Below, one piece after another: positions 1 through 64,000 of a stretch of 64,000 nucleotides of DNA (the first letter of the stretch is position 1; every line of letters starts with the position of its first letter). Location: positions 96,001-160,000 of the forward strand of contig CAVTWJ010000023.1 of the NCBI GenBank assembly GCA_963738405.1. The letters are read 5' to 3'. This DNA is from a candidate division FCPU426 bacterium (GTDB lineage: Bacteria > Oederibacteriota > Muellerivitia > Muellerivitales > Muellerivitaceae). The notes beneath the pieces were generated by a model. It was given only the letters and a program-made list of their open reading frames with translations, made no database searches and was not told where the DNA came from. Position numbers and translations under genes: made by a program.

Positions 1-702
1 AAGCCTGTTCTTGAAGATGCCGAAGCTCGTCACGGCCACTTCGCTTAAGATTCCCACGGTGTTCCACTGCAGACCATCGAAGGCCACAACCTTGCCCTGG
101 GAACTGGTTCCCGCGTAAAGGCGGTTTTTAAAAGTAATTAAGGCGTGAACCCGGTCCTCGCCCGTGGAAAAAGCTTCCCGCCAGGTCTCCCCATCCGAGG
201 TGGCGTAAATGGAGCCGTTCAGGTTGGTACCGGCAAAGAGTGAAGGTTCGGCGCCCGGAGGAGCATAGGTCGTAAGGCAGTAGATTTGGGTTGTGAAATC
301 CCCCGCCCCATCCTCGGCATCGGAAGTGGGTGTAATGAACTTGGTTTGGTTTTGCGTTACGGGAAAGCCCTTGAAGCTGCCGGGAGCCGCGCTGGAGGAT
401 CGAAGAACGCTGTCCCGGTTAGTGGCGGCGTAAAGCGAACCCTTGTATTCGGCTAGGGCGTAAAGGGTGGGAATATCGAACTTCTCAAGAACTCCAAAAA
501 AAGCGGGCGAGGCCGTGGCCAAATGCAGATCAAGTACATTTTTAAGGCGTTCCAGGGCTTCCTTGGCGTTCTTTCCCTGGGCCTGAACCCCAGGCAGGAT
601 GGGGCACCGGGCCAAAACTTGGCCGTTGGCCCGCGTTTCCATTTCCACCGGGAAATCATAGGGAAAGGTTTTTTTCTGGATTTTATCGTCTTTTTTCAGC
701 AC
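1..702 (-). CDS. HicB-like N-terminal domain fused to beta-propeller repeats (partial, runs off left edge)
   Basis: Not in the ORF track; translated by hand. GTG at 700-702 follows an AGGGG SD-like motif. Protein reads MLKKDDKIQKKTFPYDFPVEMETRANGQVLARCPILPGVQAQGKNAKEALERLKNVLDLHL, then repeated blades (YKGSLYAAT, SLFAGTNLNGSIYATSDGETW, FKNRLYAGTSSQGKVVAFDGLQW). Frame stays open to base 1. Confidence 0.75.
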   Translation of the reverse strand, partial: MLKKDDKIQKKTFPYDFPVEMETRANGQVLARCPILPGVQAQGKNAKEALERLKNVLDLHLATASPAFFGVLEKFDIPTLYALAEYKGSLYAATNRDSVLRSSSAAPGSFKGFPVTQNQTKFITPTSDAEDGAGDFTTQIYCLTTYAPPGAEPSLFAGTNLNGSIYATSDGETWREAFSTGEDRVHALITFKNRLYAGTSSQGKVVAFDGLQWNTVGILSEVAVTSFGIFKNRL

Positions 703-813
703 AAAGGCCCCTGAGGAATTGCTGGAAGACTAGCCCGTTATTTTAGTCAAACCAAGGGAGCGAGGACAGCACATACCAAAAAAACAAGAACCGAAGGGAA
801 CACCTATATAATC

Positions 814-986
814 CACCACCAAGACACGAAGACACCATACCGACCTTCTATAGGACATCTAAAGAGGTCGGTATAGTACCGATTCCCATATTGGCTTTTT
901 TATTGAGAATCGGCACAAGAAAACCTGGTGTTATAAACCCAAATCTTTGATTTTGCCTTACTTGGTGTCTTGATGCCTTGGTGGTG
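814..986. repeat. Family A inverted-repeat (REPIN/MITE-like) element
   Basis: Left arm CACCACCAAGACACGAAGACACCA (814-837); right arm TGGTGTCTTGATGCCTTGGTGGTG (963-986); AT-rich spacer; intergenic. Confidence 0.85.
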
Positions 987-1013
987 AAATCGTTTGTTTG
1001 AGGAAGTGGCCTT

Positions 1014-2141
1014 TTGAAAAAGCTAGAAGTCATCGACCTGGTCCGCAGTTTCGCCATCATCAGCGTTCTGGGATACCATCTGGCGGGAGCGAACATCGTC
1101 TCCCTAGCGGGTCTTCCCCTTTGGATTCAATGGTTTTGGTCCAAAATCGCCTATAACGGTTCCCTGGGGGTATCGGCTTTTTTTGTGGTCTCTGGGTTCC
1201 TCATCACCCGCTTGATCGCCCAGGGGGAAGGCGGCCTTGAAAACCCGGGGCTTCGGTATTTCTATTCCCGCCGCATCGGGCGTATTGTTCCCCTCTACCT
1301 GCTTCTTATATTCGTGGGCCTGTTACTCCTCTTCGTTATCCCTGTTCTTAACCCCACCGCTTTTCAGAATTCGATCCAGGTTGGCCGGGGGCCACTTCAA
1401 CCCCTCTTCTGGCTTTCCCTGGCCACCTTTACCGTTAATTGGTATGTGACCTTCTTCTTTAACCATAACCCCGTCGGGGGAGCCTGGGGCATTCTTTGGA
1501 CCATCTGCATCGAGGAACAGTTTTATCTTTTTTATCCCCTTTTGCTCAGGGGCATTAAGAATAAAAAAGACCTAGCGCCTTTTCTTGGCTTTTTCGTTTT
1601 CTTCGGCCTGGTGACCCGGTTCATCAATGTCTGGTTTTATCCGAATGTTATTTCTTATAACTCGTTCCAAAGTTTCGACCAGATCGCCATGGGCTGTCTC
1701 TTGTACCTGGCATCGGAGCGTTGGGGCAAATTATTGGCCGGGAATAAAACCTTTAGCCTCATTCTCATTCTTTTCGGGTTCCTGATTTCCCTACTGGTTT
1801 ATACCCACGTTCCCGAGAGACCCGAATTGCTTTGGGCCATCGGAAACCGCCTTGTCTTTAGCACCGGAATTTTTCTTTTGCTATTGGGAAGTTTGTCCCA
1901 AGATTGGTTTGAAGGCGGCATATTCAAATGGCTTTCCCTGCCAGGGCGCCTCAGTTATGGCATCTACATGCTCCATGTCGTAATTCTTTACCTGGTCTGG
2001 GACTTAATAAGTGGATGGAGTCTCTTGTGGGCCGGGGTAACTTTTGCTGGATTGGCGATAGTCGTGGCTTACGTTTCTTTTCGATTCTTTGAAATGCCGA
2101 TGAATCGCTTCATACGAAAAAATTTAAACCCAACTGTGTGA
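1014..2141 (+). CDS. Acyltransferase family 3 (OafA/YrhL-like) membrane O-acyltransferase
   Basis: Motifs IDLVRSFAI, GVSAFFVVSGFLIT, FYSRRIGRI, LWTICIEEQFY, SYGIYMLH, SFRFFEMP; multi-TM. Confidence 0.9.
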   Translation: MKKLEVIDLVRSFAIISVLGYHLAGANIVSLAGLPLWIQWFWSKIAYNGSLGVSAFFVVSGFLITRLIAQGEGGLENPGLRYFYSRRIGRIVPLYLLLIFVGLLLLFVIPVLNPTAFQNSIQVGRGPLQPLFWLSLATFTVNWYVTFFFNHNPVGGAWGILWTICIEEQFYLFYPLLLRGIKNKKDLAPFLGFFVFFGLVTRFINVWFYPNVISYNSFQSFDQIAMGCLLYLASERWGKLLAGNKTFSLILILFGFLISLLVYTHVPERPELLWAIGNRLVFSTGIFLLLLGSLSQDWFEGGIFKWLSLPGRLSYGIYMLHVVILYLVWDLISGWSLLWAGVTFAGLAIVVAYVSFRFFEMPMNRFIRKNLNPTV

Positions 2142-2148
2142 TAACTCT

Positions 2149-4806
2149 TTATTCCTGAAGCTTCTTTTTCCATTCCACCAGCAGATTCAGGGCTTCACGA
2201 GGCGTGAGGTCGTCGGGATCAATCGACTTGAGTTCTTCCAAAACCGGATGGGCGCCGCCCTGGCCGAAGAACGAAAGCTGGGCCAGGCTCTTTTCAACGG
2301 ATTCCGGCGCGGGGATTTCCCCGGCAAGAGGCGTTACCTCTGGAACCGTTTCAGACCCAGTCTTGTTGGCCCTAAGACCTGTTCCCGACTCAAGAGATGT
2401 AAGAATCTTCTTGGCCCTTTCCACAACCGGTTTGGGCACCCCGGCCAAACGGGCTACCTGGATGCCGTAACTTTTGTCGGCCCCACCTTCCACGATCTTG
2501 TGAAGAAAAAGCACCTGGTCGTTCCATTCGCGTACGGCGATATTGAAATTTCTGACGCTCGGAAAGGTGGCCGCCAGGCGGGTCAATTCGTGGTAATGGG
2601 TCGCGAAAAGGGTGCGGGCTTTGATTTTATTGGCCAGATGTTCCACCACCGCCCAGGCAATTGAAACCCCATCGTAGGTGGAGGTTCCCCGCCCCACTTC
2701 ATCCAAGATTAGAAGGCTCTTTTGGGTAGCGTGGTTGAGGATATTGGCGGTCTCGACCATCTCTACCATAAAGGTACTTTGGCCCTGGGTTAAGGCGTCG
2801 GAAGCCCCCACCCGTGAAAAGATCCGATCCACCACGCCCAGTTTCATTTCCTTGGCGGGCACGAAAAAACCCACCTGGGCCATGAGGGCTAACAAAGCCA
2901 CCTGGCGGATATAGGTGCTTTTGCCAGCCATGTTGGGGCCGGTGAGAACGATAATTTCCACCCCATCGGCGCCCAGCTTGGTGTCGTTGGGCACGAACTG
3001 GTCGGAAGAAAGCAGGCGGTCTAGAACCGGATGGCGGCCATCGGTAATGATCATTTCCCGGGAATCATCCACCTCAGGGCGCACGAAACGGCCACGGTCG
3101 GCTACGGCGGCCATCCCGGCGAAGACATCCAATTCTGCGAGAATTCGCGCGGAACGCTGGAGGCGGGAAAGTTCTTTGGCCACCTCCGCCCGGATGCCGT
3201 CGAAAAGCTCGTACTCAAGCCGATTGGCCTTGTCCTGGGCGCCTAAGACCTTCCCTTCCATTTCTTTGAGTTCGGGAGTGATAAACCTTTCGGCGTTCAC
3301 TAGGGTTTGCTTGCGGTGGTAATCGGCAGGCACCTTGTCCAGGTTGGCTTTGGAGACTTCAATGTAGTAGCCAAAAACTGAGGTGTAGCGCACCTTCAGG
3401 GAGCCGATGCCCGTTCGGGACTTTTCTTTTTCTTCCAGTTGGGCGATCCAGCTTTTCCCCTCAAGGGAGGCGGCCTTTAACTCATCCAGGCGTTCGTCAT
3501 AGCCCTTGCGGATAAGCCCGCCTTCTTTTAAGGCAAGGGGCGGTTCGGGGTCGATGGCCTTATCCAAAAGGCTATGAACCTCAGTAAGGTTATCCCATCC
3601 GTCCCTGCGTTCTTTGACCCATTGGCTCTTGAAGGCTGAAAGGGTACGGTGAATCTGAGGCAAAAGGGCTAGCGTATTTTTAAGGGCCACCATATCCCTG
3701 GCGTTGGCGGTGCCGCAGCCCACTCGGCCTGAAAGGCGCTCCAGATCCGAAACCTGGCGAAATAGTTCCCGAACCGATTCTCTTTCTTCCAGGTGGGCGA
3801 CAAATTCCTCCACCGCGTCCTGACGGCGCTTGATCTCGGAAACGGTGGTGAGGGGGGTGGTCAACCACTGGCGTAAAAGCCGCCCGCCCATGGAGGTTAC
3901 GGTTTCATCCAACACCGAAAGAAGAGTTCCGTCTTTGCCCCCATCCCTCATGTTGCGGAGAATTTCCAAATTCCTTTGGGTAGTGGCGTCTAAAACCATG
4001 CCCTCGCCCACTTGGAAGGTGGTGAGGGAAACGATGTGGGATAAAACACTGTGGGTTGTTTCTTTCAGGTATTGCAGAAGGGCTCCAGCCGCCCGAACAG
4101 CCTGCTCGTCACCCGAGAGCCCAAAACCATCCAGCGTCTTGACCTGAAAATGTTCCAGCAGGGCCTCTTGTGAACTGGCGGAGGAAAACTTCCAATCCTC
4201 GATGTGGGACAACTTGACAGCCTTCAAACCCTGCAAAAGCTGGCGCCATTCGGGGGCCTCGGGCTGATTTTGGGCGGTGAGTATTTCGGAAGGGTTGAAT
4301 TTGAAAATTTCATTGGCGGCCTTGGCGTAACGGGCGGGCCCGTGCAATTCGCAGGTCTTGAATTCGCCGGTACTCACATCCACCACCGCCACCCCTAGGG
4401 AAAGGGGTGCAAAGGCAAGGGAGACCATGTAATTGTTCGACTTCTCATCCAGCATGGAAGCCGAAAGTACGGTGCCGGGCGTGATAACCCGGGATATTTC
4501 TCTTTTCACCAGCCCCTTGGCCAGGGCCGGGTCCTCGGTTTGCTCGCAGATGGCGATTGAAAAACCCTGTTTAACGAGGCGGGAAATATAGTTTTCGGCG
4601 GCATGGTAGGGGATGCCAGCCATGGGAACCTTTTGGCCCTTGCCCCCTTCTCGGGCTGTGAGGGTTAGGTTCAAGACCCTGGCGGCCGTCTTGGCGTCAT
4701 CGAAAAACATCTCGTAAAAATCGCCCAGACGGAAGAAAAGAACTTCCTCTTTATGGACCCTTTTAATGTCCAGGTACTGCCTCATCATGGGCGTGAGGTC
4801 TTCCAT
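2149..4806 (-). CDS. mutS: DNA mismatch repair protein MutS
   Basis: TPMMRQY, FFRLGDFYEMF, Walker A TGPNMAGKST, DEVGRGTST, ATHYHEL, SYGIQVA. Confidence 0.98.
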   Translation of the reverse strand: MEDLTPMMRQYLDIKRVHKEEVLFFRLGDFYEMFFDDAKTAARVLNLTLTAREGGKGQKVPMAGIPYHAAENYISRLVKQGFSIAICEQTEDPALAKGLVKREISRVITPGTVLSASMLDEKSNNYMVSLAFAPLSLGVAVVDVSTGEFKTCELHGPARYAKAANEIFKFNPSEILTAQNQPEAPEWRQLLQGLKAVKLSHIEDWKFSSASSQEALLEHFQVKTLDGFGLSGDEQAVRAAGALLQYLKETTHSVLSHIVSLTTFQVGEGMVLDATTQRNLEILRNMRDGGKDGTLLSVLDETVTSMGGRLLRQWLTTPLTTVSEIKRRQDAVEEFVAHLEERESVRELFRQVSDLERLSGRVGCGTANARDMVALKNTLALLPQIHRTLSAFKSQWVKERRDGWDNLTEVHSLLDKAIDPEPPLALKEGGLIRKGYDERLDELKAASLEGKSWIAQLEEKEKSRTGIGSLKVRYTSVFGYYIEVSKANLDKVPADYHRKQTLVNAERFITPELKEMEGKVLGAQDKANRLEYELFDGIRAEVAKELSRLQRSARILAELDVFAGMAAVADRGRFVRPEVDDSREMIITDGRHPVLDRLLSSDQFVPNDTKLGADGVEIIVLTGPNMAGKSTYIRQVALLALMAQVGFFVPAKEMKLGVVDRIFSRVGASDALTQGQSTFMVEMVETANILNHATQKSLLILDEVGRGTSTYDGVSIAWAVVEHLANKIKARTLFATHYHELTRLAATFPSVRNFNIAVREWNDQVLFLHKIVEGGADKSYGIQVARLAGVPKPVVERAKKILTSLESGTGLRANKTGSETVPEVTPLAGEIPAPESVEKSLAQLSFFGQGGAHPVLEELKSIDPDDLTPREALNLLVEWKKKLQE

Positions 4807-4833
4807 GAAACTCCTTAATAAGCGCTTAAAATC

Positions 4834-5032
4834 TCACCACAGAGACACGGATAATTAAAACGAAACAAAATTTCGCCACGGATACATGGGATTCATGGGA
4901 TTTTAAACCCATAAATGTTTTTTATCTTATCTGTGTGCATCCCATACATCTGTGGCCAATGAATGATTTTGCTGTTCGCCGTTTATTATTAACTTTTAAT
5001 ATTTTCTCTGTTCCATTGTGTCGCCGTGATGA
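4834..5032. repeat. Nested inverted-repeat elements related to family A
   Basis: Outer arms TCACCACAGAGACAC (from 4834) and GTGTCGCCGTGATGA (to 5032). Inner arms GCCACGGATACATGGGATTCATGGGAT (4875-4901) and ATCTGTGTGCATCCCATACATCTGTGGC (4929-4956). Confidence 0.65.
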
Positions 5033-5042
5033 ATTGATTTAC

Positions 5043-6242
5043 TTAATCTTCGACGATGAAAGTTTTAAGCCGTGTTTTTTTCGCGAGGATTTTGGCGACT
5101 TCCTGGGCCGTTTCATGGTCGGGATAATCACCCACCCGAACCTTATAGAGGGGATAGGCCATATCCTCGGTCTTTACCTTTAAAACCTTGGGCTTGTACC
5201 CAGCCTTCTCCAGCGTCTTAAGCGTAAGGGCCATGAATCTCGTTCTACCGTAAACACCTACTTGGATATGAAAAGGTGTGGCCGCGCTGACCCGCTCATC
5301 CGATTGCGCTTCTTCTTCAGTCGTGAAAATCTCGGTTGGGGTCGGATTTTCGGCAACAGTGGTCGTTTCGGTTGAAGAGGGCGTCTGGATGGAAGAAGCT
5401 TCGGTCACGGCCGTGGGTGCCGGGGCGGCCGCGACAGGGGTCAGGGAAGGATTTTGAAGTTCCAGGGCCGCCATTCTTTGCTGGGCATCCTCCGCCTCAA
5501 GAGCGTGGGGGAATTTGTCGATCAAATTGGCGTAGGCCGCATGGGCCTGAACGCCCTTGCCTTCCAATTCATAAACTCGTCCCAAACGGTAGTAAACCAG
5601 GTTCATTTCAGGGAAGAGCGGGTAGCGGTCCATGACCGTCAGATACTGCTTTTCCGCCTTGGGATAGTCGTTCAATTTGACATAGGTGTTTCCCAGGCCT
5701 AACAGCGACTTGGGGGCCCAGGGGCTGTCGGGAGAATCGGAAGTGACCTTTTCAAACTGCTCCGAGGCTTCCTTGTATTTTTCCAAAGAAAAGAGGGAGC
5801 AGGCGTACCAATAGCGGGCCTCGGGGGCGGAGGAGCTGTCGGGGTGGGTCTTGAGAAATTCCTCGTAGGTTTGGGCGGCATCGCCGTACTTGTCCGCCAG
5901 GTAATAGCGGGCGCCCAGGTCCTTCTGGGCTTCCGCCCCCTCGGGTTTATCCGCGTATTCCTTCGACAACTTGGCGAATTCCTGGGTGGAGGCGGAGAAA
6001 TCCTCCTCCATGCGGGCTAAAAGCAGTTTGGCTTGGGGGATCATTTGATCCAGGGGATGCTCTGCCACGAAATGGGTGAGGGCGTCCCGGGCCTGGTCGT
6101 AGTTTTTCTGGTTGAAGTAGCCTTGGGCTTTGGCGAAGAGCGCCTGGGCGTCATCCCCCAGGGATGGGGAGGGGGTGGGCGTTTGAGCCAAGAGGGAATT
6201 CGCGGCGGCCCAAAAACAAAAAATCAAGGTCATGCTTTTCAA
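5043..6242 (-). CDS. Exported TPR (BamD/CpoB-like) protein with C-terminal SPOR domain
   Basis: Signal peptide, TPR repeats (HPDSSSAPEARYW, DSPWAPKSLLGLG), C-terminal FHIQVGVY...YKVRVGDY SPOR motif. Confidence 0.85.
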   Translation of the reverse strand: MKSMTLIFCFWAAANSLLAQTPTPSPSLGDDAQALFAKAQGYFNQKNYDQARDALTHFVAEHPLDQMIPQAKLLLARMEEDFSASTQEFAKLSKEYADKPEGAEAQKDLGARYYLADKYGDAAQTYEEFLKTHPDSSSAPEARYWYACSLFSLEKYKEASEQFEKVTSDSPDSPWAPKSLLGLGNTYVKLNDYPKAEKQYLTVMDRYPLFPEMNLVYYRLGRVYELEGKGVQAHAAYANLIDKFPHALEAEDAQQRMAALELQNPSLTPVAAAPAPTAVTEASSIQTPSSTETTTVAENPTPTEIFTTEEEAQSDERVSAATPFHIQVGVYGRTRFMALTLKTLEKAGYKPKVLKVKTEDMAYPLYKVRVGDYPDHETAQEVAKILAKKTRLKTFIVED

Positions 6243-7597
6243 ATCTTTTCCTCCAAAACCAATTGGCCGTAAAGGCTGGCGATTTTACTTTTTTCAACAA
6301 GAACCTTCACCTTATCCCCTGCGCTGAAGCCCTTGGCGGGAAAAACCACCGTTCGGTTCTGGCGGGTCTTGCCGTAAAAGGCATCGGGTGTTTTATCCGC
6401 CTCGCCCTCTACCAAAACCTCCTCGACCTGTCCTATGCGGGCGGCGTGCCTTTCGGCGGCGTGCTTCCAGGCTTTTTCATTAAGGCGGACCAAGCGCTCG
6501 TCTTTTACTTCCTCGGGAACCTGGTTCAACATACGGGCCGCGGGCGTGCCCAGACGGGGGGAATATTTGAAGCTATAGACCAGGTCGTAACGGACCTGGT
6601 CCAAAAGTCTCAGGGTGCCCTGAAAATCCTCTTCCGTCTCGCCTGGGAAACCCACGATCAGGTCGGTCGTGAAGGCAAGGTTTGGGATAGCCTTGCGGAG
6701 GGCTTCTACCCTTTCCAAATAATGGGCCGTGGAATATTTACGGTTCATGCGTTTCAAGACGGCGTCTGATCCGCACTGCACCGGCAGGTGGATCATTTCA
6801 CACACCGCCGGGGTTTCAGCCATGGCTCGCACCAGATCGTCCGAAAGATCCAGGGGATGGGATGTCATGAAGCGGATACGCTCGATCCCCTCAATTTTTC
6901 CCGCCTGGCGCAAAAGATCAGGGAAGGTCATGGGACCATGACCACGAAAGGCCAATCCGTAAGAGTTCACGTTTTGGCCCAACAGCATCACTTCTTTGAC
7001 GCCTGCCTTGGCGAGGCGGGTCACTTCAGCCAGAATCTCTTCGGGAGCGCGGGAAACCTCACGTCCCCTCGTAAAGGGCACAACGCAGAAGGTGCAGAAT
7101 TTGTCGCAACCCTTCATGATTTCCACAAAGGCCTTATGGGGTGAGGAAAGGCGATCAGGGTCGTTTTCGGGAAAATAAACGGGGTCGAAGTCGGCCAACA
7201 CTTGCGGACCCGCCCCCTGGGATGCCCGAGAAATCGCCCCTGCGGCCTTGGGGTATTGGTCCGGCCCCAGAACCAAATCCACCTGGGGGGCCCGGTCGAT
7301 GATCTTTTCCTTGTGGCTGGTGGCCATGCACCCCAGAACCCCTAGCACTCTCCCCTGTTTTTCGTTCTTCCAGTCGGTCAATTCGCCCAGGCGGGAAAAG
7401 ATCTTGTCCTCGGCGTGCTGGCGGATGGAGCAGGTGTTAAAGAGGATGACATCCGCGTCGGCGGAAACACCCGTAATGGAATAGCCTTCCTTAATCAGAA
7501 GGCTGGTGACATGGTCCGATTCCACCACGTTGGACTGGCATCCCAGGGTCTCAAGATAGACTTTTTTTGAGGTTTTTTCCGTCAGAAGGCTTTCCAT
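6239..7597 (-). CDS. miaB: tRNA-2-methylthio-N6-dimethylallyladenosine synthase
   Basis: TLGCQSN, NTCSIRQHAE, radical SAM motif GCDKFCTFCVVPFTRG, C-terminal TRAM domain. Confidence 0.95.
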   Translation of the reverse strand: MESLLTEKTSKKVYLETLGCQSNVVESDHVTSLLIKEGYSITGVSADADVILFNTCSIRQHAEDKIFSRLGELTDWKNEKQGRVLGVLGCMATSHKEKIIDRAPQVDLVLGPDQYPKAAGAISRASQGAGPQVLADFDPVYFPENDPDRLSSPHKAFVEIMKGCDKFCTFCVVPFTRGREVSRAPEEILAEVTRLAKAGVKEVMLLGQNVNSYGLAFRGHGPMTFPDLLRQAGKIEGIERIRFMTSHPLDLSDDLVRAMAETPAVCEMIHLPVQCGSDAVLKRMNRKYSTAHYLERVEALRKAIPNLAFTTDLIVGFPGETEEDFQGTLRLLDQVRYDLVYSFKYSPRLGTPAARMLNQVPEEVKDERLVRLNEKAWKHAAERHAARIGQVEEVLVEGEADKTPDAFYGKTRQNRTVVFPAKGFSAGDKVKVLVEKSKIASLYGQLVLEEKI

Positions 7598-7689
7598 GGT
7601 TTCCTTAGGATTTTTTCAGGCCGTTTATCAAAAAGGGGCCTTAAGGGAACCCGATTGTAAAGGCTTTAGGGGGCTGTAGCAACCGGGGG

Positions 7690-7974
7690 TTAATGAACGG
7701 GGTGAAGGTATTGGTAGACCATCCAAAGAACCAGAAAAAGAATCACAACCCGTAAAATCCAGCGGGTCCGGGCCACTCCCGAGGGAACGCCCTTTTGACT
7801 TTTCGGCGGGGTCAAATACTGCTTATATAAATCGCCCCCCGTAAAGGCCTTCCCTTCCTCGTCATAAATCAGGGGCAGGCTGGCCCCACAGGCCCCGCAG
7901 ATGCGGTTTTCAGGGATGTTCATTACCCCGCAACGCAGGCACTTGACGTCGAGATTTTTAAGATGGGGTTCCAT
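7690..7974 (-). CDS. Zinc-ribbon protein with C-terminal TM helix
   Basis: CLRCG...CGACG; hydrophobic C-terminus. Confidence 0.7.
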   Translation of the reverse strand: MEPHLKNLDVKCLRCGVMNIPENRICGACGASLPLIYDEEGKAFTGGDLYKQYLTPPKSQKGVPSGVARTRWILRVVILFLVLWMVYQYLHPVH

Positions 7975-8014
7975 TTTTTCCTAATTCCAGAATACCGGCT
8001 ATCGATTCATTTTT

Positions 8015-8042
8015 TGTCCACGATGGGTCCCCGTCGTGGACA
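8015..8042. repeat. Family B 28-bp palindromic cassette-boundary site
   Basis: TGTCCACGATG GGTCCC CGTCGTGGACA, identical to the copy at 58552. Confidence 0.95.
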
Positions 8043-8050
8043 GGTAATTT

Positions 8051-8782
8051 TTAAGTAGTTTCAATTCTAGTTATATTAACGAAAACCACTTTATCATTTT
8101 TAAAATTCAGAGTTATTGTCGCTGTGATGTCGTAAAACGGCTCTTTTCCGCCTTCCCATTTCTTCAGCGATTGATAGTTTCTTTGACCGGGCAAAACCTT
8201 AACTTGGGAATGGTAATAATATGTCCATTCGTCGTTCCGAAAATCTTTTTTGTCCCATTTTATTTCCTTAATCGCATCTCTTTTTGTGCCCGGTTCCGGG
8301 CTATATAAAAAACCATTTGGGTTACCAAATTTTTTTAAAATCCATTCTTTCGTAACGCCGATTCTTAACCCGCCCGCGGTTGAAATATCTTCATTCTTTT
8401 TATCGATGAGAAAATATTTTCTTGCATTTTCACCCTTGTTATCGAAGGGATACATACGCACAAGAGTAATAATTCGCCCCCCTCCGATTTCGCCCGAAAC
8501 AAATTCGATTGCTTGAGGATTTACCGGGTCATTGTTTCGGTAACAGATTTTATTTTCAAAACCTGACGCATCACCCGATTGAATGTTTTCTGCCTTGCCT
8601 AATCTATTAAGAACATCTAAAAGGCTTGTTTCATTTAAGAAAACATTAATTCCAATGATTATCTTTGTGCCTTTATCCATGTCGGCTTTTGACGTCGAAG
8701 ACGCAAATGCAGCACTAAATACACATAAGCCACAAATAAAAAAAGCGCGTAACGAAAAACTTAATATTTTGTCATTTGGCAT
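8051..8782 (-). CDS. AT-rich hypothetical exported protein (cassette cargo)
   Basis: ORF track gives 8051..8806; ATG at 8782 (MPNDK) follows GAGGGGG. Signal-peptide-like N-terminus. Bracketed by family B sites. Confidence 0.75.
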   Translation of the reverse strand: MPNDKILSFSLRAFFICGLCVFSAAFASSTSKADMDKGTKIIIGINVFLNETSLLDVLNRLGKAENIQSGDASGFENKICYRNNDPVNPQAIEFVSGEIGGGRIITLVRMYPFDNKGENARKYFLIDKKNEDISTAGGLRIGVTKEWILKKFGNPNGFLYSPEPGTKRDAIKEIKWDKKDFRNDEWTYYYHSQVKVLPGQRNYQSLKKWEGGKEPFYDITATITLNFKNDKVVFVNITRIETT

Positions 8783-8816
8783 CAGTCGTCCCCCTCGCAA
8801 ATACACTTTGAAACAT

Positions 8817-8881
8817 TGTCCAATACGGGTCCCCGCCCTGCAGCATGCGCTTGCGCTTAGCTACAGGGCCCGTCGCGGACA
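8817..8881. repeat. Family B site interrupted by a 37-nt hairpin insert
   Basis: TGTCCAATACG GGTCCC [insert 8834-8870] CGTCGCGGACA. Confidence 0.8.
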
Positions 8882-8892
8882 ATCTTAACCGC

Positions 8893-9245
8893 TTATTCAC
8901 GTACCCTTACCCGTCCTCTTTCAATAATCCACAACCTTTTATCCACCTGTTCTTTGGACAACAGATCCAATACCGGGCGGAAAAGTTCAACCATGGTGGG
9001 TTTGTCCTGGCGGTCCGAACGGATCACCATGATTCCAGGATATTTTTCCGGTGGGTAAGCCCGGATATCCGAAAAATCAAGGTCTGAGGTAATGAAGGCG
9101 CGGTTTTCGGCTAAGCAAACAACGGCTAAATTCGTATCAGGATGGCCGGTTAAATCTTGGTCTTTGACCGTAAGGGCGTCATGACCGGCTTGGATTAAAA
9201 GGTGTTTGATTTCGGAAGGCAGGTTTTCGTCGATTTTGAACTTCA

Positions 9246-9246
<1 letters not shown>
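8893..9246 (-). CDS. DUF5615 family PIN-like toxin
   Basis: MKFKIDENLP...GHDALTV...ENRAFITSDLDFSD; coupled to the DUF433 gene. Confidence 0.9.
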
Positions 9247-9491
<245 letters not shown>

Positions 9492-9580
9492 TCACAGTTC
9501 ATTATAGCCCATTCCATAAACCATGCTCATTATCGGAATCCAGCTAAAGCAAAACAATGAGACACTACCTAAAAGCGGGC

Positions 9581-10837
9581 CTATTTCATCCCGGCCAGGC
9601 GGGTCAAAACCAGGCCCACCTTTTTGGCTTCTTCGAGCATCTTCTTGTTGGTATAGACGGTTTGTAGCTTTTTATAGGTGTCGATGATTTCCTGTTTCTT
9701 GTTTTGTTTCAAATAAACCTCGGCCTTTTTCTTGAGAGCGTCCACGTTGTCTGGTTCGAGCCCCAAGATATTATCCAGATGACTCATGGCCACGTCGTAT
9801 TTGGCCTCTGCGACGGCATGCTGGGCTAATTGCATGTAGATGGAAAGGGCCTCGGTTCTCTTGCCCGTTTGTAACAAAACCCTTGCCTGACGGGGCAAAA
9901 GTTTATTGTCGTTGGGTCGCTGGGCCATAAGTTTGTTCAAATAATCATAAGCGGCGGGCCAATCTTTGGTTTCTTCTGCTAGGGTTAAGAGTTGTTCCAA
10001 GAGGGCTCCGTCCTCGGGGTTCTTCGCCAAAAGCTCGTCAAACTTGGCCTTGGCTTCTTTAGGCTGTTTGAGGCCTATAAGGATCTTCGCCTGAAGCAGG
10101 GCCAAATCGTTGTTTCCCGCCATGATGGCCGCGTCGGCGGAGGATTTGGCTTCCTCGTAATTCATCAAATCATAAGCCGCCTGGGCCAGTTTGGCGCCGT
10201 AGCGGGAAACGCTGTCCCGGTCCCCTTTTTTCTGGGCCAAGGTGAGAAAAAGCCTCAGGGTTTCAATCCCCTCCGGGTCCATCAGGGAAATTTTGCCCGC
10301 CATTTCCTGGGCCGCTTCCAGACGTCCCTCGGCGAGGTGGATGTCGGCGATGGCTTTAAGCTCCGCTGAAGCCTCCGAAACCCGGGCGTGTTCCAGATAA
10401 AGGTTCGAAAGCTTTTCACGGTAGGAAAAGTTGATGGGCTCGGCGGCGATCAGCTGTTGGTAATGCGCGATAGCGTCTTCCACATTTCCCTCGGAGGCTT
10501 TCTTTTCAGCCTCTTGGGATTTAGAAATGGTGAGAAACTGCTTCTTGAGGGGCGGAGGCATCTTTTCAGGGTTGAGCTTGGAAATCTTGCGTTCGATGGA
10601 GCTTATCTTGTTGGTCTGCCCCTGGCGCTCAAAAAGTTCCTTGGTTTTCAGGTAGGCCTGGAAAGCGTCCGCGTCGTCCTGCTTTTTGGCGTAGGCGTCG
10701 CCCATCATGTTGAAGATATGGGCGTCCTCCGGGTTTTCGGCCAAAAGCTTTTTGTATTCCTCGATGGCCTTGTACCATTCCCCCGATTGGACATAGAGGA
10801 AGGCCATCTTAATCATCATCGCCTTGTCCTCGCCCAT
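9581..10837 (-). CDS. TPR repeat protein
   Basis: Many TPR-like helical repeats along 418 aa. Confidence 0.85.
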   Translation of the reverse strand: MGEDKAMMIKMAFLYVQSGEWYKAIEEYKKLLAENPEDAHIFNMMGDAYAKKQDDADAFQAYLKTKELFERQGQTNKISSIERKISKLNPEKMPPPLKKQFLTISKSQEAEKKASEGNVEDAIAHYQQLIAAEPINFSYREKLSNLYLEHARVSEASAELKAIADIHLAEGRLEAAQEMAGKISLMDPEGIETLRLFLTLAQKKGDRDSVSRYGAKLAQAAYDLMNYEEAKSSADAAIMAGNNDLALLQAKILIGLKQPKEAKAKFDELLAKNPEDGALLEQLLTLAEETKDWPAAYDYLNKLMAQRPNDNKLLPRQARVLLQTGKRTEALSIYMQLAQHAVAEAKYDVAMSHLDNILGLEPDNVDALKKKAEVYLKQNKKQEIIDTYKKLQTVYTNKKMLEEAKKVGLVLTRLAGMK

Positions 10838-10869
10838 GTCCCTTCCCTACTTTCGATCGTTAAATGGGG

Positions 10870-12519
10870 CTAAACTTTTTGTTTAAGGCCCGTCACGCTG
10901 TAAGCTAGCACCTTGTCGGTCTTGCCCTTGACTTTAATGGGATCAAGCATGACGGCTTCGATCTTATGCTTCACCTTTTCGTAAGTGGCGGCGGATATCA
11001 AAATCTGCCCCTTTTCCGCAACTGATTCGAGCCGCTGGGTCAGATTGACGTTGTCGCCGATGGCGGTGTATTCCATCCGCTCGTTGGAGCCGATATTGCC
11101 CACGACCACCTCACCGGTGTTGATGCCGATGCCGATGTTGACTTCCTTCTTGCCCTCATCGCGCCACTTGGCCTGGAGCTCTTTCATTTTCTCGCTCATT
11201 TCCACCGCCGCTAAAACCGCCCGTTCGGCGTGGTCGGGGTAATCAATCGGCGCCCCATAGACGGCCATGATGGCGTCGCCCATGAATTTGTCGAGCGTCC
11301 CCTCATATTTAAAGATGATGGATGTCATCGCGGTGAAATATTCGTTAAGAATATGAACCACTTCCTCGGCCGTGAGGGCCTCGGACATGGGGGTGAATCC
11401 CCGGATATCAGAGAAGAAAATGGTGACCACCTTTTTCTCGCCGCCCAGTTTCAACCCGTCCTTATGCTCCAAAATGCGGTCCACCACGCTTTTGGTGACG
11501 TATTTGGAGAAGGCGCCCTTGATGACTTCTTTTTCCCGAAGGGACTTGGCCATGTTGTTGAAGGCGTCGGTCAGGTCGCCCAGTTCATCCGCGCGCTTGA
11601 TGTTGATCTTTTGGTCGAAATCGCCCCCGGCGATGGCCGTGACGCCGTTGACCAGAAGGCCGATGGGCTTGACTAGAAGGGTCACGAAGACCGCCATCCC
11701 GATAATGCCGATCAAGAGGAACACCACCGTCGTTAGGATGATGGCGACCGCCACATAGCGCACCACGAGAATGATGGTATTTTGGTTCATCCCCACATGT
11801 ACTTCCCCGACCTTGTCCTTGTGCCCCTCGGCGGTGTTGAGAATGGGGGTGGCGATGTCGTAATAGGTCTTGCCCCCCTTCTCATAGGCTTGGGTTAAAA
11901 CCGATTCCCCCGCGAGAGATTTAATCCCCGCCGGAAGTTGGAAAACAGCGTGTTCCATAACGTTCTTAATGTCGTTATCCGCCAGGTAGGTTCCGTCTTT
12001 GCCGATGATTTTCACGTATTCCATGTCGCTTTTCTTGACCTCGGCCTCGTCCGGCCAAAAGAACTGGCGCACGATCTCGTTCGCCACGTTGGAATAGGCC
12101 AACAACTGTTCTTGGAATGGGGAAAGGCCGGATGGGACTTGCCTGACCGATTCGGTGGCCTCGGTTTGCATGGCATCTTTGACGGATTGGAGCAAGGTCA
12201 GGCTGACATCCTCGCCCATCCCCGCCCCGGCGGTGGTAACGGCACCGGGACCGCTGGGGTTTTGGGCGGTTACCAACTTGAGGACTTCATCCACGCTGTT
12301 GGAAGCCAAACTGCGGGCCTGGGATTCGCCCCGATCCAAGGCCTGTTGGATCAGGATTTGCCGGGTTTGGTCCAACACCATCCATGTCACCACGCCCATG
12401 AGAGCGCAAATCAGGAAGGTCAAAACCATGATAAATTTGAGGCTGAGAGGAAAAAGATGGTGTTTTCGAACCGGCTTGGCCTTAGGGGAGGCTTCAACCA
12501 GCTGGGATTTCGGGCTCAA
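10870..12519 (-). CDS. Membrane class III adenylate/guanylate cyclase with periplasmic and HAMP domains
   Basis: Two TM segments, HAMP (DELGDLTDAFNNM), FSDIRGFT, DKFMGDAIMA, EYTAIGDNVN. Confidence 0.93.
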   Translation of the reverse strand: MSPKSQLVEASPKAKPVRKHHLFPLSLKFIMVLTFLICALMGVVTWMVLDQTRQILIQQALDRGESQARSLASNSVDEVLKLVTAQNPSGPGAVTTAGAGMGEDVSLTLLQSVKDAMQTEATESVRQVPSGLSPFQEQLLAYSNVANEIVRQFFWPDEAEVKKSDMEYVKIIGKDGTYLADNDIKNVMEHAVFQLPAGIKSLAGESVLTQAYEKGGKTYYDIATPILNTAEGHKDKVGEVHVGMNQNTIILVVRYVAVAIILTTVVFLLIGIIGMAVFVTLLVKPIGLLVNGVTAIAGGDFDQKINIKRADELGDLTDAFNNMAKSLREKEVIKGAFSKYVTKSVVDRILEHKDGLKLGGEKKVVTIFFSDIRGFTPMSEALTAEEVVHILNEYFTAMTSIIFKYEGTLDKFMGDAIMAVYGAPIDYPDHAERAVLAAVEMSEKMKELQAKWRDEGKKEVNIGIGINTGEVVVGNIGSNERMEYTAIGDNVNLTQRLESVAEKGQILISAATYEKVKHKIEAVMLDPIKVKGKTDKVLAYSVTGLKQKV

Positions 12520-12558
12520 GGTAAGGTTCCCCTGACAAAGAATGGGTCTAGCGTTGTT

Positions 12559-12588
12559 ACTATAAGGTAAGACCTTTTAGGGTGTCAA
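12559..12588 (-). promoter_or_regulatory. Putative sigma70 promoter of the cyclase gene
   Basis: Minus strand TTGACA-18 nt-TATAGT. Confidence 0.5.
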
Positions 12589-12599
12589 ACCACGAAAAG

Positions 12600-13292
12600 T
12601 TACGGGTTTGTTTCACTTGGAGAGGTTTTTTCTGCGGGCGATTCGTCCGAAGAACTAGCCGCAACTTCCGTCTCGCCTTCCTCAAAGGGGGCAAGACCCA
12701 GTTTGGTCTCACGGCGGCGAAGCTCCCCTTCCATTTCTTTGAGGAACTCCGGCGAAGGCCGGTCTCCCGCCAATTCCTGTATCTCCGACACCTTGGGAAG
12801 GTCGGAAAGGTCTTTCAAGCCGAAATGAATCAGGAACTCGTGTGTCGTCCCGTAAAGGAGCGGCCTTCCAGGAGTCTCGGCCCTGCCCAGGATGCGGATC
12901 ATTTTCTTTTCAAGAAGAGACTGGATCAGATTGCTGACCTCTACTCCCCGAATTGCCTCCACCTCGGCCCGGGTCACCGGTTGTTTGTAGGCGATAATTG
13001 ACAGGGCTTCCAGCGCCGCCTTGGTAAGGCGGGTTTTGGATATAACCTTATAAAGTTCCTTCGCGTGTTTGTGGAATTCGCCGCGGGTAACCAACTGGTA
13101 CCCTTGGGCTATGGCCACCACTTGGAAACTGCGGCCCAGACTCTCGATTTCTTCCATCAGGGACAAAAAGGCCTTTTCGACCTCATCTTCCTTGGCGTCC
13201 TTTAAAAACGAGGCCACCTTTTTCGCGGAGAGGGGCGTCTCGCTGACAAAAAGCAGACTTTCGAGAATTTTTTTGAGCTGTTCTATTTCCAT
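12600..13292 (-). CDS. scpB: SMC-Scp complex subunit ScpB
   Basis: LESLLFVS, LEALSIIAYKQPVTRAEVEAIRGV, GRPLLYGTT..FL..FGL. Confidence 0.95.
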   Translation of the reverse strand: MEIEQLKKILESLLFVSETPLSAKKVASFLKDAKEDEVEKAFLSLMEEIESLGRSFQVVAIAQGYQLVTRGEFHKHAKELYKVISKTRLTKAALEALSIIAYKQPVTRAEVEAIRGVEVSNLIQSLLEKKMIRILGRAETPGRPLLYGTTHEFLIHFGLKDLSDLPKVSEIQELAGDRPSPEFLKEMEGELRRRETKLGLAPFEEGETEVAASSSDESPAEKTSPSETNP

Positions 13293-13351
13293 GGAGTCAT
13301 TCGTCCTTATTTCTTTTTTTCACCGCCGGAAAACCGGACGGCATTTTATTT

Positions 13352-14212
13352 TCAGACCGTCTCAACCGGAGGTGCCGGGGGAGCGGGAGTGTCCGGCTGC
13401 ATTAAAATGACCTCAATTTCCCCAAACACCTTGTTTTGCACCACCCTTACCAGCTTCAACCTAATCAATTCCAAAAGAGCCAGCAGGGCCACGATTTTCT
13501 CAATTTTTGTACGGCAAGACTCCAGAAAAGGCCGAAAAACCACCCGGGGGTTATCCTGCAAAACATCCATTAAATCATTGATCTTCTGGCTGACGGTAAT
13601 TTCGGGGCGGGTCAGTTCGGCGGTCACGTCTTCCTGGGCGTGGATAAGAATATCTTTATAAGCTGCCAAGAGGCCGAAAAGGGTTACTTCTTCCAGCCTT
13701 TCCTCCGAATCCCCTTCCTTGAGTTCGGAAGAAACAACCCGGGGCAAAAGATGCTGGCGGCTTTTTTCCAGGCCCGACAACTGGTCGGCGGCGTCCCTGA
13801 ACTTTTTATACTCCAGCAGCCGGCGCATCAATTCGAGCCTTGGGTCCTCCTCGGGCTCATCGGGCGTCGAGTCCATGGGAAGGAGGAGACGGCTCTTGAT
13901 CTGCATCAGGGTAGCGGCCATCACCAAAAAGTCCCCGGCGATTTCGAGGTTCATGGCTTCTAATATTTCAAGGTAAGCCAGGTATTCCTTGGTGATGCGA
14001 GAAATGGGAATGTCGTAGATATCAAGTTCATGTTCCTTGATGAGATGAAGCAAAAGGTCCATCGGCCCGTCAAAGGAGGGCAGGGTGATTTGGTAGGTGG
14101 CCCGTTGGTCATCGGGATGCAGTATTTCCCTGATTCCGACATTGAGGGTCGTGGAGGAAAGCTGGATGGCAAAAGAACCCGGCGTCGGGGTTTCGGGTGT
14201 TTCTTCGCTCAC
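13352..14212 (-). CDS. scpA: Segregation and condensation protein ScpA
   Basis: FDGPMDLLLHLI, FLVMAATLMQIKSRLLLP, LALLELIR. Confidence 0.95.
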   Translation of the reverse strand: MSEETPETPTPGSFAIQLSSTTLNVGIREILHPDDQRATYQITLPSFDGPMDLLLHLIKEHELDIYDIPISRITKEYLAYLEILEAMNLEIAGDFLVMAATLMQIKSRLLLPMDSTPDEPEEDPRLELMRRLLEYKKFRDAADQLSGLEKSRQHLLPRVVSSELKEGDSEERLEEVTLFGLLAAYKDILIHAQEDVTAELTRPEITVSQKINDLMDVLQDNPRVVFRPFLESCRTKIEKIVALLALLELIRLKLVRVVQNKVFGEIEVILMQPDTPAPPAPPVETV

Positions 14213-15255
14213 AAGTCTCCTCCTTTCGACAGTTCTTTTTTGATTTTTGAACTGGGAATGCCGGTCGCCTCATAAACCAGTTCGAGGGTCTGGGCCGCTG
14301 TACGCCGGGCCTTGCGGGCGCTGGCGATTAAAACTTCCTCGACTTCATCGGGCTTCGCGTCCAATTGTTTTCTTTTTTCCCTGACCGCGCCGCCGAAAGT
14401 TTCCTCAATTTTAGCCAAGAGAAATTTTTTAGCGTCGCCATAACCCATGCCGCCCTTACGGAATCCCGCTTCCATCCCCGCGGCTTCCTCCGGCTTGGCG
14501 ATCAATTTATAAAGCTGGTAGATCACGCTGGTATCCGGGTCCTTGGGATCTTCCACACCTTTAGAATCGGTAATGATTCCCATCACCTTTTTCTTGATCT
14601 CTGACGGTTCCCCAAATATAGGAAGCACGCTGGCCTCGTCCGTCTTGCTCATCTTGCCGCCGGTTAAACCCAGCACCTTTGGCGCTTCGCTTAAAACCCC
14701 TTCGGGCAATTTAAAAACATTTCGGCCAAAAGTATTGTTGAAATAACCGGCCATGTCGCGGGTCATTTCAATGTGTTGGACCTGATCCTGCCCCACGGGC
14801 ACCTTGTCGCTTTGGTAAATGAGGATATCCGCTGCCATGAGAACCGGATAAAAGAAAAGCCCCACCGAAGGGGCGATACCCCTTGCTACCTTATCCTTAA
14901 AAGAATGGGCCCTTTCCAGCAACCCCATACCTGTCACGGTCGATAGTATCCAGGCTAGTTCCGTAACTTCGGGCACATCGCTTTGGCGGAAAAGGAGCGC
15001 CTTGGCTGGATCAAGCCCCAGGGCCAGGTAATCGGCAGCGGCCATGAAGGTATAGCGGGTGAGGTCTTCCCTTTTTTGGACAGTCGTGAGCGAATGGTAA
15101 TTGGCGATGAAATAAAAACATTCACCCTGGTCCTGCAGGTGGATATGGTTTTGGATGGCCCCGAAATAATTGCCCAAGTGTAGCCTGCCGCTGGGCTGGA
15201 CGCCGGAAAGGTACCGGACGGGTTTTAAGGGCTCGGAATTGGAGGACAAGTTCAC
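14209..15255 (-). CDS. trpS: Tryptophan--tRNA ligase
   Basis: SGVQPSGRLHLGNY, YPVLMAADIL, VPVGQDQ, KMSK. Confidence 0.97.
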   Translation of the reverse strand: MNLSSNSEPLKPVRYLSGVQPSGRLHLGNYFGAIQNHIHLQDQGECFYFIANYHSLTTVQKREDLTRYTFMAAADYLALGLDPAKALLFRQSDVPEVTELAWILSTVTGMGLLERAHSFKDKVARGIAPSVGLFFYPVLMAADILIYQSDKVPVGQDQVQHIEMTRDMAGYFNNTFGRNVFKLPEGVLSEAPKVLGLTGGKMSKTDEASVLPIFGEPSEIKKKVMGIITDSKGVEDPKDPDTSVIYQLYKLIAKPEEAAGMEAGFRKGGMGYGDAKKFLLAKIEETFGGAVREKRKQLDAKPDEVEEVLIASARKARRTAAQTLELVYEATGIPSSKIKKELSKGGDL

Positions 15256-15283
15256 CTCTTGATTATATAAGCGAAGGAATAGA

Positions 15284-15970
15284 TCAGCTTAGGTATTGGG
15301 ACAAATGATCCAGTCCCACCAAGTGCAAGGTGAAGAAAAACACCATTACTACGGGATCAAAGACATAGTTCAGGATATTGCGAAAAAAGACCATAACCCC
15401 AAATAAAAGCATGGCCCCATAACGGTCATATTGGGACAGCTTATAGGCCCAGCGCCCTGGTAACGCGGCCTTTAAAATCCAAGAGCCATCCAAGGGAAAG
15501 ACGGGAATCAGGTTAAAAACGGCCAAGGCGAAATTGGTCCAAAAGAAGGTTTTAAAGAAATTCAAAAGGGTGTATTGGCTGGCTTCCCCCAACTGAAAAA
15601 ACTGGGTCAGGTCCAGAATGGCAAAAGCCCCCAATGAAAGGACGCAGAGGCCCATGTTGGCCATAGGGCCCGCAAAGGCCACCAAGGCGCCGCCCTTACG
15701 GGGGTTTTTAAAATTGTCGGGGGTGATAGGAACCGGCTTGGCCCATCCGAACAGAAAGTTGACTTGGTAGTACATGGAAATAAGAGGAAAGAGTATGGTT
15801 CCAAAAGGATCGGAATGGGCCATGGGATTAAGGGTCAATCGGCCCAGCATGCGCGGGGTGGGGTCCCCCAGGCGGTCGGCCATGGCGGCGTGTCCGAATT
15901 CGTGCAGGCAAAGGGAGAACAAAAGAATGCTGAAATTCATCAAAACATGGAAAATTTTCGACTCGTCCAA
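15284..15970 (-). CDS. Site-2 protease family (M50) membrane metalloprotease
   Basis: HEFGH, GRLTLNP, FGWAKPVP, AGP, FNLIPVFPLDG. Confidence 0.93.
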   Translation of the reverse strand: MDESKIFHVLMNFSILLFSLCLHEFGHAAMADRLGDPTPRMLGRLTLNPMAHSDPFGTILFPLISMYYQVNFLFGWAKPVPITPDNFKNPRKGGALVAFAGPMANMGLCVLSLGAFAILDLTQFFQLGEASQYTLLNFFKTFFWTNFALAVFNLIPVFPLDGSWILKAALPGRWAYKLSQYDRYGAMLLFGVMVFFRNILNYVFDPVVMVFFFTLHLVGLDHLSQYLS

Positions 15971-16013
15971 AGCGCTTCCCCTTATTTAAAGGCGGTAAAA
16001 AGAGGGGTTAACT

Positions 16014-17321
16014 TTACTTGATGCGGGCCTTCGGTGCAACTTGCTTTCCAGTTGTCGTGTCTGGGCCGAAAGTTTCCCTAACCCATTTGAGAACTGAGCT
16101 TCGGCCCTTAAATTTACCGTCCAATTGGCCGTTCAAGGCTTCCAGCAAAATAAAGGAATATTGAAACCCCGGCTCGATGCCCATGGCTTGCAGGTCCTTC
16201 CCTCTCACCCACGGCTTTGAGGTTTGGATCTTTTGAAGATAATTTTCCAAACGCTTGCGGAGAGTTGCTGAGGAGGCCGCCAATAGGAAACATTGAACTT
16301 CAGAACGCAAAGGACAAAGGAGTTTATATATTTGGCTAATCGCCATTTTCATTTTGGACAGTCTTTTTAAAAGGGAGGGATAGGCTTGGGCGGATTGAAG
16401 AACAATTTTCTGCTCGGAGCGAGACAGCATCAGGCGCTTGGCCAGTGAATGGGCCTCAGCCTCACGAGGACCCGCTAGAAGAGCCTGAAACCAAACCATG
16501 TTTTCTTCCTCCAGCTTGATCTTCAACTTGTGGAAGACGCCAATCGCGGAGGGAATGCTGGATAAAAACAAGGCTGTCCTTGAGGGCACATCCAGAGAGG
16601 GATGGATATGTCTCAAGACTCCCAGTTCCTTTAGCCTTTTCACGGCCCTTTCGGGATGGGGTTCCTTGAAAATCAGGCGAAGTTCGTTGCGGAGCCTCTC
16701 CCCCGATACCCTTTGGATGAATTCGCCTTTGACGCACTTTAAGAGCCAGTTCTGAGTTTGGGCTTCAATGCGGGTCTTAAACCTTTGCTCGAACCTTACC
16801 GCCCGGAAAATGCGGGTGGGGTCATCCTCAAAGCTTTTGGCGTGCAGGGCGCGGATACGCCCCTTTTTCAAGTCTTCAAGACCGTTAAAAGGGTCCAACA
16901 ATTTAAGAAAGAAGCCCGGTGAAAGGCTCATGGCCATGGCGTTGAGGGTGAAGTCCCGCCGGTAAAGGTCTTGCACGATGCCGCTTTTTTCAACCTTCGG
17001 CAGGGCCCCCGGATGAACATAGCTTTCCGTTCGGGCGGTAGCCACATCCACCTTGCCGAAACCAGGCACCACCACAATGGAGGTGCCGAATTGGGTGAAA
17101 GCTTCCACCTCCGAGCCCGTGGATTGGGCGAACTTTTCGGCAAAGGTGACCCCGTCCCCCTCGATGGTGATGTCGATATCCACCCCATGCTTATTGAGAA
17201 AAAGATCCCGCACGAAGCCCCCCACCGCGTAGGCGGTTTCGCCCCTTTGTTCGGCTAAACGGCCGATCTTTCTAAAAAGAGAAAGGGTTTTGGGGGGAAT
17301 ACGGTTTGTCAGCTTCTGCAT
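16014..17321 (-). CDS. tRNA nucleotidyltransferase (CCA/poly(A) polymerase class II)
   Basis: VGGFVRD, DIDI, RRDFTLNAMA, SFEDDPTRIFRAVRF. Confidence 0.92.
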   Translation of the reverse strand: MQKLTNRIPPKTLSLFRKIGRLAEQRGETAYAVGGFVRDLFLNKHGVDIDITIEGDGVTFAEKFAQSTGSEVEAFTQFGTSIVVVPGFGKVDVATARTESYVHPGALPKVEKSGIVQDLYRRDFTLNAMAMSLSPGFFLKLLDPFNGLEDLKKGRIRALHAKSFEDDPTRIFRAVRFEQRFKTRIEAQTQNWLLKCVKGEFIQRVSGERLRNELRLIFKEPHPERAVKRLKELGVLRHIHPSLDVPSRTALFLSSIPSAIGVFHKLKIKLEEENMVWFQALLAGPREAEAHSLAKRLMLSRSEQKIVLQSAQAYPSLLKRLSKMKMAISQIYKLLCPLRSEVQCFLLAASSATLRKRLENYLQKIQTSKPWVRGKDLQAMGIEPGFQYSFILLEALNGQLDGKFKGRSSVLKWVRETFGPDTTTGKQVAPKARIK

Positions 17322-17356
17322 CGGTAGCCTCGAATGACTTCTGGGATATGCCGCAC

Positions 17357-17770
17357 CTAGACGTTATACCCCTCTTCGGAGATGAAGGCATTGGAAAGAT
17401 GCTGGATTCGCGGTAACCCTAAAAGATTCTTCGATGGATAGAAGGCCACCACATCGAACCGAACGTTAAGCGTTTCCCCCGTATGTCGGGATAAATAAAC
17501 CGCCGCCGCCGCTGAAAGGCGATTCACCTTATGGACCGTCACCGCTTCCAAGGGAGAACCCTTAGAAAGGGTTTTGCGTTTCTTGACCTCTACAAACACC
17601 AGCGTATCACCCTTGCGGCAAACCAAATCGATTTCACCCTGAGGCACCCGATAATTGCGTTCCAAAATTTTATATCCCTTGAGGCGCAGGTAAACGGCGG
17701 CGATAGCCTCTCCCCGAGCGCCTTCCCCGTGGGTGCTCATTTTCCAGAAACCCTTAATTTCCCGGTGCAT
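17357..17770 (-). CDS. yraN: YraN family (UPF0102) protein
   Basis: GARGEAIAA.YL..KGY.ILERNYR...GEIDL...LVFVEVK; true start probably the MSTH methionine. Confidence 0.92.
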   Translation of the reverse strand: MHREIKGFWKMSTHGEGARGEAIAAVYLRLKGYKILERNYRVPQGEIDLVCRKGDTLVFVEVKKRKTLSKGSPLEAVTVHKVNRLSAAAAVYLSRHTGETLNVRFDVVAFYPSKNLLGLPRIQHLSNAFISEEGYNV

Positions 17771-18714
17771 TGGGAATAGACTTCCCTTAACTGTTCCAGC
17801 TCCGCTTCATTAAGTGTTTCACCCGCGAGTCTTTTGAGGCTCAACCCGGCTTGCCTCAAGCCGGTAAGGGTGACCGCATCCTCTAATTTTCCTTTCCAAA
17901 AACCGAAGTTTCCACGCGGATCTTTGGAGGCAAGATTTTGGGCCACGGGCGCAAAGCTTAATCGGTGTTCGGGGCATAGGCCCTTTTCCCGGATCGCCTC
18001 CAAATGCTCTTGCGTGCCGTAGCCTTTGTGGGAAGCGAATCCGTAACCGGGATAAAGAGAATTCATTTCCACCATCATCCTGTCCCTCGCCACCTTTGCC
18101 AAAATGGAGGCGGCCGCGATGCTTAAGGAAAGTGAATCCCCATGCGCCATGGATTTTCGGGGGATGTTTTTGTAATGCGGGAGGGGCATGGCGTCGGTTA
18201 AAAGCCCATCGGGCGCCATGGGCAGGGCCTGGATGGCCCTTTCCATGGCAAGTCTTGCGGCCTGGTAGATGTTGAGTGCGTCAATTTCTTTGGCGCTGGC
18301 CCGGCCCAGACCAAAACCTAATGCCTTTTCACGGATCACCAAGTCCAGAGCTTCCCGCTTAGCGGGCGTCAGCTTTTTGGAATCGTTCACGCCCTCTAAT
18401 AGCAACCCGACTGGCAAGATGACCGCGGCGGCGACCACCGGGCCTACCAGGGGGCCCCGGCCCGCCTCATCTAACCCCGCAATGAACTTACAGCCCCTCC
18501 CCGCCAATTCCCTTTCAAAGGTCAGGAGGGACTTAAGCCTGTCCTTTTCCTTCGTTTCTTTTTGGACTTTTTTTTCAAATTTGAGGATTAGTTTTTCAGC
18601 GGCGGGCCGTGAATCTCCCGAGAGGAGGGACTTTAAATAATCCAGGGATTCTTGCGGGGAGCCTTTTTGGGAGGCTTCGAGCTCAAGGCTCTTCAGTTGG
18701 GGAAGGCTGGGCAT
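17737..18714 (-). CDS. rnhB: Ribonuclease HII
   Basis: GLDEAGRGPLVGPV, NDSKKL, SIAAASILAKV.RD, HKGYGT, HRLSF. Confidence 0.96.
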   Translation of the reverse strand: MPSLPQLKSLELEASQKGSPQESLDYLKSLLSGDSRPAAEKLILKFEKKVQKETKEKDRLKSLLTFERELAGRGCKFIAGLDEAGRGPLVGPVVAAAVILPVGLLLEGVNDSKKLTPAKREALDLVIREKALGFGLGRASAKEIDALNIYQAARLAMERAIQALPMAPDGLLTDAMPLPHYKNIPRKSMAHGDSLSLSIAAASILAKVARDRMMVEMNSLYPGYGFASHKGYGTQEHLEAIREKGLCPEHRLSFAPVAQNLASKDPRGNFGFWKGKLEDAVTLTGLRQAGLSLKRLAGETLNEAELEQLREVYSQCTGKLRVSGK

Positions 18715-20347
18715 TGGCCGCTATTGGAGTGCTTTTCTTTGTGGCGGATTGCGAATCATCCCCCCCGGTCAAGGCCTTGGGAGGTCCGGTTAAAAGGGTC
18801 AGGGGCGCCGCTTCGCTCAAGACACGGTCTTCGACCTTGATGAGGGCCTTCAACACCACGGGATAATCGGGTTTGGCGTCTTTTTTCATGCGAATCAAAA
18901 CATTCACACTCTTGAGTTCGGAGGAGGCGATCGTACCTACTTCCAAATCCATGGCGTTGTCCTTCATTTTCCATTCTCCGGTCACACCAGCCGGCTTTTT
19001 GGCGGCGGGGGGTTGGGCCTGTTTTATGGCCCCAGGGGTTTGTGTCCCAACCGCGGGAACCGTGGGACTGGGGGTGGGGCTTATCGTCGGGCTGGGAGTG
19101 GGGGTAGTAGCTGAGAGCCAAGAAGGCGGAGTGGCGACAGGAGTTTCGGTGGTAGGCGGAACCATTTCAAAGCCCCCAGGGAGGGGCAATTCAAAGGTGG
19201 CGAGAGGCGAGGTTTTAGGGCTTTGATTCTGAAAAGTATAGGTAATGGAATAATTGGGTTTGGCCTTGGTGGGTTTTTGATCCAGCGCCCCCTTGAAGAG
19301 AAAATCGAATTTGGCCATTTCCCCGTTGGGTTGAAACCGAAGGATGGTTCCATTGGCCCCGACGATGAAGCCCAAATCGCCCGAAAAAGCGATGGAATTT
19401 AGGGAGGGTTTTCCTTCCGGTTTAACATGCGAAATCCACCGGGAACCGTCGTAAAAAATCAGGGTTCCATCCTGGCCCACGGCCCATCCATTGCTCTCAT
19501 CCTTCATCCATATGTTGTAGAGGTCAAAACCCGAGAAGGCTGAGCCCATCTTGTTCCAGGTGGTGCCGTTGAAGTTGAGAATAGTCCCAAAGGCCCCCAC
19601 TGCCCAGGCCTGCACGTCGTTGATGGACGACACACTATTTAACCGCTCTGTGGAGGGACTTCCGGGAAAAGGGGTCCAGGTTTGACCGTCGTATTTGATG
19701 ATCGTGCCCAGGTTGCCCACGGCCCAACCGTTGTTTTCGTCCGTGAGGGAGAGGCTATAGAGGTCGCTTTTGACCGTGACGGGGCTGGCCCCCGCCGTGG
19801 CCACGATGATAGTTCCCCAAGATATGCCGTTGAATTTCAAAAGGGTCCCATTGGAACCGGTCACCCATACAGTCCGGGACCTTGTGACCGCGACATCATA
19901 GAGTGTTTCGGAAGTGCCTGAGTCAGGCTGGCTCCATTGGCCATTATTGTAATAAAGGATCGTGCCGTGGGAGCCTACGAACCAGCCCTCGTTTTCATTG
20001 AGAAAGGCCACCGCGAGAAGATTTTCGTTTTTGGCATAGCCGCTATCCACGCGGTTCCATGTGTCGCCGTCCCATTTCAAGATGGTTCCGTTATTGCCGC
20101 AGGCCCAACCCAGCTTCTTGTTAACGAGACAAACGGCATTGAGGGGGTCCGTGACGGTAATAGTCACGGGAAAGCTGACCCAATAGATTACGTCCGAATC
20201 GGCGGATGATTCGGCGTCGGCCTGACTGGCCTTGGATGGAGTGAGCGGGCTGACCGCGCCGCTGCCCGTACAGCCCGCAAAGAGGCATAGGCCAAGGGAA
20301 GTGCCGAGTAGGAGGGCTAAAGTAAGGGAACTTAAAGTGTTTTTCAT
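18683..20347 (-). CDS. Lipoprotein with Ycf48-like beta-propeller and Pro/Thr-rich linker
   Basis: Lipobox-like LFAGC; repeated GWAVG..GTI..YDG..W blades. Confidence 0.8.
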   Translation of the reverse strand: MKNTLSSLTLALLLGTSLGLCLFAGCTGSGAVSPLTPSKASQADAESSADSDVIYWVSFPVTITVTDPLNAVCLVNKKLGWACGNNGTILKWDGDTWNRVDSGYAKNENLLAVAFLNENEGWFVGSHGTILYYNNGQWSQPDSGTSETLYDVAVTRSRTVWVTGSNGTLLKFNGISWGTIIVATAGASPVTVKSDLYSLSLTDENNGWAVGNLGTIIKYDGQTWTPFPGSPSTERLNSVSSINDVQAWAVGAFGTILNFNGTTWNKMGSAFSGFDLYNIWMKDESNGWAVGQDGTLIFYDGSRWISHVKPEGKPSLNSIAFSGDLGFIVGANGTILRFQPNGEMAKFDFLFKGALDQKPTKAKPNYSITYTFQNQSPKTSPLATFELPLPGGFEMVPPTTETPVATPPSWLSATTPTPSPTISPTPSPTVPAVGTQTPGAIKQAQPPAAKKPAGVTGEWKMKDNAMDLEVGTIASSELKSVNVLIRMKKDAKPDYPVVLKALIKVEDRVLSEAAPLTLLTGPPKALTGGDDSQSATKKSTPIAANAQPSPTEEP

Positions 20348-20453
20348 GAAGGGCTATCCTACCTTTGACGCTTGAGCCGTGCAAGCCGGGCCCCAGACAC
20401 AAAAAAACCGCCCCCGCATGACACGGAGACGGTTTAAAGGACAGGGGCGAAAC

Positions 20454-20924
20454 TTATGCTTTTGGGGGCGCTTCGCTTGTCGTAGGAGCAGCAACCTCGA
20501 CGGCGGCAGGCGCCGCCGGTTCCACGGCCTGGGCAGCGGTGGTTTCGGAAGCTTCCTCTCCAGGGACCTTGACGACCTTCTTGCTTTCCTGGATGCGGGC
20601 ATCTTTCTTGTTGAGTTTCTCGCGAAGGTAAAACAACTTGGCCCGGCGCACTTTTCCCGAACGCAAGACTTTGATTTCTTTGATCATGGGCGACTGGAAA
20701 TAAAAGGTTTTCTCCACCCCGACCCCGTAGGAAATCTTGCGGACCGAGAAGCGCATACGGGGGCCGCGGCCCTGCAGGCCGATCACCACGCCCTCATAGG
20801 CCTGGATTCTCTCTTTTTCGCCTTCCTTGATGCGAAGGGAAACCTTGACCGTATCCCCCACCTTAAAGGGGATGGCCTTTCGGATCACCTGGGTACTCTC
20901 GAATTGCTTGATAATGGCGTTCAT
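20454..20924 (-). CDS. rplS: 50S ribosomal protein L19
   Basis: [33 protein letters not shown]. Confidence 0.97.
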
Positions 20925-21718
20925 TTTTTCCTCCCGCGCCCTGCCCTGTCCAAACCGGCTCCGCCGGGTTTTTCCCGGTCTATCAGCTCTTCCCTTACTT
21001 CCTGAAGCAGCCGCTTGTCCTCATCGGACAGGCCGACTTCCTCCAGCAGGTCGGGCCTCTTAATCAAAGTGTTCTTCAGGGACTGTTTTTTTCTCCAACG
21101 TTCAATATAGGCATGATTGCCCGAAAGCAGAACTTCCGGCACTTCCATCCCTTTGAAAAGGCGGGGACGAGTATAGTGGGGATAGTCCAATAATCCATTA
21201 AAAAAGCTGTCTTTCTCAACTGACCGCTGGTCACCTACAACCCCTGGCAGGAACCTCACCAGGCTGTCCACAAGGGCGGCCGCGGCCGGCTCCCCCCCCG
21301 TTAAAACAAAATCCCCCAGGCTGATTTCTTCATCAATCTGGGTCATCACCCTTTCGTCCAGACCCTCGTAATGACCACAGACGAGGATCAAGGAAGAGGC
21401 GCATGAAAGCTCCAAAACCTTCCGGTGGTCCAGTTTCTTTCCCTGCGGGGAAAAAAGAATGGTTCTTACGCCCTGACGGCGCCCCTTCAAGACTTTCAAC
21501 GCCTTGAAAAGCGGTTCGGGCTTCATCACCATACCCGCCCCGCCACCGTAGGGTACGTCGTCGGCCTTGTGATGCTTATCCGTCGCCCACTTCCGCAGGT
21601 CATGGAGTTTTAAATCCACGGCCCCTTTTTCCCGAGCCCGTTTCACCATTGAAACGGTAAAAGGCCCCAGAAAGTAATCGGGGAAAAGGGTCAGGATATC
21701 AATCCGTGGTTTCCGCAT
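20921..21718 (-). CDS. trmD: tRNA (guanine37-N1)-methyltransferase
   Basis: [45 protein letters not shown]. Confidence 0.98.
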
Positions 21719-22259
21719 CGATCTCTTCCATGGGATCCGCCACTACAACCCGCGTCTTCAGGTCCACGCGCTTCACCACCGACTTCAAAACAGGCAGGAG
21801 AATTTCTTTTCCTTCCTGTCGCACCACCAAAATCGCGTTAGCGGTCTCATCCATGACTTCCGCGACGATCCCTAGGGGAACACCTTCACTGGTTTCCACC
21901 CTCAGGCCCATCAGGTCGCTGACGTAAAACTCATCTTCATTTAGGGGGGCCCGATCCGTCTCCGGAACGGCCAGGACCGCGCCGCGGAGGCTTTCCGCCT
22001 CATCGACCCCCTCGACTTCCAGGAGGCGTACCACCGCGTCCCCGTCGTTGTGCAGGAAAGACCTGCCGACCGTCACTTTTTTTAAGACCTTTCCTTCCCT
22101 CATCAGCGTGAGGTTAGGGCAGTTTTTCAAACGTTCAAGGCCCGAACAGGAAAGGTAAAGTTTCACCTCGCCCTTGAGTCCGTGGGGCCTGACGATCGTC
22201 GCCAGGACGATCCAGTCGTTTCGTTGGGGTTCGGAGGCTGGGTTCCCTGGGTTACTCAA
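21699..22259 (-). CDS. rimM: 16S rRNA processing protein RimM
   Basis: PHGLKGEVK, EFYVSDLMGL, position in the rpsP-trmD cluster. Confidence 0.93.
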   Translation of the reverse strand: MSNPGNPASEPQRNDWIVLATIVRPHGLKGEVKLYLSCSGLERLKNCPNLTLMREGKVLKKVTVGRSFLHNDGDAVVRLLEVEGVDEAESLRGAVLAVPETDRAPLNEDEFYVSDLMGLRVETSEGVPLGIVAEVMDETANAILVVRQEGKEILLPVLKSVVKRVDLKTRVVVADPMEEIDAETTD

Positions 22260-22482
22260 CGACTTCGAGGGAGAACTTGAGTCCGTGCTTGGCGCAGGAG
22301 GCCGAAACCAGGGTCCGAAGGGCCTTAATGGTGCGTCCCTGCTTACCGATGATTTTGCCGTAGTCTTCTTTAGAAACCCTCAGCTCCAGCACCGTTGTAT
22401 CACCTTCCATGCGCTGTTCAAGGGCCACTGCCTCGGGCTTGTCCACAAGGGACTTCGCTACACGTTCAATGAGTTCTTTCAT
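22252..22482 (-). CDS. khpA: KH domain RNA-binding protein
   Basis: LVDKPEAV, DYGKIIGKQGRTIKALRT. Confidence 0.92.
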   Translation of the reverse strand: MKELIERVAKSLVDKPEAVALEQRMEGDTTVLELRVSKEDYGKIIGKQGRTIKALRTLVSASCAKHGLKFSLEVVE

Positions 22483-22557
22483 AAATCAATCATCCTTCCA
22501 TTATGCCTCGGCGAACCCGGTAAATGCCGAGCCGCCCTTCAAGGCCTGAAACCTTGC

Positions 22558-22806
22558 TTAGGCCTTGACCGTGTTCTTTTTTAAAAGTCCCGCCACCGTG
22601 GCGGTGGGAACGGCGCCCTTTTTAATCCATTGTTCCATGGATTCTTTGTTGAAATTAACGATGCTGTTGGTTGCGTTCTTGGGATTGTAGGTGCCCAAAT
22701 CCTCAACCCTGCGGCCCTTGCCGGACATGCGCTCATCTACCACAATCACGCGGTAGTAGGGTTTCTTGCTGCTTCCCATACGTTTCAAACGAATCTTGAG
22801 GGACAC
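22558..22806 (-). CDS. rpsP: 30S ribosomal protein S16
   Basis: KIRLKRMG.KKPYYRVIV.D, LGTYNP, GAVPT.TV. Confidence 0.97.
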   Translation of the reverse strand: MSLKIRLKRMGSSKKPYYRVIVVDERMSGKGRRVEDLGTYNPKNATNSIVNFNKESMEQWIKKGAVPTATVAGLLKKNTVKA

Positions 22807-22899
22807 AATGCCTCCTAGAAAACATGAAAAATCATTAGCCGATAACGTTCGGCCCCGTTTCCATCCTATAAAACATGGGTTTTAGGGAAAGGAGGAAGG

Positions 22900-22928
22900 A
22901 TTCTAAAAACCGAACCCGCCTTTGTCAA
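22900..22928 (-). promoter_or_regulatory. sigma70 promoter of the rpsP operon
   Basis: Minus strand TTGACA-17 nt-TAGAAT. Confidence 0.7.
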
Positions 22929-22997
22929 GGAAATAGGGCCTTTTTCTGGGCTTTGGAGGAATCGAAAGGAATTAAATTCAAAATGGTTGGAGAAAAA

Positions 22998-23073
22998 TGG
23001 AGCTGGGGACCGGGCTTGAACCGGCGACCTGCTGTTTACGAAACAGCTGCTCTACCAACTGAGCTACCCCAGC
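22998..23073 (-). tRNA. tRNA-Thr(CGT)
   Basis: GCTGGGGTAGCTCAGTTGGTAGAGCAGCTGTTTCGTAAACAGCAGGTCGCCGGTTCAAGCCCGGTCCCCAGCTCCA; cloverleaf, anticodon loop TTCGTAA, encoded CCA. Confidence 0.96.
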
Positions 23074-23100
23074 ACCGAGGTCACAATGAGGAAGGGTGGA

Positions 23101-23129
23101 AGTTTACCTACCCCTATTTCTCCCGTCAA
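23101..23129 (-). promoter_or_regulatory. Putative tRNA promoter
   Basis: Minus strand TTGACG-17 nt-TAAACT just upstream of the tRNA. Confidence 0.55.
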
Positions 23130-23155
23130 CTTCAACAAATCCATTTGATCAGAGC

Positions 23156-23190
23156 AAAAAAAATCCCCGAGTTTTCGTCAAACCCGGGGA
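23156..23190 (-). terminator. Intrinsic terminator after the CBM-like gene
   Basis: ATCCCCG...CGGGGAT stem with an A-run on the plus strand (U-tract on minus). Confidence 0.6.
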
Positions 23191-23207
23191 TCGATCCAAC
23201 TTAACGC

Positions 23208-23798
23208 TTACTGGGCAACGATGTTGTTGACCGCCACACTAAAGGTTCCGACAGACTTGGGCTGGATATTAAATGTTGAAATGGCGCTGAAATCCTTGGG
23301 CGCTCCCTTAATCGCGTCCGGGGGCGTGTAATAGGGGTCCAAATTGAAAGAATCCAAGGACACAGATACCGTTTCCCAACTTCCGCCTTTCGTGGAGGGC
23401 GTTTCGGCCACATATTGGTTTTTATTCTTGTCCTTCAAGGCCAAGCCCAAAACCACCGGGACCTTGCAATAGATAGTAAGCGTGAGGGTTTTGGCAGTGG
23501 CGAGGTTGACTCCCGCCCAATCCTTGCCGCCCGCCCGGCACCACAATCCACAATAGCCGCCCTGGGCCAGAGTGTAATTGATGACCAAATAGTTTTTGGG
23601 AGCCGTTCCCTTGACCGCGATCGCGATTTTGGAACCGTTGGTATCCTGGAAAGTTCCTGCGTTCTTGCCGTCCGTAGGATCCAGATCAGCGAAATTTTGA
23701 ACGACTACCGCCCCGGCCGCGCGGGCCGCCGTCGGACTATAAACCCATCCCGCAAGAAGGGCCAAACCTACCGCCAAAACACTCAAAAGTTTTCTCAT
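23208..23798 (-). CDS. Exported CBM11/CIA30-like carbohydrate-binding domain protein
   Basis: Signal peptide; beta-sandwich-like motifs (WETVSVSLDSF, DFSAISTFNI). Confidence 0.65.
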   Translation of the reverse strand: MRKLLSVLAVGLALLAGWVYSPTAARAAGAVVVQNFADLDPTDGKNAGTFQDTNGSKIAIAVKGTAPKNYLVINYTLAQGGYCGLWCRAGGKDWAGVNLATAKTLTLTIYCKVPVVLGLALKDKNKNQYVAETPSTKGGSWETVSVSLDSFNLDPYYTPPDAIKGAPKDFSAISTFNIQPKSVGTFSVAVNNIVAQ

Positions 23799-23837
23799 CT
23801 TTCTTTCCTCGCTTATGAACGGAATTTTTTAAAAAGA

Positions 23838-24020
23838 TTAAGCCATATCCTCAATGAAACCCAGACACACCAAAGACACAATCATCATGATCGCCGAATA
23901 GACAATAGTCTCAAAGATGCCATGACGTGTGTTTCCAAAAACGTAACTGACCATCGAAATAAAGGTAAAAATGAAGAACCAAAGCACAAAGGCCAAGCGC
24001 GGCAAGCTAAAATTTTTCAT
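23838..24020 (-). CDS. Small two-TM hypothetical protein
   Basis: 60 aa hydrophobic ORF with GGAG SD, co-oriented downstream of ruvA. Confidence 0.5.
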   Translation of the reverse strand: MKNFSLPRLAFVLWFFIFTFISMVSYVFGNTRHGIFETIVYSAIMMIVSLVCLGFIEDMA

Positions 24021-24049
24021 AGGAATCTCCCTCTGCTTCCAAGAACCTT

Positions 24050-24658
24050 CTAGCTGGAGGCAATTGATTTTAAACCAGCCCTTAAAAGTTCTTCAACCGT
24101 CGATTTCGGCCCCAAAGCCTGGGCCGCCTCTAAAACGACCTTACGCGACTGGGCAGGTGTGTAACCTAGAGACACCAGCGCCAAAACCGCGTCCGAAAGA
24201 TTTTTGGCCTCCGGCCCCAGCGGTGCATCCGCCCTGAAAGGGCTTCCACCGGCTAATTTTGCCACCTTGTCTTTTAATTCAAGAACCAGATGTTGGGCCG
24301 TCTTGGGACCGATTCCCGTAACCGATTTCAAAGCCAATAAATCATTATGAAGAATAGCGTCAAAAAAAGCCTCGGGGGACAGGGCCGAAAGAAGGTTGAG
24401 AGAAGCTTTGGGACCCACGCCTGAAACCGAAAGCGCCAAGAGAAATGCTTGTTTCTCCGAATCGTTGAGGAAACCGTACAACTGTTGAATGTCTTCCCGC
24501 ACATGAAAATAGGTCTTGAGGGTCACGGCCTGTCCTACGGGGGGCAGGGCTTGAAGAGTTCGTTGGGAAACAAATGCCTCGTAACCCACGCCGTTAACAT
24601 CCACCTCGACCCGGTCGGATTGCCGGGAAGCAAGGATGCCTTGAAGAAAGGAAATCAT
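24050..24658 (-). CDS. ruvA: Holliday junction branch migration protein RuvA
   Basis: DVNGVGYE, HVRED..LYGF, VSGVGPK, GIGPKTA..LVLELKDK, ALVSLGY. Confidence 0.96.
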   Translation of the reverse strand: MISFLQGILASRQSDRVEVDVNGVGYEAFVSQRTLQALPPVGQAVTLKTYFHVREDIQQLYGFLNDSEKQAFLLALSVSGVGPKASLNLLSALSPEAFFDAILHNDLLALKSVTGIGPKTAQHLVLELKDKVAKLAGGSPFRADAPLGPEAKNLSDAVLALVSLGYTPAQSRKVVLEAAQALGPKSTVEELLRAGLKSIASS

Positions 24659-24712
24659 TCACGGCTCCTTCCCCCCGGCGTCAGAAATTACCGGCGGAGG
24701 GAATGAAAAGGT

Positions 24713-25282
24713 TTAGTCTTCGAGAAACTTGAGATGAACCAGAATGTGAAGAAGCTCTTCCACCTGGGTCAAGGCCGGGACTTCCTTGTTCTGGGTTGCC
24801 GAGTACCAGAAGGAAATGACGTTGGAATCAAGCCAAATTCCTTTGGTTTCAAAATCCTCGTCAATCACCAGGGCCTTGTAATAATGCTCATCCAGTTCAT
24901 TTTCGGACTCGGGGCTCTTGAGACCCGAAGAGCGAAGCTTAATATGTTCCTTGGCCTGGTTGAAGTATTTTTGATCGTCCTCGTTGAGGTTCTCGAATAC
25001 CACCTGGGCTGCTTCCCGGTCGATGGCTTGAAGGAAGTTATGGTCGATCCAAATCCCTAAGTTTTGGTCATCCCAAAGGTAATCATGCCCCTGGTGCTCG
25101 AGAATCGTCATGGGCTCCCCACAGTCCGGGCTCAGTTTTTCGGATTTTCCCTTCACCACCGTGTCTTTCAGGAAATCCTCGCTGGTAACGTTATATTTTT
25201 CATCGCCTGGATAACCACACTCCGGGCAGTAGCGGGCGCCTTCCGAAATCTTGTTTCGGCAATTTTTGCATTTGATCGACAT
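24713..25282 (-). CDS. Zinc-ribbon hypothetical protein
   Basis: CKNC...CPECG at the N-terminus; two GIW.D repeats. Confidence 0.7.
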   Translation of the reverse strand: MSIKCKNCRNKISEGARYCPECGYPGDEKYNVTSEDFLKDTVVKGKSEKLSPDCGEPMTILEHQGHDYLWDDQNLGIWIDHNFLQAIDREAAQVVFENLNEDDQKYFNQAKEHIKLRSSGLKSPESENELDEHYYKALVIDEDFETKGIWLDSNVISFWYSATQNKEVPALTQVEELLHILVHLKFLED

Positions 25283-25291
25283 GTGTTCTCC

Positions 25292-25861
25292 TTAATCTTT
25301 CGGCTTTGCGATTCCCGGTTTTGTCCGGGAGAGCCTCTTTACCATTTCCGAGAGTGGGGTTCCGGCGCTCTGGGCATGCGTGATGGCGATAGCCAGCGCG
25401 TCCGCCGTGTCGTCGGGCCGGGGAATCTCGGAAAGCCCCAGCAATAATTTCACCATCTTCTGGACCTGCCCCTTATCGGCACCGGCCCAGCCCGCCACTG
25501 CTTGTTTGACTTCCAGGGGTCGGTATTCGGCCACCGGCACCCCCGCCACCCCGGAGGCCAATAGGGCCACTCCCCGGGCCTGTCCCACAACGATCGCGGT
25601 TTTGGCGTTGCGCGAAAAAAACAACTCTTCCATGGCCGTTACGTCGGGCCGATGTTTCGTCAAAAGGGCCTGAAGGCCTTCGAAGAGTAATACCAATCTT
25701 TCAGGAAGCGGCTCTCCAGCTTTTGTCTCGAGAGTGCCGTAGGCCAGGGCCTTGAGCGTGTTTCCCTTTTTTTCAACCATTCCCCAACCCATCCGGGCCA
25801 ATCCCGGATCGATTCCCAAAACCCGAAAGGACTTTCCGACTCCGCCAGGCTTAACGGTCAA
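25292..25861 (-). CDS. ruvC: Crossover junction endodeoxyribonuclease RuvC
   Basis: VLGIDPG, EELFF, QARG, DDTADALAIAITH. Start uncertain (TTG at 25861 overlapping the yebC end; ORF track extends to 25900). Confidence 0.94.
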   Translation of the reverse strand: MTVKPGGVGKSFRVLGIDPGLARMGWGMVEKKGNTLKALAYGTLETKAGEPLPERLVLLFEGLQALLTKHRPDVTAMEELFFSRNAKTAIVVGQARGVALLASGVAGVPVAEYRPLEVKQAVAGWAGADKGQVQKMVKLLLGLSEIPRPDDTADALAIAITHAQSAGTPLSEMVKRLSRTKPGIAKPKD

Positions 25862-26600
25862 GCTTAGCCATGATTTCGTCGCTGATCTCAAAGTTAGCAT
25901 GGACGTTCAAAACATCGTCGTGCTCATCCAAGGCGTCATAAAGACGCAGCATCTGTTCTGCCTTTTTTTCATCCAATACTACAGTGGTTTTAGGAATCAT
26001 CCCCACCTCAGCGCTCTCCATGGGGACCGGCTTGTCTTCCAAAGCTTTTTTCACTTTTTCAAAAACCTCGGGCGCCGTCAGGACTTCGTAAGTTTCAGCC
26101 TTGTCGGTTTTAAGGTCCTCGGCCCCCGCGTCCAATACCAATCCCATCAATTCATCCTCGCTGATGGCGTCTTTTTTGACGGAGATCATTCCTTTTTTGT
26201 CGAAGAGAAAACCTACCGAACCCGATTCCCCCATGTTTCCGCCATGTTTGGAGAACACGGACCGGATATCGGCGGCGGTCCGATTGCGGTTATCCGTGAC
26301 AGCCTCCACCAGGATCGCCACCCCAGCAGGCCCATAGCCTTCATAGACTACTTCTTCCAGGGCCGCGGCCGCTTCCGCGCCGGTTCCCTTGTTGATGGCC
26401 CGCTTGATGGTGTCGGCGGGCATACTGACTTCCTTGGCCTTTAAAATGATCGTGCGTAATTTGAGGTTCGTGTCAGGGTCCCCGCCGGATTTGGCGGCCA
26501 ATTGGATTTCTTTAGAGAGGCGGGAAAAAGCCTGCCCTCGTTTTTGATCCAAGGCCCCCTTGTATCTTTTAACCTTCGCCCATTTACTGTGACCACTCAT
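25851..26600 (-). CDS. yebC: YebC/PmpR family protein
   Basis: MSGHSKW, YEGYGPAGVA, TDNRNRT, DDVLNVHAN. Confidence 0.96.
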   Translation of the reverse strand: MSGHSKWAKVKRYKGALDQKRGQAFSRLSKEIQLAAKSGGDPDTNLKLRTIILKAKEVSMPADTIKRAINKGTGAEAAAALEEVVYEGYGPAGVAILVEAVTDNRNRTAADIRSVFSKHGGNMGESGSVGFLFDKKGMISVKKDAISEDELMGLVLDAGAEDLKTDKAETYEVLTAPEVFEKVKKALEDKPVPMESAEVGMIPKTTVVLDEKKAEQMLRLYDALDEHDDVLNVHANFEISDEIMAKLDR

Positions 26601-26897
26601 GTCCAAACCTCGGCAATCAACGAATGAAAATTTTTAAATAAATCTTTAAAAACAAACCCCTTCAGCGCTGACCATTCCCCTTTTGAGACGGCAAGGAAGG
26701 CTTTTTCGGGGGTTTTCGGCCTTTAAAAAAGCCCCTAAAACAAGAAAAGGCCGTTTCTTTGGCGGAATCTCCAAAAAAACGAACCTTTCGGCAGGTGATT
26801 ATATCGAAGTCTCTTTAAGGATGGCTACAAAAAACAGACCGACTATGCGATTTAACCCAAGATTTTCAGAAGGATTCGGCTTAAATCTATCGGGCGG

Positions 26898-28139
26898 CTA
26901 ATTTTTCGGCAGGATTTTCAAAAAAACTTTTCCCGATCGTATGAGCCCCGTTTCCTCGGGTGAAATTTCGATGACCTCGTTAAAAGCCGTGATCTTCCTT
27001 TTCTCTTGTTTCCCTTTGACCCATTCCACCGCGCCTTGATCAATCAAACGTTTGGCGTCACTTTTGGTTTTTGAAATACCCACCAATAAAAGAAAATCAG
27101 CGGCTTTGTGGGGGCCGAGCGGCACTAAAACCTCAGGATAATCGACCGAAGCATTTAATTCGTGACGGCTTTCAAAGTAAGTCCAAGCGTCCTTGGCTTG
27201 TGCGAGTCCGTGAAATCGGGCGGTGATCTCCAGGGCCAGTTCCTGCTTGGCTAATTTGGGGTGATATTCACCGTTCTCGACCTTCCTCTTTTTATCGGGC
27301 CAAGTAGAATCATCGGACAAAAGTTCGTAATAACGCCACATGAGAGGATCGGAAATGCTCATGAGCTTAGAAAACTTCTCATTAGCCACTTCAGCTACCC
27401 CTACATAATTTCCCAAACTTTTCGACATCTTTTTAACCCCATCTAAACCCTCCAAAATCGGCATCGAAAGGATGACTTCAGGAGCCTGTCCCGCTTCCTC
27501 TTGAAGAGCCCGTCCCACTAGGCAATTGAACTTCTGATCGGTTCCGCACATCTCAATGTCGGATTGGAGCTCCACCGAATCGTAGCCCTGGATCAAAGGA
27601 TAAAGTAGCTCATGTAGGCTAATGGGCTTTTGCTCTTTCATACGATTCGTAAAGTCGTCGCGTTCCAAAATACGGGCCACCGTGTATTTAGAAGCCAAGC
27701 GAATCACATCGTCAAAAGCCATGGGACGACACCATTTGCTGTTGTAGAAGATTTGGATCTTAGCCGGATCTCTGTCCAATACTGCAAAGACTTGTTCTAG
27801 GTAGGTCTTAGCATTTACTTCTACTTCTTCTCGGGTCAGAGGTTTGCGGGTAGTGGATTTTCCGGTTGGGTCGCCGATCATGGCGGTGAAATCCCCGATC
27901 AAAAACTGCACCTGATGGCCCAAGTCTTGGAATTGACGTAATTTGCGAAGCACGACCGTGTGGCCCAAGTGGATATCGGGGGCGGAAGGATCCGCTCCCC
28001 ACTTCACTTTCAAAGGCTTGCCCTCTTGATAGGATTTTTTCAACTTCGCGAGGAGTTCGGCCTTGGAAATGACTTCGGCGGTCGAGCGCAGAAGAATTTC
28101 CAATTGTTCTTCAGGAGATTGTTTAAAAGGTTGGCTCAT
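26898..28139 (-). CDS. tyrS: Tyrosine--tRNA ligase
   Basis: [33 protein letters not shown]; start taken at MSQPFK. Confidence 0.97.
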
Positions 28140-28245
28140 GGGGTCACATAATATAACAAACCGTTTTGGCGGGCTGTTGAAAAGTTCCACCCTTGATATA
28201 ATAAGCCCCTCTTGTTGTCCTCCATCCCCTGGCCTGAGGAAATCC

Positions 28246-30468
28246 TTGTCTCCAGTCAAAACCGAAACATCCCTGAAGCCCTTGCTCTATACGGTTTTCG
28301 TTCTTCTTTTCGCGGTTGTCGGGGTCGTCATGGGCATCCTTTACGCCCAGCTTCGTGAGTTGCCCGACATCACCAACCTCAACGAATTTAAACCCTCCGA
28401 AGCCACCCGTATTTACGATGTGAACGGCGATCTGATCAGCCAATTGGCCCTGGAACAGCGCACCATCGTTCCGCTGGATAAAATTCCCCAAAATCTCCAA
28501 AATGCCGTCATTTCCATTGAGGATGAGCGTTTTTACAAGCATTGGGGCATCGACATCATTGGTACAACCCGCGCCTTTATCACCAACATCCTCCACCACG
28601 GTGAATCCATCCAGGGCGGAAGCACCATCACCCAGCAATTGGCCCGGAATCTCTTTCTTACCCCGGAAAAAAGAATCATCCGCAAAATCAAGGAAGCCCT
28701 TCTGGCCATTCAGATCGAGAAAAACTACTCCAAACAGCAGATCTTGGAAATGTACCTGAACCAAATTTACTTTGGTGAGGGCACCTACGGCTGCGAATCC
28801 GCCGCCCGCTCCTATTTTGGGAAACACGTGGAAGACCTAACCCTTCCCGAATGCGCGATGCTGGCCGGCCTGCCCAAGGCGCCCACCACCTATGACCCCT
28901 ACAAAAACCCGCTGGAAGCCCTTCAGCGAAGAAACACCGTTTTAAACGCTATGGCGGGCACGGGCGTCATCACCCTTCAGGAAGCCACAGAAGCTAAGAA
29001 CACGCCCATCGAGCTAAAAAAGATCGAGGTTCAAAACGCCCCCTATTTTGTGGAATACATTGCCCAACAGTTGGAAACCCGCTATGGCACCAACGCCGTT
29101 TATAAGGGCGGCCTTTCGGTTTACACCACCTTGGATTTGAAATTACAGGACGCCGCCCAAAAGGCCCTGCAAAGAGGAGTAGCCAACGCGGAAATTGTGG
29201 CCCAAAAAACCCGTCAAACCAGCATTCCTGTGGATCAGCCAATCCAAGGCGCCCTCTTGTCGATCGATCCCCACACCGGAGCCATCCGGGCCATGATTGG
29301 CGGCATCGACTACCGCAAAAGCGTCTTTAATAGGGCTATCCAGGCCCGCCGCCAGCCAGGCTCCGCCTTCAAGCCCATCATCTACGCGGCTGCTATTGAA
29401 AATGGATTCACCATGGCGGATGTTTTTCTGGATTCACCGGTGGTTTATACCGATCCGGCCACCGGCAAGGCCTGGAGACCGCTTAATTTTTCCGGTAAAT
29501 TCCGAGGGCCCACCACGCTCCATACCGCCCTGATGTATTCCATCAACGTCGTCACTATCAAACTATTGGAAAAACTTGGGGTCCAGGCTGCCGTTAACAT
29601 GGCCCATCGCTTAGGGATATCCACCCCCATCCGGAACCCCAATTATTCGCTGGGACTTGGGACCTACGAGGTGACTTTGGCTGAAATGGTGCAGGCCTTT
29701 TCGGTCTTCGCCAACCAGGGCATCCGGGTGGAACCTTTTGGGATTTTAACCGTGAAGGACAGTTCGGGAAAAATATTGGAAAACAACGCGCCTGCAGGCC
29801 AGGAAGTCCTTGACCCCGATACGGCCTACATCATGGTCAACACGATGAAGGATGTGGTGGATCATGGAACGGGACGGGTCATCCGCAAGATGGGGTTTAC
29901 CTATCCAGCTGCGGGGAAAACCGGAACCACCAACGACAACGTGGACGCTTGGTTTATCGGGTTCACGCCCGATTTGACCTGCGGGGTCTGGCTCGGTTAT
30001 GACGAACGCCAAAGTTTGGGAAAAAAACAGACCGGCGGCGAGGCGGCGGCGCCCATTTGGGCGGAATTCATGAAATCCGCAATGGAAGGAAAACCGATTA
30101 AAGACTTTCCGACGCCCCAGAATTTCGATACCGAATTCGTGAAAAAGAAGATTTGCCTGGATTCGGGGCTGCTGGCTTCGGTTTACTGCCCCCATACCCA
30201 GGATGAGATTTTCAAAAAAGAAACCGCCCCCACCAAGATCTGCAACCTTCATACAGGGACCGGGGCTAATTCCAGACATCCAGAGGACAATGGGGTTGGC
30301 AACTCAACCGCGAGCGGGGATCTTTTGGAGATGGATACGCAACCCGTCATGAAATCAGCCTCGACCCCATCCTCCGAAGCGACACCCGGAGCGGCCGAAG
30401 AAACAGGCTCCGCGCCCGCCACCACCAGCCCCTCCGATAAAGAAAATTATCCGGACCAGGGGTTCTAA
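28246..30468 (+). CDS. Penicillin-binding protein 1A family (transglycosylase/transpeptidase)
   Basis: [41 protein letters not shown] at 28246 follows GAGG; extended -10 TGATATAAT at 28194-28202. Confidence 0.95.
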
Positions 30469-30473
30469 AACTT

Positions 30474-30953
30474 CTAAACCGCCGCTCCCTTGACCTGGTC
30501 TACCGCGTGGCGCAGGACCGGGCGAAGGATATCAAAAGCATCCTTAACCGCGGTGGGGGTTCCCGGAAGGTTAATCAGGAGTGTCTTTCCTCTTAATCCT
30601 GTCATTCCATTCGTCAAGGCGACACCGGGGGATTTCTCGAAGGCCCGATGGCGGATCATTTCCGCCAAGCCCGGTATCCATTTTTCGCAAACCTGGTGCA
30701 TCGCTTCCGCCACCCGGTCTCCCGGTAAAATACCGATTCCATCAACAGTAAAGATGACATCCACTCTTCCGCTATCCACCAATTGAAGCATGAGACCGGC
30801 CAGGGCTTGGGGGTCATCACCCAGCATTTGGCGATGAACTAATTCCCATCCCATTTTCCGACAGGTGGATTCCAGGATGTCGCCCGCTTCGTCGTTCACC
30901 AACCCGGTTTGGTATTTATCACCCACCGTCAGAATGGAAGCTTGAATGGCCAT
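30474..30953 (-). CDS. MogA/MoaB family molybdopterin-binding protein (divergent)
   Basis: ILTVGD, LGDD, IPGLAEMIR, TLLINLPGTP; the family GGTG motif reads DGIG. Confidence 0.8.
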   Translation of the reverse strand: MAIQASILTVGDKYQTGLVNDEAGDILESTCRKMGWELVHRQMLGDDPQALAGLMLQLVDSGRVDVIFTVDGIGILPGDRVAEAMHQVCEKWIPGLAEMIRHRAFEKSPGVALTNGMTGLRGKTLLINLPGTPTAVKDAFDILRPVLRHAVDQVKGAAV

Positions 30954-31042
30954 GGGACGCTCCCCAAAAACAAATCCGGAAGGGGGATGGAATCGGCGCG
31001 CCCTTTGGGCCGCCTAGAAAAGTGGAACCGGAATGTTAGGAA

Positions 31043-32929
31043 TTATTTGTTTCTTGAGTCGAGATTCACGTTACCCAAATCGTCCGTCGGAGGCAAGTCC
31101 AAATCCTTCGGCGGCTTGACATCCGAATCTTGAAGCGGAGGAAGGGCCAGATTCGAATCATCGGGGGCAGGGGCGGCTTGGCCCGGTGCTGGAGCCGCGT
31201 TGGTGGCGGGCGCGGATAATCCCACGCCCAAATCCAAGGGCGGAGCCTGCATCCCGTCAATGTCGCCGTTCACGCCCTGGAGGGCATCCATGGCTTTCTT
31301 TTGATCCGCCGTGGGTTGGTCCGGAGTCGGCACGGTCAGCGGAGCCGTCGTGGCTAGCGCAGGGACGGGCGGAGCTGGAACCGCGCTACTGGTATCGGGA
31401 ATGGAAGGCGGAGGTACGATATCGGCGGCGGCGGGAGGAGCCAAAACCGCCGGGGCCGCGGGCGCTGGGACATTGGTATTAGAATCAATACTCGGAGGCG
31501 GCGGAATTTCTCCATTGTCGGTCGAGGGTGCTGAAACCGATCCGGCGGGGACATTATTGACAACCGGTGCCGGCTGGGTGGAAGCCACCGAATCGTTCAC
31601 CGGCGGAAGGGGCACGGACTCCACGGAGGGCGGAGGCGGCGCCATGAGATCCATATCGGGTATCACGGGAGGCGCCGGGGACGAGGAAGCAGCGTTATTC
31701 GCTGGGACTTCCGGAACAGGAGGTGCGGTGGAAGCCACGGGGGCGGTTTCCATATTGGCCGGAGGCGGAGCCGCGGCGGATTGAGCTAAGTCACCTTGAT
31801 CCGGAGGCAGCACCACAGGGGTGAGTTGATGGGGAGCAGCGGGCAGGGCTTTCACCTTGACGGTTCCGCTGGCCGCGCTTGTTTCCAATTCGGGGGCCAC
31901 AGATTCCTCAGCCGCGGGAGCGGTCGCTTCCACAGGCTGGGGCAAAGCGGGTTGGGAGACAGCGGGTTGAGGCACCGCAGGAGAGGAAGAAACCCCCGAG
32001 GCCACAGCTTTTTCTTGGGCTTCTTTTTCTTTTTTCTCTTGAAGGGCTTCCAAGCCTTCCTGTTCCTTCAACTTTTTCAACGCCAGTTTGTCGGCCTTTT
32101 CCTGGCGCCTTTCCTTGGCGGCCATGGCATCCGACATTTCCTGGGTGATCTCGGGCAATTGGGTTTGAACATAGACCCGCAGAACATCCTTGAGGGATTT
32201 CATGGGCTGGAGGTTGATGGAGCCCTGGATCTTGGACATGACTGCCTTTTCATCCATGCTTCCCCAGAAATTCCCGCTTAATTTATAGGCGGGGGTGTTA
32301 TTGATGACTTCAACTTGGTTGTCGTGGATGCTGTTATTGTGAAATTCCAACTCGCCGAAGCTTTTCAGGAAAAGGCCGTAGGTGTTTTGAACAATCGTGT
32401 TGAAGTTCATCGAAATCTTGTTTTTACCGTCCGAAACCAAGCCCGTGGCGTTTCCATAGATTTTGCAGCTTTTAATGGTGGCGGTGTTAACCCCTTGCAG
32501 GTAAATCCCGCTTCCCTGGGTTAAATCGCTTCCCTCCAGGGCCAGTTGGGAGTCCTTGGATAAAAAGATACCCCCCACAAATTTGGCGTTTACGATATTG
32601 GCGGTGCCGCCATTGAGGAAAAATTTGCTTTGAAGCCCCCCCTGGATCATGTTGAAGACAACGGGGGACGCGGCTGAACCGTGGGCCAAAAGGGTTCCAT
32701 CTACTTCCAATTGGGAGGTACCCTGAAAAACCACCTGGACTCCCGGGCCGATGGAAAGCATGACGCCCTGTGGAACGGTGATATTTCCGGAAATTTGGTA
32801 GGGACTTCCCGCCTGATTCCATTGGGTATCGGAAACGAGGCTGGAAGTAACCGTTGTGGCGGCGTTAAGTGAAATGGAGGTTAAAAAAAGAGGGAGACAC
32901 CAAGCCAGCCAAGAGATCGTTCGCTTCAT
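31043..32929 (-). CDS. Exported right-handed beta-helix protein with long Pro/Ala-rich tail
   Basis: Signal peptide, W...GSPY.I.GNITVP.GV.L.I.PGV.V.F motif, NNSIHDN/NFWG, low-complexity C-terminal half. Confidence 0.75.
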   Translation of the reverse strand: MKRTISWLAWCLPLFLTSISLNAATTVTSSLVSDTQWNQAGSPYQISGNITVPQGVMLSIGPGVQVVFQGTSQLEVDGTLLAHGSAASPVVFNMIQGGLQSKFFLNGGTANIVNAKFVGGIFLSKDSQLALEGSDLTQGSGIYLQGVNTATIKSCKIYGNATGLVSDGKNKISMNFNTIVQNTYGLFLKSFGELEFHNNSIHDNQVEVINNTPAYKLSGNFWGSMDEKAVMSKIQGSINLQPMKSLKDVLRVYVQTQLPEITQEMSDAMAAKERRQEKADKLALKKLKEQEGLEALQEKKEKEAQEKAVASGVSSSPAVPQPAVSQPALPQPVEATAPAAEESVAPELETSAASGTVKVKALPAAPHQLTPVVLPPDQGDLAQSAAAPPPANMETAPVASTAPPVPEVPANNAASSSPAPPVIPDMDLMAPPPPSVESVPLPPVNDSVASTQPAPVVNNVPAGSVSAPSTDNGEIPPPPSIDSNTNVPAPAAPAVLAPPAAADIVPPPSIPDTSSAVPAPPVPALATTAPLTVPTPDQPTADQKKAMDALQGVNGDIDGMQAPPLDLGVGLSAPATNAAPAPGQAAPAPDDSNLALPPLQDSDVKPPKDLDLPPTDDLGNVNLDSRNK

Positions 32930-33051
32930 AAGAGTGGAACACCCCGGAAAATAATGTTCAGACCATCCCTAAAAGCTCCGCAAAGCCCAGTTACTATAAC
33001 AAAAGAATCGTTATGAGAAAATCACAAACCAAACCAATAAAAACAAAAATA

Positions 33052-33078
33052 AAGGGGAGAACCAAGCGGCCCTCCCCC
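33052..33078 (-). terminator. Intrinsic terminator after ppdK
   Basis: GGGGAG...CTCCCC stem with an adjacent A-rich run on the plus strand. Confidence 0.5.
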
Positions 33079-33106
33079 GTTTAAACCATAAACCCGATAG
33101 AAGAGA

Positions 33107-35917
33107 TTACTTTGAGGAATACTCCTTAGCGCCCTTCTTGGAGTTTTTCAACGCGGCTTGGGCCGCTGCCAGTCTGGCGATGGGAACCCGGTAGGGAGAA
33201 CAGGAAACGTAATTCAGCCCCACCAGATGGCAGAATTCGACGGAGTTGGGATCACCCCCATGCTCTCCGCAGATACCCACCTTGAGCTTGGGCTTGACCG
33301 ACCGGCCCTTTTCAACGCCCATTCTCACCAATTGCCCTACCCCAGCACGGTCCAAAACCTGGAAGGGGTCCTTTTCCATGACCGCGTGGTCTTGGTAGTA
33401 GCGGATAATCTTTCCGGTATCGTCCCGGGAAAATCCGAAGGTGGTCTGGGTCAGATCATTGGTGCCGAAGCTGAAGAAATCGGCTTCCTCGGCGATTTTG
33501 TCGGCAGTAACGGCCGCCCGGGGCAGCTCAATCATGGTACCGATAAGGTATTCCAGCTTAACTCCGTATTTCTTGATGGTTTCCTCAGCGATTTTAACCA
33601 CGATGGCCTTTTGATTCTTCAACTCGGCCACATCCCCAACCAAGGGGATCATGATTTCCGGAACGATTTTCTTTCCGCTTTTCACCAGCTCGCAGGCGGC
33701 CGCGATAACGGCTTCGGTCTGCATCTCGGTGATCTCCGGATAGGTAATCCCTAAGCGGCATCCGCGGTGGCCCAGCATGGGGTTGAACTCGTGGAGTTCC
33801 TCGACCCGGGACAGAAGCTTTTTGGCCTTATCCAGGTCCGATCCCCCGCCAGGCACCAACTCGAGGGCTTTTTTGATCATATCGTTGGAGGTCGAGGATT
33901 TTCCCGAGGCTTCGAGCTTGGCAATCTCTACCATCAGCTCTTCCCTTTTGGGCAGGAACTCATGCAGTGGGGGATCCAGGAAGCGGATCGTCACCGGATG
34001 GCCTTCCATCGCCTCAAAAAGACCCCTGAAGTCTGATTGCTGCATGGGCAGAAGCTTTTTCAAAGCCGCCCGGCGGGAGGCCTCGTCGGTCGCCAAAATC
34101 ATGGTCTGCATGTGGGGAAGACGGTCTTCCGCAAAAAACATGTGTTCGGTACGGCACAACCCGATTCCCTCGGCCCCAAAACCACGGGCCACCTTGGCGT
34201 CTCGGGGAATATCGGCGTTGGCGCGAACTTTGAGAGTCCGAACCGCATCCGCCCATGCCATCAGGGTTCCAAAATCCCCGGATAATTCGGGATCCACGGT
34301 CGGAACCTTACCGTGAATAACTTCACCCGTCGAACCATTGATCGAAATCCAATCACCCTCGTTAATGGTGACAGAGCCCACTGAAAACTTCCGGCCGTGC
34401 TCGTCCACCTTAATGGTTTCGCAGCCGGCCACGCAGGTTTTGCCCATTCCGCGCGCCACCACCGCCGCATGGCTGGTCATTCCGCCCCGGGCAGTGAGAA
34501 TACCCTCGGCGGCATCCATGCCATGGATGTCATCGGGAGAGGTTTCCAAACGAACCAAAATCACCTTTTTACCGTCGTTTTTCCATTCCACGGCGACGTC
34601 CGCCGTGAAAACCGCCTGGCCGGTAGCGGCCCCAGGCGAGGCCGGAAGGCCCTTGGTGATCACATCTTTCTTGGCCTTGGTGTCAAACACCGGATGCAAG
34701 AGCTGGTCGAGCTGGATCGGTTCCACCCTCAAAAGGGCTTCTTCCTTGGTGATGAGCTTCTCGGCGACCAAGTCGATGGCGATCTTCACCGCCGCTGCCG
34801 CGGTGCGCTTGCCCGTGCGGGTTTGCAGCATGAAAAGCTTTCCCTTTTCAATGGTGAACTCAAAATCCTGGATGTCCCGGTAATGCTTCTCCAGTTTCTT
34901 GGTGGTGTCATACAGCTGCTTGAATACCTGGGGCATGTCCTGTTCCAGGTGGGTAATGGGCAGGGGTGTGCGCACACCAGCCACCACGTCTTCGCCCTGG
35001 GCGTTTAAAAGATACTCGCCGTAGAATTTCTTCTCACCCGTGGCAGGATTACGGGTAAAGCCGACGCCCGTTCCCGAATCGTCGCCCATATTGCCGAACA
35101 CCATGGACTGAACGTTAACAGCGGTTCCGATGTCATGGGGAATGTCGTTTTGCTTGCGGTAATAGATGGCCCGGTCATTCATCCAGGAGCGAAACACGGC
35201 GTCGCGGGCCCCGCGAAGCTGGTCCATAACATCCTGGGGAAAGTCGTGGCCCGTCTTCTCTTTGATGAGCTTCTTGAACTTCTCAACCATTTCTTTCAGG
35301 TCCGCGGCCAAGAGTTCCGTGTCAAGCTTGACGCGTTTTTCTTCCTTCATGTGGTCAATCACGCGCTCAAACACTTCCTTACCCATTTCCATCACCACGT
35401 TGCCGTACATTTGCACGAAACGGCGGTAGGAATCCCAGGCGAAGCGTTCGTTGTTGGTGGAAGCGATCAAACCCTTCACGGTCTCGTCATTCAAACCGAG
35501 GTTGAGGATAGTATCCATCATGCCCGGCATGGAAAACTTGGCGCCGGAGCGAACGGATACAAGCAGTGGATTGTTGCGGTCGCCAAACTTTTTGCCCAGA
35601 GCCTTTTCCAGCCTGGCCAAATGAACCTGCATTTCCTTGTCGATGGACTCGGGAACTTCTTTTTTGTTTTCGTAATAGATGCGGCAGGTTTCGGTCGTGA
35701 TGGTGAAACCCGGGGGGACAGGAACGCCCGCGTTGGTCATCTCGGCCAACCCTGCTCCCTTTCCGCCCAATTCGGCTTTCATGGTGCCGGTTCCTTCGGC
35801 CTTGCCGTTACCGAAGAAATAGACGAACTTGTTGGAACGCTTGGGAGCTTTGGAGGCGGAGCTTTTCGTATTCTTTTTTTCTTTATCTTTCTTGTGCTTC
35901 TTGTCTTTTTTCGACAT
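33107..35917 (-). CDS. ppdK: Pyruvate, phosphate dikinase
   Basis: LGGKGAGLAEM, SMPGMMDTILNLG, GGMTSHAAVVARG, GIGLCRTEHMF, SFGTNDLTQ. ATG at 35917 follows GGGAGG. Confidence 0.98.
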   Translation of the reverse strand: MSKKDKKHKKDKEKKNTKSSASKAPKRSNKFVYFFGNGKAEGTGTMKAELGGKGAGLAEMTNAGVPVPPGFTITTETCRIYYENKKEVPESIDKEMQVHLARLEKALGKKFGDRNNPLLVSVRSGAKFSMPGMMDTILNLGLNDETVKGLIASTNNERFAWDSYRRFVQMYGNVVMEMGKEVFERVIDHMKEEKRVKLDTELLAADLKEMVEKFKKLIKEKTGHDFPQDVMDQLRGARDAVFRSWMNDRAIYYRKQNDIPHDIGTAVNVQSMVFGNMGDDSGTGVGFTRNPATGEKKFYGEYLLNAQGEDVVAGVRTPLPITHLEQDMPQVFKQLYDTTKKLEKHYRDIQDFEFTIEKGKLFMLQTRTGKRTAAAAVKIAIDLVAEKLITKEEALLRVEPIQLDQLLHPVFDTKAKKDVITKGLPASPGAATGQAVFTADVAVEWKNDGKKVILVRLETSPDDIHGMDAAEGILTARGGMTSHAAVVARGMGKTCVAGCETIKVDEHGRKFSVGSVTINEGDWISINGSTGEVIHGKVPTVDPELSGDFGTLMAWADAVRTLKVRANADIPRDAKVARGFGAEGIGLCRTEHMFFAEDRLPHMQTMILATDEASRRAALKKLLPMQQSDFRGLFEAMEGHPVTIRFLDPPLHEFLPKREELMVEIAKLEASGKSSTSNDMIKKALELVPGGGSDLDKAKKLLSRVEELHEFNPMLGHRGCRLGITYPEITEMQTEAVIAAACELVKSGKKIVPEIMIPLVGDVAELKNQKAIVVKIAEETIKKYGVKLEYLIGTMIELPRAAVTADKIAEEADFFSFGTNDLTQTTFGFSRDDTGKIIRYYQDHAVMEKDPFQVLDRAGVGQLVRMGVEKGRSVKPKLKVGICGEHGGDPNSVEFCHLVGLNYVSCSPYRVPIARLAAAQAALKNSKKGAKEYSSK

Positions 35918-35982
35918 TCGACCCTCCCTGGGATATTGAGGCGGATTCAACGATGCGGACAAAAGCCAGCAAAATGGCCCTC

Positions 35983-36010
35983 ATTGTAGCAGACGAATTT
36001 TCCTTTTCAA
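35983..36010 (-). promoter_or_regulatory. Putative ppdK promoter
   Basis: Minus strand TTGAAA-16 nt-TACAAT with an extended TG. Confidence 0.5.
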
Positions 36011-36089
36011 TGACGGCAGAAAGGTACAGAACGTGACACGATAAACACTAACGCAAGAAGTTTTTATGAATTTTCAGGAGAATTTGTAC

Positions 36090-38210
36090 TCAAGGGGTGG
36101 GGGAAGACTCGTTTCCATACACTAATTTTCTGAAATCGCACAAAACCAGCAGAACCTGGGCGGCCTGAGCCAACAAAGCCAAACGGTTTTTTCGGATATT
36201 AGGTTTTTTATCCATGACCATTACCTTTTCAAAAAAGGCATGGATAGGCGGAATCAAGGTTTTCAAGTGGGTTACGACTTGGTCGTAATAATCCTGGCTG
36301 TTCGAGTCCGAATCATCAATTAAAGTTTGTGCAAACTGGATTTTCTCAAAGAGGTCTTTTTCTTCTTCTAATTTAAGCAAAGGTTTCGAAACCTTATCAG
36401 CGACGCCCTTTTCCGGAAGAATGCGCAAAACCCTCCCTGCCGCAGTGACGAGCTTCTGGAACTCGGGGTCGGATTTGTATTTTTGAACGGTTTCGGCCTT
36501 CGACACCATATCCACGAGAGTCAAGACTTTCGTCACGGCGACGGCATTGATGACGTCATAGGCCAAACCCCTTGTTTCCAAAAGGCTTTGGAGGCGGGTT
36601 TTAAGAAAATCCAAAACCTCAATGCTTTCTTTGGGTTTGGCCTTTCCACCATATTGTTTTTGAACCGCATGGACCATGTCTTCCAAGGATACGGCGTATC
36701 GATTTTCCAAAAGAATTTGAAGGACCCCCAAAGCCTGGCGCCGGAGTGCAAAAGGATCTTGAGACCCTGAAGGAATCAATCGTGCCTTGAAACAACCCAC
36801 GATGGTGTCCAACTTGTCGGCCATGCTCAAAAGGGCGGCAGGGCCCGTGGGTGGCAGCTGATCCCCTGCAAAACGGGGATAATAATGAAATTGGATCGCC
36901 TTTCCGGCCTCCGGTTTTCCCTGTTTCGCGGCATAAATGCCCCCCATGACGCCCTGAAGGCTGTTGAATTCTTTTTCTCGGATGATGTTCGTGGCCAGAT
37001 CGGCTTTGCAAAGAAGCGCGGCTTCTTCGGCATCTTTTACGGTCTCTTTCGGTAGTCCGCAGAGGGTTCCAAGTTTTTTAACCAAGCCTTCCAACCGGAT
37101 GGACTTGTCCGCCATGGTGCCTTGACCTTCCAACCAGGTAATGCCCGAAAGTTTTTCTCCCCAAGTTACCAGTGGAAGTTTCAAATCTTCGGATACAAAA
37201 AACCGGGCATCTTCCAACCTTGCCTTCAAAACCCCTTCGTTCGCCCGGATGACAACACCTTTATCCACCGGTGTGCCGTTAATGACCCCGATAAAACATG
37301 GGGCCAAATGGCCGTCGGAATCGCGCAAGGCGAAATACTTTTGGTGTTCTCTCATGGCCGTCACAATCACCTGTTCGGGCAGGTCCAGGTATTGGGGGTC
37401 AAAAGAGCCCAGGATGACATCCGGGGATTCGATCAGGTTATTCACGTCGTTTAAAAGATCCGGATCGGGGATGACCTGGATATTCTTTTCGGAAGCGGCC
37501 TGTTGAACCTTATTCCAGATCATCTGGCGGCGCTCGTCCGGGTCCGCGACCACCCCGGCCCCCCTTAACACCTCCAAATAATCACCCGCCTCCACAACGT
37601 CCAATGGCCCCAGTTTTAAGGCTCTCAGGCCCTGGGTTTCCCTGCTGCTGTAAAGGCCCGCCACTTCGAAAGGGATAATGGCATGTGAAAAGACTGCCAA
37701 AACCCAGCGGATGGGCCTGGCAAATTGGAAATCGCCGTTTCCCCAGCGCTGGACCTTGGGAAAACGGATCTTCTTGATGATCGTGGGGAACACGTCGGCC
37801 AAAATCTCGGATGTCAGCCTGCCGCCGCTTTTCTTGAGGGCCACCACCACCTCGCCCTTGGGAGTCATTTTGCGCTTCAAGGAGGCGGCGGAAACGCCCT
37901 GCGCCTTGGCAAATCCTTCCCCAGCGCGGGTGGGCAAACCGTGGGCGTCAAAGGCGATGGAAACAAGGGGGCCAGTCACTTCCTGGCTGGCTTCCGATTG
38001 AATTTCATGCATTCCTTTAAGAAATAACGCCAAGCGACGTGGCGTGTAATAGGTGTAGATCTTTTGGCAGGTCAGTTTGTGTTCTTTAAGAGAGGCTTCA
38101 GCAGCCGACACCATCTGGTCGATGGCAGGCCGTATATAGGAAGAGGGCAATTCCTCACAGCCAATCTCCAGAACCGCGTCCTTCAAGGGAGTGATGTGTT
38201 CGATGGTCAT
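36090..38210 (-). CDS. glyS: Glycine--tRNA ligase beta subunit
   Basis: LEIGCEELP, TPRRLA, FARPIRW, HQKYF, ARLEDARFF, GSQDPFALRR, NRLALL. Confidence 0.96.
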   Translation of the reverse strand: MTIEHITPLKDAVLEIGCEELPSSYIRPAIDQMVSAAEASLKEHKLTCQKIYTYYTPRRLALFLKGMHEIQSEASQEVTGPLVSIAFDAHGLPTRAGEGFAKAQGVSAASLKRKMTPKGEVVVALKKSGGRLTSEILADVFPTIIKKIRFPKVQRWGNGDFQFARPIRWVLAVFSHAIIPFEVAGLYSSRETQGLRALKLGPLDVVEAGDYLEVLRGAGVVADPDERRQMIWNKVQQAASEKNIQVIPDPDLLNDVNNLIESPDVILGSFDPQYLDLPEQVIVTAMREHQKYFALRDSDGHLAPCFIGVINGTPVDKGVVIRANEGVLKARLEDARFFVSEDLKLPLVTWGEKLSGITWLEGQGTMADKSIRLEGLVKKLGTLCGLPKETVKDAEEAALLCKADLATNIIREKEFNSLQGVMGGIYAAKQGKPEAGKAIQFHYYPRFAGDQLPPTGPAALLSMADKLDTIVGCFKARLIPSGSQDPFALRRQALGVLQILLENRYAVSLEDMVHAVQKQYGGKAKPKESIEVLDFLKTRLQSLLETRGLAYDVINAVAVTKVLTLVDMVSKAETVQKYKSDPEFQKLVTAAGRVLRILPEKGVADKVSKPLLKLEEEKDLFEKIQFAQTLIDDSDSNSQDYYDQVVTHLKTLIPPIHAFFEKVMVMDKKPNIRKNRLALLAQAAQVLLVLCDFRKLVYGNESSPTP

Positions 38211-38213
38211 GGG

Positions 38214-39095
38214 CTATCCCCTTCCCATCAAGGGGTAACCAAGGGTTTCCCGTTCCTTCACATAGGCGGTGGCCACGGCCTTGGCCATGCCACGGACTCG
38301 GCCGATAAAGTTGGTTCTCTCAGCCACGGATATCGCGCCCCTGGCGTCCAAAAGGTTGAAAGTATGGGAAGCCTTCACAACGTAATCGTATGCCGGGGCT
38401 ACCAGGTTCAGTTCCAAAAGACGCCGCGCTTCCCCCTCGTAATCTTTGAAATGTCGTAGAAGCATCTTGGCGTTGGAATGCTCGAAGTTAAAAGCCGAGA
38501 AGGTTTTCTCGCTTTGATGAAAGATATCCCGGTAGGTCAGGTCTTTTCCCCCGTAATGGAGGTCCCACACGCTGTTGACCCCTTGGATCACGGTCGCAAT
38601 GCGCTCTAGGCCAAAGGTGATCTCGCCAGAAACAGGTTTCAGTTCCAGCCCGCCCGTCGTCTGGAAAAAAGTGAACTGGGTAATCTCGATACCATCCATC
38701 CAAACCTGCCATCCCAATCCCGAGGCCCCGAGAGTCGGTGATTCCCAGTCGTCTTCGACAAATCGGATGTCATGCTCATTCTGTTTGATCCCGATTTCTT
38801 CCAGGCTTCCCAGGTAAAGTTCCACCATGTTCTCAGGCGAGGGCTTAAGGATGATCTGGTACTGGTAGTAATGCTGCATACGGTTGGGGTTTTCGCCGTA
38901 ACGGCCGTCCTTAGGTCGGCGGCAGGGGTCCACATAGGCCACATGGAAGGGTTCGGGGCCCAAAACACGGAAAAAGGTGGCCGGATTAAAGGTTCCCGCG
39001 CCCTTTTCAAGGTCGTAGGGCTGTTGGATGACGCAGCCTTGGCGGCTCCAATATTGGTTGAGGGTAAAGATAAGTTCTTGAAACGAAAGCGGCAT
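38214..39095 (-). CDS. glyQ: Glycine--tRNA ligase alpha subunit
   Basis: [42 protein letters not shown]; start taken at MPLSF. Confidence 0.97.
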
Positions 39096-39222
39096 ATTGG
39101 TCTCGCGTGAATCAGGATATAGCCCCAAAGGGCCACCATCATAAAGGAAAGTGCCGGAGGGGCAAAGCGGGCTTTCAAGATAATCGGGTTATTTAAAGCC
39201 CCCGCCAAAGGATTCGGGACAT

Positions 39223-39260
39223 AAAAAAAGGCCCTCGGCATAAGCCGGGAGCCTTATTTT
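39223..39260. terminator. Terminator-like hairpin with A/T tracts on both sides
   Basis: AAAAAAGGCCCTCGGC-ATAA-GCCGGGAGCCTTATTTTT. Confidence 0.5.
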
Positions 39261-39272
39261 TAAAGAAGCTGT

Positions 39273-39722
39273 CTAGCGCAGGGTCAAAGAAAGAAAAGCG
39301 AACTCCAAGAAAACCAATCCAAATATGAAAATAGTTCCCATGATGAACCAGCCCCAACCCTCGGTATAAGGAGCGCCCATCAGGGGTTTCTTCTCGGGCC
39401 AGACTTGGATGAAATCCCCCACGGCTGGTTCCAATTGGTCGGGCCAGGCGGGGTATAGGCAATAAACCTGGTCGTATTTCTTTTGATCGATCTTCACGGA
39501 AGCTGAAAAGAGTCCGCCAATCCTGCAGCCTGTTTGCATTTTGCCCAGGTGGTTCGAAACGGTCTGAACCTTGGCTTCATCGCCGCCCCGTGACACGATC
39601 AGTGAAACCACCGGGTAGACGGTAAATACGGCCGCAAGTCCCAGAAAAACCACCGCCAGAATGACTCCTACGATTTTCAGCGCGATAAACCGAAGGGAGT
39701 CTTTCCAATCAAACGTGGCCAT
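39273..39722 (-). CDS. Hypothetical membrane protein
   Basis: Two TM segments; start taken at MATFDW after AAAGGA (ORF track extends to 39785). Confidence 0.65.
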   Translation of the reverse strand: MATFDWKDSLRFIALKIVGVILAVVFLGLAAVFTVYPVVSLIVSRGGDEAKVQTVSNHLGKMQTGCRIGGLFSASVKIDQKKYDQVYCLYPAWPDQLEPAVGDFIQVWPEKKPLMGAPYTEGWGWFIMGTIFIFGLVFLEFAFLSLTLR

Positions 39723-39823
39723 GGGTTTCCTTTGAAGTGGGTTTGAGGAGAAAACATTGTATCGGCGGACTTTGGAACTTCCCACCGAATTTTGGTTAAA
39801 AGAATTTCAAAAACAGAATTTTC

Positions 39824-39915
39824 ACCACCAAGTCACCAAGACACAAAGAAAAGCATTGATTACTAATCCAAAAAAACCATTTAAGTCTTTCTTGGTGCCT
39901 TGGCGTCTTGGTGGT
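39824..39915. repeat. Family A inverted-repeat element
   Basis: ACCACCAAGTCACCAAGACACAAAG ... CTTGGTGCCTTGGCGTCTTGGTGGT. Confidence 0.9.
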
Positions 39916-39945
39916 AGATAGTTTTTCTGGTTCAAAAATCTTCTT

Positions 39946-40512
39946 TTACATCATTCCCAATTGAAGCCGGGCGGCTTCGGTCATTAGGCTCTGGTTCCAG
40001 GGCGGCTCGAAGGTGACCTCCACCGCCGCCTCACGAACGCCCGGTATCCTAGCTAATTTTTCCTCGATCTCCGCCTTAAGCACCGTGGACATGCCGCAGC
40101 CGGGGGCTGTCAGGGTCATCACCACCTCCACCCTTTTGCCGCCCTCGGGATGGTCTTTGATGACGCAGCCATAAACCAGGCCCAGTTCAACGATATCCAC
40201 CGGAATTTCGGGGTCATAGCAGGTCTTGAGGGCCATTTGCACCTTCTTTTCAACCGTGGCCGAGTCCACTTCCCCCTGGTCTTTGTAGTCGATTTTGAAA
40301 ATCTTGGCTTCGGCAGGCACTTCCTTGCCCAGGGAGTCGGCGTCTTTGCCTTCGATGCGGACCAACTGGCCGTTGTCCCGTTGAACCGTGAAACTTCCGC
40401 CCAGGGTCTGGGTCAGGTAAACCTTCTCGTCTTTGAAAACCAAAGTTTCGGTTCCATAGGGAATGCTGATGGCCTTGGCGTCCCTCGTGACCGTTAAAAG
40501 TTCGTATTTCAT
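39946..40512 (-). CDS. sufT: Putative Fe-S cluster assembly protein SufT (DUF59)
   Basis: TQTLGGSFTV, CYDPEIPVDIVELGLVY, MTLTAPGCGM, FEPPW...MTEAARLQLGM. Confidence 0.92.
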   Translation of the reverse strand: MKYELLTVTRDAKAISIPYGTETLVFKDEKVYLTQTLGGSFTVQRDNGQLVRIEGKDADSLGKEVPAEAKIFKIDYKDQGEVDSATVEKKVQMALKTCYDPEIPVDIVELGLVYGCVIKDHPEGGKRVEVVMTLTAPGCGMSTVLKAEIEEKLARIPGVREAAVEVTFEPPWNQSLMTEAARLQLGMM

Positions 40513-40979
40513 TCCCCACTCCCCATGCCGTCATCAGTGGATACCGGTTCTTTTTTCTCGCGAAGGGCTGCGTCCATCGTGTGCCAAGCCAGGCTGGCGC
40601 ATTTCACACGCGCGGGAAATTCCCGCACCCCCTCGAACACCTTCAGCTTGCCCAGACCCTCCGTCGAGGCTTTTTCCTGTCCAGTCACCATCTCGTGGAA
40701 TTGGTGAAACAAGTTTTCGGCTTCCCCCGTGCTCTTTCCCTTCAAGGCGTCCGTCATCATGGAAGCGGAAGCCTTGGAGATGGCGCAGCCTGATCCCTTG
40801 AACTTGATGTCCTCAATCACGCCCTTGGCATCCACCTTGAGGTTCAAGGAAATGCGGTCCCCGCAAAGGGGGTTGAAGCCGTCCGCGTGGCGGTTGGGCG
40901 ATTCCAAATCGCCGAAATTATGCGGGTGCTTTTGGTGATCCAAAATCAATTCCTGGTACAGGTCCCTTAAATCCGACAT
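40509..40979 (-). CDS. sufU: SUF system NifU-family protein SufU
   Basis: LYQELILDH, NPLCGD, GCAISKASAS, RVKCASLAW. Confidence 0.95.
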   Translation of the reverse strand: MSDLRDLYQELILDHQKHPHNFGDLESPNRHADGFNPLCGDRISLNLKVDAKGVIEDIKFKGSGCAISKASASMMTDALKGKSTGEAENLFHQFHEMVTGQEKASTEGLGKLKVFEGVREFPARVKCASLAWHTMDAALREKKEPVSTDDGMGSGE

Positions 40980-41004
40980 GGCATCCTCTTGAGTTCGTTG
41001 ATCT

Positions 41005-42252
41005 TCATGAAAAAAGCTCCTGAGCCTTCTTTAACCCCACAACCAGAGCGTCCAAATCTTGGGTCGTGTTGTAAAGGGCCAGGGAGGCACGGGCAGTCGC
41101 CGGGATGCCGAAGCGATCCATCACCGGCTGGGCGCAATGGTGGCCCGCCCGAATCGCGATGCCTTCCTGATCCAGGATGGTTCCCAGGTCGTGGGGGTGG
41201 ATGTCGCCCAAGGTAAAAGAAAGCACCCCTGCCTTGTGGGCCGAGGTACCGATCAAGGTCAAACCGGGAATCTGCTTTAAGACCCTTGTTCCATAGGAAA
41301 GCAGGGTTTCTTCATGGGCCGCGATGGCCGGTAAGCCAATCCCAGTCACATAATCCAAGGCCGTTCCTAAGCCGATCACCTCGGCAATGGCCGGGGTGCC
41401 CGCCTCAAACTTATGGGGCGGCTTCTTATAGAGAGTCTTTTCAAAGGTGACCGAGGCAATCATGTCCCCGCCGCCCTGATAAGGGGGCATGGCATCCAAA
41501 AGGGCATATTTGCCGTACAAAACCCCAATCCCAGTGGGGCCGTAAATCTTGTGGCCGGAGAAGACATAAAAGTCGCAGTCAAGTGCCCGAACATCCACTG
41601 GAATATGGGGAACGGCCTGAGCCCCATCTACCAAAACCTTGGCGCCCTTTTCATGGGCCAGCCTTATCAGGTCCGCCACAGGGTTCACGGTTCCCAGGGC
41701 GTTTGAAACTTGGGTGAGTGCCAACATTTTGGTTTTGGGGCTCAAGAGTTCAGAGATTTTCTTTAGGTCCAGGTTGCCTTCATCGGTAATGGGGATCACC
41801 TTCAGCTTGGCGCCTTTTTCGTCGCAAATCATCTGCCAGGGAACGATGTTGGAATGGTGTTCCATTTCGGTGATCAAGACTTCATCCCCGGCCTTTAGGT
41901 TGGCTTTGCCCCAGGTTTGGGCCACCAGGTTGATGCCTTCGGTGGTTCCCCGGGTAAAAATAATTTCTTTTGCGTCGGCGGCGTTCAAGAATTTCTGAAT
42001 CTTAATCCGCGCTCCCTCATAGGCCTGGGTGGCCTGCTCGCTCAAGAAATGAACCCCCCGGTGGATATTGGCGTTTTGCTGGCAATAATAATTGTCAAGC
42101 GTCCCGATGACCGCCAGGGGTTTTTGCGTGGTGGCGGCGTTATCCAGATAAACCAGGGGTTTCCCGTGGATGGTGATCGAGAGAATCGGGAAATCATTCT
42201 TGATCTTTTGGGGGTTAAAAACCGGGGCGGTGGTTTCTTTTAGGGCGTTCAT
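41005..42252 (-). CDS. sufS: Cysteine desulfurase SufS
   Basis: YLDNAATTQKP, EHHSNIVPW, FSGHK, RAGHHCAQP. Confidence 0.97.
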   Translation of the reverse strand: MNALKETTAPVFNPQKIKNDFPILSITIHGKPLVYLDNAATTQKPLAVIGTLDNYYCQQNANIHRGVHFLSEQATQAYEGARIKIQKFLNAADAKEIIFTRGTTEGINLVAQTWGKANLKAGDEVLITEMEHHSNIVPWQMICDEKGAKLKVIPITDEGNLDLKKISELLSPKTKMLALTQVSNALGTVNPVADLIRLAHEKGAKVLVDGAQAVPHIPVDVRALDCDFYVFSGHKIYGPTGIGVLYGKYALLDAMPPYQGGGDMIASVTFEKTLYKKPPHKFEAGTPAIAEVIGLGTALDYVTGIGLPAIAAHEETLLSYGTRVLKQIPGLTLIGTSAHKAGVLSFTLGDIHPHDLGTILDQEGIAIRAGHHCAQPVMDRFGIPATARASLALYNTTQDLDALVVGLKKAQELFS

Positions 42253-43571
42253 GGTTTTTTATCCCCCATCCAATCCTGGACCATCTTTTGAATGGGCTCC
42301 TTCAGGTAGTCCGAAGGCACCCGGCCCACCATTTCACCGGCAAAGGCGTAAACCAAAACTTCCCTCGCCTCATTTTTGTCCAGGCCTCGGGAACGAAGAT
42401 AAAACAGGGCTTCCTCATCCAACTGGCCGGTGGCCGAACCGTGGGAGCATTTCACGTCATCGGCGTAAATTTGAAGCTGGGGTTTGGAATAAACCAACGC
42501 GCTGTCGGAAAGCTGAAGGTTTTTATTTGCCTGGCGGGCGTCGGTTTTTTGCGCCCCTTCCCGAACCAAAATACGTCCGTCAAAAATACCCGTGGAATGT
42601 CCGCTCAAGACCTGCTTGAAAAGCTGTTCGCTTTGGCAGGATTCCACCGAGTGGTCCACAAAGGTGCGCGTATCCAGCCGCTGCTTGCCGGAACCCAGGT
42701 TCAAACCCTCGAAAACACACTGGGAATGGGGTCCAACGAGGGCCGTTTCGATTTCACTGCGGCCCAAGGCCCCGCCCAAGGAAAATACCCTGGCGTTCAA
42801 GCGGCTTCCCTGGGCCTGGTGGGCCGCCAAGGAACCTATGTGGTAGCTCAGGGGGCTTTCCTGCTGAATTTTCGTGTGGTCCAAATGGGCGTCTTTTTCT
42901 AAAGCTATCTTGGTCACCGTATTGGTGAAATAGGGGTTCAGGTTGTTGCCCCAATAATGTTCAATCACCGAGGCCGAAGAACCCTCTTCTAATAAAATCA
43001 AATTCCGTATGTGGGACTGGGTCGCCAAGCCGGAATTGCTGGAAAGATAAACCAGGTGAAGAGGCTTTTCTAAATGAACCCCCGGTCCGAGATGGAGAAA
43101 GACTCCGTCAGTGAAAAAAGCGTAATTGAGCGAGACAAAGGGCCTGTTTTCGAATGGAAGAATATGGGCGAAATACCGTTTTAAAGGGCCGTCGGCCAAG
43201 CTTTCAATGAGGCTTCGCACCCTCGCTCCCCGTGGCAAACCGCCGATGGTTGAAAGTTCCAGGTTGAAATGGCCGTTCACGAAAACCATCAAATGGGCCC
43301 GGGCCGTATCGAAACCCTGGGATTCCAGCTCGGCCTTGACCGCGTCTTTCACATGACGTTCTTGGGTCAAGTTAAAGGAAATTTTTAAAAAATCATCCAG
43401 GCTCGTGTGTTTCCAGGATTCGTCTTCCGAGGTGGGAAAACCCGTTTCCCGAAAAGAGGCCAGGGATTTTTCACGGGTGTCCTTCAGCCAGAAGGGGTCC
43501 TTGATCAGGGCCGTTTTTTCCCAATCGGGATAGAGGGAGATGTAATTGTTTTTGGCTTCGAGAGTTTCCAT
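42249..43571 (-). CDS. sufD: Fe-S cluster assembly protein SufD
   Basis: KPQLQIYADDVKCSHGSATG, FYLRSRG. Confidence 0.95.
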   Translation of the reverse strand: METLEAKNNYISLYPDWEKTALIKDPFWLKDTREKSLASFRETGFPTSEDESWKHTSLDDFLKISFNLTQERHVKDAVKAELESQGFDTARAHLMVFVNGHFNLELSTIGGLPRGARVRSLIESLADGPLKRYFAHILPFENRPFVSLNYAFFTDGVFLHLGPGVHLEKPLHLVYLSSNSGLATQSHIRNLILLEEGSSASVIEHYWGNNLNPYFTNTVTKIALEKDAHLDHTKIQQESPLSYHIGSLAAHQAQGSRLNARVFSLGGALGRSEIETALVGPHSQCVFEGLNLGSGKQRLDTRTFVDHSVESCQSEQLFKQVLSGHSTGIFDGRILVREGAQKTDARQANKNLQLSDSALVYSKPQLQIYADDVKCSHGSATGQLDEEALFYLRSRGLDKNEAREVLVYAFAGEMVGRVPSDYLKEPIQKMVQDWMGDKKP

Positions 43572-44332
43572 TACGCTTTCACTTCTTCCTTGGCCTCGGG
43601 AATCCAGCCGTAGCCGCTTTTTTCAAGTTCCAGGGCCAGTTCCTTGCCGCCGGATTTCACGATGCGCCCTTGGGCCAACACATGAATATGATCAGGCACG
43701 ATATATTCCAAGAGGCGCTGGTAATGGGTCACCAACAAAAAGGCCCGGTCCTTGCGGCGCAAGGCGTTTACACCGTCCGCCACTACCTTGAGGGCGTCGA
43801 TATCCAGGCCCGAATCGGTCTCATCCAAAATAGCCAGTTTGGGTTCTAGTACCGCCATTTGAAGCACTTCATTCTTTTTCTTTTCCCCGCCGGAAAAACC
43901 CTCGTTCACCGCGCGAGTCAGCATCGATTCATCCATTTTGAGGGGTTTCAACTTGGCCTTGACCAGTTCCAAAAAATCCATGGCGTCCAATTCTTCCTCG
44001 CCCCTGTTTTTGCGCAGGGCGTTCAAGGCCGCCTTGAGGAAATAGGTGTTGTTCACACCCGGGATTTCGACCGGGTATTGAAAGGCCAAAAAGATGCCCG
44101 CCCGGGCCCGATCTTCAGGCGCCATAGGCAAAAGGTCCTTCCCCTCGAATAAAACCGACCCACCGGTGACTTCATACCCTTCCCGGCCCGCCAGGATGTG
44201 GGCGAGGGTGCTTTTACCGGAACCGTTCGGCCCCATGATGGCATGCACTTCCCCGGCACCAACAGACAAGTTGATGCCCTTGAGGATTTGTTTGTCTTCG
44301 GCTTTAACTTGTAAATTCTTGATTTCTAACAC
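43571..44332 (-). CDS. sufC: Fe-S cluster assembly ATPase SufC
   Basis: MGPNGSGKST, FQYPVEIPGV, NEGFSGGEKK, LDETDSGLDIDAL. Confidence 0.97.
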   Translation of the reverse strand: MLEIKNLQVKAEDKQILKGINLSVGAGEVHAIMGPNGSGKSTLAHILAGREGYEVTGGSVLFEGKDLLPMAPEDRARAGIFLAFQYPVEIPGVNNTYFLKAALNALRKNRGEEELDAMDFLELVKAKLKPLKMDESMLTRAVNEGFSGGEKKKNEVLQMAVLEPKLAILDETDSGLDIDALKVVADGVNALRRKDRAFLLVTHYQRLLEYIVPDHIHVLAQGRIVKSGGKELALELEKSGYGWIPEAKEEVKA

Positions 44333-44356
44333 TTGTATCTCCCAATAAAGGTTTTC

Positions 44357-44437
44357 ACCACAAGGGCACCAAGAAAATCTTGAGGGTTTAAATCCAAATC
44401 TTTTTTGCTGTCCTTGGTGACTTGGTGTCTTGGTGGT
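44357..44437. repeat. Family A inverted-repeat element inside the suf operon
   Basis: ACCACAAGGGCACCAAG ... CTTGGTGACTTGGTGTCTTGGTGGT between sufB and sufC; the left arm is one 9-mer shorter. Confidence 0.85.
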
Positions 44438-44452
44438 TAATCGGTTTTTTTC

Positions 44453-45898
44453 TCATCCAACGCTTCCTTCAAGGCTCACAGCCAGCAGTTTTTGGGCTTC
44501 CACCGCGAACTCCATGGGCAGTTTGCGGAAAACTTCCTTGCAGAATCCGTTCACGATCAGGTTCACCGCGTCTTCGGAGGATAGCCCCCTTTGACGGCAG
44601 TAGAAAATCTGATCTTCGCTGATTTTGGATGTGGAAGCCTCATGCCCCACCTTGGCGCTGTTGTTGCGCACGTCGATGTAAGGCACCGTATGGGCCCCGC
44701 ACTCGGAACTCATCAATAGCGAATCGCACTGGGTGTAGTTTTGGGCGCCTTCCGCTTTAGGCATGATCCGCACCAGGCCCCGGTAGGTGTTTTGGCCGTG
44801 GCCGGCCGAGATTCCCTTTGAAATAACGGTACTTTTGGTGTTTTTACCCATGTGGATCATCTTGGTGCCCGTATCGGCCTGTTGGTAGTTATTGGCCACC
44901 GCCACGGAGTAAAACTCGCCCACCGAATTATCGCCCTGCAAAATACAGCTGGGATATTTCCAGGTAATAGCCGACCCGGTTTCTACCTGGGTCCATGAAA
45001 TTTTGGAAGAATCGCCCCGGCAGGCGCCCCGCTTGGTGACGAAGTTGTAAACCCCGCCCTTGCCCTCTTTGTCGCCGGGATACCAGTTTTGGACGGTGGA
45101 ATATTTGATTTCGGCATTGCCCAGCGCGATCAGTTCCACCACCGCCGCGTGTAATTGATTTTCGTCCCGCATGGGGGCCGTACAGCCTTCCAGGTAGCTC
45201 ACATAAGAACCTTCGTCGGCGATGAGGAGAGTACGCTCGAACTGTCCGGTCTTGGCGGCGTTGATGCGGAAGTAGGTGGAAAGTTCCATCGGGCACCGCA
45301 CGCCCTTGGGGATGTAGCAGAAAGACCCGTCGGTGAAGACCGCGCTGTTCAGGGCCGCGTAAAAGTTGTCGTTGTAAGGCACAACCGTTCCTAAATATTT
45401 TTCAATTAGGTCGGGGTGTTCCAGCACCGCCTCGGAGAAAGAGCAAAAGATAACCCCCATTTCGCCGAGTTTCTTTTTAAAGGTTGTGCCTACCGATACG
45501 CTGTCGAATACCGCGTCCACCGCCACCCCTGCCAGCATTTCCCGTTCTTGAAGGGGCACTCCAAGTTTTTCGAAGGTCTTGAGGATTTCCGGGTCCACTT
45601 CGGCCAAGCTCTTGGGACCTTGCTTGGGGGCTGAGTAATAACACATGTCCTGGTAGTTGATGGCGGGGTAATGCACCGAGGCCCACTTGGGTTCTTTCAT
45701 CTTGGTCCAATAGCGGTAGCACTTCAGGCGCCATTGCAAAAGAAAATCAGGCTCTTTCTTCTTGTGCGAAATGAAGCGGATGATTTCTTCGTTTAATCCA
45801 GGGGGGGCCGAATCGGCTTCGATATCGGTGATAAAACCGAATTTATAGTCTTCCTGGGTGACCTGTTCGACTGTTTTATTTTGGGTTTCAGCAGCCAT
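44453..45898 (-). CDS. sufB: Fe-S cluster assembly protein SufB
   Basis: [40 protein letters not shown]. Confidence 0.98.
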
Positions 45899-45907
45899 GG
45901 CTTTTCC

Positions 45908-46474
45908 TTACTTTGTCTGGGTTGTCAGACCCTGTTCTTGGTTCGTAGCTTTAAATCTTCGGTCTTCTTTTAAATCAATGGTTTGGTCGTTCTTGGTGTC
46001 TTCGCGTCTTCGTGGTGGATTTGCCGTTGCTTCCTGAAGATATTTCTGCATTTCAGGTTCGGTTTGAACCAAGTCCGAGAGCTTGCATTTTTTTAGGTAA
46101 CTGGAAACCGACAGATCCAGTCCCATCCAAAGGGAACGAATAGCGCAATCCATGTTATGAATACAGCCCAGGTGGTCACTCGAAGCGGTATCGCAATATT
46201 CTTCCTGGTTGAAGAACTTGCCCGACAGGGCTTCCATGACTTCGTTTACGTTAATTTCCTGGGGAGCGCGGCTGAGCTGGTATCCCCCGCTTTGGCCCCG
46301 AAGGCTCTGAACCAGCCCGGACTTGCGAAGAATACTCATGATTTTGCCCACATAGGCCGGGGTCAAAGCTTCCTTTTGGGCCAATTCCACAATGGTGGTA
46401 TTGCCCTTCAGGCCCTTTTTGGCCATTTGAAGCATGCAACGAAGGCCGTATTCTTCTGTGGATGAGAACTTCAC
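45908..46474 (-). CDS. Rrf2 family transcriptional regulator heading the suf operon
   Basis: EYGLRCML, GLVQSLRGQSGGYQL, three Cys (C..C..C) in the C-terminal part. Confidence 0.93.
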   Translation of the reverse strand: MKFSSTEEYGLRCMLQMAKKGLKGNTTIVELAQKEALTPAYVGKIMSILRKSGLVQSLRGQSGGYQLSRAPQEINVNEVMEALSGKFFNQEEYCDTASSDHLGCIHNMDCAIRSLWMGLDLSVSSYLKKCKLSDLVQTEPEMQKYLQEATANPPRRREDTKNDQTIDLKEDRRFKATNQEQGLTTQTK

Positions 46475-46515
46475 TTAGTCCCGCCTAAAACCTTGGATTT
46501 GACTTTAATTTGAGC

Positions 46516-46539
46516 AATCTTGACAAGAAAGTCAAGTAT
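46516..46539. promoter_or_regulatory. Palindromic Rrf2/IscR-type operator overlapping the -35 of the suf operon
   Basis: CTTGAC-AAGAAA-GTCAAG (46519-46536); minus strand reads ATACTTGACTTTCTTGTCAAGAT, resembling IscR type-1 boxes. Confidence 0.65.
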
Positions 46540-46681
46540 AGGGAAAAAGATGGATATTTCAAGCATTTTGAACTTTGACGGGTTATTGGGGGATATTCAA
46601 GGGAACTTTCGAATTTAAAACGAAACGGAATCTTAGATCGTTATTTTCCCGTAGAGGATAGGTACATGCTTCGACTCTCCT

Positions 46682-48280
46682 CTAATTCGATTGTGCAATA
46701 GTCCCAAGAATTTCTAAGTTTGGGCAATATGGATCGATCTTCTGTGCAAGATCGATATAATTTTTCGCCTTATCGGGATACCCCAATTTCATCTCGGCCA
46801 AAGCCAAATAACACGCGTAATCGGCTTGATAAGCGGGATAAAAGACATTTTTCATAGCATCTTTCAAAAGGGGCATGGCGATATCGCACTGCCCCATTGC
46901 CACCAAAACCTTACCTCTCGTTCCCTTATAGTGCGGAATCCAGAAACCGTTCCTGAAAGCCTTTTCGGAACCTTCATCCGCAGTTTTCAGCAGATCTTGA
47001 TCCTTCATTCCCAGATAGGCTTCCGAAAGGTCGGCCATCGCTTGGTATTGGGCGACCGGGGTCATGTCACCACTTTCTATAAGTTCTGTATAGAGTCTCC
47101 GTGCTTCCGCGAATTGGGCACTCTTCAATAACCAATAGGCGTAAGACATCATGAATTTCCCCACATTGCGATACTGTGGCAACTTCTCTTCAAAAAATGC
47201 TTTCGCAACCGTAGCATATTTTTTACGGGTCAGCCCACTAAAGGCCGCACTCATGCTGTAACTGCTTGCGAGATTCTGGTCCACCACCGACTGAGACCTG
47301 AAAAATGTGGTCAAGATGGTCATTCCGTCATTCGCATTCTTTTGAGTAATGTAGTCAAGCCGAAGGGGAATGATGTTATAGATAAAGGCTACACCGTTCA
47401 TGATGGCAATCGAACCTAGAAAGACAACGGCCAGATCGAGGGGGATTGATTCTTGACCTATGGATCCAAAACTCAAGGTGGTATATCGCCCGAAAACCAT
47501 TAAGGCCCACCAAGAGGTCAAACAAAGTATCAAATTCATGAGGGGCCCCGCCAAGCTAACCAAGAATTGTTTAGCACGATATTGGTTGGAAGAGGTCGAA
47601 CCGATAAAGGCGGCACCACCGAACGGATATTGATGAACTTGCACGGAGATTCCAAAAATTTTGAACTTGAATAGTGGGGTGCCAAACCCGCATTGGATCC
47701 AATAGACTTCCCAACCTAAAAGTTGGGCCATCCAGGCGTGCCCTAATTCATGAGGAATCACGGAAATAATCCGAGCCAAGATCAACGAGAACATCAAGAA
47801 CATCGGCCAACCCACCGAATCTTGAGGGTGGGCGAGAATGTTATATAGCCCTACGGCACCGAAGAAGAGGTAAACGCTGAGGTAGATATACATTTGTTTG
47901 AAAGCAGTTTTATTGGAACATTCAAAACATATGTATCTGGACCCTGATAAGGGCTTGAAGACCTCTTTCATTTCCGAAATCCGGCCACAAACGGTGCACT
48001 GATAGCTTTCGACACGAGAAAGGATCGGACCGTTCTTTTCGTTACGGATTATATTGAACTTCCCGTCTTGGTTAGTAACGTCAACCAAGGACCCTTCTTT
48101 GACTGATATCTTTTCAGCCAACCACTCTGGTATGACGACATATAAGAAATCCCCTTTTACCGAGGAGGTCGGGGGGGCGATTGGTGCCAATTCCTGACCG
48201 CCCATGCGCAGAGGAATTCGAAGAGTGAGATGACCATCGATGAGCTCGATGGGGCCAACGATGGATATTTCTTTTTCCAT
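46682..48280 (-). CDS. M50 metalloprotease with N-terminal AbrB-like and Zn-finger segments and C-terminal TPR
   Basis: HELGH, LAGPLMN, NIIP...NDG; CTVC/CFEC; TPR-like tail. Confidence 0.8.
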   Translation of the reverse strand: MEKEISIVGPIELIDGHLTLRIPLRMGGQELAPIAPPTSSVKGDFLYVVIPEWLAEKISVKEGSLVDVTNQDGKFNIIRNEKNGPILSRVESYQCTVCGRISEMKEVFKPLSGSRYICFECSNKTAFKQMYIYLSVYLFFGAVGLYNILAHPQDSVGWPMFLMFSLILARIISVIPHELGHAWMAQLLGWEVYWIQCGFGTPLFKFKIFGISVQVHQYPFGGAAFIGSTSSNQYRAKQFLVSLAGPLMNLILCLTSWWALMVFGRYTTLSFGSIGQESIPLDLAVVFLGSIAIMNGVAFIYNIIPLRLDYITQKNANDGMTILTTFFRSQSVVDQNLASSYSMSAAFSGLTRKKYATVAKAFFEEKLPQYRNVGKFMMSYAYWLLKSAQFAEARRLYTELIESGDMTPVAQYQAMADLSEAYLGMKDQDLLKTADEGSEKAFRNGFWIPHYKGTRGKVLVAMGQCDIAMPLLKDAMKNVFYPAYQADYACYLALAEMKLGYPDKAKNYIDLAQKIDPYCPNLEILGTIAQSN

Positions 48281-48353
48281 AGAACACCTTCTAAATTGGA
48301 AAAACCAAGGGCTAGGCCAACACCCAACACTTTACAAACCACAAATACGAAAC

Positions 48354-49094
48354 CTATTTGTTCAATACCAATTCAGTTTTTCGATAGGACTTGGGCATCT
48401 GATCCCATGTGCGCCCGTCCAACGTCCGGCCGTTTTTCTTTTTCCAAACACCGCCCCACTGCTTGAAGAAAAAGGGAACCTTCGCCTTACGGCATTGTTT
48501 TTGAATATCAAGAACCCATTCCTTCTCCATGGGCCGAGCGCCTGGGCCTGATTCACCCCCGACGATGGCCCAATGAATGCCTTTCAGCTTCAAATTGGGA
48601 ATGGGGCTTAACAATGGTTCCAAAGAAAGAAATTTAATCTTAGCTTTTGTTTTTCTTAGTGAGTCTATGCGGTATGTGAACTTGTCGGATTCCACGCTTA
48701 CGCCCATCCAGATGTTGGGGGTCCATTTGAGGCCGGGACTAAGCATCTCAAGCCGGTCGGCCCTTTTAGTCAGCACTTGGAACTGGTGCCAATGGGCCTG
48801 GTTCATGACTTCAAAAATCTTCTTTACGAACTTTAATGGTATTTCCTGATGGAATAGATCGGACATCGAATTGACGAAAATGGTGCGGGGTTCCTTCCAA
48901 GTTAGTGGGAGGTTCAATCGATCCGGCCAAGTTCTCAAGTCAAAACCCTGCTCGTATGGATGCCCTGGAATACCACGCCACCTTTCGGCGAAACGTTCTG
49001 CATAGCAGTTGGCGCAACCGGCGCTAACCTTGTGGCAACCCGTTACTGGGTTCCAAGTTGAGTTGGTCCATTCGATGGTAGAAACTTCAGCCAC
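48354..49094 (-). CDS. DUF5131 family (phage Gp37/Gp68-like, three-Cys motif) protein
   Basis: IEWT..TWNPVTGC.KVS.GC.NCYA, FVNSMSDLFH, FLSLEPLL, IVGGESG, FFFKQWGG. Confidence 0.93.
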   Translation of the reverse strand: MAEVSTIEWTNSTWNPVTGCHKVSAGCANCYAERFAERWRGIPGHPYEQGFDLRTWPDRLNLPLTWKEPRTIFVNSMSDLFHQEIPLKFVKKIFEVMNQAHWHQFQVLTKRADRLEMLSPGLKWTPNIWMGVSVESDKFTYRIDSLRKTKAKIKFLSLEPLLSPIPNLKLKGIHWAIVGGESGPGARPMEKEWVLDIQKQCRKAKVPFFFKQWGGVWKKKNGRTLDGRTWDQMPKSYRKTELVLNK

Positions 49095-49104
49095 TTATTT
49101 CTCC

Positions 49105-49968
49105 TTAAAATTCAAAACCCATTTGTGGGGTTATATTCTTTTTAGTGTCACTCCAAAAACGCTGTCCCAATGGTTTACGACTGAAAAGCATCAAGTGATA
49201 GAGCAGAACGTTTTTTCCTTCAATGGTAACCCTTATGGAATCACTTGGGCCTCCATAACGATAACCAAGTTCTTTCATCTTTTCACAAAAATAATCCAGG
49301 ACAAACAAGGCGAAATCCCTATTTCCCGAGGCTATTACCTTTTCCCATTCCTTGCGCCAGTTTTGATCCCCGAAGAATTCATCTATCAATGGGTCATCCG
49401 GGTCCAAGTAAATATCCTGGTTTCGGCGAGCGTCATAACCAGTAGGTATTAAAACCAAAAAATCAACATACAGTTCAGACAGTCGTTTGATCGTCTTGAA
49501 TTTAATGTCGCTGATGCGAAAAGGATCCACTAAGCAAAACGAAAGACAGGAGCTACCCTTACCAAATTTTGGAATTTCTTCCAAGATTGCTTCAACATTC
49601 TGGTTGACGTCTCCCGTAATGATTTTGAACTTATCCGCATCACAAACCGCCGAAACCCTCTCGGCCAAAGCCGTGTAACATTCCGGATCTTGTTCACAGA
49701 AAATGTATTTATCGAAACGGTGCTCTACCCCCAAAGCTAATAACGGGGAACCGGGTACGATGATTCCCTGTTCCTCAATCTTAGATCGCCCTGCACCTGA
49801 AAAAAGATCAATGTAAACCCGGTTGTCCCACTTGGCTTTCATGCTGGTACTGAAAATTTTCAGGTAATAACTGATCGCTTGATACTTCTTCAAAGAATGG
49901 TCTTTGATCGACGGCGTTAGTAGGCCGTCATCCGCCAGTTGTGGGATTTCAGATGAATGATTTTCCAT
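49105..49968 (-). CDS. tcmP: Three-Cys-motif partner protein TcmP (methyltransferase-like fold)
   Basis: YIDLFSGAG, GSPLLAL, GDVN, LVDPF; directly upstream of DUF5131. Confidence 0.85.
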   Translation of the reverse strand: MENHSSEIPQLADDGLLTPSIKDHSLKKYQAISYYLKIFSTSMKAKWDNRVYIDLFSGAGRSKIEEQGIIVPGSPLLALGVEHRFDKYIFCEQDPECYTALAERVSAVCDADKFKIITGDVNQNVEAILEEIPKFGKGSSCLSFCLVDPFRISDIKFKTIKRLSELYVDFLVLIPTGYDARRNQDIYLDPDDPLIDEFFGDQNWRKEWEKVIASGNRDFALFVLDYFCEKMKELGYRYGGPSDSIRVTIEGKNVLLYHLMLFSRKPLGQRFWSDTKKNITPQMGFEF

Positions 49969-50115
49969 TGAACCAATTTCCTTAAATAGGTATACACAAG
50001 TATTCTAGCATATAGTGCAGTGCCACCAAAGGCCCTTGGTAGCGTTCATCCTTTTCACCCCGTCCAAACCTGATTTTTGGGGCATACCCTTTGACACTCG
50101 TTTTGTGAACGAGGG

Positions 50116-52545
50116 TCAGGGTGAATTCTGTACCGGTATAGATATCGCCATCTTCACCACTTTCGGGTTATAGGGCTTGGCGCCGCGCGTGTGCCAGTTG
50201 GTCTCGACCTTGTCCCATTCGCCTGGATCCACGACAAACAAAACATGGTTCCCCGGAGCGAGGTTTTGCAAAACGCCTTCCAAAGCCTTAGGGCTCTGCG
50301 CCATCTGCGGGTTTTGATCTACGCCCCAAACATGGTCGCCCGGCAGAAGGTTCGATTTTTCCACTGGGCTGTTTTGCCATTCCCCTTCCACCCGTCCCCC
50401 ATCGCCCAACAACACACCTTGGTTCAGGTAAGGCAATCCACTCACGGGTGCGTTCTTCCCCGCTCGGGCGTTTCGAATCCAAAATTCCAAGGCGGATAGC
50501 AAATGCTGGCAATCCTCAGCGGTGGCGCATTGAAACACCAAGGGCACCTTCAAACTCGATACCACCAATGAAAGCTGGTAGATCGGGTGGGGCGTTCCTG
50601 ACAACACCTCAATCTGGCAGGTGTGGATGGCCCTTACTTCTTCCCAATAAAATTCAATCTTGCTGGGCCCGCCTAATGGAAGGCCAAAGGGGTTATCCCC
50701 CTGAAAGGTCAAAACCAGGCTCGACATGTTGGGCATGAGTGTCAGTATCTTTTGGGTATCTTTTCCCACCTTCAGGGAATATTTTTCCGAATCCTGCATA
50801 TCCCCGGTTCGGCGCCCGGCCATGTCGGGGTTGATGCCCTCATCCGGCGTGACGGGAAAATCTTTCACCGTGGAGGGAAGAGGTATGGGGGCTATCTCAG
50901 CCTCCAGCATTTCTATTGTCTCGTCGGAAGCCTGCCAAGCATGACTGGGGAGATAGACTTGGACTGGGGTGTTAGAAACTGGTGTTAAAGGCTTTTTATC
51001 CCGGGGCCTTATTACCTTTTGGCCCGGGACAACTAAACCCCGCACCTCAGCCTGTTGCTTCGGTGCAAGTGACAGGTCACTCAAGGGTGTTTTTTGCGAG
51101 GCCTGATCGACCTTGGAAGCCGCACTCTCTGAATGGGTCCATGGGCTGAAAAGCCGGCCCACAAAACCCTCACCCCAACCAAGCATTCGGCCCGGATGGT
51201 GCCAAGCCCAAAGGATCGCCCAAAAGACCAAGAAGGTGAAAGCGAGCTGGATCAACCCGTTCACCCACTTTCCCTCGGCGCAAAGGCGGATGCCCTTTTC
51301 CAACATTCGATAGGGCAGTTTCACCAACCATTCCAGGCCCTTTAACAATTGGCTCCCAACCCATTTCAAGAATCTCAGCCATAAGGATTTGGATGCCTTG
51401 GCTTTAGAGCCCCCTTTGCCCTTAACGCCCCCCTTTGAACTGGCCTTCGCCTTGCCCTGGGCTTTTACCGTGCCTAAGTCTGAGGCGGCTTTTGTAAGGT
51501 GACCGGCCACTGCCGTTAGAACCTTGTGCAGCCCGCCCTGGGCGGGAGTGGGGGCATTGAGGGCGGCTTTGCCGTAATCCTCCGGTTGGTGGCCTTCCTT
51601 GATCCACGCCACAAAGGCCTTTACCTTGGCCTCGGTCATCTTATGTTCTATGGCCACGGCCAATGCCCGTCTAACCAAGTCTTGGGTTTCGGGGGGTATG
51701 ACGGGATAAGGCCATAGCTTTTGGGGTTCCAGCTGGGCTGAAGCCTCAAGCCGAAGCCCGTGACTTGCTTGTCCGGGCTCAATGGGGGTATCAGGAGCCG
51801 GGATCCCGACTTTCTTCTTGACCCCAGGCTTTAGGCCTGTTCCAGGGCCCAAACCTGCCAATTGTGCGGCGGCAATCTCGGAAATGCCCTTATTTCCCTT
51901 ATTTGAATTGCTCGTAATACGAGCAATTGAGGTCAATTCCGGGTTTGAATTGCTCGCAGTGCGAGCAATTAACTCCCTAGCCTCCGAGTTTAAGAGTGGT
52001 AAGAGCTTGATTGCCCTATTTACCTTCTCCTCGTCCATCTTTCTTTTGTCCGCGATCTGCCTTTGGGTGAGGTTCGGGTTGGCCTTTATCAGCAGTTCAA
52101 TGTGCAGGTAATCCCCCCACCAGCCCCTATCCCTGACCTTATTATCCCAATAGAGAAGATCGGCGGCTTCTTCGGGGTTCGGGTTGTGGATAAAGCCATC
52201 GATGCTCTCCCATTGAAGCAGTTCTGCGGCCCTGTCCCGCAGTTCCCCGCCATAGATCAAGTAATTGAAATCCCCCAGCTCCCAGGGCTTGCCATCCCCC
52301 CTTAGCCGGGGGTCATCGGGATGAAGCTGGGCCCCATTGGCCAGGGGGTTGGCCCTATCGGGACCCACCTGGATGGGGTTCTGGAGCCCCCTTTCGGCCA
52401 TATCATCCGCCTGATCCTTAATTTCTTGTTCGGTGGGCTTACCGGGGTTGTCCGGATTGCGGCGGAGGTTCTTGCGGGGGATCGGCTGTTTGCCGGGGAA
52501 AATTACAGGCAGAAGCTTCAAAACGTCTTCGATAGATACGGGCAT
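50116..52545 (-). CDS. ParB-like N-terminal domain + HTH + TM + PH-like + PDZ-like fusion protein
   Basis: NPDNP, GLQNPIQV, YLIYGGELRDRAA, LTQRQIADKRKMDEEKVNRAIKLL, TM LIQLAFTFLVFWAILWAW, FQCATAEDCQHLLSALEFW, NSPVEKSNLLPGDHVWGVD. Confidence 0.7.
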   Translation of the reverse strand: MPVSIEDVLKLLPVIFPGKQPIPRKNLRRNPDNPGKPTEQEIKDQADDMAERGLQNPIQVGPDRANPLANGAQLHPDDPRLRGDGKPWELGDFNYLIYGGELRDRAAELLQWESIDGFIHNPNPEEAADLLYWDNKVRDRGWWGDYLHIELLIKANPNLTQRQIADKRKMDEEKVNRAIKLLPLLNSEARELIARTASNSNPELTSIARITSNSNKGNKGISEIAAAQLAGLGPGTGLKPGVKKKVGIPAPDTPIEPGQASHGLRLEASAQLEPQKLWPYPVIPPETQDLVRRALAVAIEHKMTEAKVKAFVAWIKEGHQPEDYGKAALNAPTPAQGGLHKVLTAVAGHLTKAASDLGTVKAQGKAKASSKGGVKGKGGSKAKASKSLWLRFLKWVGSQLLKGLEWLVKLPYRMLEKGIRLCAEGKWVNGLIQLAFTFLVFWAILWAWHHPGRMLGWGEGFVGRLFSPWTHSESAASKVDQASQKTPLSDLSLAPKQQAEVRGLVVPGQKVIRPRDKKPLTPVSNTPVQVYLPSHAWQASDETIEMLEAEIAPIPLPSTVKDFPVTPDEGINPDMAGRRTGDMQDSEKYSLKVGKDTQKILTLMPNMSSLVLTFQGDNPFGLPLGGPSKIEFYWEEVRAIHTCQIEVLSGTPHPIYQLSLVVSSLKVPLVFQCATAEDCQHLLSALEFWIRNARAGKNAPVSGLPYLNQGVLLGDGGRVEGEWQNSPVEKSNLLPGDHVWGVDQNPQMAQSPKALEGVLQNLAPGNHVLFVVDPGEWDKVETNWHTRGAKPYNPKVVKMAISIPVQNSP
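51906..51970. repeat. Two perfect 23-bp palindromes inside the ParB-like gene
   Basis: AATTGCTCGTA-A-TACGAGCAATT (51906-51928) and AATTGCTCGCA-G-TGCGAGCAATT (51948-51970); 42-bp period. Confidence 0.9.
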
Positions 52546-52763
52546 ACATACCTCCGGCTATAAAAAGGTGAACGGCTGATTTTTCATATTTAATTCAGGC
52601 GGAAATAATTTTCCAGAAAATTTGAAGGCGGGGATAAAGAATTTACATTCGGTTTTGATAAAAGAGGCCAAAATCGGACAACTATTAGGCAAAATTTAAG
52701 GATGCACACTTTGAATGGGGTAAAATAACATCTCGTCTCGTTATTTTATTTTAGAGGTGTCCT

Positions 52764-53990
52764 ATGCAGAAATTATTCATGTTATTTTTTCTTGTCGGTT
52801 TCAGCTATGCCCAAACTATGGTTCTGACCCCATCCTTAACCTCTACCACTTCGCCGGTTACAACCCCGAACATGATTCCCTCCCCAACCTCCCCTGTTCC
52901 GGCTTCAAATGTTCCGGGTCAATTGGAATTCGACAAAGGTTTTGAGTTCTTAAATATAAGAGATTTTAAAAACGCGAGGGATTGGTTTGAAAAGGCCAAA
53001 CAAGCGGGAAACATCGAAGCCGAATATGAAATTTACGTCCTGGATCATTTTCCTGATCATGCCCAATTCGTAGGGACAAACGACATTACCTATATATCTG
53101 AAAGTGTTACCAATCAGGATGACGTCAAATCTGGCACCCAGGCGCTTCTGGAAATTACACTCCGGTCCGCCAACCAGGGAAATGTACGGGCTGAGGGACG
53201 CCTTTGGGGTTTTTATAGCAGGGATAAGGCCTATCTTGGATATCCCCAAAATATGGCGGAAGGCCTCAAATGGCTTAGAAAAGCCGCGGAACAAGGGGAC
53301 CCTAGTTCAGAGGACGCGCTTGGTCAATTCTACGAGCAAGGGCCGGAAATTAAGATCCAAACAGGCCTGCCGAAAGACATGGTATTAGCCAGGCATTGGT
53401 ACGAATTGGCCGCGGCACAGGGGTGGTCGGACGCGAAAACAAAAGTGGCCCAGTTTGACAGCGAAAACGAAGCAGTAACCTGTTGGGGCTTTATCGGAAA
53501 TCAGCTTACACATGGTTCCGAGACGACTCAGAGACTTGAATTGGAAAAACCTGTCACGTTAGGGAATCCCATCGGAGCCCTTCTTCTGTGCCCCATACAA
53601 AAAACAGAGACTTACATGCCCTACGCGAAGATAACGGGCAATATCCATTGGACTGGGTGGCGGCCTATGTTGAAAATCAATTCCGTCGAAATCATCCAGG
53701 ACCAGGGGAGCCATTTTATTGATCACATAACCGAAGCGTCCCAGTACGTGCCGGATATGGTTCTGGTCATGTTCAAAGAGGACACGCCAGAAAATGTAAT
53801 GTCAGAAATTCTTTCAAAAATGGGCGATTCCACACCCCTGGCCCAGAGATTACTCAAAAACAATTTTTCTATTAAGCTTAGAAAAGGGATGTCCGTAAAG
53901 GATGCCCTTAAAATTTTGCTGAACAACCCCAACGTGGAGTCCGCCGAACCCGACCAAATTAGAAATATTTCTTCTAGTGTGGGCTCATAA
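52764..53990 (+). CDS. Exported Sel1-repeat protein with C-terminal subtilase-prodomain-like domain
   Basis: Signal peptide; KWLRKAAEQG, HWYELAAAQG; C-terminal YVPDMVLVMFK...NPNVESAEPD. Confidence 0.75.
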   Translation: MQKLFMLFFLVGFSYAQTMVLTPSLTSTTSPVTTPNMIPSPTSPVPASNVPGQLEFDKGFEFLNIRDFKNARDWFEKAKQAGNIEAEYEIYVLDHFPDHAQFVGTNDITYISESVTNQDDVKSGTQALLEITLRSANQGNVRAEGRLWGFYSRDKAYLGYPQNMAEGLKWLRKAAEQGDPSSEDALGQFYEQGPEIKIQTGLPKDMVLARHWYELAAAQGWSDAKTKVAQFDSENEAVTCWGFIGNQLTHGSETTQRLELEKPVTLGNPIGALLLCPIQKTETYMPYAKITGNIHWTGWRPMLKINSVEIIQDQGSHFIDHITEASQYVPDMVLVMFKEDTPENVMSEILSKMGDSTPLAQRLLKNNFSIKLRKGMSVKDALKILLNNPNVESAEPDQIRNISSSVGS

Positions 53991-54025
53991 AAAAATCATT
54001 TTATGGATAATTTTTCCAGGAAAAT

Positions 54026-54199
54026 TCAGGCGGGCTTCATCAAATGCCATCTCTGCAAAAAGGGTGTGAGGTTGATGACCAGCAGATCCCACAGGAACTT
54101 CAAAATAAACAGGGCCTGGTGCCAGTAACAAATACAAATAACCAATAGGGTCGCGAAAAGAATCGCAAAAACGCCTTTATAACTTCCTTCTTGATACAT
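54026..54199 (-). CDS. Small hydrophobic protein (57 aa), coupled to gntK
   Basis: ATG overlaps the gntK stop (TAATG); MYQEGSYKGVFAILFATLLVICICYW...; below the ORF-track cutoff. Confidence 0.4.
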   Translation of the reverse strand: MYQEGSYKGVFAILFATLLVICICYWHQALFILKFLWDLLVINLTPFLQRWHLMKPA

Positions 54200-54684
54200 T
54201 AGTTCTCCAGATTTAATCGCGAATGAATCTTCTCAACCATTTTATCCACTGGCAGGGCAATGTCCACCACAAGGGCTTCCGTCGGTTCTTCCAGGTCATG
54301 AAATTGGGTCTCAAGCAACTGGGTTGGAAAAAAATGTCCAGCTCGGGACAAGAGACGTCGATGGACTAAGTCATGATTCCCTTTTAAGTAAATCCACTTC
54401 AACTTCTCGTTCGATTCCAAAATGCGCCGGTATTTGGCCTTGAGGGCTGAACAGGCCAAAACAAAAATTGAATTTTGTTTTCTCCATTCTTTCATCTTTT
54501 CACTGATCAACTTTAACCAGGGTTCCCGGTCTTCGTCCGTTAAAGCCTCTCCCGTTTTCATCTTCCTCGCATTTTCAACCGGGTGAAAATCATCCCCCTC
54601 ATAGAAAGGGCAGTTCAAAACTTCCGCCAGCTTTTTCCCCACAGTCGTTTTTCCGCTTCCCGCTACTCCCATCACGATGATCAC
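54199..54684 (-). CDS. gntK: Gluconokinase (GntK/IdnK type)
   Basis: MGVAGSGKTT, EGDDFHP, LTDEDREPWL, ACSALK..YR, Q..DLEEP. Confidence 0.93.
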   Translation of the reverse strand: MIIVMGVAGSGKTTVGKKLAEVLNCPFYEGDDFHPVENARKMKTGEALTDEDREPWLKLISEKMKEWRKQNSIFVLACSALKAKYRRILESNEKLKWIYLKGNHDLVHRRLLSRAGHFFPTQLLETQFHDLEEPTEALVVDIALPVDKMVEKIHSRLNLEN

Positions 54685-54707
54685 TTTTAGTACCCTCCGA
54701 AATTTTC

Positions 54708-54794
54708 ACCACCAAGGCACCAAGACGCCAAGAAAACCTTCAGTTTTTAAAATCCTTGAATTTGCCTTCCTTGGTGACTTCGTGTCTTGGTGGT
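54708..54794. repeat. Family A inverted-repeat element
   Basis: ACCACCAAGGCACCAAGACGCCAAG ... CTTGGTGACTTCGTGTCTTGGTGGT, between recO and gntK. Confidence 0.9.
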
Positions 54795-54796
54795 AA

Positions 54797-55585
54797 TTAT
54801 TGGTTTTTTTCATTTTTTTCTTCCTTCGAAGAAAGGGACAGGTAGAAGTCGAGGGTCTTGAGGTGCTTTTCAAAGGTTTGTTGAAGGTATTCCAGGGTGG
54901 TCAATAAAACGGAACGGGCCTGGGAAGGCGTCAATTTCAAAAGCGTCGCCCGCGAAAGGGGTAATTCGAGCAGTTTCTTGAGCCATGCCAGGGACTGGGG
55001 ATTCACTTGAAGCCGGGAAGGACCCACGGGGGAGCAGGAAGCGCAAAGGGCCCCGCCCCGGTGGGGCACCAGATTCGCCTTTTTTCCCTGTAAGGATTCC
55101 CCGCATTCGGCGCAATCGGTGAATTCCAACGGGTAGCCCCCTTCCCTTAAAAAACGAAGGTTGAAGGCGGCTAGAAGCTGTTCCCTTTGGGCCGGTTCCT
55201 TTTCCCAACCTGCCAACAAGGCTCTCACCCCGTCAAAAAGAACAGGATGGGGTTCCCCCTCCGGCAGGCATCCCAAAAGAATATCGGCCAAAAGCTGAAG
55301 AAGGGCGATAGCGGTTAAATCTTTTTTTAAATCAGGGTGCCCGTTAAGAACCTTGGCCTGGGATAGGCTGTAAGAGTCGCCGCGTTTTGCGGGATGCAGC
55401 ACGAAGGATGATTCGGTGAAAAATTCCAGGGCGGGGGCCATCCGGCTCTTGGGCTTCCTTACCCCCCGGGCGAAGGCCCGGATTCTTCCGCTTTCCTTGG
55501 TCATCAAGCGGACCCACTTGTCCGCCTCGCCCGAAGGGCTGGCCGAAAGGACAAAGCCCCGTTCGGTTTTTAAAGGTTTAGACAA
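54797..55585 (-). CDS. recO: DNA repair protein RecO
   Basis: GEADKWV.L.T...G.I.AFARGVRKPKSR; Zn motif CAECG...CASC. TTG at 55585 follows GAGAGGG; the longer ORF-track start runs through a repeat. Confidence 0.92.
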   Translation of the reverse strand: MSKPLKTERGFVLSASPSGEADKWVRLMTKESGRIRAFARGVRKPKSRMAPALEFFTESSFVLHPAKRGDSYSLSQAKVLNGHPDLKKDLTAIALLQLLADILLGCLPEGEPHPVLFDGVRALLAGWEKEPAQREQLLAAFNLRFLREGGYPLEFTDCAECGESLQGKKANLVPHRGGALCASCSPVGPSRLQVNPQSLAWLKKLLELPLSRATLLKLTPSQARSVLLTTLEYLQQTFEKHLKTLDFYLSLSSKEEKNEKNQ

Positions 55586-55597
55586 AAACAACCCTCT

Positions 55598-55738
55598 CAC
55601 CACCACGATACGTCCCCTCCAGGGACCGGCTTGTATCGCACAAAGACACCAAGGAAGGCCAGAAAAAAGATTTGGATTTACGGTGTTCATCAAACAACTT
55701 CTTAACGGTGTTCTTGGTGTCTTCGTGTCTTGGTGGTG
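55598..55738. repeat. Family A element with a 33-nt hairpin inserted in its left arm
   Basis: CACCACCA[55606-55638]CACAAAGACACCAAG ... CTTGGTGTCTTCGTGTCTTGGTGGTG. Confidence 0.8.
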
Positions 55739-55780
55739 AAAATATCTTTTTCTTTTGAGTTTTTTTCACGGTTTTAAGAT

Positions 55781-56845
55781 TCAAACTTGAGATTCCCTTT
55801 CATCCAGCAGGGCCACCGAGAGGGCGGGAAAATAAAGGGCGCAAAAAACCACAAAAAAGGCCGCCGTGAACAGCATTCCAAAGAAACTCAAGAACCCCAC
55901 CAAAGGCACCAAAAGCGCCAGTATCAAGAAAATCTGGACCACGATAAAAAGCGCCGCTAGGCCTATCAGGGCCAAAAAGACGCACTTCGTGAAATGCCAG
56001 CCCTGGGCAGAGCAGGATTTCCAGCCAAGCGTTAAGGATTCGGCGATGCCTTTGCCGCTTCCCACCCAAGCCTTAACCGCCAGCGAATAGGCCACGATTC
56101 CAAAAGCCACGGCAAGGTAAAGGAGGAAAACAGGGATGCTGAAGCAAACCATGATGGCCAAAGAAAGGCCGTCGCTTAAATGCAGGGCATGGATGAATAA
56201 ACCAACCCCCATCCCAACGACGCGGAAACCCAGGCCGACCCCTAAGGAAATCACGAACAATAGAGCCAGGGTTGCCAGATAGGGGAGGAAACGCCCTAAG
56301 GCATCCTTAAAAAATTCTCCGAGGGAAAAACCCTTCCCCTCCCTCTTAAGCCTCCAAAAGGCCCCGTAGATACCGCCATTGACCAGGGCTTCCAAAAACA
56401 GCGCCCACAGGCAATAAAAAAACAGGAGACCCAAAAAAATACCAAGCCAGGAAGTATCGGATGTCCCTATGGAATAAAGTTTATTTGTAAATTCCTGGGG
56501 ATCGTAGCTGTCCGGGTTTTGAATAATATCCCCGAAGGCCTGCCCCATGGCCGCGATGAGCGGCCAACACCCAACCAGAAAAACCACCCCCAGCATGGCC
56601 AGGTTCATCAGGGCCGCCAGGGACTGGAGGATCAACAGGGGCCACATTTTCATGCAGGCTTGAAAGGCGTTTTGGAACAGGACAGAGAAGGAAGTTTCCG
56701 CGCCCACGGAGGGAGAAGGTGTGGCCGTTGCCTCGGGCGCGGCATTCGGGAGCACCACGCTTTCGACAGAACTTAAGCGGGGTTTGCGACGGGGTGTTCT
56801 GGGACGAGACGATTTTCTTACCGTCCGCTTCACTGATTTCGGCAT
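55781..56845 (-). CDS. Multi-TM hypothetical membrane protein
   Basis: Basic N-terminal tail followed by several hydrophobic helices; host-like composition. Confidence 0.8.
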   Translation of the reverse strand: MPKSVKRTVRKSSRPRTPRRKPRLSSVESVVLPNAAPEATATPSPSVGAETSFSVLFQNAFQACMKMWPLLILQSLAALMNLAMLGVVFLVGCWPLIAAMGQAFGDIIQNPDSYDPQEFTNKLYSIGTSDTSWLGIFLGLLFFYCLWALFLEALVNGGIYGAFWRLKREGKGFSLGEFFKDALGRFLPYLATLALLFVISLGVGLGFRVVGMGVGLFIHALHLSDGLSLAIMVCFSIPVFLLYLAVAFGIVAYSLAVKAWVGSGKGIAESLTLGWKSCSAQGWHFTKCVFLALIGLAALFIVVQIFLILALLVPLVGFLSFFGMLFTAAFFVVFCALYFPALSVALLDERESQV

Positions 56846-56881
56846 ATTGATCTCCGTTGTTAATCTTTCTTTTTAAACCAC

Positions 56882-56909
56882 TGTCCAATCAGGATCCCCA
56901 TCGCGGACA
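56882..56909. repeat. Family B site (degenerate, terminal)
   Basis: TGTCCAATCAG GATCCC CATCGCGGACA. Confidence 0.8.
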
Positions 56910-56956
56910 AGCCAAACACTTCATTGAAATTTGTATTCGGGGTATAAATCACCCGT

Positions 56957-57694
56957 TTATTTACCTAGTCGCAACTTTAATACGCTCAAAACCTTTTGGC
57001 GAGTTAGAACTGGAAGTCGGCTCAAAACCAAAGCGGAAACTTCCTTCATTTGTTCAAACAAAACAGATTCTTCTGAAGTGTCCTTCAATAAAGATGCCGA
57101 ACTATCCTTCATTGCGTCTTCGACACCATCTTCATCCAATTTACGGTCTTGCTCAGTTTTGTTTTGGCGTTCTCTCTCCTCCTGTTCGCCCATGGAAGAG
57201 ATACGACTTTGGCTATCCGCATTCGAGGTCCAATCCTCTTTCAATTCATGAACACGATTCAACAATCGGTTAATTTCCTTCAAGCCTTCCCATATCTCTT
57301 CCCCCGAAATTCCCGGTATCTTTCGCAAATCGGAAAGAACAAAGTCTTTCACACCTCGATCCAAACCCTTACCCCAATTCCGCATATCGGAAACATCCTC
57401 TTTGCCCGAAACAAAACCGATAAATGTATTGCAGGTCTCTTCGCCTACTTGATTAATTATTTTTTTACTTTGTTGGGTCGACATACCACTAATTGTCTTC
57501 AAAAAACGGCCATCTCCAAATAATTCGTAACTATTTTTTTGAGTTTCTTCCTCGTTTCTTAAATCGCGAAGACGAGTTATCAATTCCGCCTGGTGGATCT
57601 TATAAGTTTTGAATTGTTGGAAGAGAAAATACGAAAGAACAACGAAAAGTAATAGAAAAAGGTAAAAGTTGGCTGAATATTTATTCTTTTTCAT
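56957..57694 (-). CDS. AT-rich hypothetical protein with N-terminal TM anchor (cassette)
   Basis: 245 aa ORF filling the interval between sites 56882 and 57718. Confidence 0.75.
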   Translation of the reverse strand: MKKNKYSANFYLFLLLFVVLSYFLFQQFKTYKIHQAELITRLRDLRNEEETQKNSYELFGDGRFLKTISGMSTQQSKKIINQVGEETCNTFIGFVSGKEDVSDMRNWGKGLDRGVKDFVLSDLRKIPGISGEEIWEGLKEINRLLNRVHELKEDWTSNADSQSRISSMGEQEERERQNKTEQDRKLDEDGVEDAMKDSSASLLKDTSEESVLFEQMKEVSALVLSRLPVLTRQKVLSVLKLRLGK

Positions 57695-57717
57695 ACTCGT
57701 CCCATTTTTCCTTTAAG

Positions 57718-57745
57718 TGTCCACGACGGGTCCCTGTCGTGGACA
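57718..57745. repeat. Family B site
   Basis: TGTCCACGACG GGTCCC TGTCGTGGACA. Confidence 0.95.
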
Positions 57746-57757
57746 AGGTCTAGGGCG

Positions 57758-58201
57758 CTAAATCGGATTTCGAAAGTATTTTCCAAGAAATTCCCTAGGG
57801 GTAAGGATTTCCACTTCCTTCACTCGCTCCAGGGGACGGATATCTTGGTGGTCTCCCGTGACTAGGACACGGGCCTGGGCATCCACCGCGCATTCCAAAA
57901 TCCGGTTGTCAGCGTCTTTCCTTTTGATGGTTGTGAAATGGGAGCGGGGCTCGATGAGAACAAATACGGTTTTGAGCCTTCGCCTTAATTCAATGATGCG
58001 GTGATGGTCCCACCCGGCTTTTCGGGCCAGGGTATTTTCCAACTCGGCAAGGATATAGGACGAAACGACAGCTTCGATTTTTCCTTCCCGGGCCAATTCC
58101 AAGACTTTTAAGGGAGGGCTATCTTTTCCAAATGCCAGCGCGGAAAACAATACGTTGGTATCGACAACCACCCGTAATGGTTTACTTTCTGGCATCGTCA
58201 A
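57758..58201 (-). CDS. PIN family toxin
   Basis: RVVVDTNVLFSAL, DNRILECAV, LVTGD, ILTPREF. Confidence 0.92.
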   Translation of the reverse strand: MTMPESKPLRVVVDTNVLFSALAFGKDSPPLKVLELAREGKIEAVVSSYILAELENTLARKAGWDHHRIIELRRRLKTVFVLIEPRSHFTTIKRKDADNRILECAVDAQARVLVTGDHQDIRPLERVKEVEILTPREFLGKYFRNPI

Positions 58202-58430
58202 TCAGCTGTTCAACGTCCTCCGCCGTCCTGATTCCCATTTGGGCGGCCTTGCCTCGACCGTAAGAGACCAATTCCTGCCAATCCGCCTCCTCTTTTTGAT
58301 AACGCCTGAGCGCGTCCCGGAGCAACTCGGAGCGAGTCATTCCCTTTACCTTTGCCAGCCGGTCCATTTCACTGTAAACCTTTGGCGGGAGGGATATGGT
58401 TGTTGTTTTGCTGGTTCTTCCCGTGGCCAT
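58182..58430 (-). CDS. Ribbon-helix-helix (CopG-like) antitoxin
   Basis: TTTISLP...DRLAK..G.TRSELLRDALRRY; overlaps the toxin start. Confidence 0.9.
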   Translation of the reverse strand: MATGRTSKTTTISLPPKVYSEMDRLAKVKGMTRSELLRDALRRYQKEEADWQELVSYGRGKAAQMGIRTAEDVEQLIDDARK

Positions 58431-58551
58431 ATTTTTATCCTGTATTACTAAGTGTTACAATAAGCTTAATCCCAGAATACTTCGAATTCAATCCCGCAAT
58501 TCATTGAGAAACGGCCAAAATGAAAATCTGGGCTATTATCGGGCTTTCACC

Positions 58552-58579
58552 TGTCCACGATGGGTCCCCGTCGTGGACA
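58552..58579. repeat. Family B site
   Basis: TGTCCACGATG GGTCCC CGTCGTGGACA. Confidence 0.95.
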
Positions 58580-58597
58580 ACCTTTTATTTTTTAAGT

Positions 58598-58990
58598 CTA
58601 TTCTTTTTCCAAATCCATTTCTAATTCTTTGAAAATAAGGTAAAGCTTATGGCTTTCCTCTTTCAGTTTTTCATTAATTTCAGTTCCGATTTGTCCATAT
58701 TTTCGCGGATCAAACCAACAATCTAAAAGAAGACTACCCATACCGCCTATCAGAGACTTCTTTAGAAAAGTTATTTGTTTCTTGGAAAGTGGGCCTTCTT
58801 GCACCTCGATTAAAGAAGCGATGGCATTAAGTTCTCCCCAGCGTACTAGGGCATAAGGGTCCGGAACTAAGTCATTAATTTTTCCAGGAACGTCTTTATC
58901 CAAATATAAAATTTCAAACTTATCACGTGTAAGAGGTTTAAAAACTTCAGCTGTGATCCTAAGTTGTTCAACAAATTTTTGTTTATTCAT
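58598..58990 (-). CDS. AT-rich hypothetical protein with GGMGS motif (DUF6966-like; cassette)
   Basis: 130 aa, GAGGTGG SD, LIGGMGSL motif; family call tentative. Confidence 0.7.
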   Translation of the reverse strand: MNKQKFVEQLRITAEVFKPLTRDKFEILYLDKDVPGKINDLVPDPYALVRWGELNAIASLIEVQEGPLSKKQITFLKKSLIGGMGSLLLDCWFDPRKYGQIGTEINEKLKEESHKLYLIFKELEMDLEKE

Positions 58991-59013
58991 AATTAAATAC
59001 CCACCTCAATATC

Positions 59014-59041
59014 TGTCCACGACGGGTCCCCGTCGTGGACA
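59014..59041. repeat. Family B site (perfect arms)
   Basis: TGTCCACGACG GGTCCC CGTCGTGGACA. Confidence 0.95.
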
Positions 59042-59042
59042 T

Positions 59043-59399
59043 CTAATTCCAATTAGATTTTTTTCGTTTCATGTCAAATAATAACCTTAAAAATAATTTA
59101 CCTATTTTTGATAAAACAAAAATTGCCACAATACTAACAAAAACACTAATTATTCTAATTGTCCATACAATGCTTTCTGGAATAACACCCGCAAAAGATT
59201 GGCGGTGAGTTATCACGAAAACTGTGAAAAACCCGTCGAATAAATAAAAAATGGCGAAAGCGCAGACCAAAAAAAAGATGAGCAAAGCATCAGACCATTT
59301 TTTACGAAATTTATTTACTGGATCATCGTCAAAAGTATCAGGCATCTTTAATCCTAAGTTTTGTTTCTCTCTCAATTTATCTTCATTTTCTTTGTCCAC
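59043..59399 (-). CDS. Small two-TM hypothetical protein (cassette)
   Basis: Stop 1 nt from site 59014; first GTG lies inside site 59393. Confidence 0.7.
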   Translation of the reverse strand: MDKENEDKLREKQNLGLKMPDTFDDDPVNKFRKKWSDALLIFFLVCAFAIFYLFDGFFTVFVITHRQSFAGVIPESIVWTIRIISVFVSIVAIFVLSKIGKLFLRLLFDMKRKKSNWN

Positions 59400-59420
59400 G
59401 AAGGGTCCCCGTCGCGGACA
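59393..59420. repeat. Family B site
   Basis: TGTCCACGAAG GGTCCC CGTCGCGGACA. Confidence 0.95.
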
Positions 59421-59423
59421 ACA

Positions 59424-59792
59424 TTAAATCCAATTTACTTTATTTGGGCCCTCAGGTTTAGGCGGATTCTTTTTCCGCAATTCATCCTGCTTTTTGACGA
59501 TTTTAATAACCCAATAAAACCAATTTATTAAAAATAGTGCTAACCAAAAAAGCCTCAAATTAGACACAGCATCTTGGGTATCCTGTTTTAATATCGAATG
59601 AACACAAAAGCTGGAAAGCGGGAAAAAGATAAACATTATTCCTGTCAAGGTGAACAAACCGCCAAATGCCCAAACCGCGCCTTCGTATTTCGATAAATTA
59701 GAAAATGCAAATTTAAAATATATCGTTGCTAATCCCGAAAGAAGAACCCCGCCTGATAATCCCCAAAATATAAATTCACCCATTCTTTTCAT
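59424..59792 (-). CDS. Small three-TM hypothetical protein (cassette)
   Basis: Stop 3 nt from site 59393; start 20 nt from site 59813. Confidence 0.7.
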   Translation of the reverse strand: MKRMGEFIFWGLSGGVLLSGLATIYFKFAFSNLSKYEGAVWAFGGLFTLTGIMFIFFPLSSFCVHSILKQDTQDAVSNLRLFWLALFLINWFYWVIKIVKKQDELRKKNPPKPEGPNKVNWI

Positions 59793-59812
59793 CCTTCAAA
59801 CCCATAATTTGT

Positions 59813-59840
59813 TGTCCACGAAGGGTCCCTGTCGTGAACA
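59813..59840. repeat. Family B site
   Basis: TGTCCACGAAG GGTCCC TGTCGTGAACA. Confidence 0.92.
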
Positions 59841-59866
59841 ACATTTCCCGACCAACTCTTTAACTT

Positions 59867-60265
59867 TTATGGCAAACAATGAAATCCATGTTCTCCAAAA
59901 TGCTTGTCAAAGGTGTGAACGTTCTTGACCCCGTTTCGCCGCATAACTTCAAAGCTGACGCAATCCACGAGGCTCAAATTCCTTCGTTTGGCGGTCAGAA
60001 CGGCGGCAAGTCCCGCCTCATGGTAGTTCTCATCGACCCATTCCAATGATAGAAGCGGTACCACATCCCTTTGAAAATCGGCCACGGCTTCCAAACCCAA
60101 ACGGTTTTGGATTAGGGAGAACGTCTCTAAAAGGGTGTAATTAGTGGTCACCAAGGCGGCATCCGACTCCAGCAGGGATTTCCAAGCTTGATCGGCTTTT
60201 TCGTGGAAGCGGTCTTCTTTTGTCAAAAGTGCGATAAAAAAGGAAGTATCAATGAAAGAGGTCAC
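59867..60265 (-). CDS. VapC-type PIN toxin
   Basis: FIDTSFFIAL, LLET, LSLVDCVSFEVM, TFDKHF. Confidence 0.92.
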   Translation of the reverse strand: MTSFIDTSFFIALLTKEDRFHEKADQAWKSLLESDAALVTTNYTLLETFSLIQNRLGLEAVADFQRDVVPLLSLEWVDENYHEAGLAAVLTAKRRNLSLVDCVSFEVMRRNGVKNVHTFDKHFGEHGFHCLP

Positions 60266-60507
60266 TTGGCGTAGTCATCCGCCAGGTACTTGTCGTGATG
60301 GATGGAAAGATCGGTGTGCTTGGAATGAAATTTCCCGGAAATGGCGATGGCGCGTTTCCGCCGCTCCTCAGGGCTGATGATTCCATTCTTTAAAAATAAT
60401 TCAACCCCCTGCCGGATGGCCTCCGCCATGGATATATGACGTTCCTTGGCGATTTTTTTCAATGAAGTGGTTTGCTTTTGGGTTAATTGAATTTGGGTGC
60501 GAACCAC
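60262..60507 (-). CDS. CopG/RHH antitoxin
   Basis: MVRTQIQLT, SMAEAIRQGV, DLSIHHDKYL; overlaps the toxin start. GATAACAC direct repeat upstream. Confidence 0.9.
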   Translation of the reverse strand: MVRTQIQLTQKQTTSLKKIAKERHISMAEAIRQGVELFLKNGIISPEERRKRAIAISGKFHSKHTDLSIHHDKYLADDYAK

Positions 60508-60549
60508 GGACCCCTCCCGAGTGATAACACTTACAGCATTACGATAACA

Positions 60550-60786
60550 CTAAAGACTAATCTTGAAGCGAGAAAATCGGGGCCACATTCTCATGCAGGC
60601 TTGGAAGGCGTTTTGGAACAGGGTGGAGAAAGAAGTTTCCGCGCCAACGGACGAGGAAGGCGCGACCGGTGTCTCGGGCGCAGCATTCGGGAGCACCACG
60701 CTTTCGACGGAGGCCGGTACGCTTTTGCGGCGCGGGGCCCTGCGGGGGGAAGCAGTTTTCCTGGTTCTTTTGACCGGCTTCGGCAT
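60550..60786 (-). pseudogene. Truncated divergent copy of the 5' end of gene 55781..56845
   Basis: MPKPVKRT...SVESVVLPNAAPE...SVGAETSFSTLFQNAFQACMRMWP aligns with the N-terminus of that gene, then breaks off. Confidence 0.85.
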
Positions 60787-60841
60787 GTGTATCTCCGTTG
60801 TTAATCTTTCTTTTTATGGACAACCATTACTTAAATTTCAT

Positions 60842-60869
60842 TGTCCACGATGGATCCCAATCATGGACA
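60842..60869. repeat. Family B site (degenerate)
   Basis: TGTCCACGATG GATCCC AATCATGGACA; an extra half-site ATGGACAAC lies at 60816-60824. Confidence 0.85.
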
Positions 60870-60879
60870 AGGCTATCTT

Positions 60880-61290
60880 TCAAATCCAGGGATTGAAAAG
60901 CTTCAACCTTGAAAATGAAAAGTCATGGGTATTGCGGGTGACCAGGGTGAGATTGTGGGTAATTGCTGTTGCCGCGATAAACGCGTCCACCGTCGGCAAT
61001 GGGCGATTGGCCTGTGCTTCCAAAAGTCCCCAAGCTTCGGCTACCTTGATATCCACTGGCAATATTCTTTCTTCAAATTGAATTGGGACGTCTTTCTCAA
61101 GGAATTGAATAAGCTTGGTTTTCCGGGAACCATGTTCCATTTTCTCAATTCCTTTTCGGATTTCCCCCACGGTCAAAACGCTCAAATAAAGCGATCCTTG
61201 GTCCGCATCCTTCAGCCAACTTGACACCTTGGGTTCCGGATGTTTCTTGAAGAGTTCGGAAAGGACGTTGGTGTCCAAAAGGTATTTCAA
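60880..61290 (-). CDS. VapC-type PIN toxin
   Basis: YLLDTNVLSE, LSVLTVGEIRKGIE, DAFIAATA..HNLTLVTRN..DF, LFNPW. Confidence 0.95.
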   Translation of the reverse strand: MKYLLDTNVLSELFKKHPEPKVSSWLKDADQGSLYLSVLTVGEIRKGIEKMEHGSRKTKLIQFLEKDVPIQFEERILPVDIKVAEAWGLLEAQANRPLPTVDAFIAATAITHNLTLVTRNTHDFSFSRLKLFNPWI

Positions 61291-61535
61291 AACTTCACCT
61301 TTCGCGAGACGGATTTATTCCTTTGAAAATTCAAATCCAATCCGCGAAAAGGAGAATGCCTAAAAAACTCAACTAGGTTGGGTTTGGTTTTTCTCAGGCG
61401 CTCGTAGTCCTTTTTGGAAATCACAACGGCCTCTTCACGACCGTGTAATGTGATGGACTGCGGACCATTGTTTTTCACTGTTCGAATCAGTTCGCTGAAC
61501 CTGGCCTTGGCGGTTTGCAGTTGCCACGAAGTCAT
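61287..61535 (-). CDS. Phd/YefM family antitoxin
   Basis: WQLQTAKARFSELI...GPQSIT.HGREEAVVIS...Y. Confidence 0.93.
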   Translation of the reverse strand: MTSWQLQTAKARFSELIRTVKNNGPQSITLHGREEAVVISKKDYERLRKTKPNLVEFFRHSPFRGLDLNFQRNKSVSRKVKF

Positions 61536-61575
61536 CGGTTGCCCCCGTTGAAATATTTATGACTATTCTGACTAG

Positions 61576-61604
61576 ATTCTATATAGGACGAAACGCTTTG
61601 TCAA
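61576..61604 (-). promoter_or_regulatory. sigma70 promoter of the phd-vapC cassette
   Basis: Minus strand TTGACA-17 nt-TAGAAT, followed by a TAGTCA direct repeat (candidate antitoxin operator). Confidence 0.75.
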
Positions 61605-61612
61605 TTTTCCAT

Positions 61613-61641
61613 TGTCCGCGCCGGGGACCCCCTCGCGGACA
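61613..61641. repeat. Family B site with inverted core (29 bp)
   Basis: TGTCCGCGCCG GGGACC CCCTCGCGGACA; the core is the reverse complement of GGTCCC. Confidence 0.8.
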
Positions 61642-61667
61642 ACAGATCCCGACCCACTCTTTAACTT

Positions 61668-61864
61668 TTATGGCAAACAATGAAATCCATGTTCTCCAAA
61701 ATGCTTGTCAAAGGTGTGGACGTTCTTGACCCCGTTTCGCCTCATCACCTCAAAGTTGACGCAATTCACGAGGCTTAAATTCCTTCGTTTGGCGGTCAGA
61801 ACGGCGGCAAGTCCCGCCTCATGGTAGTTCTCATCGACCCATTCCAATGATAGAAGCGGCACCA
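61668..61864 (-). pseudogene. 3' fragment duplicate of the PIN toxin 59867..60265
   Basis: PLLSLEWVDENYHEAG...HGFHCLP is nearly identical; conserved Asp in LVDCVS reads LVNCVN; the 5' half is missing. Confidence 0.9.
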
Positions 61865-61890
61865 GTGGTTAATTGGTTTTGATATAGATT

Positions 61891-62391
61891 TTAGCGGTAA
61901 TTATTGAACTGGAGGGGAACCTTGATCTCCTGGGCGCTCCGAAGCAACTGCATCACCCCTTGAAGATCGTCCTTGTCCTTACCTGAAACCCTTACCTTCT
62001 CATCCACGATGGATACCTGCACCTTGAGCTTAGAATCCTTGACCCGCTTCACGATATCCTTGCAGGCCTCCATGGGCATTCCGCTGACGATCTTGACCTT
62101 CTGGTTAACCGTGCCGCTGAAGGCCGATTCGGCCTTTTGGTAATCCATGGCCTTGGGGGAGATGTTGCGCTTGATGAGTTTGCCGTTTAATACGTCCACC
62201 ACCGCTTTGAGGCGGGAATCATTATCAGAAACGATTTCCAATTCTTTGGTGGCCTTGTTGAGGGTGATCTTGCTGATGCTTCCCTTGAAATCGTAGCGCT
62301 GGGTAATTTCTTTCATCGCTTGGTTGACGGCGTTGTCCACTTCCTGCAGGTCCACCTCGGAAACCACGTCAAAGGAGTATTGATCAGCCAT
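61891..62391 (-). CDS. yajQ: YajQ family nucleotide-binding protein
   Basis: SFDVVSEVDLQEVDNAVNQA.KEI..RYDFKG, VRVSGK..DDLQ, PLQFNNYR. Confidence 0.96.
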   Translation of the reverse strand: MADQYSFDVVSEVDLQEVDNAVNQAMKEITQRYDFKGSISKITLNKATKELEIVSDNDSRLKAVVDVLNGKLIKRNISPKAMDYQKAESAFSGTVNQKVKIVSGMPMEACKDIVKRVKDSKLKVQVSIVDEKVRVSGKDKDDLQGVMQLLRSAQEIKVPLQFNNYR

Positions 62392-62425
62392 AGGTCACCT
62401 CCCAAATTATTAAAAAAGCAAATTA

Positions 62426-62518
62426 ACCACCAAGGCACAAAGACACCAAGTTAAACCTGGGATTTTAAACCCTAATCATTAATCTTTGTCTTTCTTGGTG
62501 ACTTGGTGTCTTGGTGGT
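62426..62518. repeat. Family A inverted-repeat element
   Basis: ACCACCAAGGCACAAAGACACCAAG ... CTTGGTGACTTGGTGTCTTGGTGGT. Confidence 0.9.
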
Positions 62519-62551
62519 GAAAAAGGTTTTTATCCTTGCGCCCCCGGTTTT

Positions 62552-63487
62552 TCAGTCACCGTCGCTGACATCCTTATCCGCTGAGGTTTGGGCTCCCTGG
62601 GGAAGGGTGATCTCCACAACCTGTCCGGTAACGCCCAAAACGCCCAGGGGCTTGCCGTTGAGCTGGATATCCACGCCCCCGGCATTTCCGATGCGAAGCT
62701 TGAAATATTTTGTGGCCTGGAAAACCCTGGTATCTCCCTGGGCCATATCCAAGGCTTGGCTGGTTGTGCTGTCATCCAAGGTGACCAAGACCCAAGCCTT
62801 GTCCAAAGCCTTGATGGTTAGGTGTTGGTAAGGATCTTTCGTTTTGGAAGCATCGTTCGGGGATTCCGCCTCGGCTAGCTCAGAGGCCGCCGACTGGACC
62901 AGCGGGGACGCGTTGGGGGTATCGGAAGTCGACGCGCTTTTGAAAACAGGCCAATGAAACTTGGCGAAGAGAGATTGTCCCTTTTCCCATCCCAGCCAGC
63001 AGACTCCAAAAAAACAAAGAACCAAAACGACCTGGCCCACAAAGGAATAAAAGGATCTCCACTTAACCCTCCGTCGCCCGGTTCCGGACCGGGATGGCAT
63101 GGGCTCGTGCAGTTCGGGTAAATCCTCCCCAAGTTCCACATCGGCATTTGCTTGAACCGCGTCCAACCGCTGAATGACCGCGGGCCGGGGGCCCAAAAAG
63201 GGGTTCCGTTTTTCCATCTCGGCTTCGGCGTTCATGGGCTCGATCTTGACCTGCACCTCGGGCACTTGGGCCTTGAATTCCTGGGTCATCTTCTTTTCGT
63301 CCAGCCCCACCACTTTGCAATAGGCCCTAATAAAACCTTTGGCGTAGGTTTGGGAAGGAAAAACCTCGTAATGGTCTTCTTCCAAAGATTCCAGGTACTT
63401 CACGGGAATGCGGGTTTTTTGGGAAATGGTTTCCAGCGAAATCTTTTTGGATTCCCTGGCCGACTTCAGGTCTGATCCGACGCTCAT
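62552..63487 (-). CDS. rodZ: RodZ-like protein (HTH, TM, DUF4115)
   Basis: G..LK.ARE.K.ISL, YAKGFIRAY, TM segment, LRIGNAGGV.I.LNGK. Confidence 0.88.
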   Translation of the reverse strand: MSVGSDLKSARESKKISLETISQKTRIPVKYLESLEEDHYEVFPSQTYAKGFIRAYCKVVGLDEKKMTQEFKAQVPEVQVKIEPMNAEAEMEKRNPFLGPRPAVIQRLDAVQANADVELGEDLPELHEPMPSRSGTGRRRVKWRSFYSFVGQVVLVLCFFGVCWLGWEKGQSLFAKFHWPVFKSASTSDTPNASPLVQSAASELAEAESPNDASKTKDPYQHLTIKALDKAWVLVTLDDSTTSQALDMAQGDTRVFQATKYFKLRIGNAGGVDIQLNGKPLGVLGVTGQVVEITLPQGAQTSADKDVSDGD

Positions 63488-64000
63488 TGGAAAATGTCTC
63501 CTTCTACAACCTGCGCGGTTTTGGGGGGTGTGAATTCAAAAATTTCATCCTTGAGGCCTTTATTCAGGGTGAGCTGGGAAAACCTTGCCTTGTTGATCAT
63601 GGCGGGGGTTGTGATTTCAACCTGGGAGGGCCACCAGTCTTTTTTTCGAATCGTAACCTTCATATGGTCAAAGCCGGACTGGTCTTTATCGAGAGGTGTG
63701 AAATCCAGCACCACTTCGTCACCGTTTTCCGAGGCGATCTTGACCTTGCTGATTGTGATGTATTGTTTGAGCTGTTGGCCGACTCCCAGATAAACGGGCT
63801 TGGCATCCTTGCCCTTGACCCCCTTTTGGACATAGACCATCTTTTCAGAGGGCTGGTACATCTGGGAACCTTTGGCCCCAACGTAAAGAAATTGTTCTTC
63901 CGGCTTGGTGTAGTGGACAAAAATCTTGTCCGGGGACTTGGTAAAGACCTTGCCTTCGTAATTCTGGGTTTGGCCCGAGAGGGAGTCTTTCATTTCCATC
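63484..64000 (-). CDS. lolA: LolA-like outer-membrane lipoprotein carrier (5' end outside the window)
   Basis: G.V....P.K....Y..PEEQ, F.FTPP..A.V; located upstream of rodZ. Confidence 0.75.
   Translation of the reverse strand, partial: MEMKDSLSGQTQNYEGKVFTKSPDKIFVHYTKPEEQFLYVGAKGSQMYQPSEKMVYVQKGVKGKDAKPVYLGVGQQLKQYITISKVKIASENGDEVVLDFTPLDKDQSGFDHMKVTIRKKDWWPSQVEITTPAMINKARFSQLTLNKGLKDEIFEFTPPKTAQVVEGDIFQ

Follow-up and report, generated by a model that had tools for sequence, protein, structure and literature searches.

This locus raises the question of what is done, and by which enzyme, at a 28-bp palindrome that is repeated at the borders of small accessory genes in a 64,000-nt stretch of DNA (the window). 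A sequence-only reading had described it as the site of an integron-like array of compact, mostly promoterless cassettes. All eight copies that it reported were located, starting at 56882, 57718, 58552, 59014, 59393, 59813, 60842 and 61613 and spaced by 836, 834, 462, 379, 420, 1029 and 771 bp; no match to the site arose in dinucleotide-preserving shuffles of the window. ORF content, strand and the distances of stop and start codons to the sites were as claimed, and the description of the cassettes as bounded by their own site was supported. Three of the eight copies, given as matching one consensus, proved to be degenerate or altered, and a second, two-site array at 8015-8881, enclosing one ORF of 40% G+C, had been overlooked. 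The features are as follows.

8015..8042, minus strand: perfect site of array 2
8051..8806, minus strand: array 2 cassette ORF of at most 251 aa, without family match; surrounding 1 kb 40% G+C
8817..8881, minus strand: variant site of array 2, 65 nt, with a 33-nt palindromic insert in the right arm (plus strand) flanked by a 4-nt duplication; in coding orientation, the right arm of the underlying site has the alternative form GTATTGGACA
8893..9479, minus strand: DUF5615 (PIN-like) and DUF433 pair adjoining array 2; no site found upstream of this pair
56882..56909, minus strand: site copy 1 of array 1, downstream-most in the coding direction; degenerate, 7 mismatches to consensus, right arm of the alternative form TGATTGGACA
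56957..57694, minus strand: cassette ORF of 245 aa, without family match, one N-terminal hydrophobic stretch
57718..57745, minus strand: site copy 2
57758..58430, minus strand: cassette with PIN_3 toxin (57758-58201) and RHH antitoxin (58182-58430)
58552..58579, minus strand: site copy 3
58598..58990, minus strand: cassette ORF of 130 aa, without family match; interval 34% G+C
59014..59041, minus strand: site copy 4, perfect 13-2-13 palindrome
59043..59399, minus strand: cassette ORF of at most 118 aa, without family match; interval 30% G+C
59393..59420, minus strand: site copy 5
59424..59792, minus strand: cassette ORF of 122 aa, without family match
59813..59840, minus strand: site copy 6
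59867..60507, minus strand: cassette with PIN toxin and RHH antitoxin
60579..60816, minus strand: copy of the leader and 5' end of gene 55781-56845, 77% identical, joined to site copy 7; interval 59841-60841 consists of the preceding PIN/RHH pair and this ~240-bp duplicate from the flanking gene
60842..60869, minus strand: site copy 7, degenerate, 5 mismatches to consensus
60880..61535, minus strand: cassette with PIN toxin and PhdYeFM antitoxin; sigma-70-like promoter match (11/12 positions) at 61604-61576
61613..61641, no strand assigned: site copy 8, 29 nt long, its centre inverted with respect to the other copies (GGGGACCCC on the plus strand)
61624..61864, minus strand: remnant of the 3' end of a PIN gene (cassette 59867-60265), 93% identical, between yajQ and array 1

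All ten window copies lie within two accessory clusters, flanking low-G+C accessory genes; none was found beside the core or housekeeping genes of the window or in their intergenic regions.

The site was scanned for in 185,579 species genomes, with at least 57 loci among the matches listed. Besides the window it was present in at least seven metagenome-assembled genomes (MAGs), from uncultured relatives. Counted at up to 7 mismatches, 34 merged fetched segments and the window together contain 134 copies, against none in shuffles. Only two of the 134 oppose the majority orientation of their own segment, and 105 of 130 crude ORFs within arrays are on the strand where the site reads ...GGGGACCC.... 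The site follows a co-oriented stop codon by a median of 28 nt; such a stop was found within 60 nt before 88 of 124 sites and 15 of 122 random positions. Inter-site intervals (n = 90) have a median of 876 bp (range 290-3186 bp), with a G+C content of 0.471 within arrays against 0.520 outside. They hold single genes or toxin-antitoxin pairs, and their ORFs pack the cassettes tightly in one orientation. Downstream cassettes have ribosome-binding sites but no space for a promoter, and transcription must therefore read through the site.

An 11-6-11 layout of Xer type had been proposed. A palindrome of 13-2-13 layout describes the site more aptly (TGTCCACGACGGG-GA-CCCGTCGTGGACA in coding orientation), as its symmetry reaches the centre, where only TC, or GA on the coding strand, is asymmetric. 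Both G14 and A15 are retained in 121 of 123 copies each, the outer TGTCC/GGACA blocks are strongly conserved, and an outward extension of the palindrome is frequent (GTTGTCC...GGACAAC). The site is 28-32 nt long, without conservation in its flanks, and the left arm is more conserved than the inner right arm. Seventeen copies with unrelated flanks share a recurrent non-palindromic right arm, CCC-GGAKT-GGACA, which a simple homodimer model leaves unexplained. Changes in the arms of 70 distinct site sequences mostly affect one side and break the pair: pair 8-21 was broken in 29, G-T in 3 and compensated in 0, and pair 10-19 was compensated in 4 and broken in 23. Sequence is conserved and structure is not; there is no hairpin constraint.

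This scarcity of compensation bears on a reading at the level of RNA, by which the palindrome is not a recombination site but a hairpin (3'-end stabilizer, processing signal or weak terminator) travelling with accessory genes. Such a signal would suit its position on the coding strand, downstream of stop codons by a median of 28 nt, as well as its stable stem-loop (-15 kcal/mol for the DNA hairpin of the perfect copy at 59014). However, no T-run was found after the window sites on the coding strand, promoterless downstream cassettes need read-through transcription, and homology breaks inside the site, as an RNA signal does not predict. We consider this reading improbable.

Homology between arrays was informative on the function of the site. 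Individual cassettes recur across different arrays, orders and genomes, with homology stopping 0-3 nt from the site; the genomes compared are mostly MAGs, and some of these contexts may differ only because strain variants were binned together. The cassette at 2019-2937 of segment M01 is found at 100% identity in M12, M23 and M29 with differing neighbours, and 10381-12194 of M02 equals 5000-6813 of M34, divergence beyond beginning at the sites. Similarly, a BrnT/BrnA cassette occurs in four genomes at 81-84% identity, homology again stopping at the sites, and the order of two cassettes, A and B, is reversed between M07 and M17. The window cassette 59812-60562 (PIN/RHH) shares 85% identity over 753 bp with a cassette of MAG CAWJKT01 (M17 2898-3649), whereas the syntenic core ruvA-ruvC-yebC region is only 69-70% identical; the cassette appears to have moved horizontally. 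From one array to another and from one genome to another, cassette content varies exactly at the sites, as the sequence-only reading supposed. Among 123 sites, none could be paired with another that had the same flanks but a different number of cassettes (filled versus empty).

Half-sites were compared between pairs of sites sharing one neighbour. With the same downstream and a different upstream neighbour (11 pairs), positions 19-28 were identical in 10, including the rare right-arm variants ATCGTGGACA and TTCGTGAACA; with the same upstream and a different downstream neighbour (nine pairs), the right arm differed in five. Left-arm variants at positions 6 and 9 track the upstream cassette, and right-arm variants track the downstream one. 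Exchange therefore falls within positions 10-18, at the site centre, which argues against integron attC recombination, HUH hairpin cutting and Cas1 repeat duplication.

We lean, with some reserve, towards the 28-bp element being the crossover site of a conservative site-specific recombination by which small cassettes are moved, reordered and exchanged. Each cassette, of one gene or one toxin-antitoxin pair, would have a right half-site at the 5' border and a left half-site at the 3' border. Two directly repeated sites would recombine to yield a circle with one whole site, and this circle would in turn enter any other site by recombination, always in the same orientation. The enzyme would work on duplex DNA, exchange strands at the site centre and act in trans, being encoded elsewhere in the genome.

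The palindrome separately serves as a landing pad for mobile elements: group II introns and IS110 elements insert directly 3' of the site, the introns sharing the strand of the cassette genes in 10 of 10 cases. Group II introns of the class C-attC type sit at attC, on the opposite strand, according to PMC3001079. The presence of introns at the sites and the many dispersed arrays of promoterless single-gene and toxin-antitoxin cassettes are integron-like, and could mean an integron, or an attC cluster without integrase, whose unusually short attC sites an IntI-type integrase would recombine in folded single-stranded form, or else cutting by an HUH/Y1 enzyme beside the hairpin. We regard both as highly improbable, given a site of 28-32 nt with unconserved flanks, conserved in sequence and not in structure, exchange at the centre and not at the 3' edge, and introns on the strand opposite to that of the attC introns of PMC3001079; the only tyrosine integrase seen scored 43 bits against the cut-off of 265 of the integron-integrase family. 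The statement of the sequence-only reading that the site does not match attC was supported, the site failing those attC features that could be examined. Its suggestion of an HUH/RAYT hairpin nuclease was not supported, nor was any integron-like single-strand mechanism, given the central exchange point and the almost complete lack of compensatory changes in the arms.

In MAG CAVYRH01, cas1 (Pfam E 3e-68; NCBIfam TIGR00287, 251 bits) starts 45 nt past the last site of three arrays and is followed by an overlapping Cas2-like ORF (Pfam Cas2 E 0.021). With 28-bp direct repeats flanking every insert, this would suit a Cas1-Cas2 integrase adding DNA the size of a gene at the repeat, so that the arrays would be CRISPR-like and the cassettes giant spacers. 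The flanking repeats should then be duplicates of the recipient's own; instead, the right arm follows the downstream cassette, the cas1-cas2 module included. The same cassettes also have the same borders in other arrays, ORFs fill them tightly in one orientation, spacing varies from 290 to 3186 bp, and Rfam gave no CRISPR repeat family for the site. Moreover, cas1 was seen in only one of eight genomes and is absent from the window. We give this reading the slightest chance of all.

As had been stated, no recombinase was found by ORF scan in the 64,000-nt window, nor did any recur beside the arrays among 391 ORFs (321 representative ORFs from ~320 kb of flanks and 70 window ORFs). Single cases in this set were a short serine recombinase, a partial tyrosine integrase, IS elements and cas1. 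The lack of a recurrent recombinase would be expected if the 28-mer were a REP-like interspersed palindrome, spread otherwise, at 3' ends of accessory genes and shuffled by rare RecA-type recombination. The 28-mer is perfectly palindromic, could form a hairpin and occurs repeatedly within a genome (on at least 13 contigs of one MAG); like REPs and terminators, it is a target of IS110 and group II introns. The central exchange point fits crossing-over in the longest identical stretch; RecA-type recombination within the repeat between partner sites differing at 19-22 would give the same result. We nevertheless hold this reading to be unlikely. An identity of 18-28 bp is a very poor RecA substrate, and permuted cassette order needs excision and reinsertion; orientation to genes is strict although the asymmetry is only 2 nt, the central GA is near-invariant, and no Y1/RAYT transposase was present among the 391 ORFs scanned. 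Scatter like that of REPs between housekeeping genes, named beforehand as a counter-indication, was found only in part: copies are dispersed genome-wide in relatives, but the arrays adjoin accessory genes.

For the preferred reading, site-specific recombination, a serine recombinase dimer would be the best fit because of the 13-2-13 layout, the near-invariant non-palindromic GA and the conserved outer TGTCC/GGACA; a less likely second choice is a tyrosine recombinase whose overlap region is short. One lead for the enzyme is a conserved clade of ~276-aa short serine recombinases, made up of the catalytic and 'recombinase' domains alone. The candidate (L053:3498-4325) has 275 aa with Resolvase and Recombinase domains only, and its stop codon lies 15 nt from the site at 4340 of M34. 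This recombinase-site junction recurs, decayed, in a second genome (L008), and the 19 closest 90%-identity clusters are 68-100% identical, all with 275-283 aa. Intact in only one of 34 segments, the gene may belong to another element, given its conjugative-element-type neighbours ArdC and RadC.

The border of these swappable cassettes looks like the crossover site of a recombinase unlike those of integron and Xer systems. With integrons, including attC clusters without integrase, the arrays share compact, mostly promoterless, co-oriented single-gene cassettes, many toxin-antitoxin pairs, several arrays per genome, changing cassette place and order, and the attraction of group II introns and IS110-family elements. 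They differ in a near-perfect 28-bp palindrome of conserved sequence with almost no compensatory changes, in central exchange with half a site travelling with each neighbour, and in introns on the sense strand; no IntI, attI or common promoter was seen. REP/RAYT systems likewise comprise short, hairpin-capable, many-copy palindromes after genes that are IS110-family targets, but the 28-mers are confined to accessory-gene arrays in strict orientation, homology breaks inside them, and RAYT genes were not found.

Acinetobacter pdif modules and other Xer-dependent elements also combine 28-bp sites with small toxin-antitoxin or single accessory gene modules and a recombinase encoded elsewhere. Here, however, the copies repeat directly instead of alternating as pdif sites do; their inverted arms are identical, and the outer, not the inner, arm positions are conserved. 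The better-conserved left arm recalls the unequal XerD and XerC arms, though the arms themselves do not appear to resemble Xer arms.

Tn3/gamma-delta res site I and hix/gix sites are the same in length (28 bp), in having two inverted ~13-bp half-sites and in exchange at a central dinucleotide. PMC4499144 shows the 28-bp Tn3 resolvase site I as beginning with TGTC, ending with GACA and cut at the central dinucleotide; these ends are common to the 28-mer, possibly by chance. Unlike resolvase and invertase sites, the 28-mers have no accessory sites or enhancer conserved around them, and they bound gene cassettes instead of serving cointegrate resolution or switch inversion, with a cognate enzyme that is putative. 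The att sites of serine integrases derive their polarity from a non-palindromic central pair, and the GA of the 28-mer would confer polarity likewise. In a large serine integrase the recombinase domain covers half-site positions 1-12 (PMC3783163).

The sequence-only reading had described eight copies of a 28-bp palindromic site between 56882 and 61641 (array 1), and all eight were confirmed by a mismatch-tolerant search and by direct reading of 56700-62000. The shuffled window sequence gave zero site matches. Five copies lie near the consensus, those at 56882 (7 mismatches) and 60842 (5 mismatches) are degenerate, and the copy at 61613 has an inverted centre and a length of 29 nt. The site had been described as two 11-bp arms around a 6-bp core, which is the layout of Xer/dif-type sites; its length of 28 bp and the inverted arms fit this layout, but the symmetry continues to a 2-bp centre. 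Positions 1-13 (left arm, numbered on the coding strand) pair with 16-28 (right arm), and asymmetry is confined to the central two bases, which read GA on the coding strand and TC on the + strand. A single DNA strand of a perfect copy forms a 12-bp stem with a 4-nt loop (-15 kcal/mol). A T-run following the site on the coding strand, as in an intrinsic terminator, was present at none of the window sites, and the sole terminator call among them (58552) was on the antisense strand. The outer TGTCCACG presumably resembles half of parS; a parS-like binding site was considered on this likeness and then dropped.

A second small array (array 2), overlooked in the sequence-only reading, consists of two sites, a perfect one (8015-8042) and a variant of 65 nt (8817-8881). 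It encloses one low-G+C ORF and adjoins a DUF5615/DUF433 pair. The following features were found at the window sites.

8817-8881: site with a 33-nt palindromic insert in the right arm; a 4-nt duplication (+ strand CCCG) flanks the insert.
60579-60816 versus 56638-56875: duplication, at 77% identity, of the leader plus 5′ end of the membrane-protein gene that flanks the array downstream.
61624-61864 versus 59823-60063: duplication of a PIN gene 3′ end at 93% identity.

The insert at 8817-8881 looks like a tiny hairpin element that landed in the right arm of the site. Both duplications, which belong to array 1, terminate at or in sites.

The window is core chromosome, carrying mutS, miaB, scpAB, trpS, rplS-trmD-rimM-rpsP, ruvABC and suf genes as well as glyQS, ppdK, recO, yajQ, rodZ and lolA, with the core genes on the minus strand almost throughout. 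All 10 window sites fall in two accessory clusters (30-50% G+C, compared with 51% for the whole window), and none was found beside the Pfam-identified core genes of the window. The window cassettes, each being the DNA between two sites, hold four ORFs without Pfam or NCBIfam match and three PIN-toxin/antitoxin pairs. Site-to-start gaps of about 20 nt contain a ribosome-binding site, and a promoter would not fit; one strong promoter-like match was located directly after site 61613, ahead of the Phd/PIN pair. No recombinase had been noticed in the window, and indeed zero recombinase domains were detected in its 70 ORFs. At gathering scores, Rfam returned one tRNA only from the window. A low-G+C block at 48354-52545 carries DUF5131, TcmP (three-Cys-motif partner protein; TIGR04474, E 2e-38) and an 809-aa protein whose ParB-like match is weak; this block is possibly an accessory island of its own that lacks sites.

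The observation holds, and it applies to a whole lineage. A degenerate 28-mer scan of a species-representative genome collection returned at least 57 loci in at least seven further assemblies, all listed ones being MAGs and the window's own genome lying outside the seven listed. Among these MAGs, one is labelled Candidatus Firestonebacteria and two are labelled 'uncultured proteobacterium'. The listed loci were merged, resulting in 34 segments (M01 to M34, with individual loci designated L001 etc.) of about 320 kb. Using a Hamming scan, 134 site copies were found in the 34 segments and the window, and none in shuffles. In MAG CAVYRH01, sites occur on at least 13 contigs, indicating that the element is genome-wide in the lineage. 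The ruvA-ruvC-yebC region of MAG CAWJKT01 and that of the window share 69% nucleotide identity. On CAWJKT01 contig 6 (263-275 kb, L010/L011), a four-site array adjoins a tRNA and the ruvA region; the syntenic place in the window (22.9-26.4 kb) has no site, so array positions are not conserved between relatives. Several CAVYRH01 arrays (L053 1-3000; L018 1-4700; L023) adjoin genes typical of conjugative elements, encoding an ArdC-like metallopeptidase, RadC, HigB/HigA and a 687-aa ParB_N protein. Extended by short flanks to 36 nt, the site had no match in plasmid and phage collections.

Copies are clustered and have the same orientation within a segment, with 2 exceptions in 134. The crude inter-site ORFs lie on the strand where the site reads TGTCCACGACGGGGACCCGTCGTGGACA in 105 of 130 cases. 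The distance from a co-oriented stop codon to the site has a median of 28 nt and is at most 60 nt in 88 of 124 cases, versus 15 of 122 for random positions. Inter-site intervals (n = 90) have a median of 876 bp (range 290-3186 bp), and G+C is 0.471 inside arrays and 0.520 outside. The cargo is rich in PIN/VapB, BrnT/BrnA, HigB, RelE/MqsA and GNAT genes, and also includes nucleotidyltransferases, ordinary enzymes such as a 731-aa GH43 protein, and many ORFs without family. Following clustering of 354 ORFs, the only protein families recurring beside arrays in more than one genome were cargo, intron reverse transcriptases and IS110.

In an all-against-all comparison, homology blocks stopped 0-3 nt from sites. 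The cassette at M01 2019-2937 is 100% identical in three other segments with different neighbours, and two adjacent cassettes at M02 10381-12194 recur at M34 5000-6813 with divergence beyond on both sides. A BrnT/BrnA cassette is present in four genomes at 81-84% identity, homology running from just past one site through the next, and M07 carries two cassettes as A-B that M17 carries as B-A. The window PIN/RHH cassette is 85% identical to a CAWJKT01 cassette, compared with 69-70% for the shared core region, which points to transfer of this cassette. Cassette-wise variation that breaks at the sites, expected if the arrays are assembled from cassettes, was seen as shuffling between segments and genomes, and this shuffling supports the cassette reading. 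Among 123 sites, no pairs were found with identical flanks on both sides and differing cassette number (filled versus empty). The comparison genomes are MAGs, and some contexts may be strain variants within one bin; assembly misjoining at sites should be unlikely, as assembler k-mers and long reads exceed the repeats in length.

Natural variants within the site were used as markers for the junction. When sites shared the downstream and differed in the upstream neighbour (11 pairs), positions 19-28 were identical in 10, rare forms included. When only the upstream neighbour was shared (nine pairs), the right arm differed in five and the left 18 nt were identical or almost identical; the variants seen at positions 6 and 9 travel with the upstream cassette. 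This linkage of half-site markers places the junction within positions 10-18, an interval wider than the central dinucleotide, so that each cassette has a right half-site at its front and a left one at its back. A central junction argues against a crossover at the 3′ edge as in integrons, against Cas1-type repeat duplication, and against shuffling by recombination between introns, copies of which follow some sites. HUH cleavage beside the hairpin is likewise disfavoured, and with it the HUH/RAYT-type hairpin nuclease that had been offered as one possible enzyme. No Y1 (RAYT) transposase was found among the 70 window ORFs and 321 locus ORF representatives. A recombinase cutting duplex DNA at the site centre fits these data, and rare homologous crossing-over within the repeat fits less well.

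Among 70 distinct site sequences, changes were overwhelmingly one-sided and pair-breaking, with 0-4 compensated changes per pair (for pair 8-21, 29 broken and 0 compensated). Conservation is higher in the left arm than in the inner right arm (C10 in 99 of 123 copies versus G19 in 76 of 123). The best-kept positions are the outer TGTCC and GGACA and the central GGGGAC, G14 and A15 each being present in 121 of 123 copies. The one-sided changes and the kept blocks together point to a duplex site that is read by a protein, and not to a structure under selection. An alternative right arm, CCC-GGAKT-GGACA, was found in 17 copies from at least six genomes and the window (56882 and 8817) with unrelated flanks; the GGATT form is the first in its array in five of eight cases.

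Two 13-bp inverted half-sites around a 2-bp centre constitute the layout of resolvase/invertase crossover sites (approximately 26-28 bp), in which strands are exchanged at a central dinucleotide that partner sites have in common. The Tn3 site I of PMC4499144 has 28 bp, begins with TGTC, ends with GACA and is cut at the central AT. The non-palindromic GA centre would confer polarity without accessory sites, in agreement with the strict orientation seen, and a tyrosine recombinase with a 6-bp overlap, as in the layout of 11-bp arms around a 6-bp core, is possible but gives no reason for symmetry continuing into the overlap. We lean towards a serine enzyme over a tyrosine recombinase. On balance, we slightly favour site-specific recombination of duplex DNA, with exchange at the centre, by a recombinase that acts in trans and is probably of the serine class.

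Pfam scans of 321 representative ORFs from the flanks revealed no recombinase recurring beside arrays. An integron would have an intI gene with attI and a promoter adjoining the array; no intI gene was found in the window or within 5 kb of the 34 related segments. Single cases beside arrays were IS3, IS110 and DDE transposases, cas1, and a partial tyrosine integrase located 700 nt past a solitary site at a contig end, with a generic integrase score only (43 bits against TIGR02249, cut-off 265). A further single case is a candidate serine recombinase (L053:3498-4325; 275 aa, Resolvase and Recombinase domains only), whose stop codon lies 15 nt from the last M34 site; this recombinase-site junction is also present, decayed, in a second genome. 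Its nearest 19 90%-identity clusters are 275-283 aa long, 68-100% identical and share the same end point, and more distant relatives (at most 59% identity) either carry a zinc-ribbon domain or are fragments. The possibility of a large serine recombinase truncated by the array was dropped in view of the short length in the 19 related clusters, so that the enzyme represents a short form that is conserved. In a large serine integrase, half-site positions 1-12 are covered by the recombinase domain and 16-24 by the zinc ribbon (PMC3783163). Having no zinc ribbon, the candidate should need approximately 12-13 bp per half-site, which is the size found here. Against the candidate, a single intact copy was present in the sample, adjoining ArdC/RadC-type genes of a conjugative element. 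No homologue was found among the 70 window ORFs, and a plasmid protein search with the short recombinase gave 31-32% identical relatives only, in 2 records.

An independently arisen, integron-like gene-capture platform run by a serine recombinase, with the short enzyme of approximately 276 aa as candidate, is a tentative and rather doubtful extension of the favoured reading. On such a platform, single-gene cassettes would be excised and inserted as duplex circles at the 28-bp site, with site polarity set by one central GA pair. The recurrent GGAKT right arm would mark a second kind of partner site, and the 12-13 bp per half-site expected for the candidate would match the 13-2-13 layout.

Class C introns habitually insert just after a stem-loop. 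Here, a group II intron begins 2 nt past the site in 10 of 123 sites (for example L045:5029-8530, L020, L050 and L024), always on the cassette-gene strand, and the examples scanned matched Rfam RF02003 and RF00029. Reverse transcriptase/maturase ORFs are present. Most copies are ORF-less derivatives of approximately 830 bp, many at 99% identity, and one full-length copy is split by an IS110 element. These insertions are of the 'after a stem-loop, sense strand' kind, whereas introns at integron attC sites lie on the strand opposite the cassette genes, as described in PMC3001079. Two further mobile or repeated features were mapped in the related segments.

L025:6943-8019 region (M09 10913-12291), M10 5029-6407 and M11: second IS110-family element, beginning right past position 28 of the site.
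L001:723-758, L001:13-48 and L033:7074-7109: copies of a 36-bp repeat, among 8 in CAVYRH01.

The second IS110-family element occurs in three site contexts, with either relative orientation; towards its 3′ end it carries a sequence that resembles the site and contains a hairpin insert. In CAVYRH01, a 1.5-kb module (L001:782-2154, also L025/L026 and L033) consists of a sound cas1 and an overlapping Cas2-like ORF, and ends in the 36-bp repeat. In this one MAG, the module lies 45 nt past the final site of three arrays and has its own right-arm variant; the copy in M09 is frameshifted. Judged from the alignment, the Cas1 protein appears to have intact catalytic motifs, and its best solved relative is Archaeoglobus Cas1 4n06. 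In view of the half-site linkage, cas1-cas2 looks like cargo or a terminal module rather than the array engine. A permissive Rfam scan around cas1 gave nothing credible. The eight repeat copies in CAVYRH01 segments are 100% identical, have unrelated flanks and are all co-oriented with the arrays. The repeat is CRISPR-repeat-like but solitary; two copies lie inside apparently chimeric ORFs, and a TPR gene fragment lies between two direct copies spaced 710 bp apart.

Bacteria are known to stockpile and reshuffle single-gene cassettes in two ways, through integrons and, a more recent addition, through Xer-dependent modules. The arrays present an integron-like architecture in an uncultured lineage; their site and their crossover geometry are different. 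Shared are compact cassettes in one orientation, a ballast of toxin-antitoxin genes, many arrays in each genome, and parasitism by the same introns and IS elements. If the enzyme is of the serine class, or any recombinase other than IntI and Xer, cassette platforms have evolved more than once, and a minimal 28-bp site with built-in polarity and no accessory sequence would be of practical interest for DNA assembly. Searches with attC models miss such arrays, so that the cassette pool of metagenomes is underestimated. Within the literature searched on the topic, as judged from the listed results, no prior description of the site was found in print. Likewise, 14-nt pieces of the site matched no paper in a search whose reach excluded approximately 1.7 million PubMed Central articles.

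attC sites measure about 55-140 nt and contain R''-L''...L'-R' boxes with the consensus RYYYAAC ... GTTRRRY. As the sequence-only reading maintained, the present site is not attC: conservation spans only 28-32 nt with unrelated flanks, and the outer bases GTTGTCC...GGACAAC represent the reverse arrangement. In attC, structure is kept and sequence is not, in the form of an imperfect hairpin with extrahelical bases, whereas here the sequence is kept and changes break pairs. The attC crossover takes place at the 3′ edge (R' box), so that the attC site travels with the upstream ORF, whereas here positions 19-28 follow the downstream cassette. In pdif modules the flanking sites alternate in orientation, whereas here they are direct repeats with only 2 of 134 opposed; the arms, we presume, bear no resemblance to the XerC/XerD binding consensus. 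REP/RAYT copies are dispersed between core genes, in contrast to the 10 of 10 window copies in accessory clusters. CRISPR spacers of about 20-70 bp differ from the intervals found here (290-3186 bp, median 876), and no Rfam CRISPR-repeat match was obtained at gathering score. The site is not attC, is not used like pdif, and behaves unlike a REP or CRISPR repeat; with resolvase sites of the site I type, its 13-2-13 layout shares inverted half-sites of 12-13 bp around a 2-bp centre.

Follow-up and report, generated by a model that had tools for sequence, protein, structure and literature searches.

A short repeat in the 64,000-nucleotide stretch of DNA analysed here (the window) is real and marks the joints between mobile gene cassettes. 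Compared across 31 family genomes, the cassette array it delimits beside yajQ is probably an orphan, belonging to an integron-like system in which a large serine recombinase shortened at its C terminus does the work. The classic gene-cassette platform, the integron, relies on IntI and folded attC sites. In these bacteria, an integron-like gene-collecting system appears to have been invented from different parts. If true, this would be a second platform of like layout, built independently from a serine enzyme acting on a short double-stranded site. The design would then have more than one evolutionary origin, and a class of arrays would be escaping integron search tools. No description of such a system was found in literature searches. 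The yajQ array would be a good test case, as a recent entry into a conserved operon that retains seven cassettes although the genome has seemingly lost the enzyme gene.

The repeat and the array at yajQ

The site is present at all eight positions of the original prediction, which had described eight like 28-bp copies in an 11-6-11 layout. Sites 1 to 7 are co-oriented 28-bp copies with 6, 1, 0, 0, 1, 3 and 4 mismatches to the earlier consensus, whereas site 8 has 29 bp and is inverted, its core reading GA on the plus strand. The 11-6-11 layout was not supported; the outer pairs of the supposed 6-bp core GGTCCC are self-complementary. The consensus is a 13-2-13 palindrome, TGTCCACGACGGG-TC-CCCGTCGTGGACA, with TC as its asymmetric core. 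Site 4 matches it perfectly, and the divergent site 1 keeps 7 of 13 arm pairs. Searching the window at three mismatches gave 14 strand matches at seven places against 0.01 expected, one of which (8015) lies outside the yajQ array. Genome-wide, a profile search found 56 copies scoring at least 18 bits at 21 loci (none in the reversed genome), and 27 of 30 family relatives contain sites. Table 1 summarizes the features of the window.

Table 1. Sites, cassettes and flanking genes in the window
Feature	Position	Strand	Remarks
Native left flank: 354-aa membrane protein gene, then recO, gluconokinase-like gene	55781..56845	-	
Site 1	56882..56909	+	leftmost; 36 nt from start of native 354-aa membrane protein gene
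Cassette 1: 245-aa ORF	56957..57694	-	hydrophobic stretch N-terminal; no family
Site 2	57718..57745	+	
Cassette 2: RHH antitoxin (58182-58430), PIN_3 toxin (57758-58201)	57758..58430	-	PF01402, PF13470 above cut-off
Site 3	58552..58579	+	
Cassette 3: 130-aa ORF	58598..58990	-	no family
Site 4	59014..59041	+	
Cassette 4: small membrane protein ORF	59043..59399	-	longest frame begins within site 5; first ATG near 59345; no family
Site 5	59393..59420	+	
Cassette 5: 122-aa membrane protein ORF	59424..59792	-	
Site 6	59813..59840	+	
Cassette 6: RHH antitoxin, PIN toxin	59867..60507	-	right-hand site lost in this array
Duplicate of 5' end and upstream region of native flanking gene	60579..60816	-	238 bp; 77% identical over 243 nt; duplication relic
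Site 7	60842..60869	+	
Cassette 7: Phd antitoxin (61287-61535), VapC/PIN toxin (60880-61290)	60880..61535	-	
Site 8	61613..61641	-	29 bp
Copy of cassette 6 PIN gene, 5'-truncated	61624-61864 (past site 8 proper: 61642..61864)	-	93% identical; ragged right end of insert
yajQ, native right flank	61891..62391	-	
Second array locus: site (8015-8042), AT-rich 251-aa ORF, second site	8015..8881	+	

The original prediction described the array well in its site spacings (836, 834, 462, 379, 420, 1029 and 771 bp), in the distance of stop codons from a site (47, 12, 18, 1, 3, 26 and 10 nt) and in placing all interval genes on the minus strand. Three other features hold in part. AT richness is confined to the four single-gene intervals (GC 0.30-0.39); the toxin-antitoxin (TA) intervals lack it (0.45-0.50) and leave 77-334 nt free upstream of the first gene. 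Single genes start within 23 nt of a site in three of four cases, the exception being the 59014-59393 cassette, since its longest ORF starts 7 nt inside the site and its first ATG lies about 47 nt off. One ORF or TA pair per interval fails for 59813-60842, where a TA pair and a 238-bp gene copy do not make a clean cassette. The ORFs of cassettes 1, 3, 4 and 5 match no Pfam, NCBIfam or PADLOC family, and Atlas results for cassettes 1 and 3 were blank or weak. Cassette 5 has a 71% DNA match in one relative (G001), there without sites. A sigma-70-like promoter match (11/12) lies at 61604-61576 in cassette 7. At the second locus, the site at 8817-8881 carries a 37-bp hairpin insert and a DUF433-like gene pair follows it. 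In the wider set of 231 intervals holding an ORF of at least 80 aa, the main ORF runs opposite in strand to the TC reading in 217.

By comparison of gene order, the array is a lineage-specific insert between yajQ and its native neighbour, the 354-aa membrane protein gene, as the two genes directly adjoin without a site in all 26 relatives examined, the most distant loci (G010, G013 and G019) being left out. Empty alleles at four loci (yajQ, 26 relatives; the window locus at 8015, 29; hemB, 5; queG, 5) contained no site and were all too diverged to give the target sequence, none being seen at near identity. Numerous arrays, the yajQ array at its right end included, finish raggedly in 5'-truncated genes where a site is lacking; site-specific recombination does not explain this. 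Exact matches to the site numbered zero in viral contigs, and a plasmid search returned only relatives under 60% identity. The host is an uncultured soil bacterium; one soil run, possibly its source sample, yielded eight short identical contigs, one spanning site 7 and none the whole array, and no circle junctions were found in the contigs of that run.

Cassettes move with junctions inside the site

Arm identity was compared over 364 sites in 11 genomes, intron-flanked sites being left out. Where the left flank is shared (at least 95%), the left arm is identical in 15 of 15 cases and the right arm in 7 of 15; where the right flank is shared, the right arm is identical in 15 of 19 and the left arm in 3 of 19 (background 6.4% for the left and 20.7% for the right arm). 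These alignments show shared cassettes keeping the site half that belongs to them when they join other neighbours and place the crossover within positions 13-18; arm linkage alone narrows it no further. For two cassettes of the window, copies in other genomes align from the TC onwards. Cassette 6 recurs in G020 and G025 with sites on both sides and different neighbours, and the TA pair of cassette 7 recurs in G014, where homology begins exactly at the TC of site 7. Together with the absence of the insert in relatives, recurring cassettes and arm linkage support the predicted cassette capture and shuffling system with its own site.

Half-sites narrow the crossover further. Among 22 of them (including two probable chance matches), TC is kept in 18 and GG at positions 12-13 in only 8, compared with 292 of 318 full sites. 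In full sites TC is conserved no more highly than positions 12 and 16-17. Half-sites break at TC, which together with arm linkage points to a 2-bp crossover there.

The short serine recombinase

A serine recombinase of 275-281 aa is encoded in 5 of the 31 family genomes. It contains PF00239 and PF07508, lacks PF13408 and ends before the first CxxC, while the catalytic-type motifs YxRVS and DRLYR are invariant. The short proteins form a single clade (support 100/100) and are roughly 55% identical to relatives of full length from this family, and dN/dS values of 0.04-0.16 indicate that the gene is under purifying selection after truncation. Five other frames of 255-310 aa were set aside: four, affected by frame breaks or contig ends, do not belong to the clade, and the remaining one repeats a family genome. 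The AlphaFold model is weak (pLDDT 62, pTM 0.43); its top Foldseek matches are serine integrases and contribute little.

The recombinase gene heads an array and faces the cassettes, and genes of mobile-element type surround it in G001 (L012:1465-2298, encoding 277 aa), G020 and G027. A site follows 10-38 nt behind its stop codon in four of five genomes and in the fifth is split by a group II intron. Further metagenome members of the clade with DNA past the stop have the site behind the gene in 4/4 cases (one cut by a contig end, one inverted at 111 nt), and 74 long relatives gave one weak site match (L197). The prediction of an enzyme encoded elsewhere is supported, and the site is most likely cut and rejoined by the short serine recombinase. 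Shortened recombinase copies in G001 had no convincing pseudo-sites at their truncation points.

In the host genome (90.7% complete), PF00239 had no match even at E 10, PF07508 only sub-threshold matches and a recombinase motif regex none. A remnant at C4:54311-54421 (81% over 111 nt, E 1e-21), corresponding to the 3' end of the gene only, lies next to a site and heads another array. With only this 111-bp remnant in the genome, the yajQ array is probably orphaned. Median site counts are 75 with the gene, 54 with a piece of it and 4 without (kin are not independent); with the queries used, no recombinase trace was detected in G025 (41 strand matches), G003 (28) and G018 (22).

In the LI integrase, the recombinase domain spans 13 bp and the zinc domain covers positions 16-24 (PMC3783163), the former matching the 13-bp arm of the site. 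Deprived of the coiled coil, LI integrase becomes promiscuous and performs intermolecular integration poorly (PMC5499577); the sequence specificity of its recombinase domain is low (PMC11722253; PMC3783163). The short enzyme may therefore need a helper.

Alternatives, known systems and proposed mechanism

It is improbable that the repeat is a REP-like or RNA-level element (terminator or processing site) recombined by the host over its 28-bp identity, with the recombinase a passenger cut short by the array. Scattering like an ordinary REP is seen in part, since the 21 loci often lie inside conserved operons; yet the sites are always beside accessory genes, and relatives have none in the orthologous gaps. 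Such an element would also fit the duplications and ragged ends of the window and the many site-rich genomes without the recombinase gene. However, the ordinary REP-like family of this genome (99 copies) forms inverted doublets (34 inverted, 1 direct), unlike the site, whose neighbouring pairs are co-oriented in 240 cases and opposed in 5. Moreover, junctions fall at the site centre even without the left arm, the short gene is under purifying selection, only one of eight array sites scores as terminator-like, and Rfam gave no match to the site.

Slightly less credible still is a tyrosine-recombinase site of 11-6-11 layout, used by a host Xer-type enzyme or some other integrase in the manner of the Acinetobacter pdif modules. 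PMC13141974 describes 28-bp sites that likewise bound small, reshuffled accessory or TA modules; full sites show good conservation at positions 12-17, and nine PF00589 matches in the genome would put an enzyme at hand where the serine recombinase is lacking. Against this, the arms match the XerD arm (XerC/XerD sequences confirmed in that source) at only 3/11 positions, in line with the original prediction that they are not XerC/XerD arms. A separate AT-rich 11-6-11 palindrome in the genome, whose arm equals a XerC arm of the pdif table there, lies about 430 nt upstream of a tyrosine recombinase. The pdif sites alternate in orientation and have a 6-bp core, whereas here arms are GC-rich and symmetric, orientation is direct (240 of 245 neighbours), the location is chromosomal and the core has 2 bp. 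Half-sites drop positions 12-13 and keep TC, one 100% identical cassette end is joined to both CCTCCC and GGTCCC cores, and any tyrosine recombinase match is at least 43 kb from a site or on a site-free contig. With the site found directly behind a short serine recombinase in relatives, neither this option nor the HUH/RAYT option of the original prediction is supported.

Least probable of all is that the site works as a hairpin of one strand, the substrate of an IntI-like, HUH/RAYT or IS110-type enzyme. Consensus copies do form stems of 12 bp (z -3.9 to -5.9), 23 of 364 sites directly border the end of a group II intron, which recalls IIC-attC introns (PMC8876359), and three Y1_Tnp genes are present. 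However, arms pair barely better than shuffled ones (10.67 against 10.58 pairs over 324 sites; 6/1000 shuffles), frequent arm variants disrupt pairing without compensatory change, giving no sign of hairpin selection, site 1 does not fold (z -0.44), no site lies within 1-1.5 kb of the Y1 genes, neither attC core motif (RYYYAAC, GTTRRRY) occurs within 10 nt of any of the eight sites, as the original prediction had it, and IntI (TIGR02249) exceeds the 265-bit cut-off in 0 of 31 genomes (best 84.5).

The proposed serine-recombinase system resembles integrons and CALINs as PMC8618304 presents them: behind a recombinase gene (intI there) come a first, distinct site and then co-oriented cassettes of one gene or a TA pair that face it, with orphan arrays elsewhere, group II introns at sites, and ORFan and TA cargo. 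It differs in having a fixed 28-bp site of one type for first and cassette sites, a serine enzyme in place of IntI, no attC cores and crossover at the site centre. Large serine integrases (LI/A118, SPbeta, Bxb1, phiC31) share the catalytic and recombinase domains, a central dinucleotide and a gene beside the site (PMC3783163; PMC5499577; PMC11722253; PMC10083194). A published survey of such recombinases kept only proteins of 400-650 aa and would exclude the short one. The enzyme here lacks the zinc ribbon and coiled coil, and would use one symmetric 28-bp site instead of attP/attB of 40-50 bp and move passenger cassettes and not its own element. In staphylococcal cassette chromosome (Ccr) composite islands, serine recombinases move stacked cassettes at repeated att sites; those are full-length enzymes with large elements at one chromosomal site, whereas here single-gene cassettes occupy over 20 loci.

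For this preferred reading, we infer catalysis by the short recombinase, circles, absence of directionality, and the manner of expression and TA function. The 28-bp site would be a double-stranded dimer-binding site with two 13-bp arms round TC, where the enzyme would cut and exchange halves through subunit rotation. As TC sets orientation, co-oriented sites would yield an excised one-site circle able to re-insert at any other site, each cassette having the right arm on the 3' side of its gene and the left arm on the 5' side. Lacking a zinc ribbon and coiled coil, the enzyme would not distinguish attP from attB or need a directionality factor. With the gene apparently lost save its 3' end, the 21 loci would be frozen or served in trans. 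Promoterless cassettes may be read from the yajQ operon or TA promoters, and TA cassettes probably stabilise the array.

The 277-aa recombinase and its symmetric 28-bp site are a candidate engineering tool, and what look like off-target junctions give direct access to the question of cassette origin, still open for integrons. Our tentative further proposal, plausible but held with less than even confidence, is that an integron analogue of independent evolutionary origin is run by a naturally minimal serine recombinase without directionality, which also makes cassettes and seeds arrays from neighbouring chromosomal DNA. Such cassette birth would follow if the enzyme accepts one intact arm plus TC; if true, it would give a testable route to new cassettes and a compact Cre-like serine tool. 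Possible signs of it are the 22 half-sites broken at TC and, in two genomes, a unit of 82-90 bp whose left arm is degenerate and whose neighbours differ. Others are cassettes that carry fragments of the recombinase or of a queG-like gene, and outer right arms that are weaker at array ends.

An inserted array of palindromic sites

The window array is real. It is most likely orphaned, and the cassette system to which it belongs, apparently undescribed, is probably driven by a serine recombinase. All eight sites of the original prediction were recovered at their positions, while its 11-6-11 layout gives way to the consensus TGTCCACGACGGG-TC-CCCGTCGTGGACA, in which two perfectly complementary 13-bp arms flank TC. 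A search allowing three mismatches matched 7 window positions where 0.01 were expected, and a profile built from the source genome returned 56 copies of at least 18 bits at 21 loci there and 0 in the reversed genome. Seven window sites are co-oriented, and the eighth (29 bp) has an inverted core. With up to two mismatches, the site occurs in 27/30 family genomes and 1/30 outside the family, with zero matches in the reversed control; it was not found in the viral contigs searched.

The window array is an insert. Of 29 relatives with a yajQ match, 26 were examined, and in 26/26 the membrane-protein gene left of site 1 follows yajQ within 444 nt, with neither site nor cassette in the gap. The right end of the array is ragged and lacks a site. 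Such ragged site-less ends, found at other arrays as well, need another process. At a second array locus (8015), the native neighbours are adjacent in 25/29 relatives and no site of at least 12 bits occurs in any of the 29; at two further array loci the site is absent in 5/5 relatives each. No near-identical empty allele was seen at the loci compared with relatives.

AT-rich ORFs without a known family occupy four window intervals, and type II TA pairs (RHH/PIN twice, Phd/VapC) occupy three, in line with the one ORF or pair per interval of the original prediction. Duplication relics are also present: behind site 7 the 5' end of the left flanking gene is repeated, and beyond site 8 lies a PIN copy truncated at its 5' end. 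The simplest reading would be that a unit of TA cassette, sites and start of the flanking gene was duplicated in tandem and then partly deleted, the two copies presumably ending with different cassettes between their sites. Left of the array lies an island, two genes of which may resemble a radical SAM gene and its three-Cys partner of the phage Gp37/Gp68 type; it also encodes a protein of 809 aa whose start is ParB-like, and it has short DNA matches to a mobile-element gene adjoining the recombinase in the relative G001.

Features located in the window, the source genome (G000) and relatives
Feature	Sequence	Position
Array of eight sites	window	56882-61641
Island left of the array	window	48357-52545; about 52970-53200
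REP-like repeat copies	window	815, 961, 39824, 39891, 44413, 45992, 54708, 54770, 55713, 62426, 62494
Site with 37-bp internal hairpin insert directly right of core	window	8817-8881
Same	G000 C12	86328
Same	G001, several loci	
Inverted sites around 174-aa gene	G000 C21	54954, 55583
Recombinase 3' remnant between two sites	G000 C4	54311-54448
Tyrosine recombinase gene cluster	G000 C22	214284-217263
AT-rich 11-6-11 palindrome	G000 C12	about 40103-40134
Cassette with remains of former neighbours	G001 C2 (L321)	3843-4011
Same	L314, L317	

Cassette movement and the crossover point

Comparison of 364 distinct sites from 11 genomes (arrays full only for the source genome, mostly for G001-G004 and G027) indicates that cassettes move and that the joint is the site centre. 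Neighbouring sites less than 3 kb apart are co-oriented in 240/245 cases, and the main ORF is opposite in strand to the TC reading in 217/231. Non-redundant pairs sharing one flank (at least 95%) and differing in the other were compared, intron-flanked sites being left out. Where the pairs had the left flank in common, the left arm was identical in 15/15 and the right in 7/15; where they had the right flank in common, it was the right arm that was identical in 15/19 and the left in 3/19 (random pairs: 6.4% left, 20.7% right). From the left, differences go as far as position 13; from the right, they set in at 18. Half-sites, with an intact right arm and no left arm, keep TC in 18/22, and GG at 12-13 in 8/22 versus 292/318 full sites. 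The RHH/PIN cassette adjoining site 6 recurs in G020 and G025 with sites on both sides and other neighbours, its match to G025 beginning at the TC of site 6; likewise, the Phd/VapC match to G014 begins at the TC of site 7. Arm linkage, half-sites and these two cassettes bear out the proposed shuffling at the system's own site.

The TA pairs of the window also turn up without sites in other relatives (7/10 loci examined have no site at the junction), indicating that TA genes move into and out of cassettes. No one-site circle junction was found in the reads of one soil run. Across 12 multi-site arrays of the source genome, terminal right arms are weaker than internal ones (18.3 vs 21.9 bits, p 0.003), and left arms hardly differ (p 0.1); this right-arm weakness only partly fits array seeding by off-target insertion. 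The remains of former neighbours carried by some cassettes come from the 3' end of a queG-like gene and from the recombinase gene, of which the final 46-68 nt are kept. The 174-aa gene between inverted sites, an insertion between genes abutting in G003, could be invertible.

A candidate serine recombinase

A tyrosine recombinase or HUH/RAYT-type enzyme had been envisaged; in the source genome tyrosine recombinases and Y1 transposases lie far from sites, and no integron integrase exceeded the cut-off in 31 genomes. The arms show no conservation as a hairpin: pairs per site number 10.67 versus 10.58 with shuffled arms. Five relatives (G001, G004, G020, G024, G027) carry a gene for a protein of 275-281 aa that combines Resolvase and Recombinase domains but has no zinc ribbon. 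A site lies 10-38 nt past its stop codon in four; in G020 the site behind it is split by a group II intron. Four further clade members from metagenomes share this arrangement, whereas 74 long relatives gave one weak site match. The short recombinases form one clade (support 100/100), with dN/dS of 0.04-0.16 where dS is measurable. G001 carries three 5'-truncated copies (96-99.8% identical) whose shared sequence ends where the first site ends, with a different cassette behind each. RadC-like genes (below the family cut-off) nearby in G001 and G027 suggest a mobile element.

Some site-rich drafts show no trace of the gene. Only 5/31 genomes have an intact gene; none was found in the source genome, where a 3' remnant on contig C4 (111 nt, 81% identical) directly precedes the first site of the C4 array. 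Two sites bracket this remnant, as though the gene had been cut at a resembling site inside it.

In the LI integrase structure, a half-site meets the recombinase domain over 13 bp and the zinc domain at positions 16-24 (PMC3783163); by analogy, an enzyme with the former and without the latter would fit 13-bp arms. LI integrase without its coiled coil loses site identity and integrates poorly (PMC5499577). From these parallels, a likely cycle would begin at two co-oriented sites, with excision of the DNA between them as a circle carrying one site, and end with re-insertion of the circle at any site, perhaps with a helper for integration; TC would set direction. The little specificity of the LI recombinase domain (PMC11722253) counts against simple transfer of the model but fits the site's loose left arm.

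The system would work like an integron, its orphan arrays resembling CALINs (PMC8618304), but IntI, attC and hairpin tests all proved negative. Pdif membership tests (PMC13141974) were likewise negative, in agreement with the prediction of neither attC nor XerC/XerD. The candidate enzyme is a derivative of serine integrases without the C-terminal domains that define them. Only proteins of 400-650 aa were kept in a large LSR survey (PMC10083194). Listings and abstract openings from mainly open-access literature yielded no description of this cassette system.

Introns and other repeats

Group II introns end two bases from the site, on either side, at 23/364 sites (L059, L070, L073, L078, L079, L119-L129 and others). 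At L013 and L122 an intron of a second type interrupts the site directly right of the core. The source genome has none of these introns. Similar 37-bp hairpin inserts occur in two genomes. The source genome has a second, REP-like repeat family of 99 copies, mostly inverted doublets between housekeeping genes. Its tyrosine recombinase cluster at a contig end is RIT-like and includes a gene with an internal stop. The AT-rich symmetric palindrome on C12, separate from the 28-bp cassette site, precedes the gene of a 356-aa tyrosine recombinase by about 430 nt and is probably the genome's dif site for a single Xer-type enzyme.
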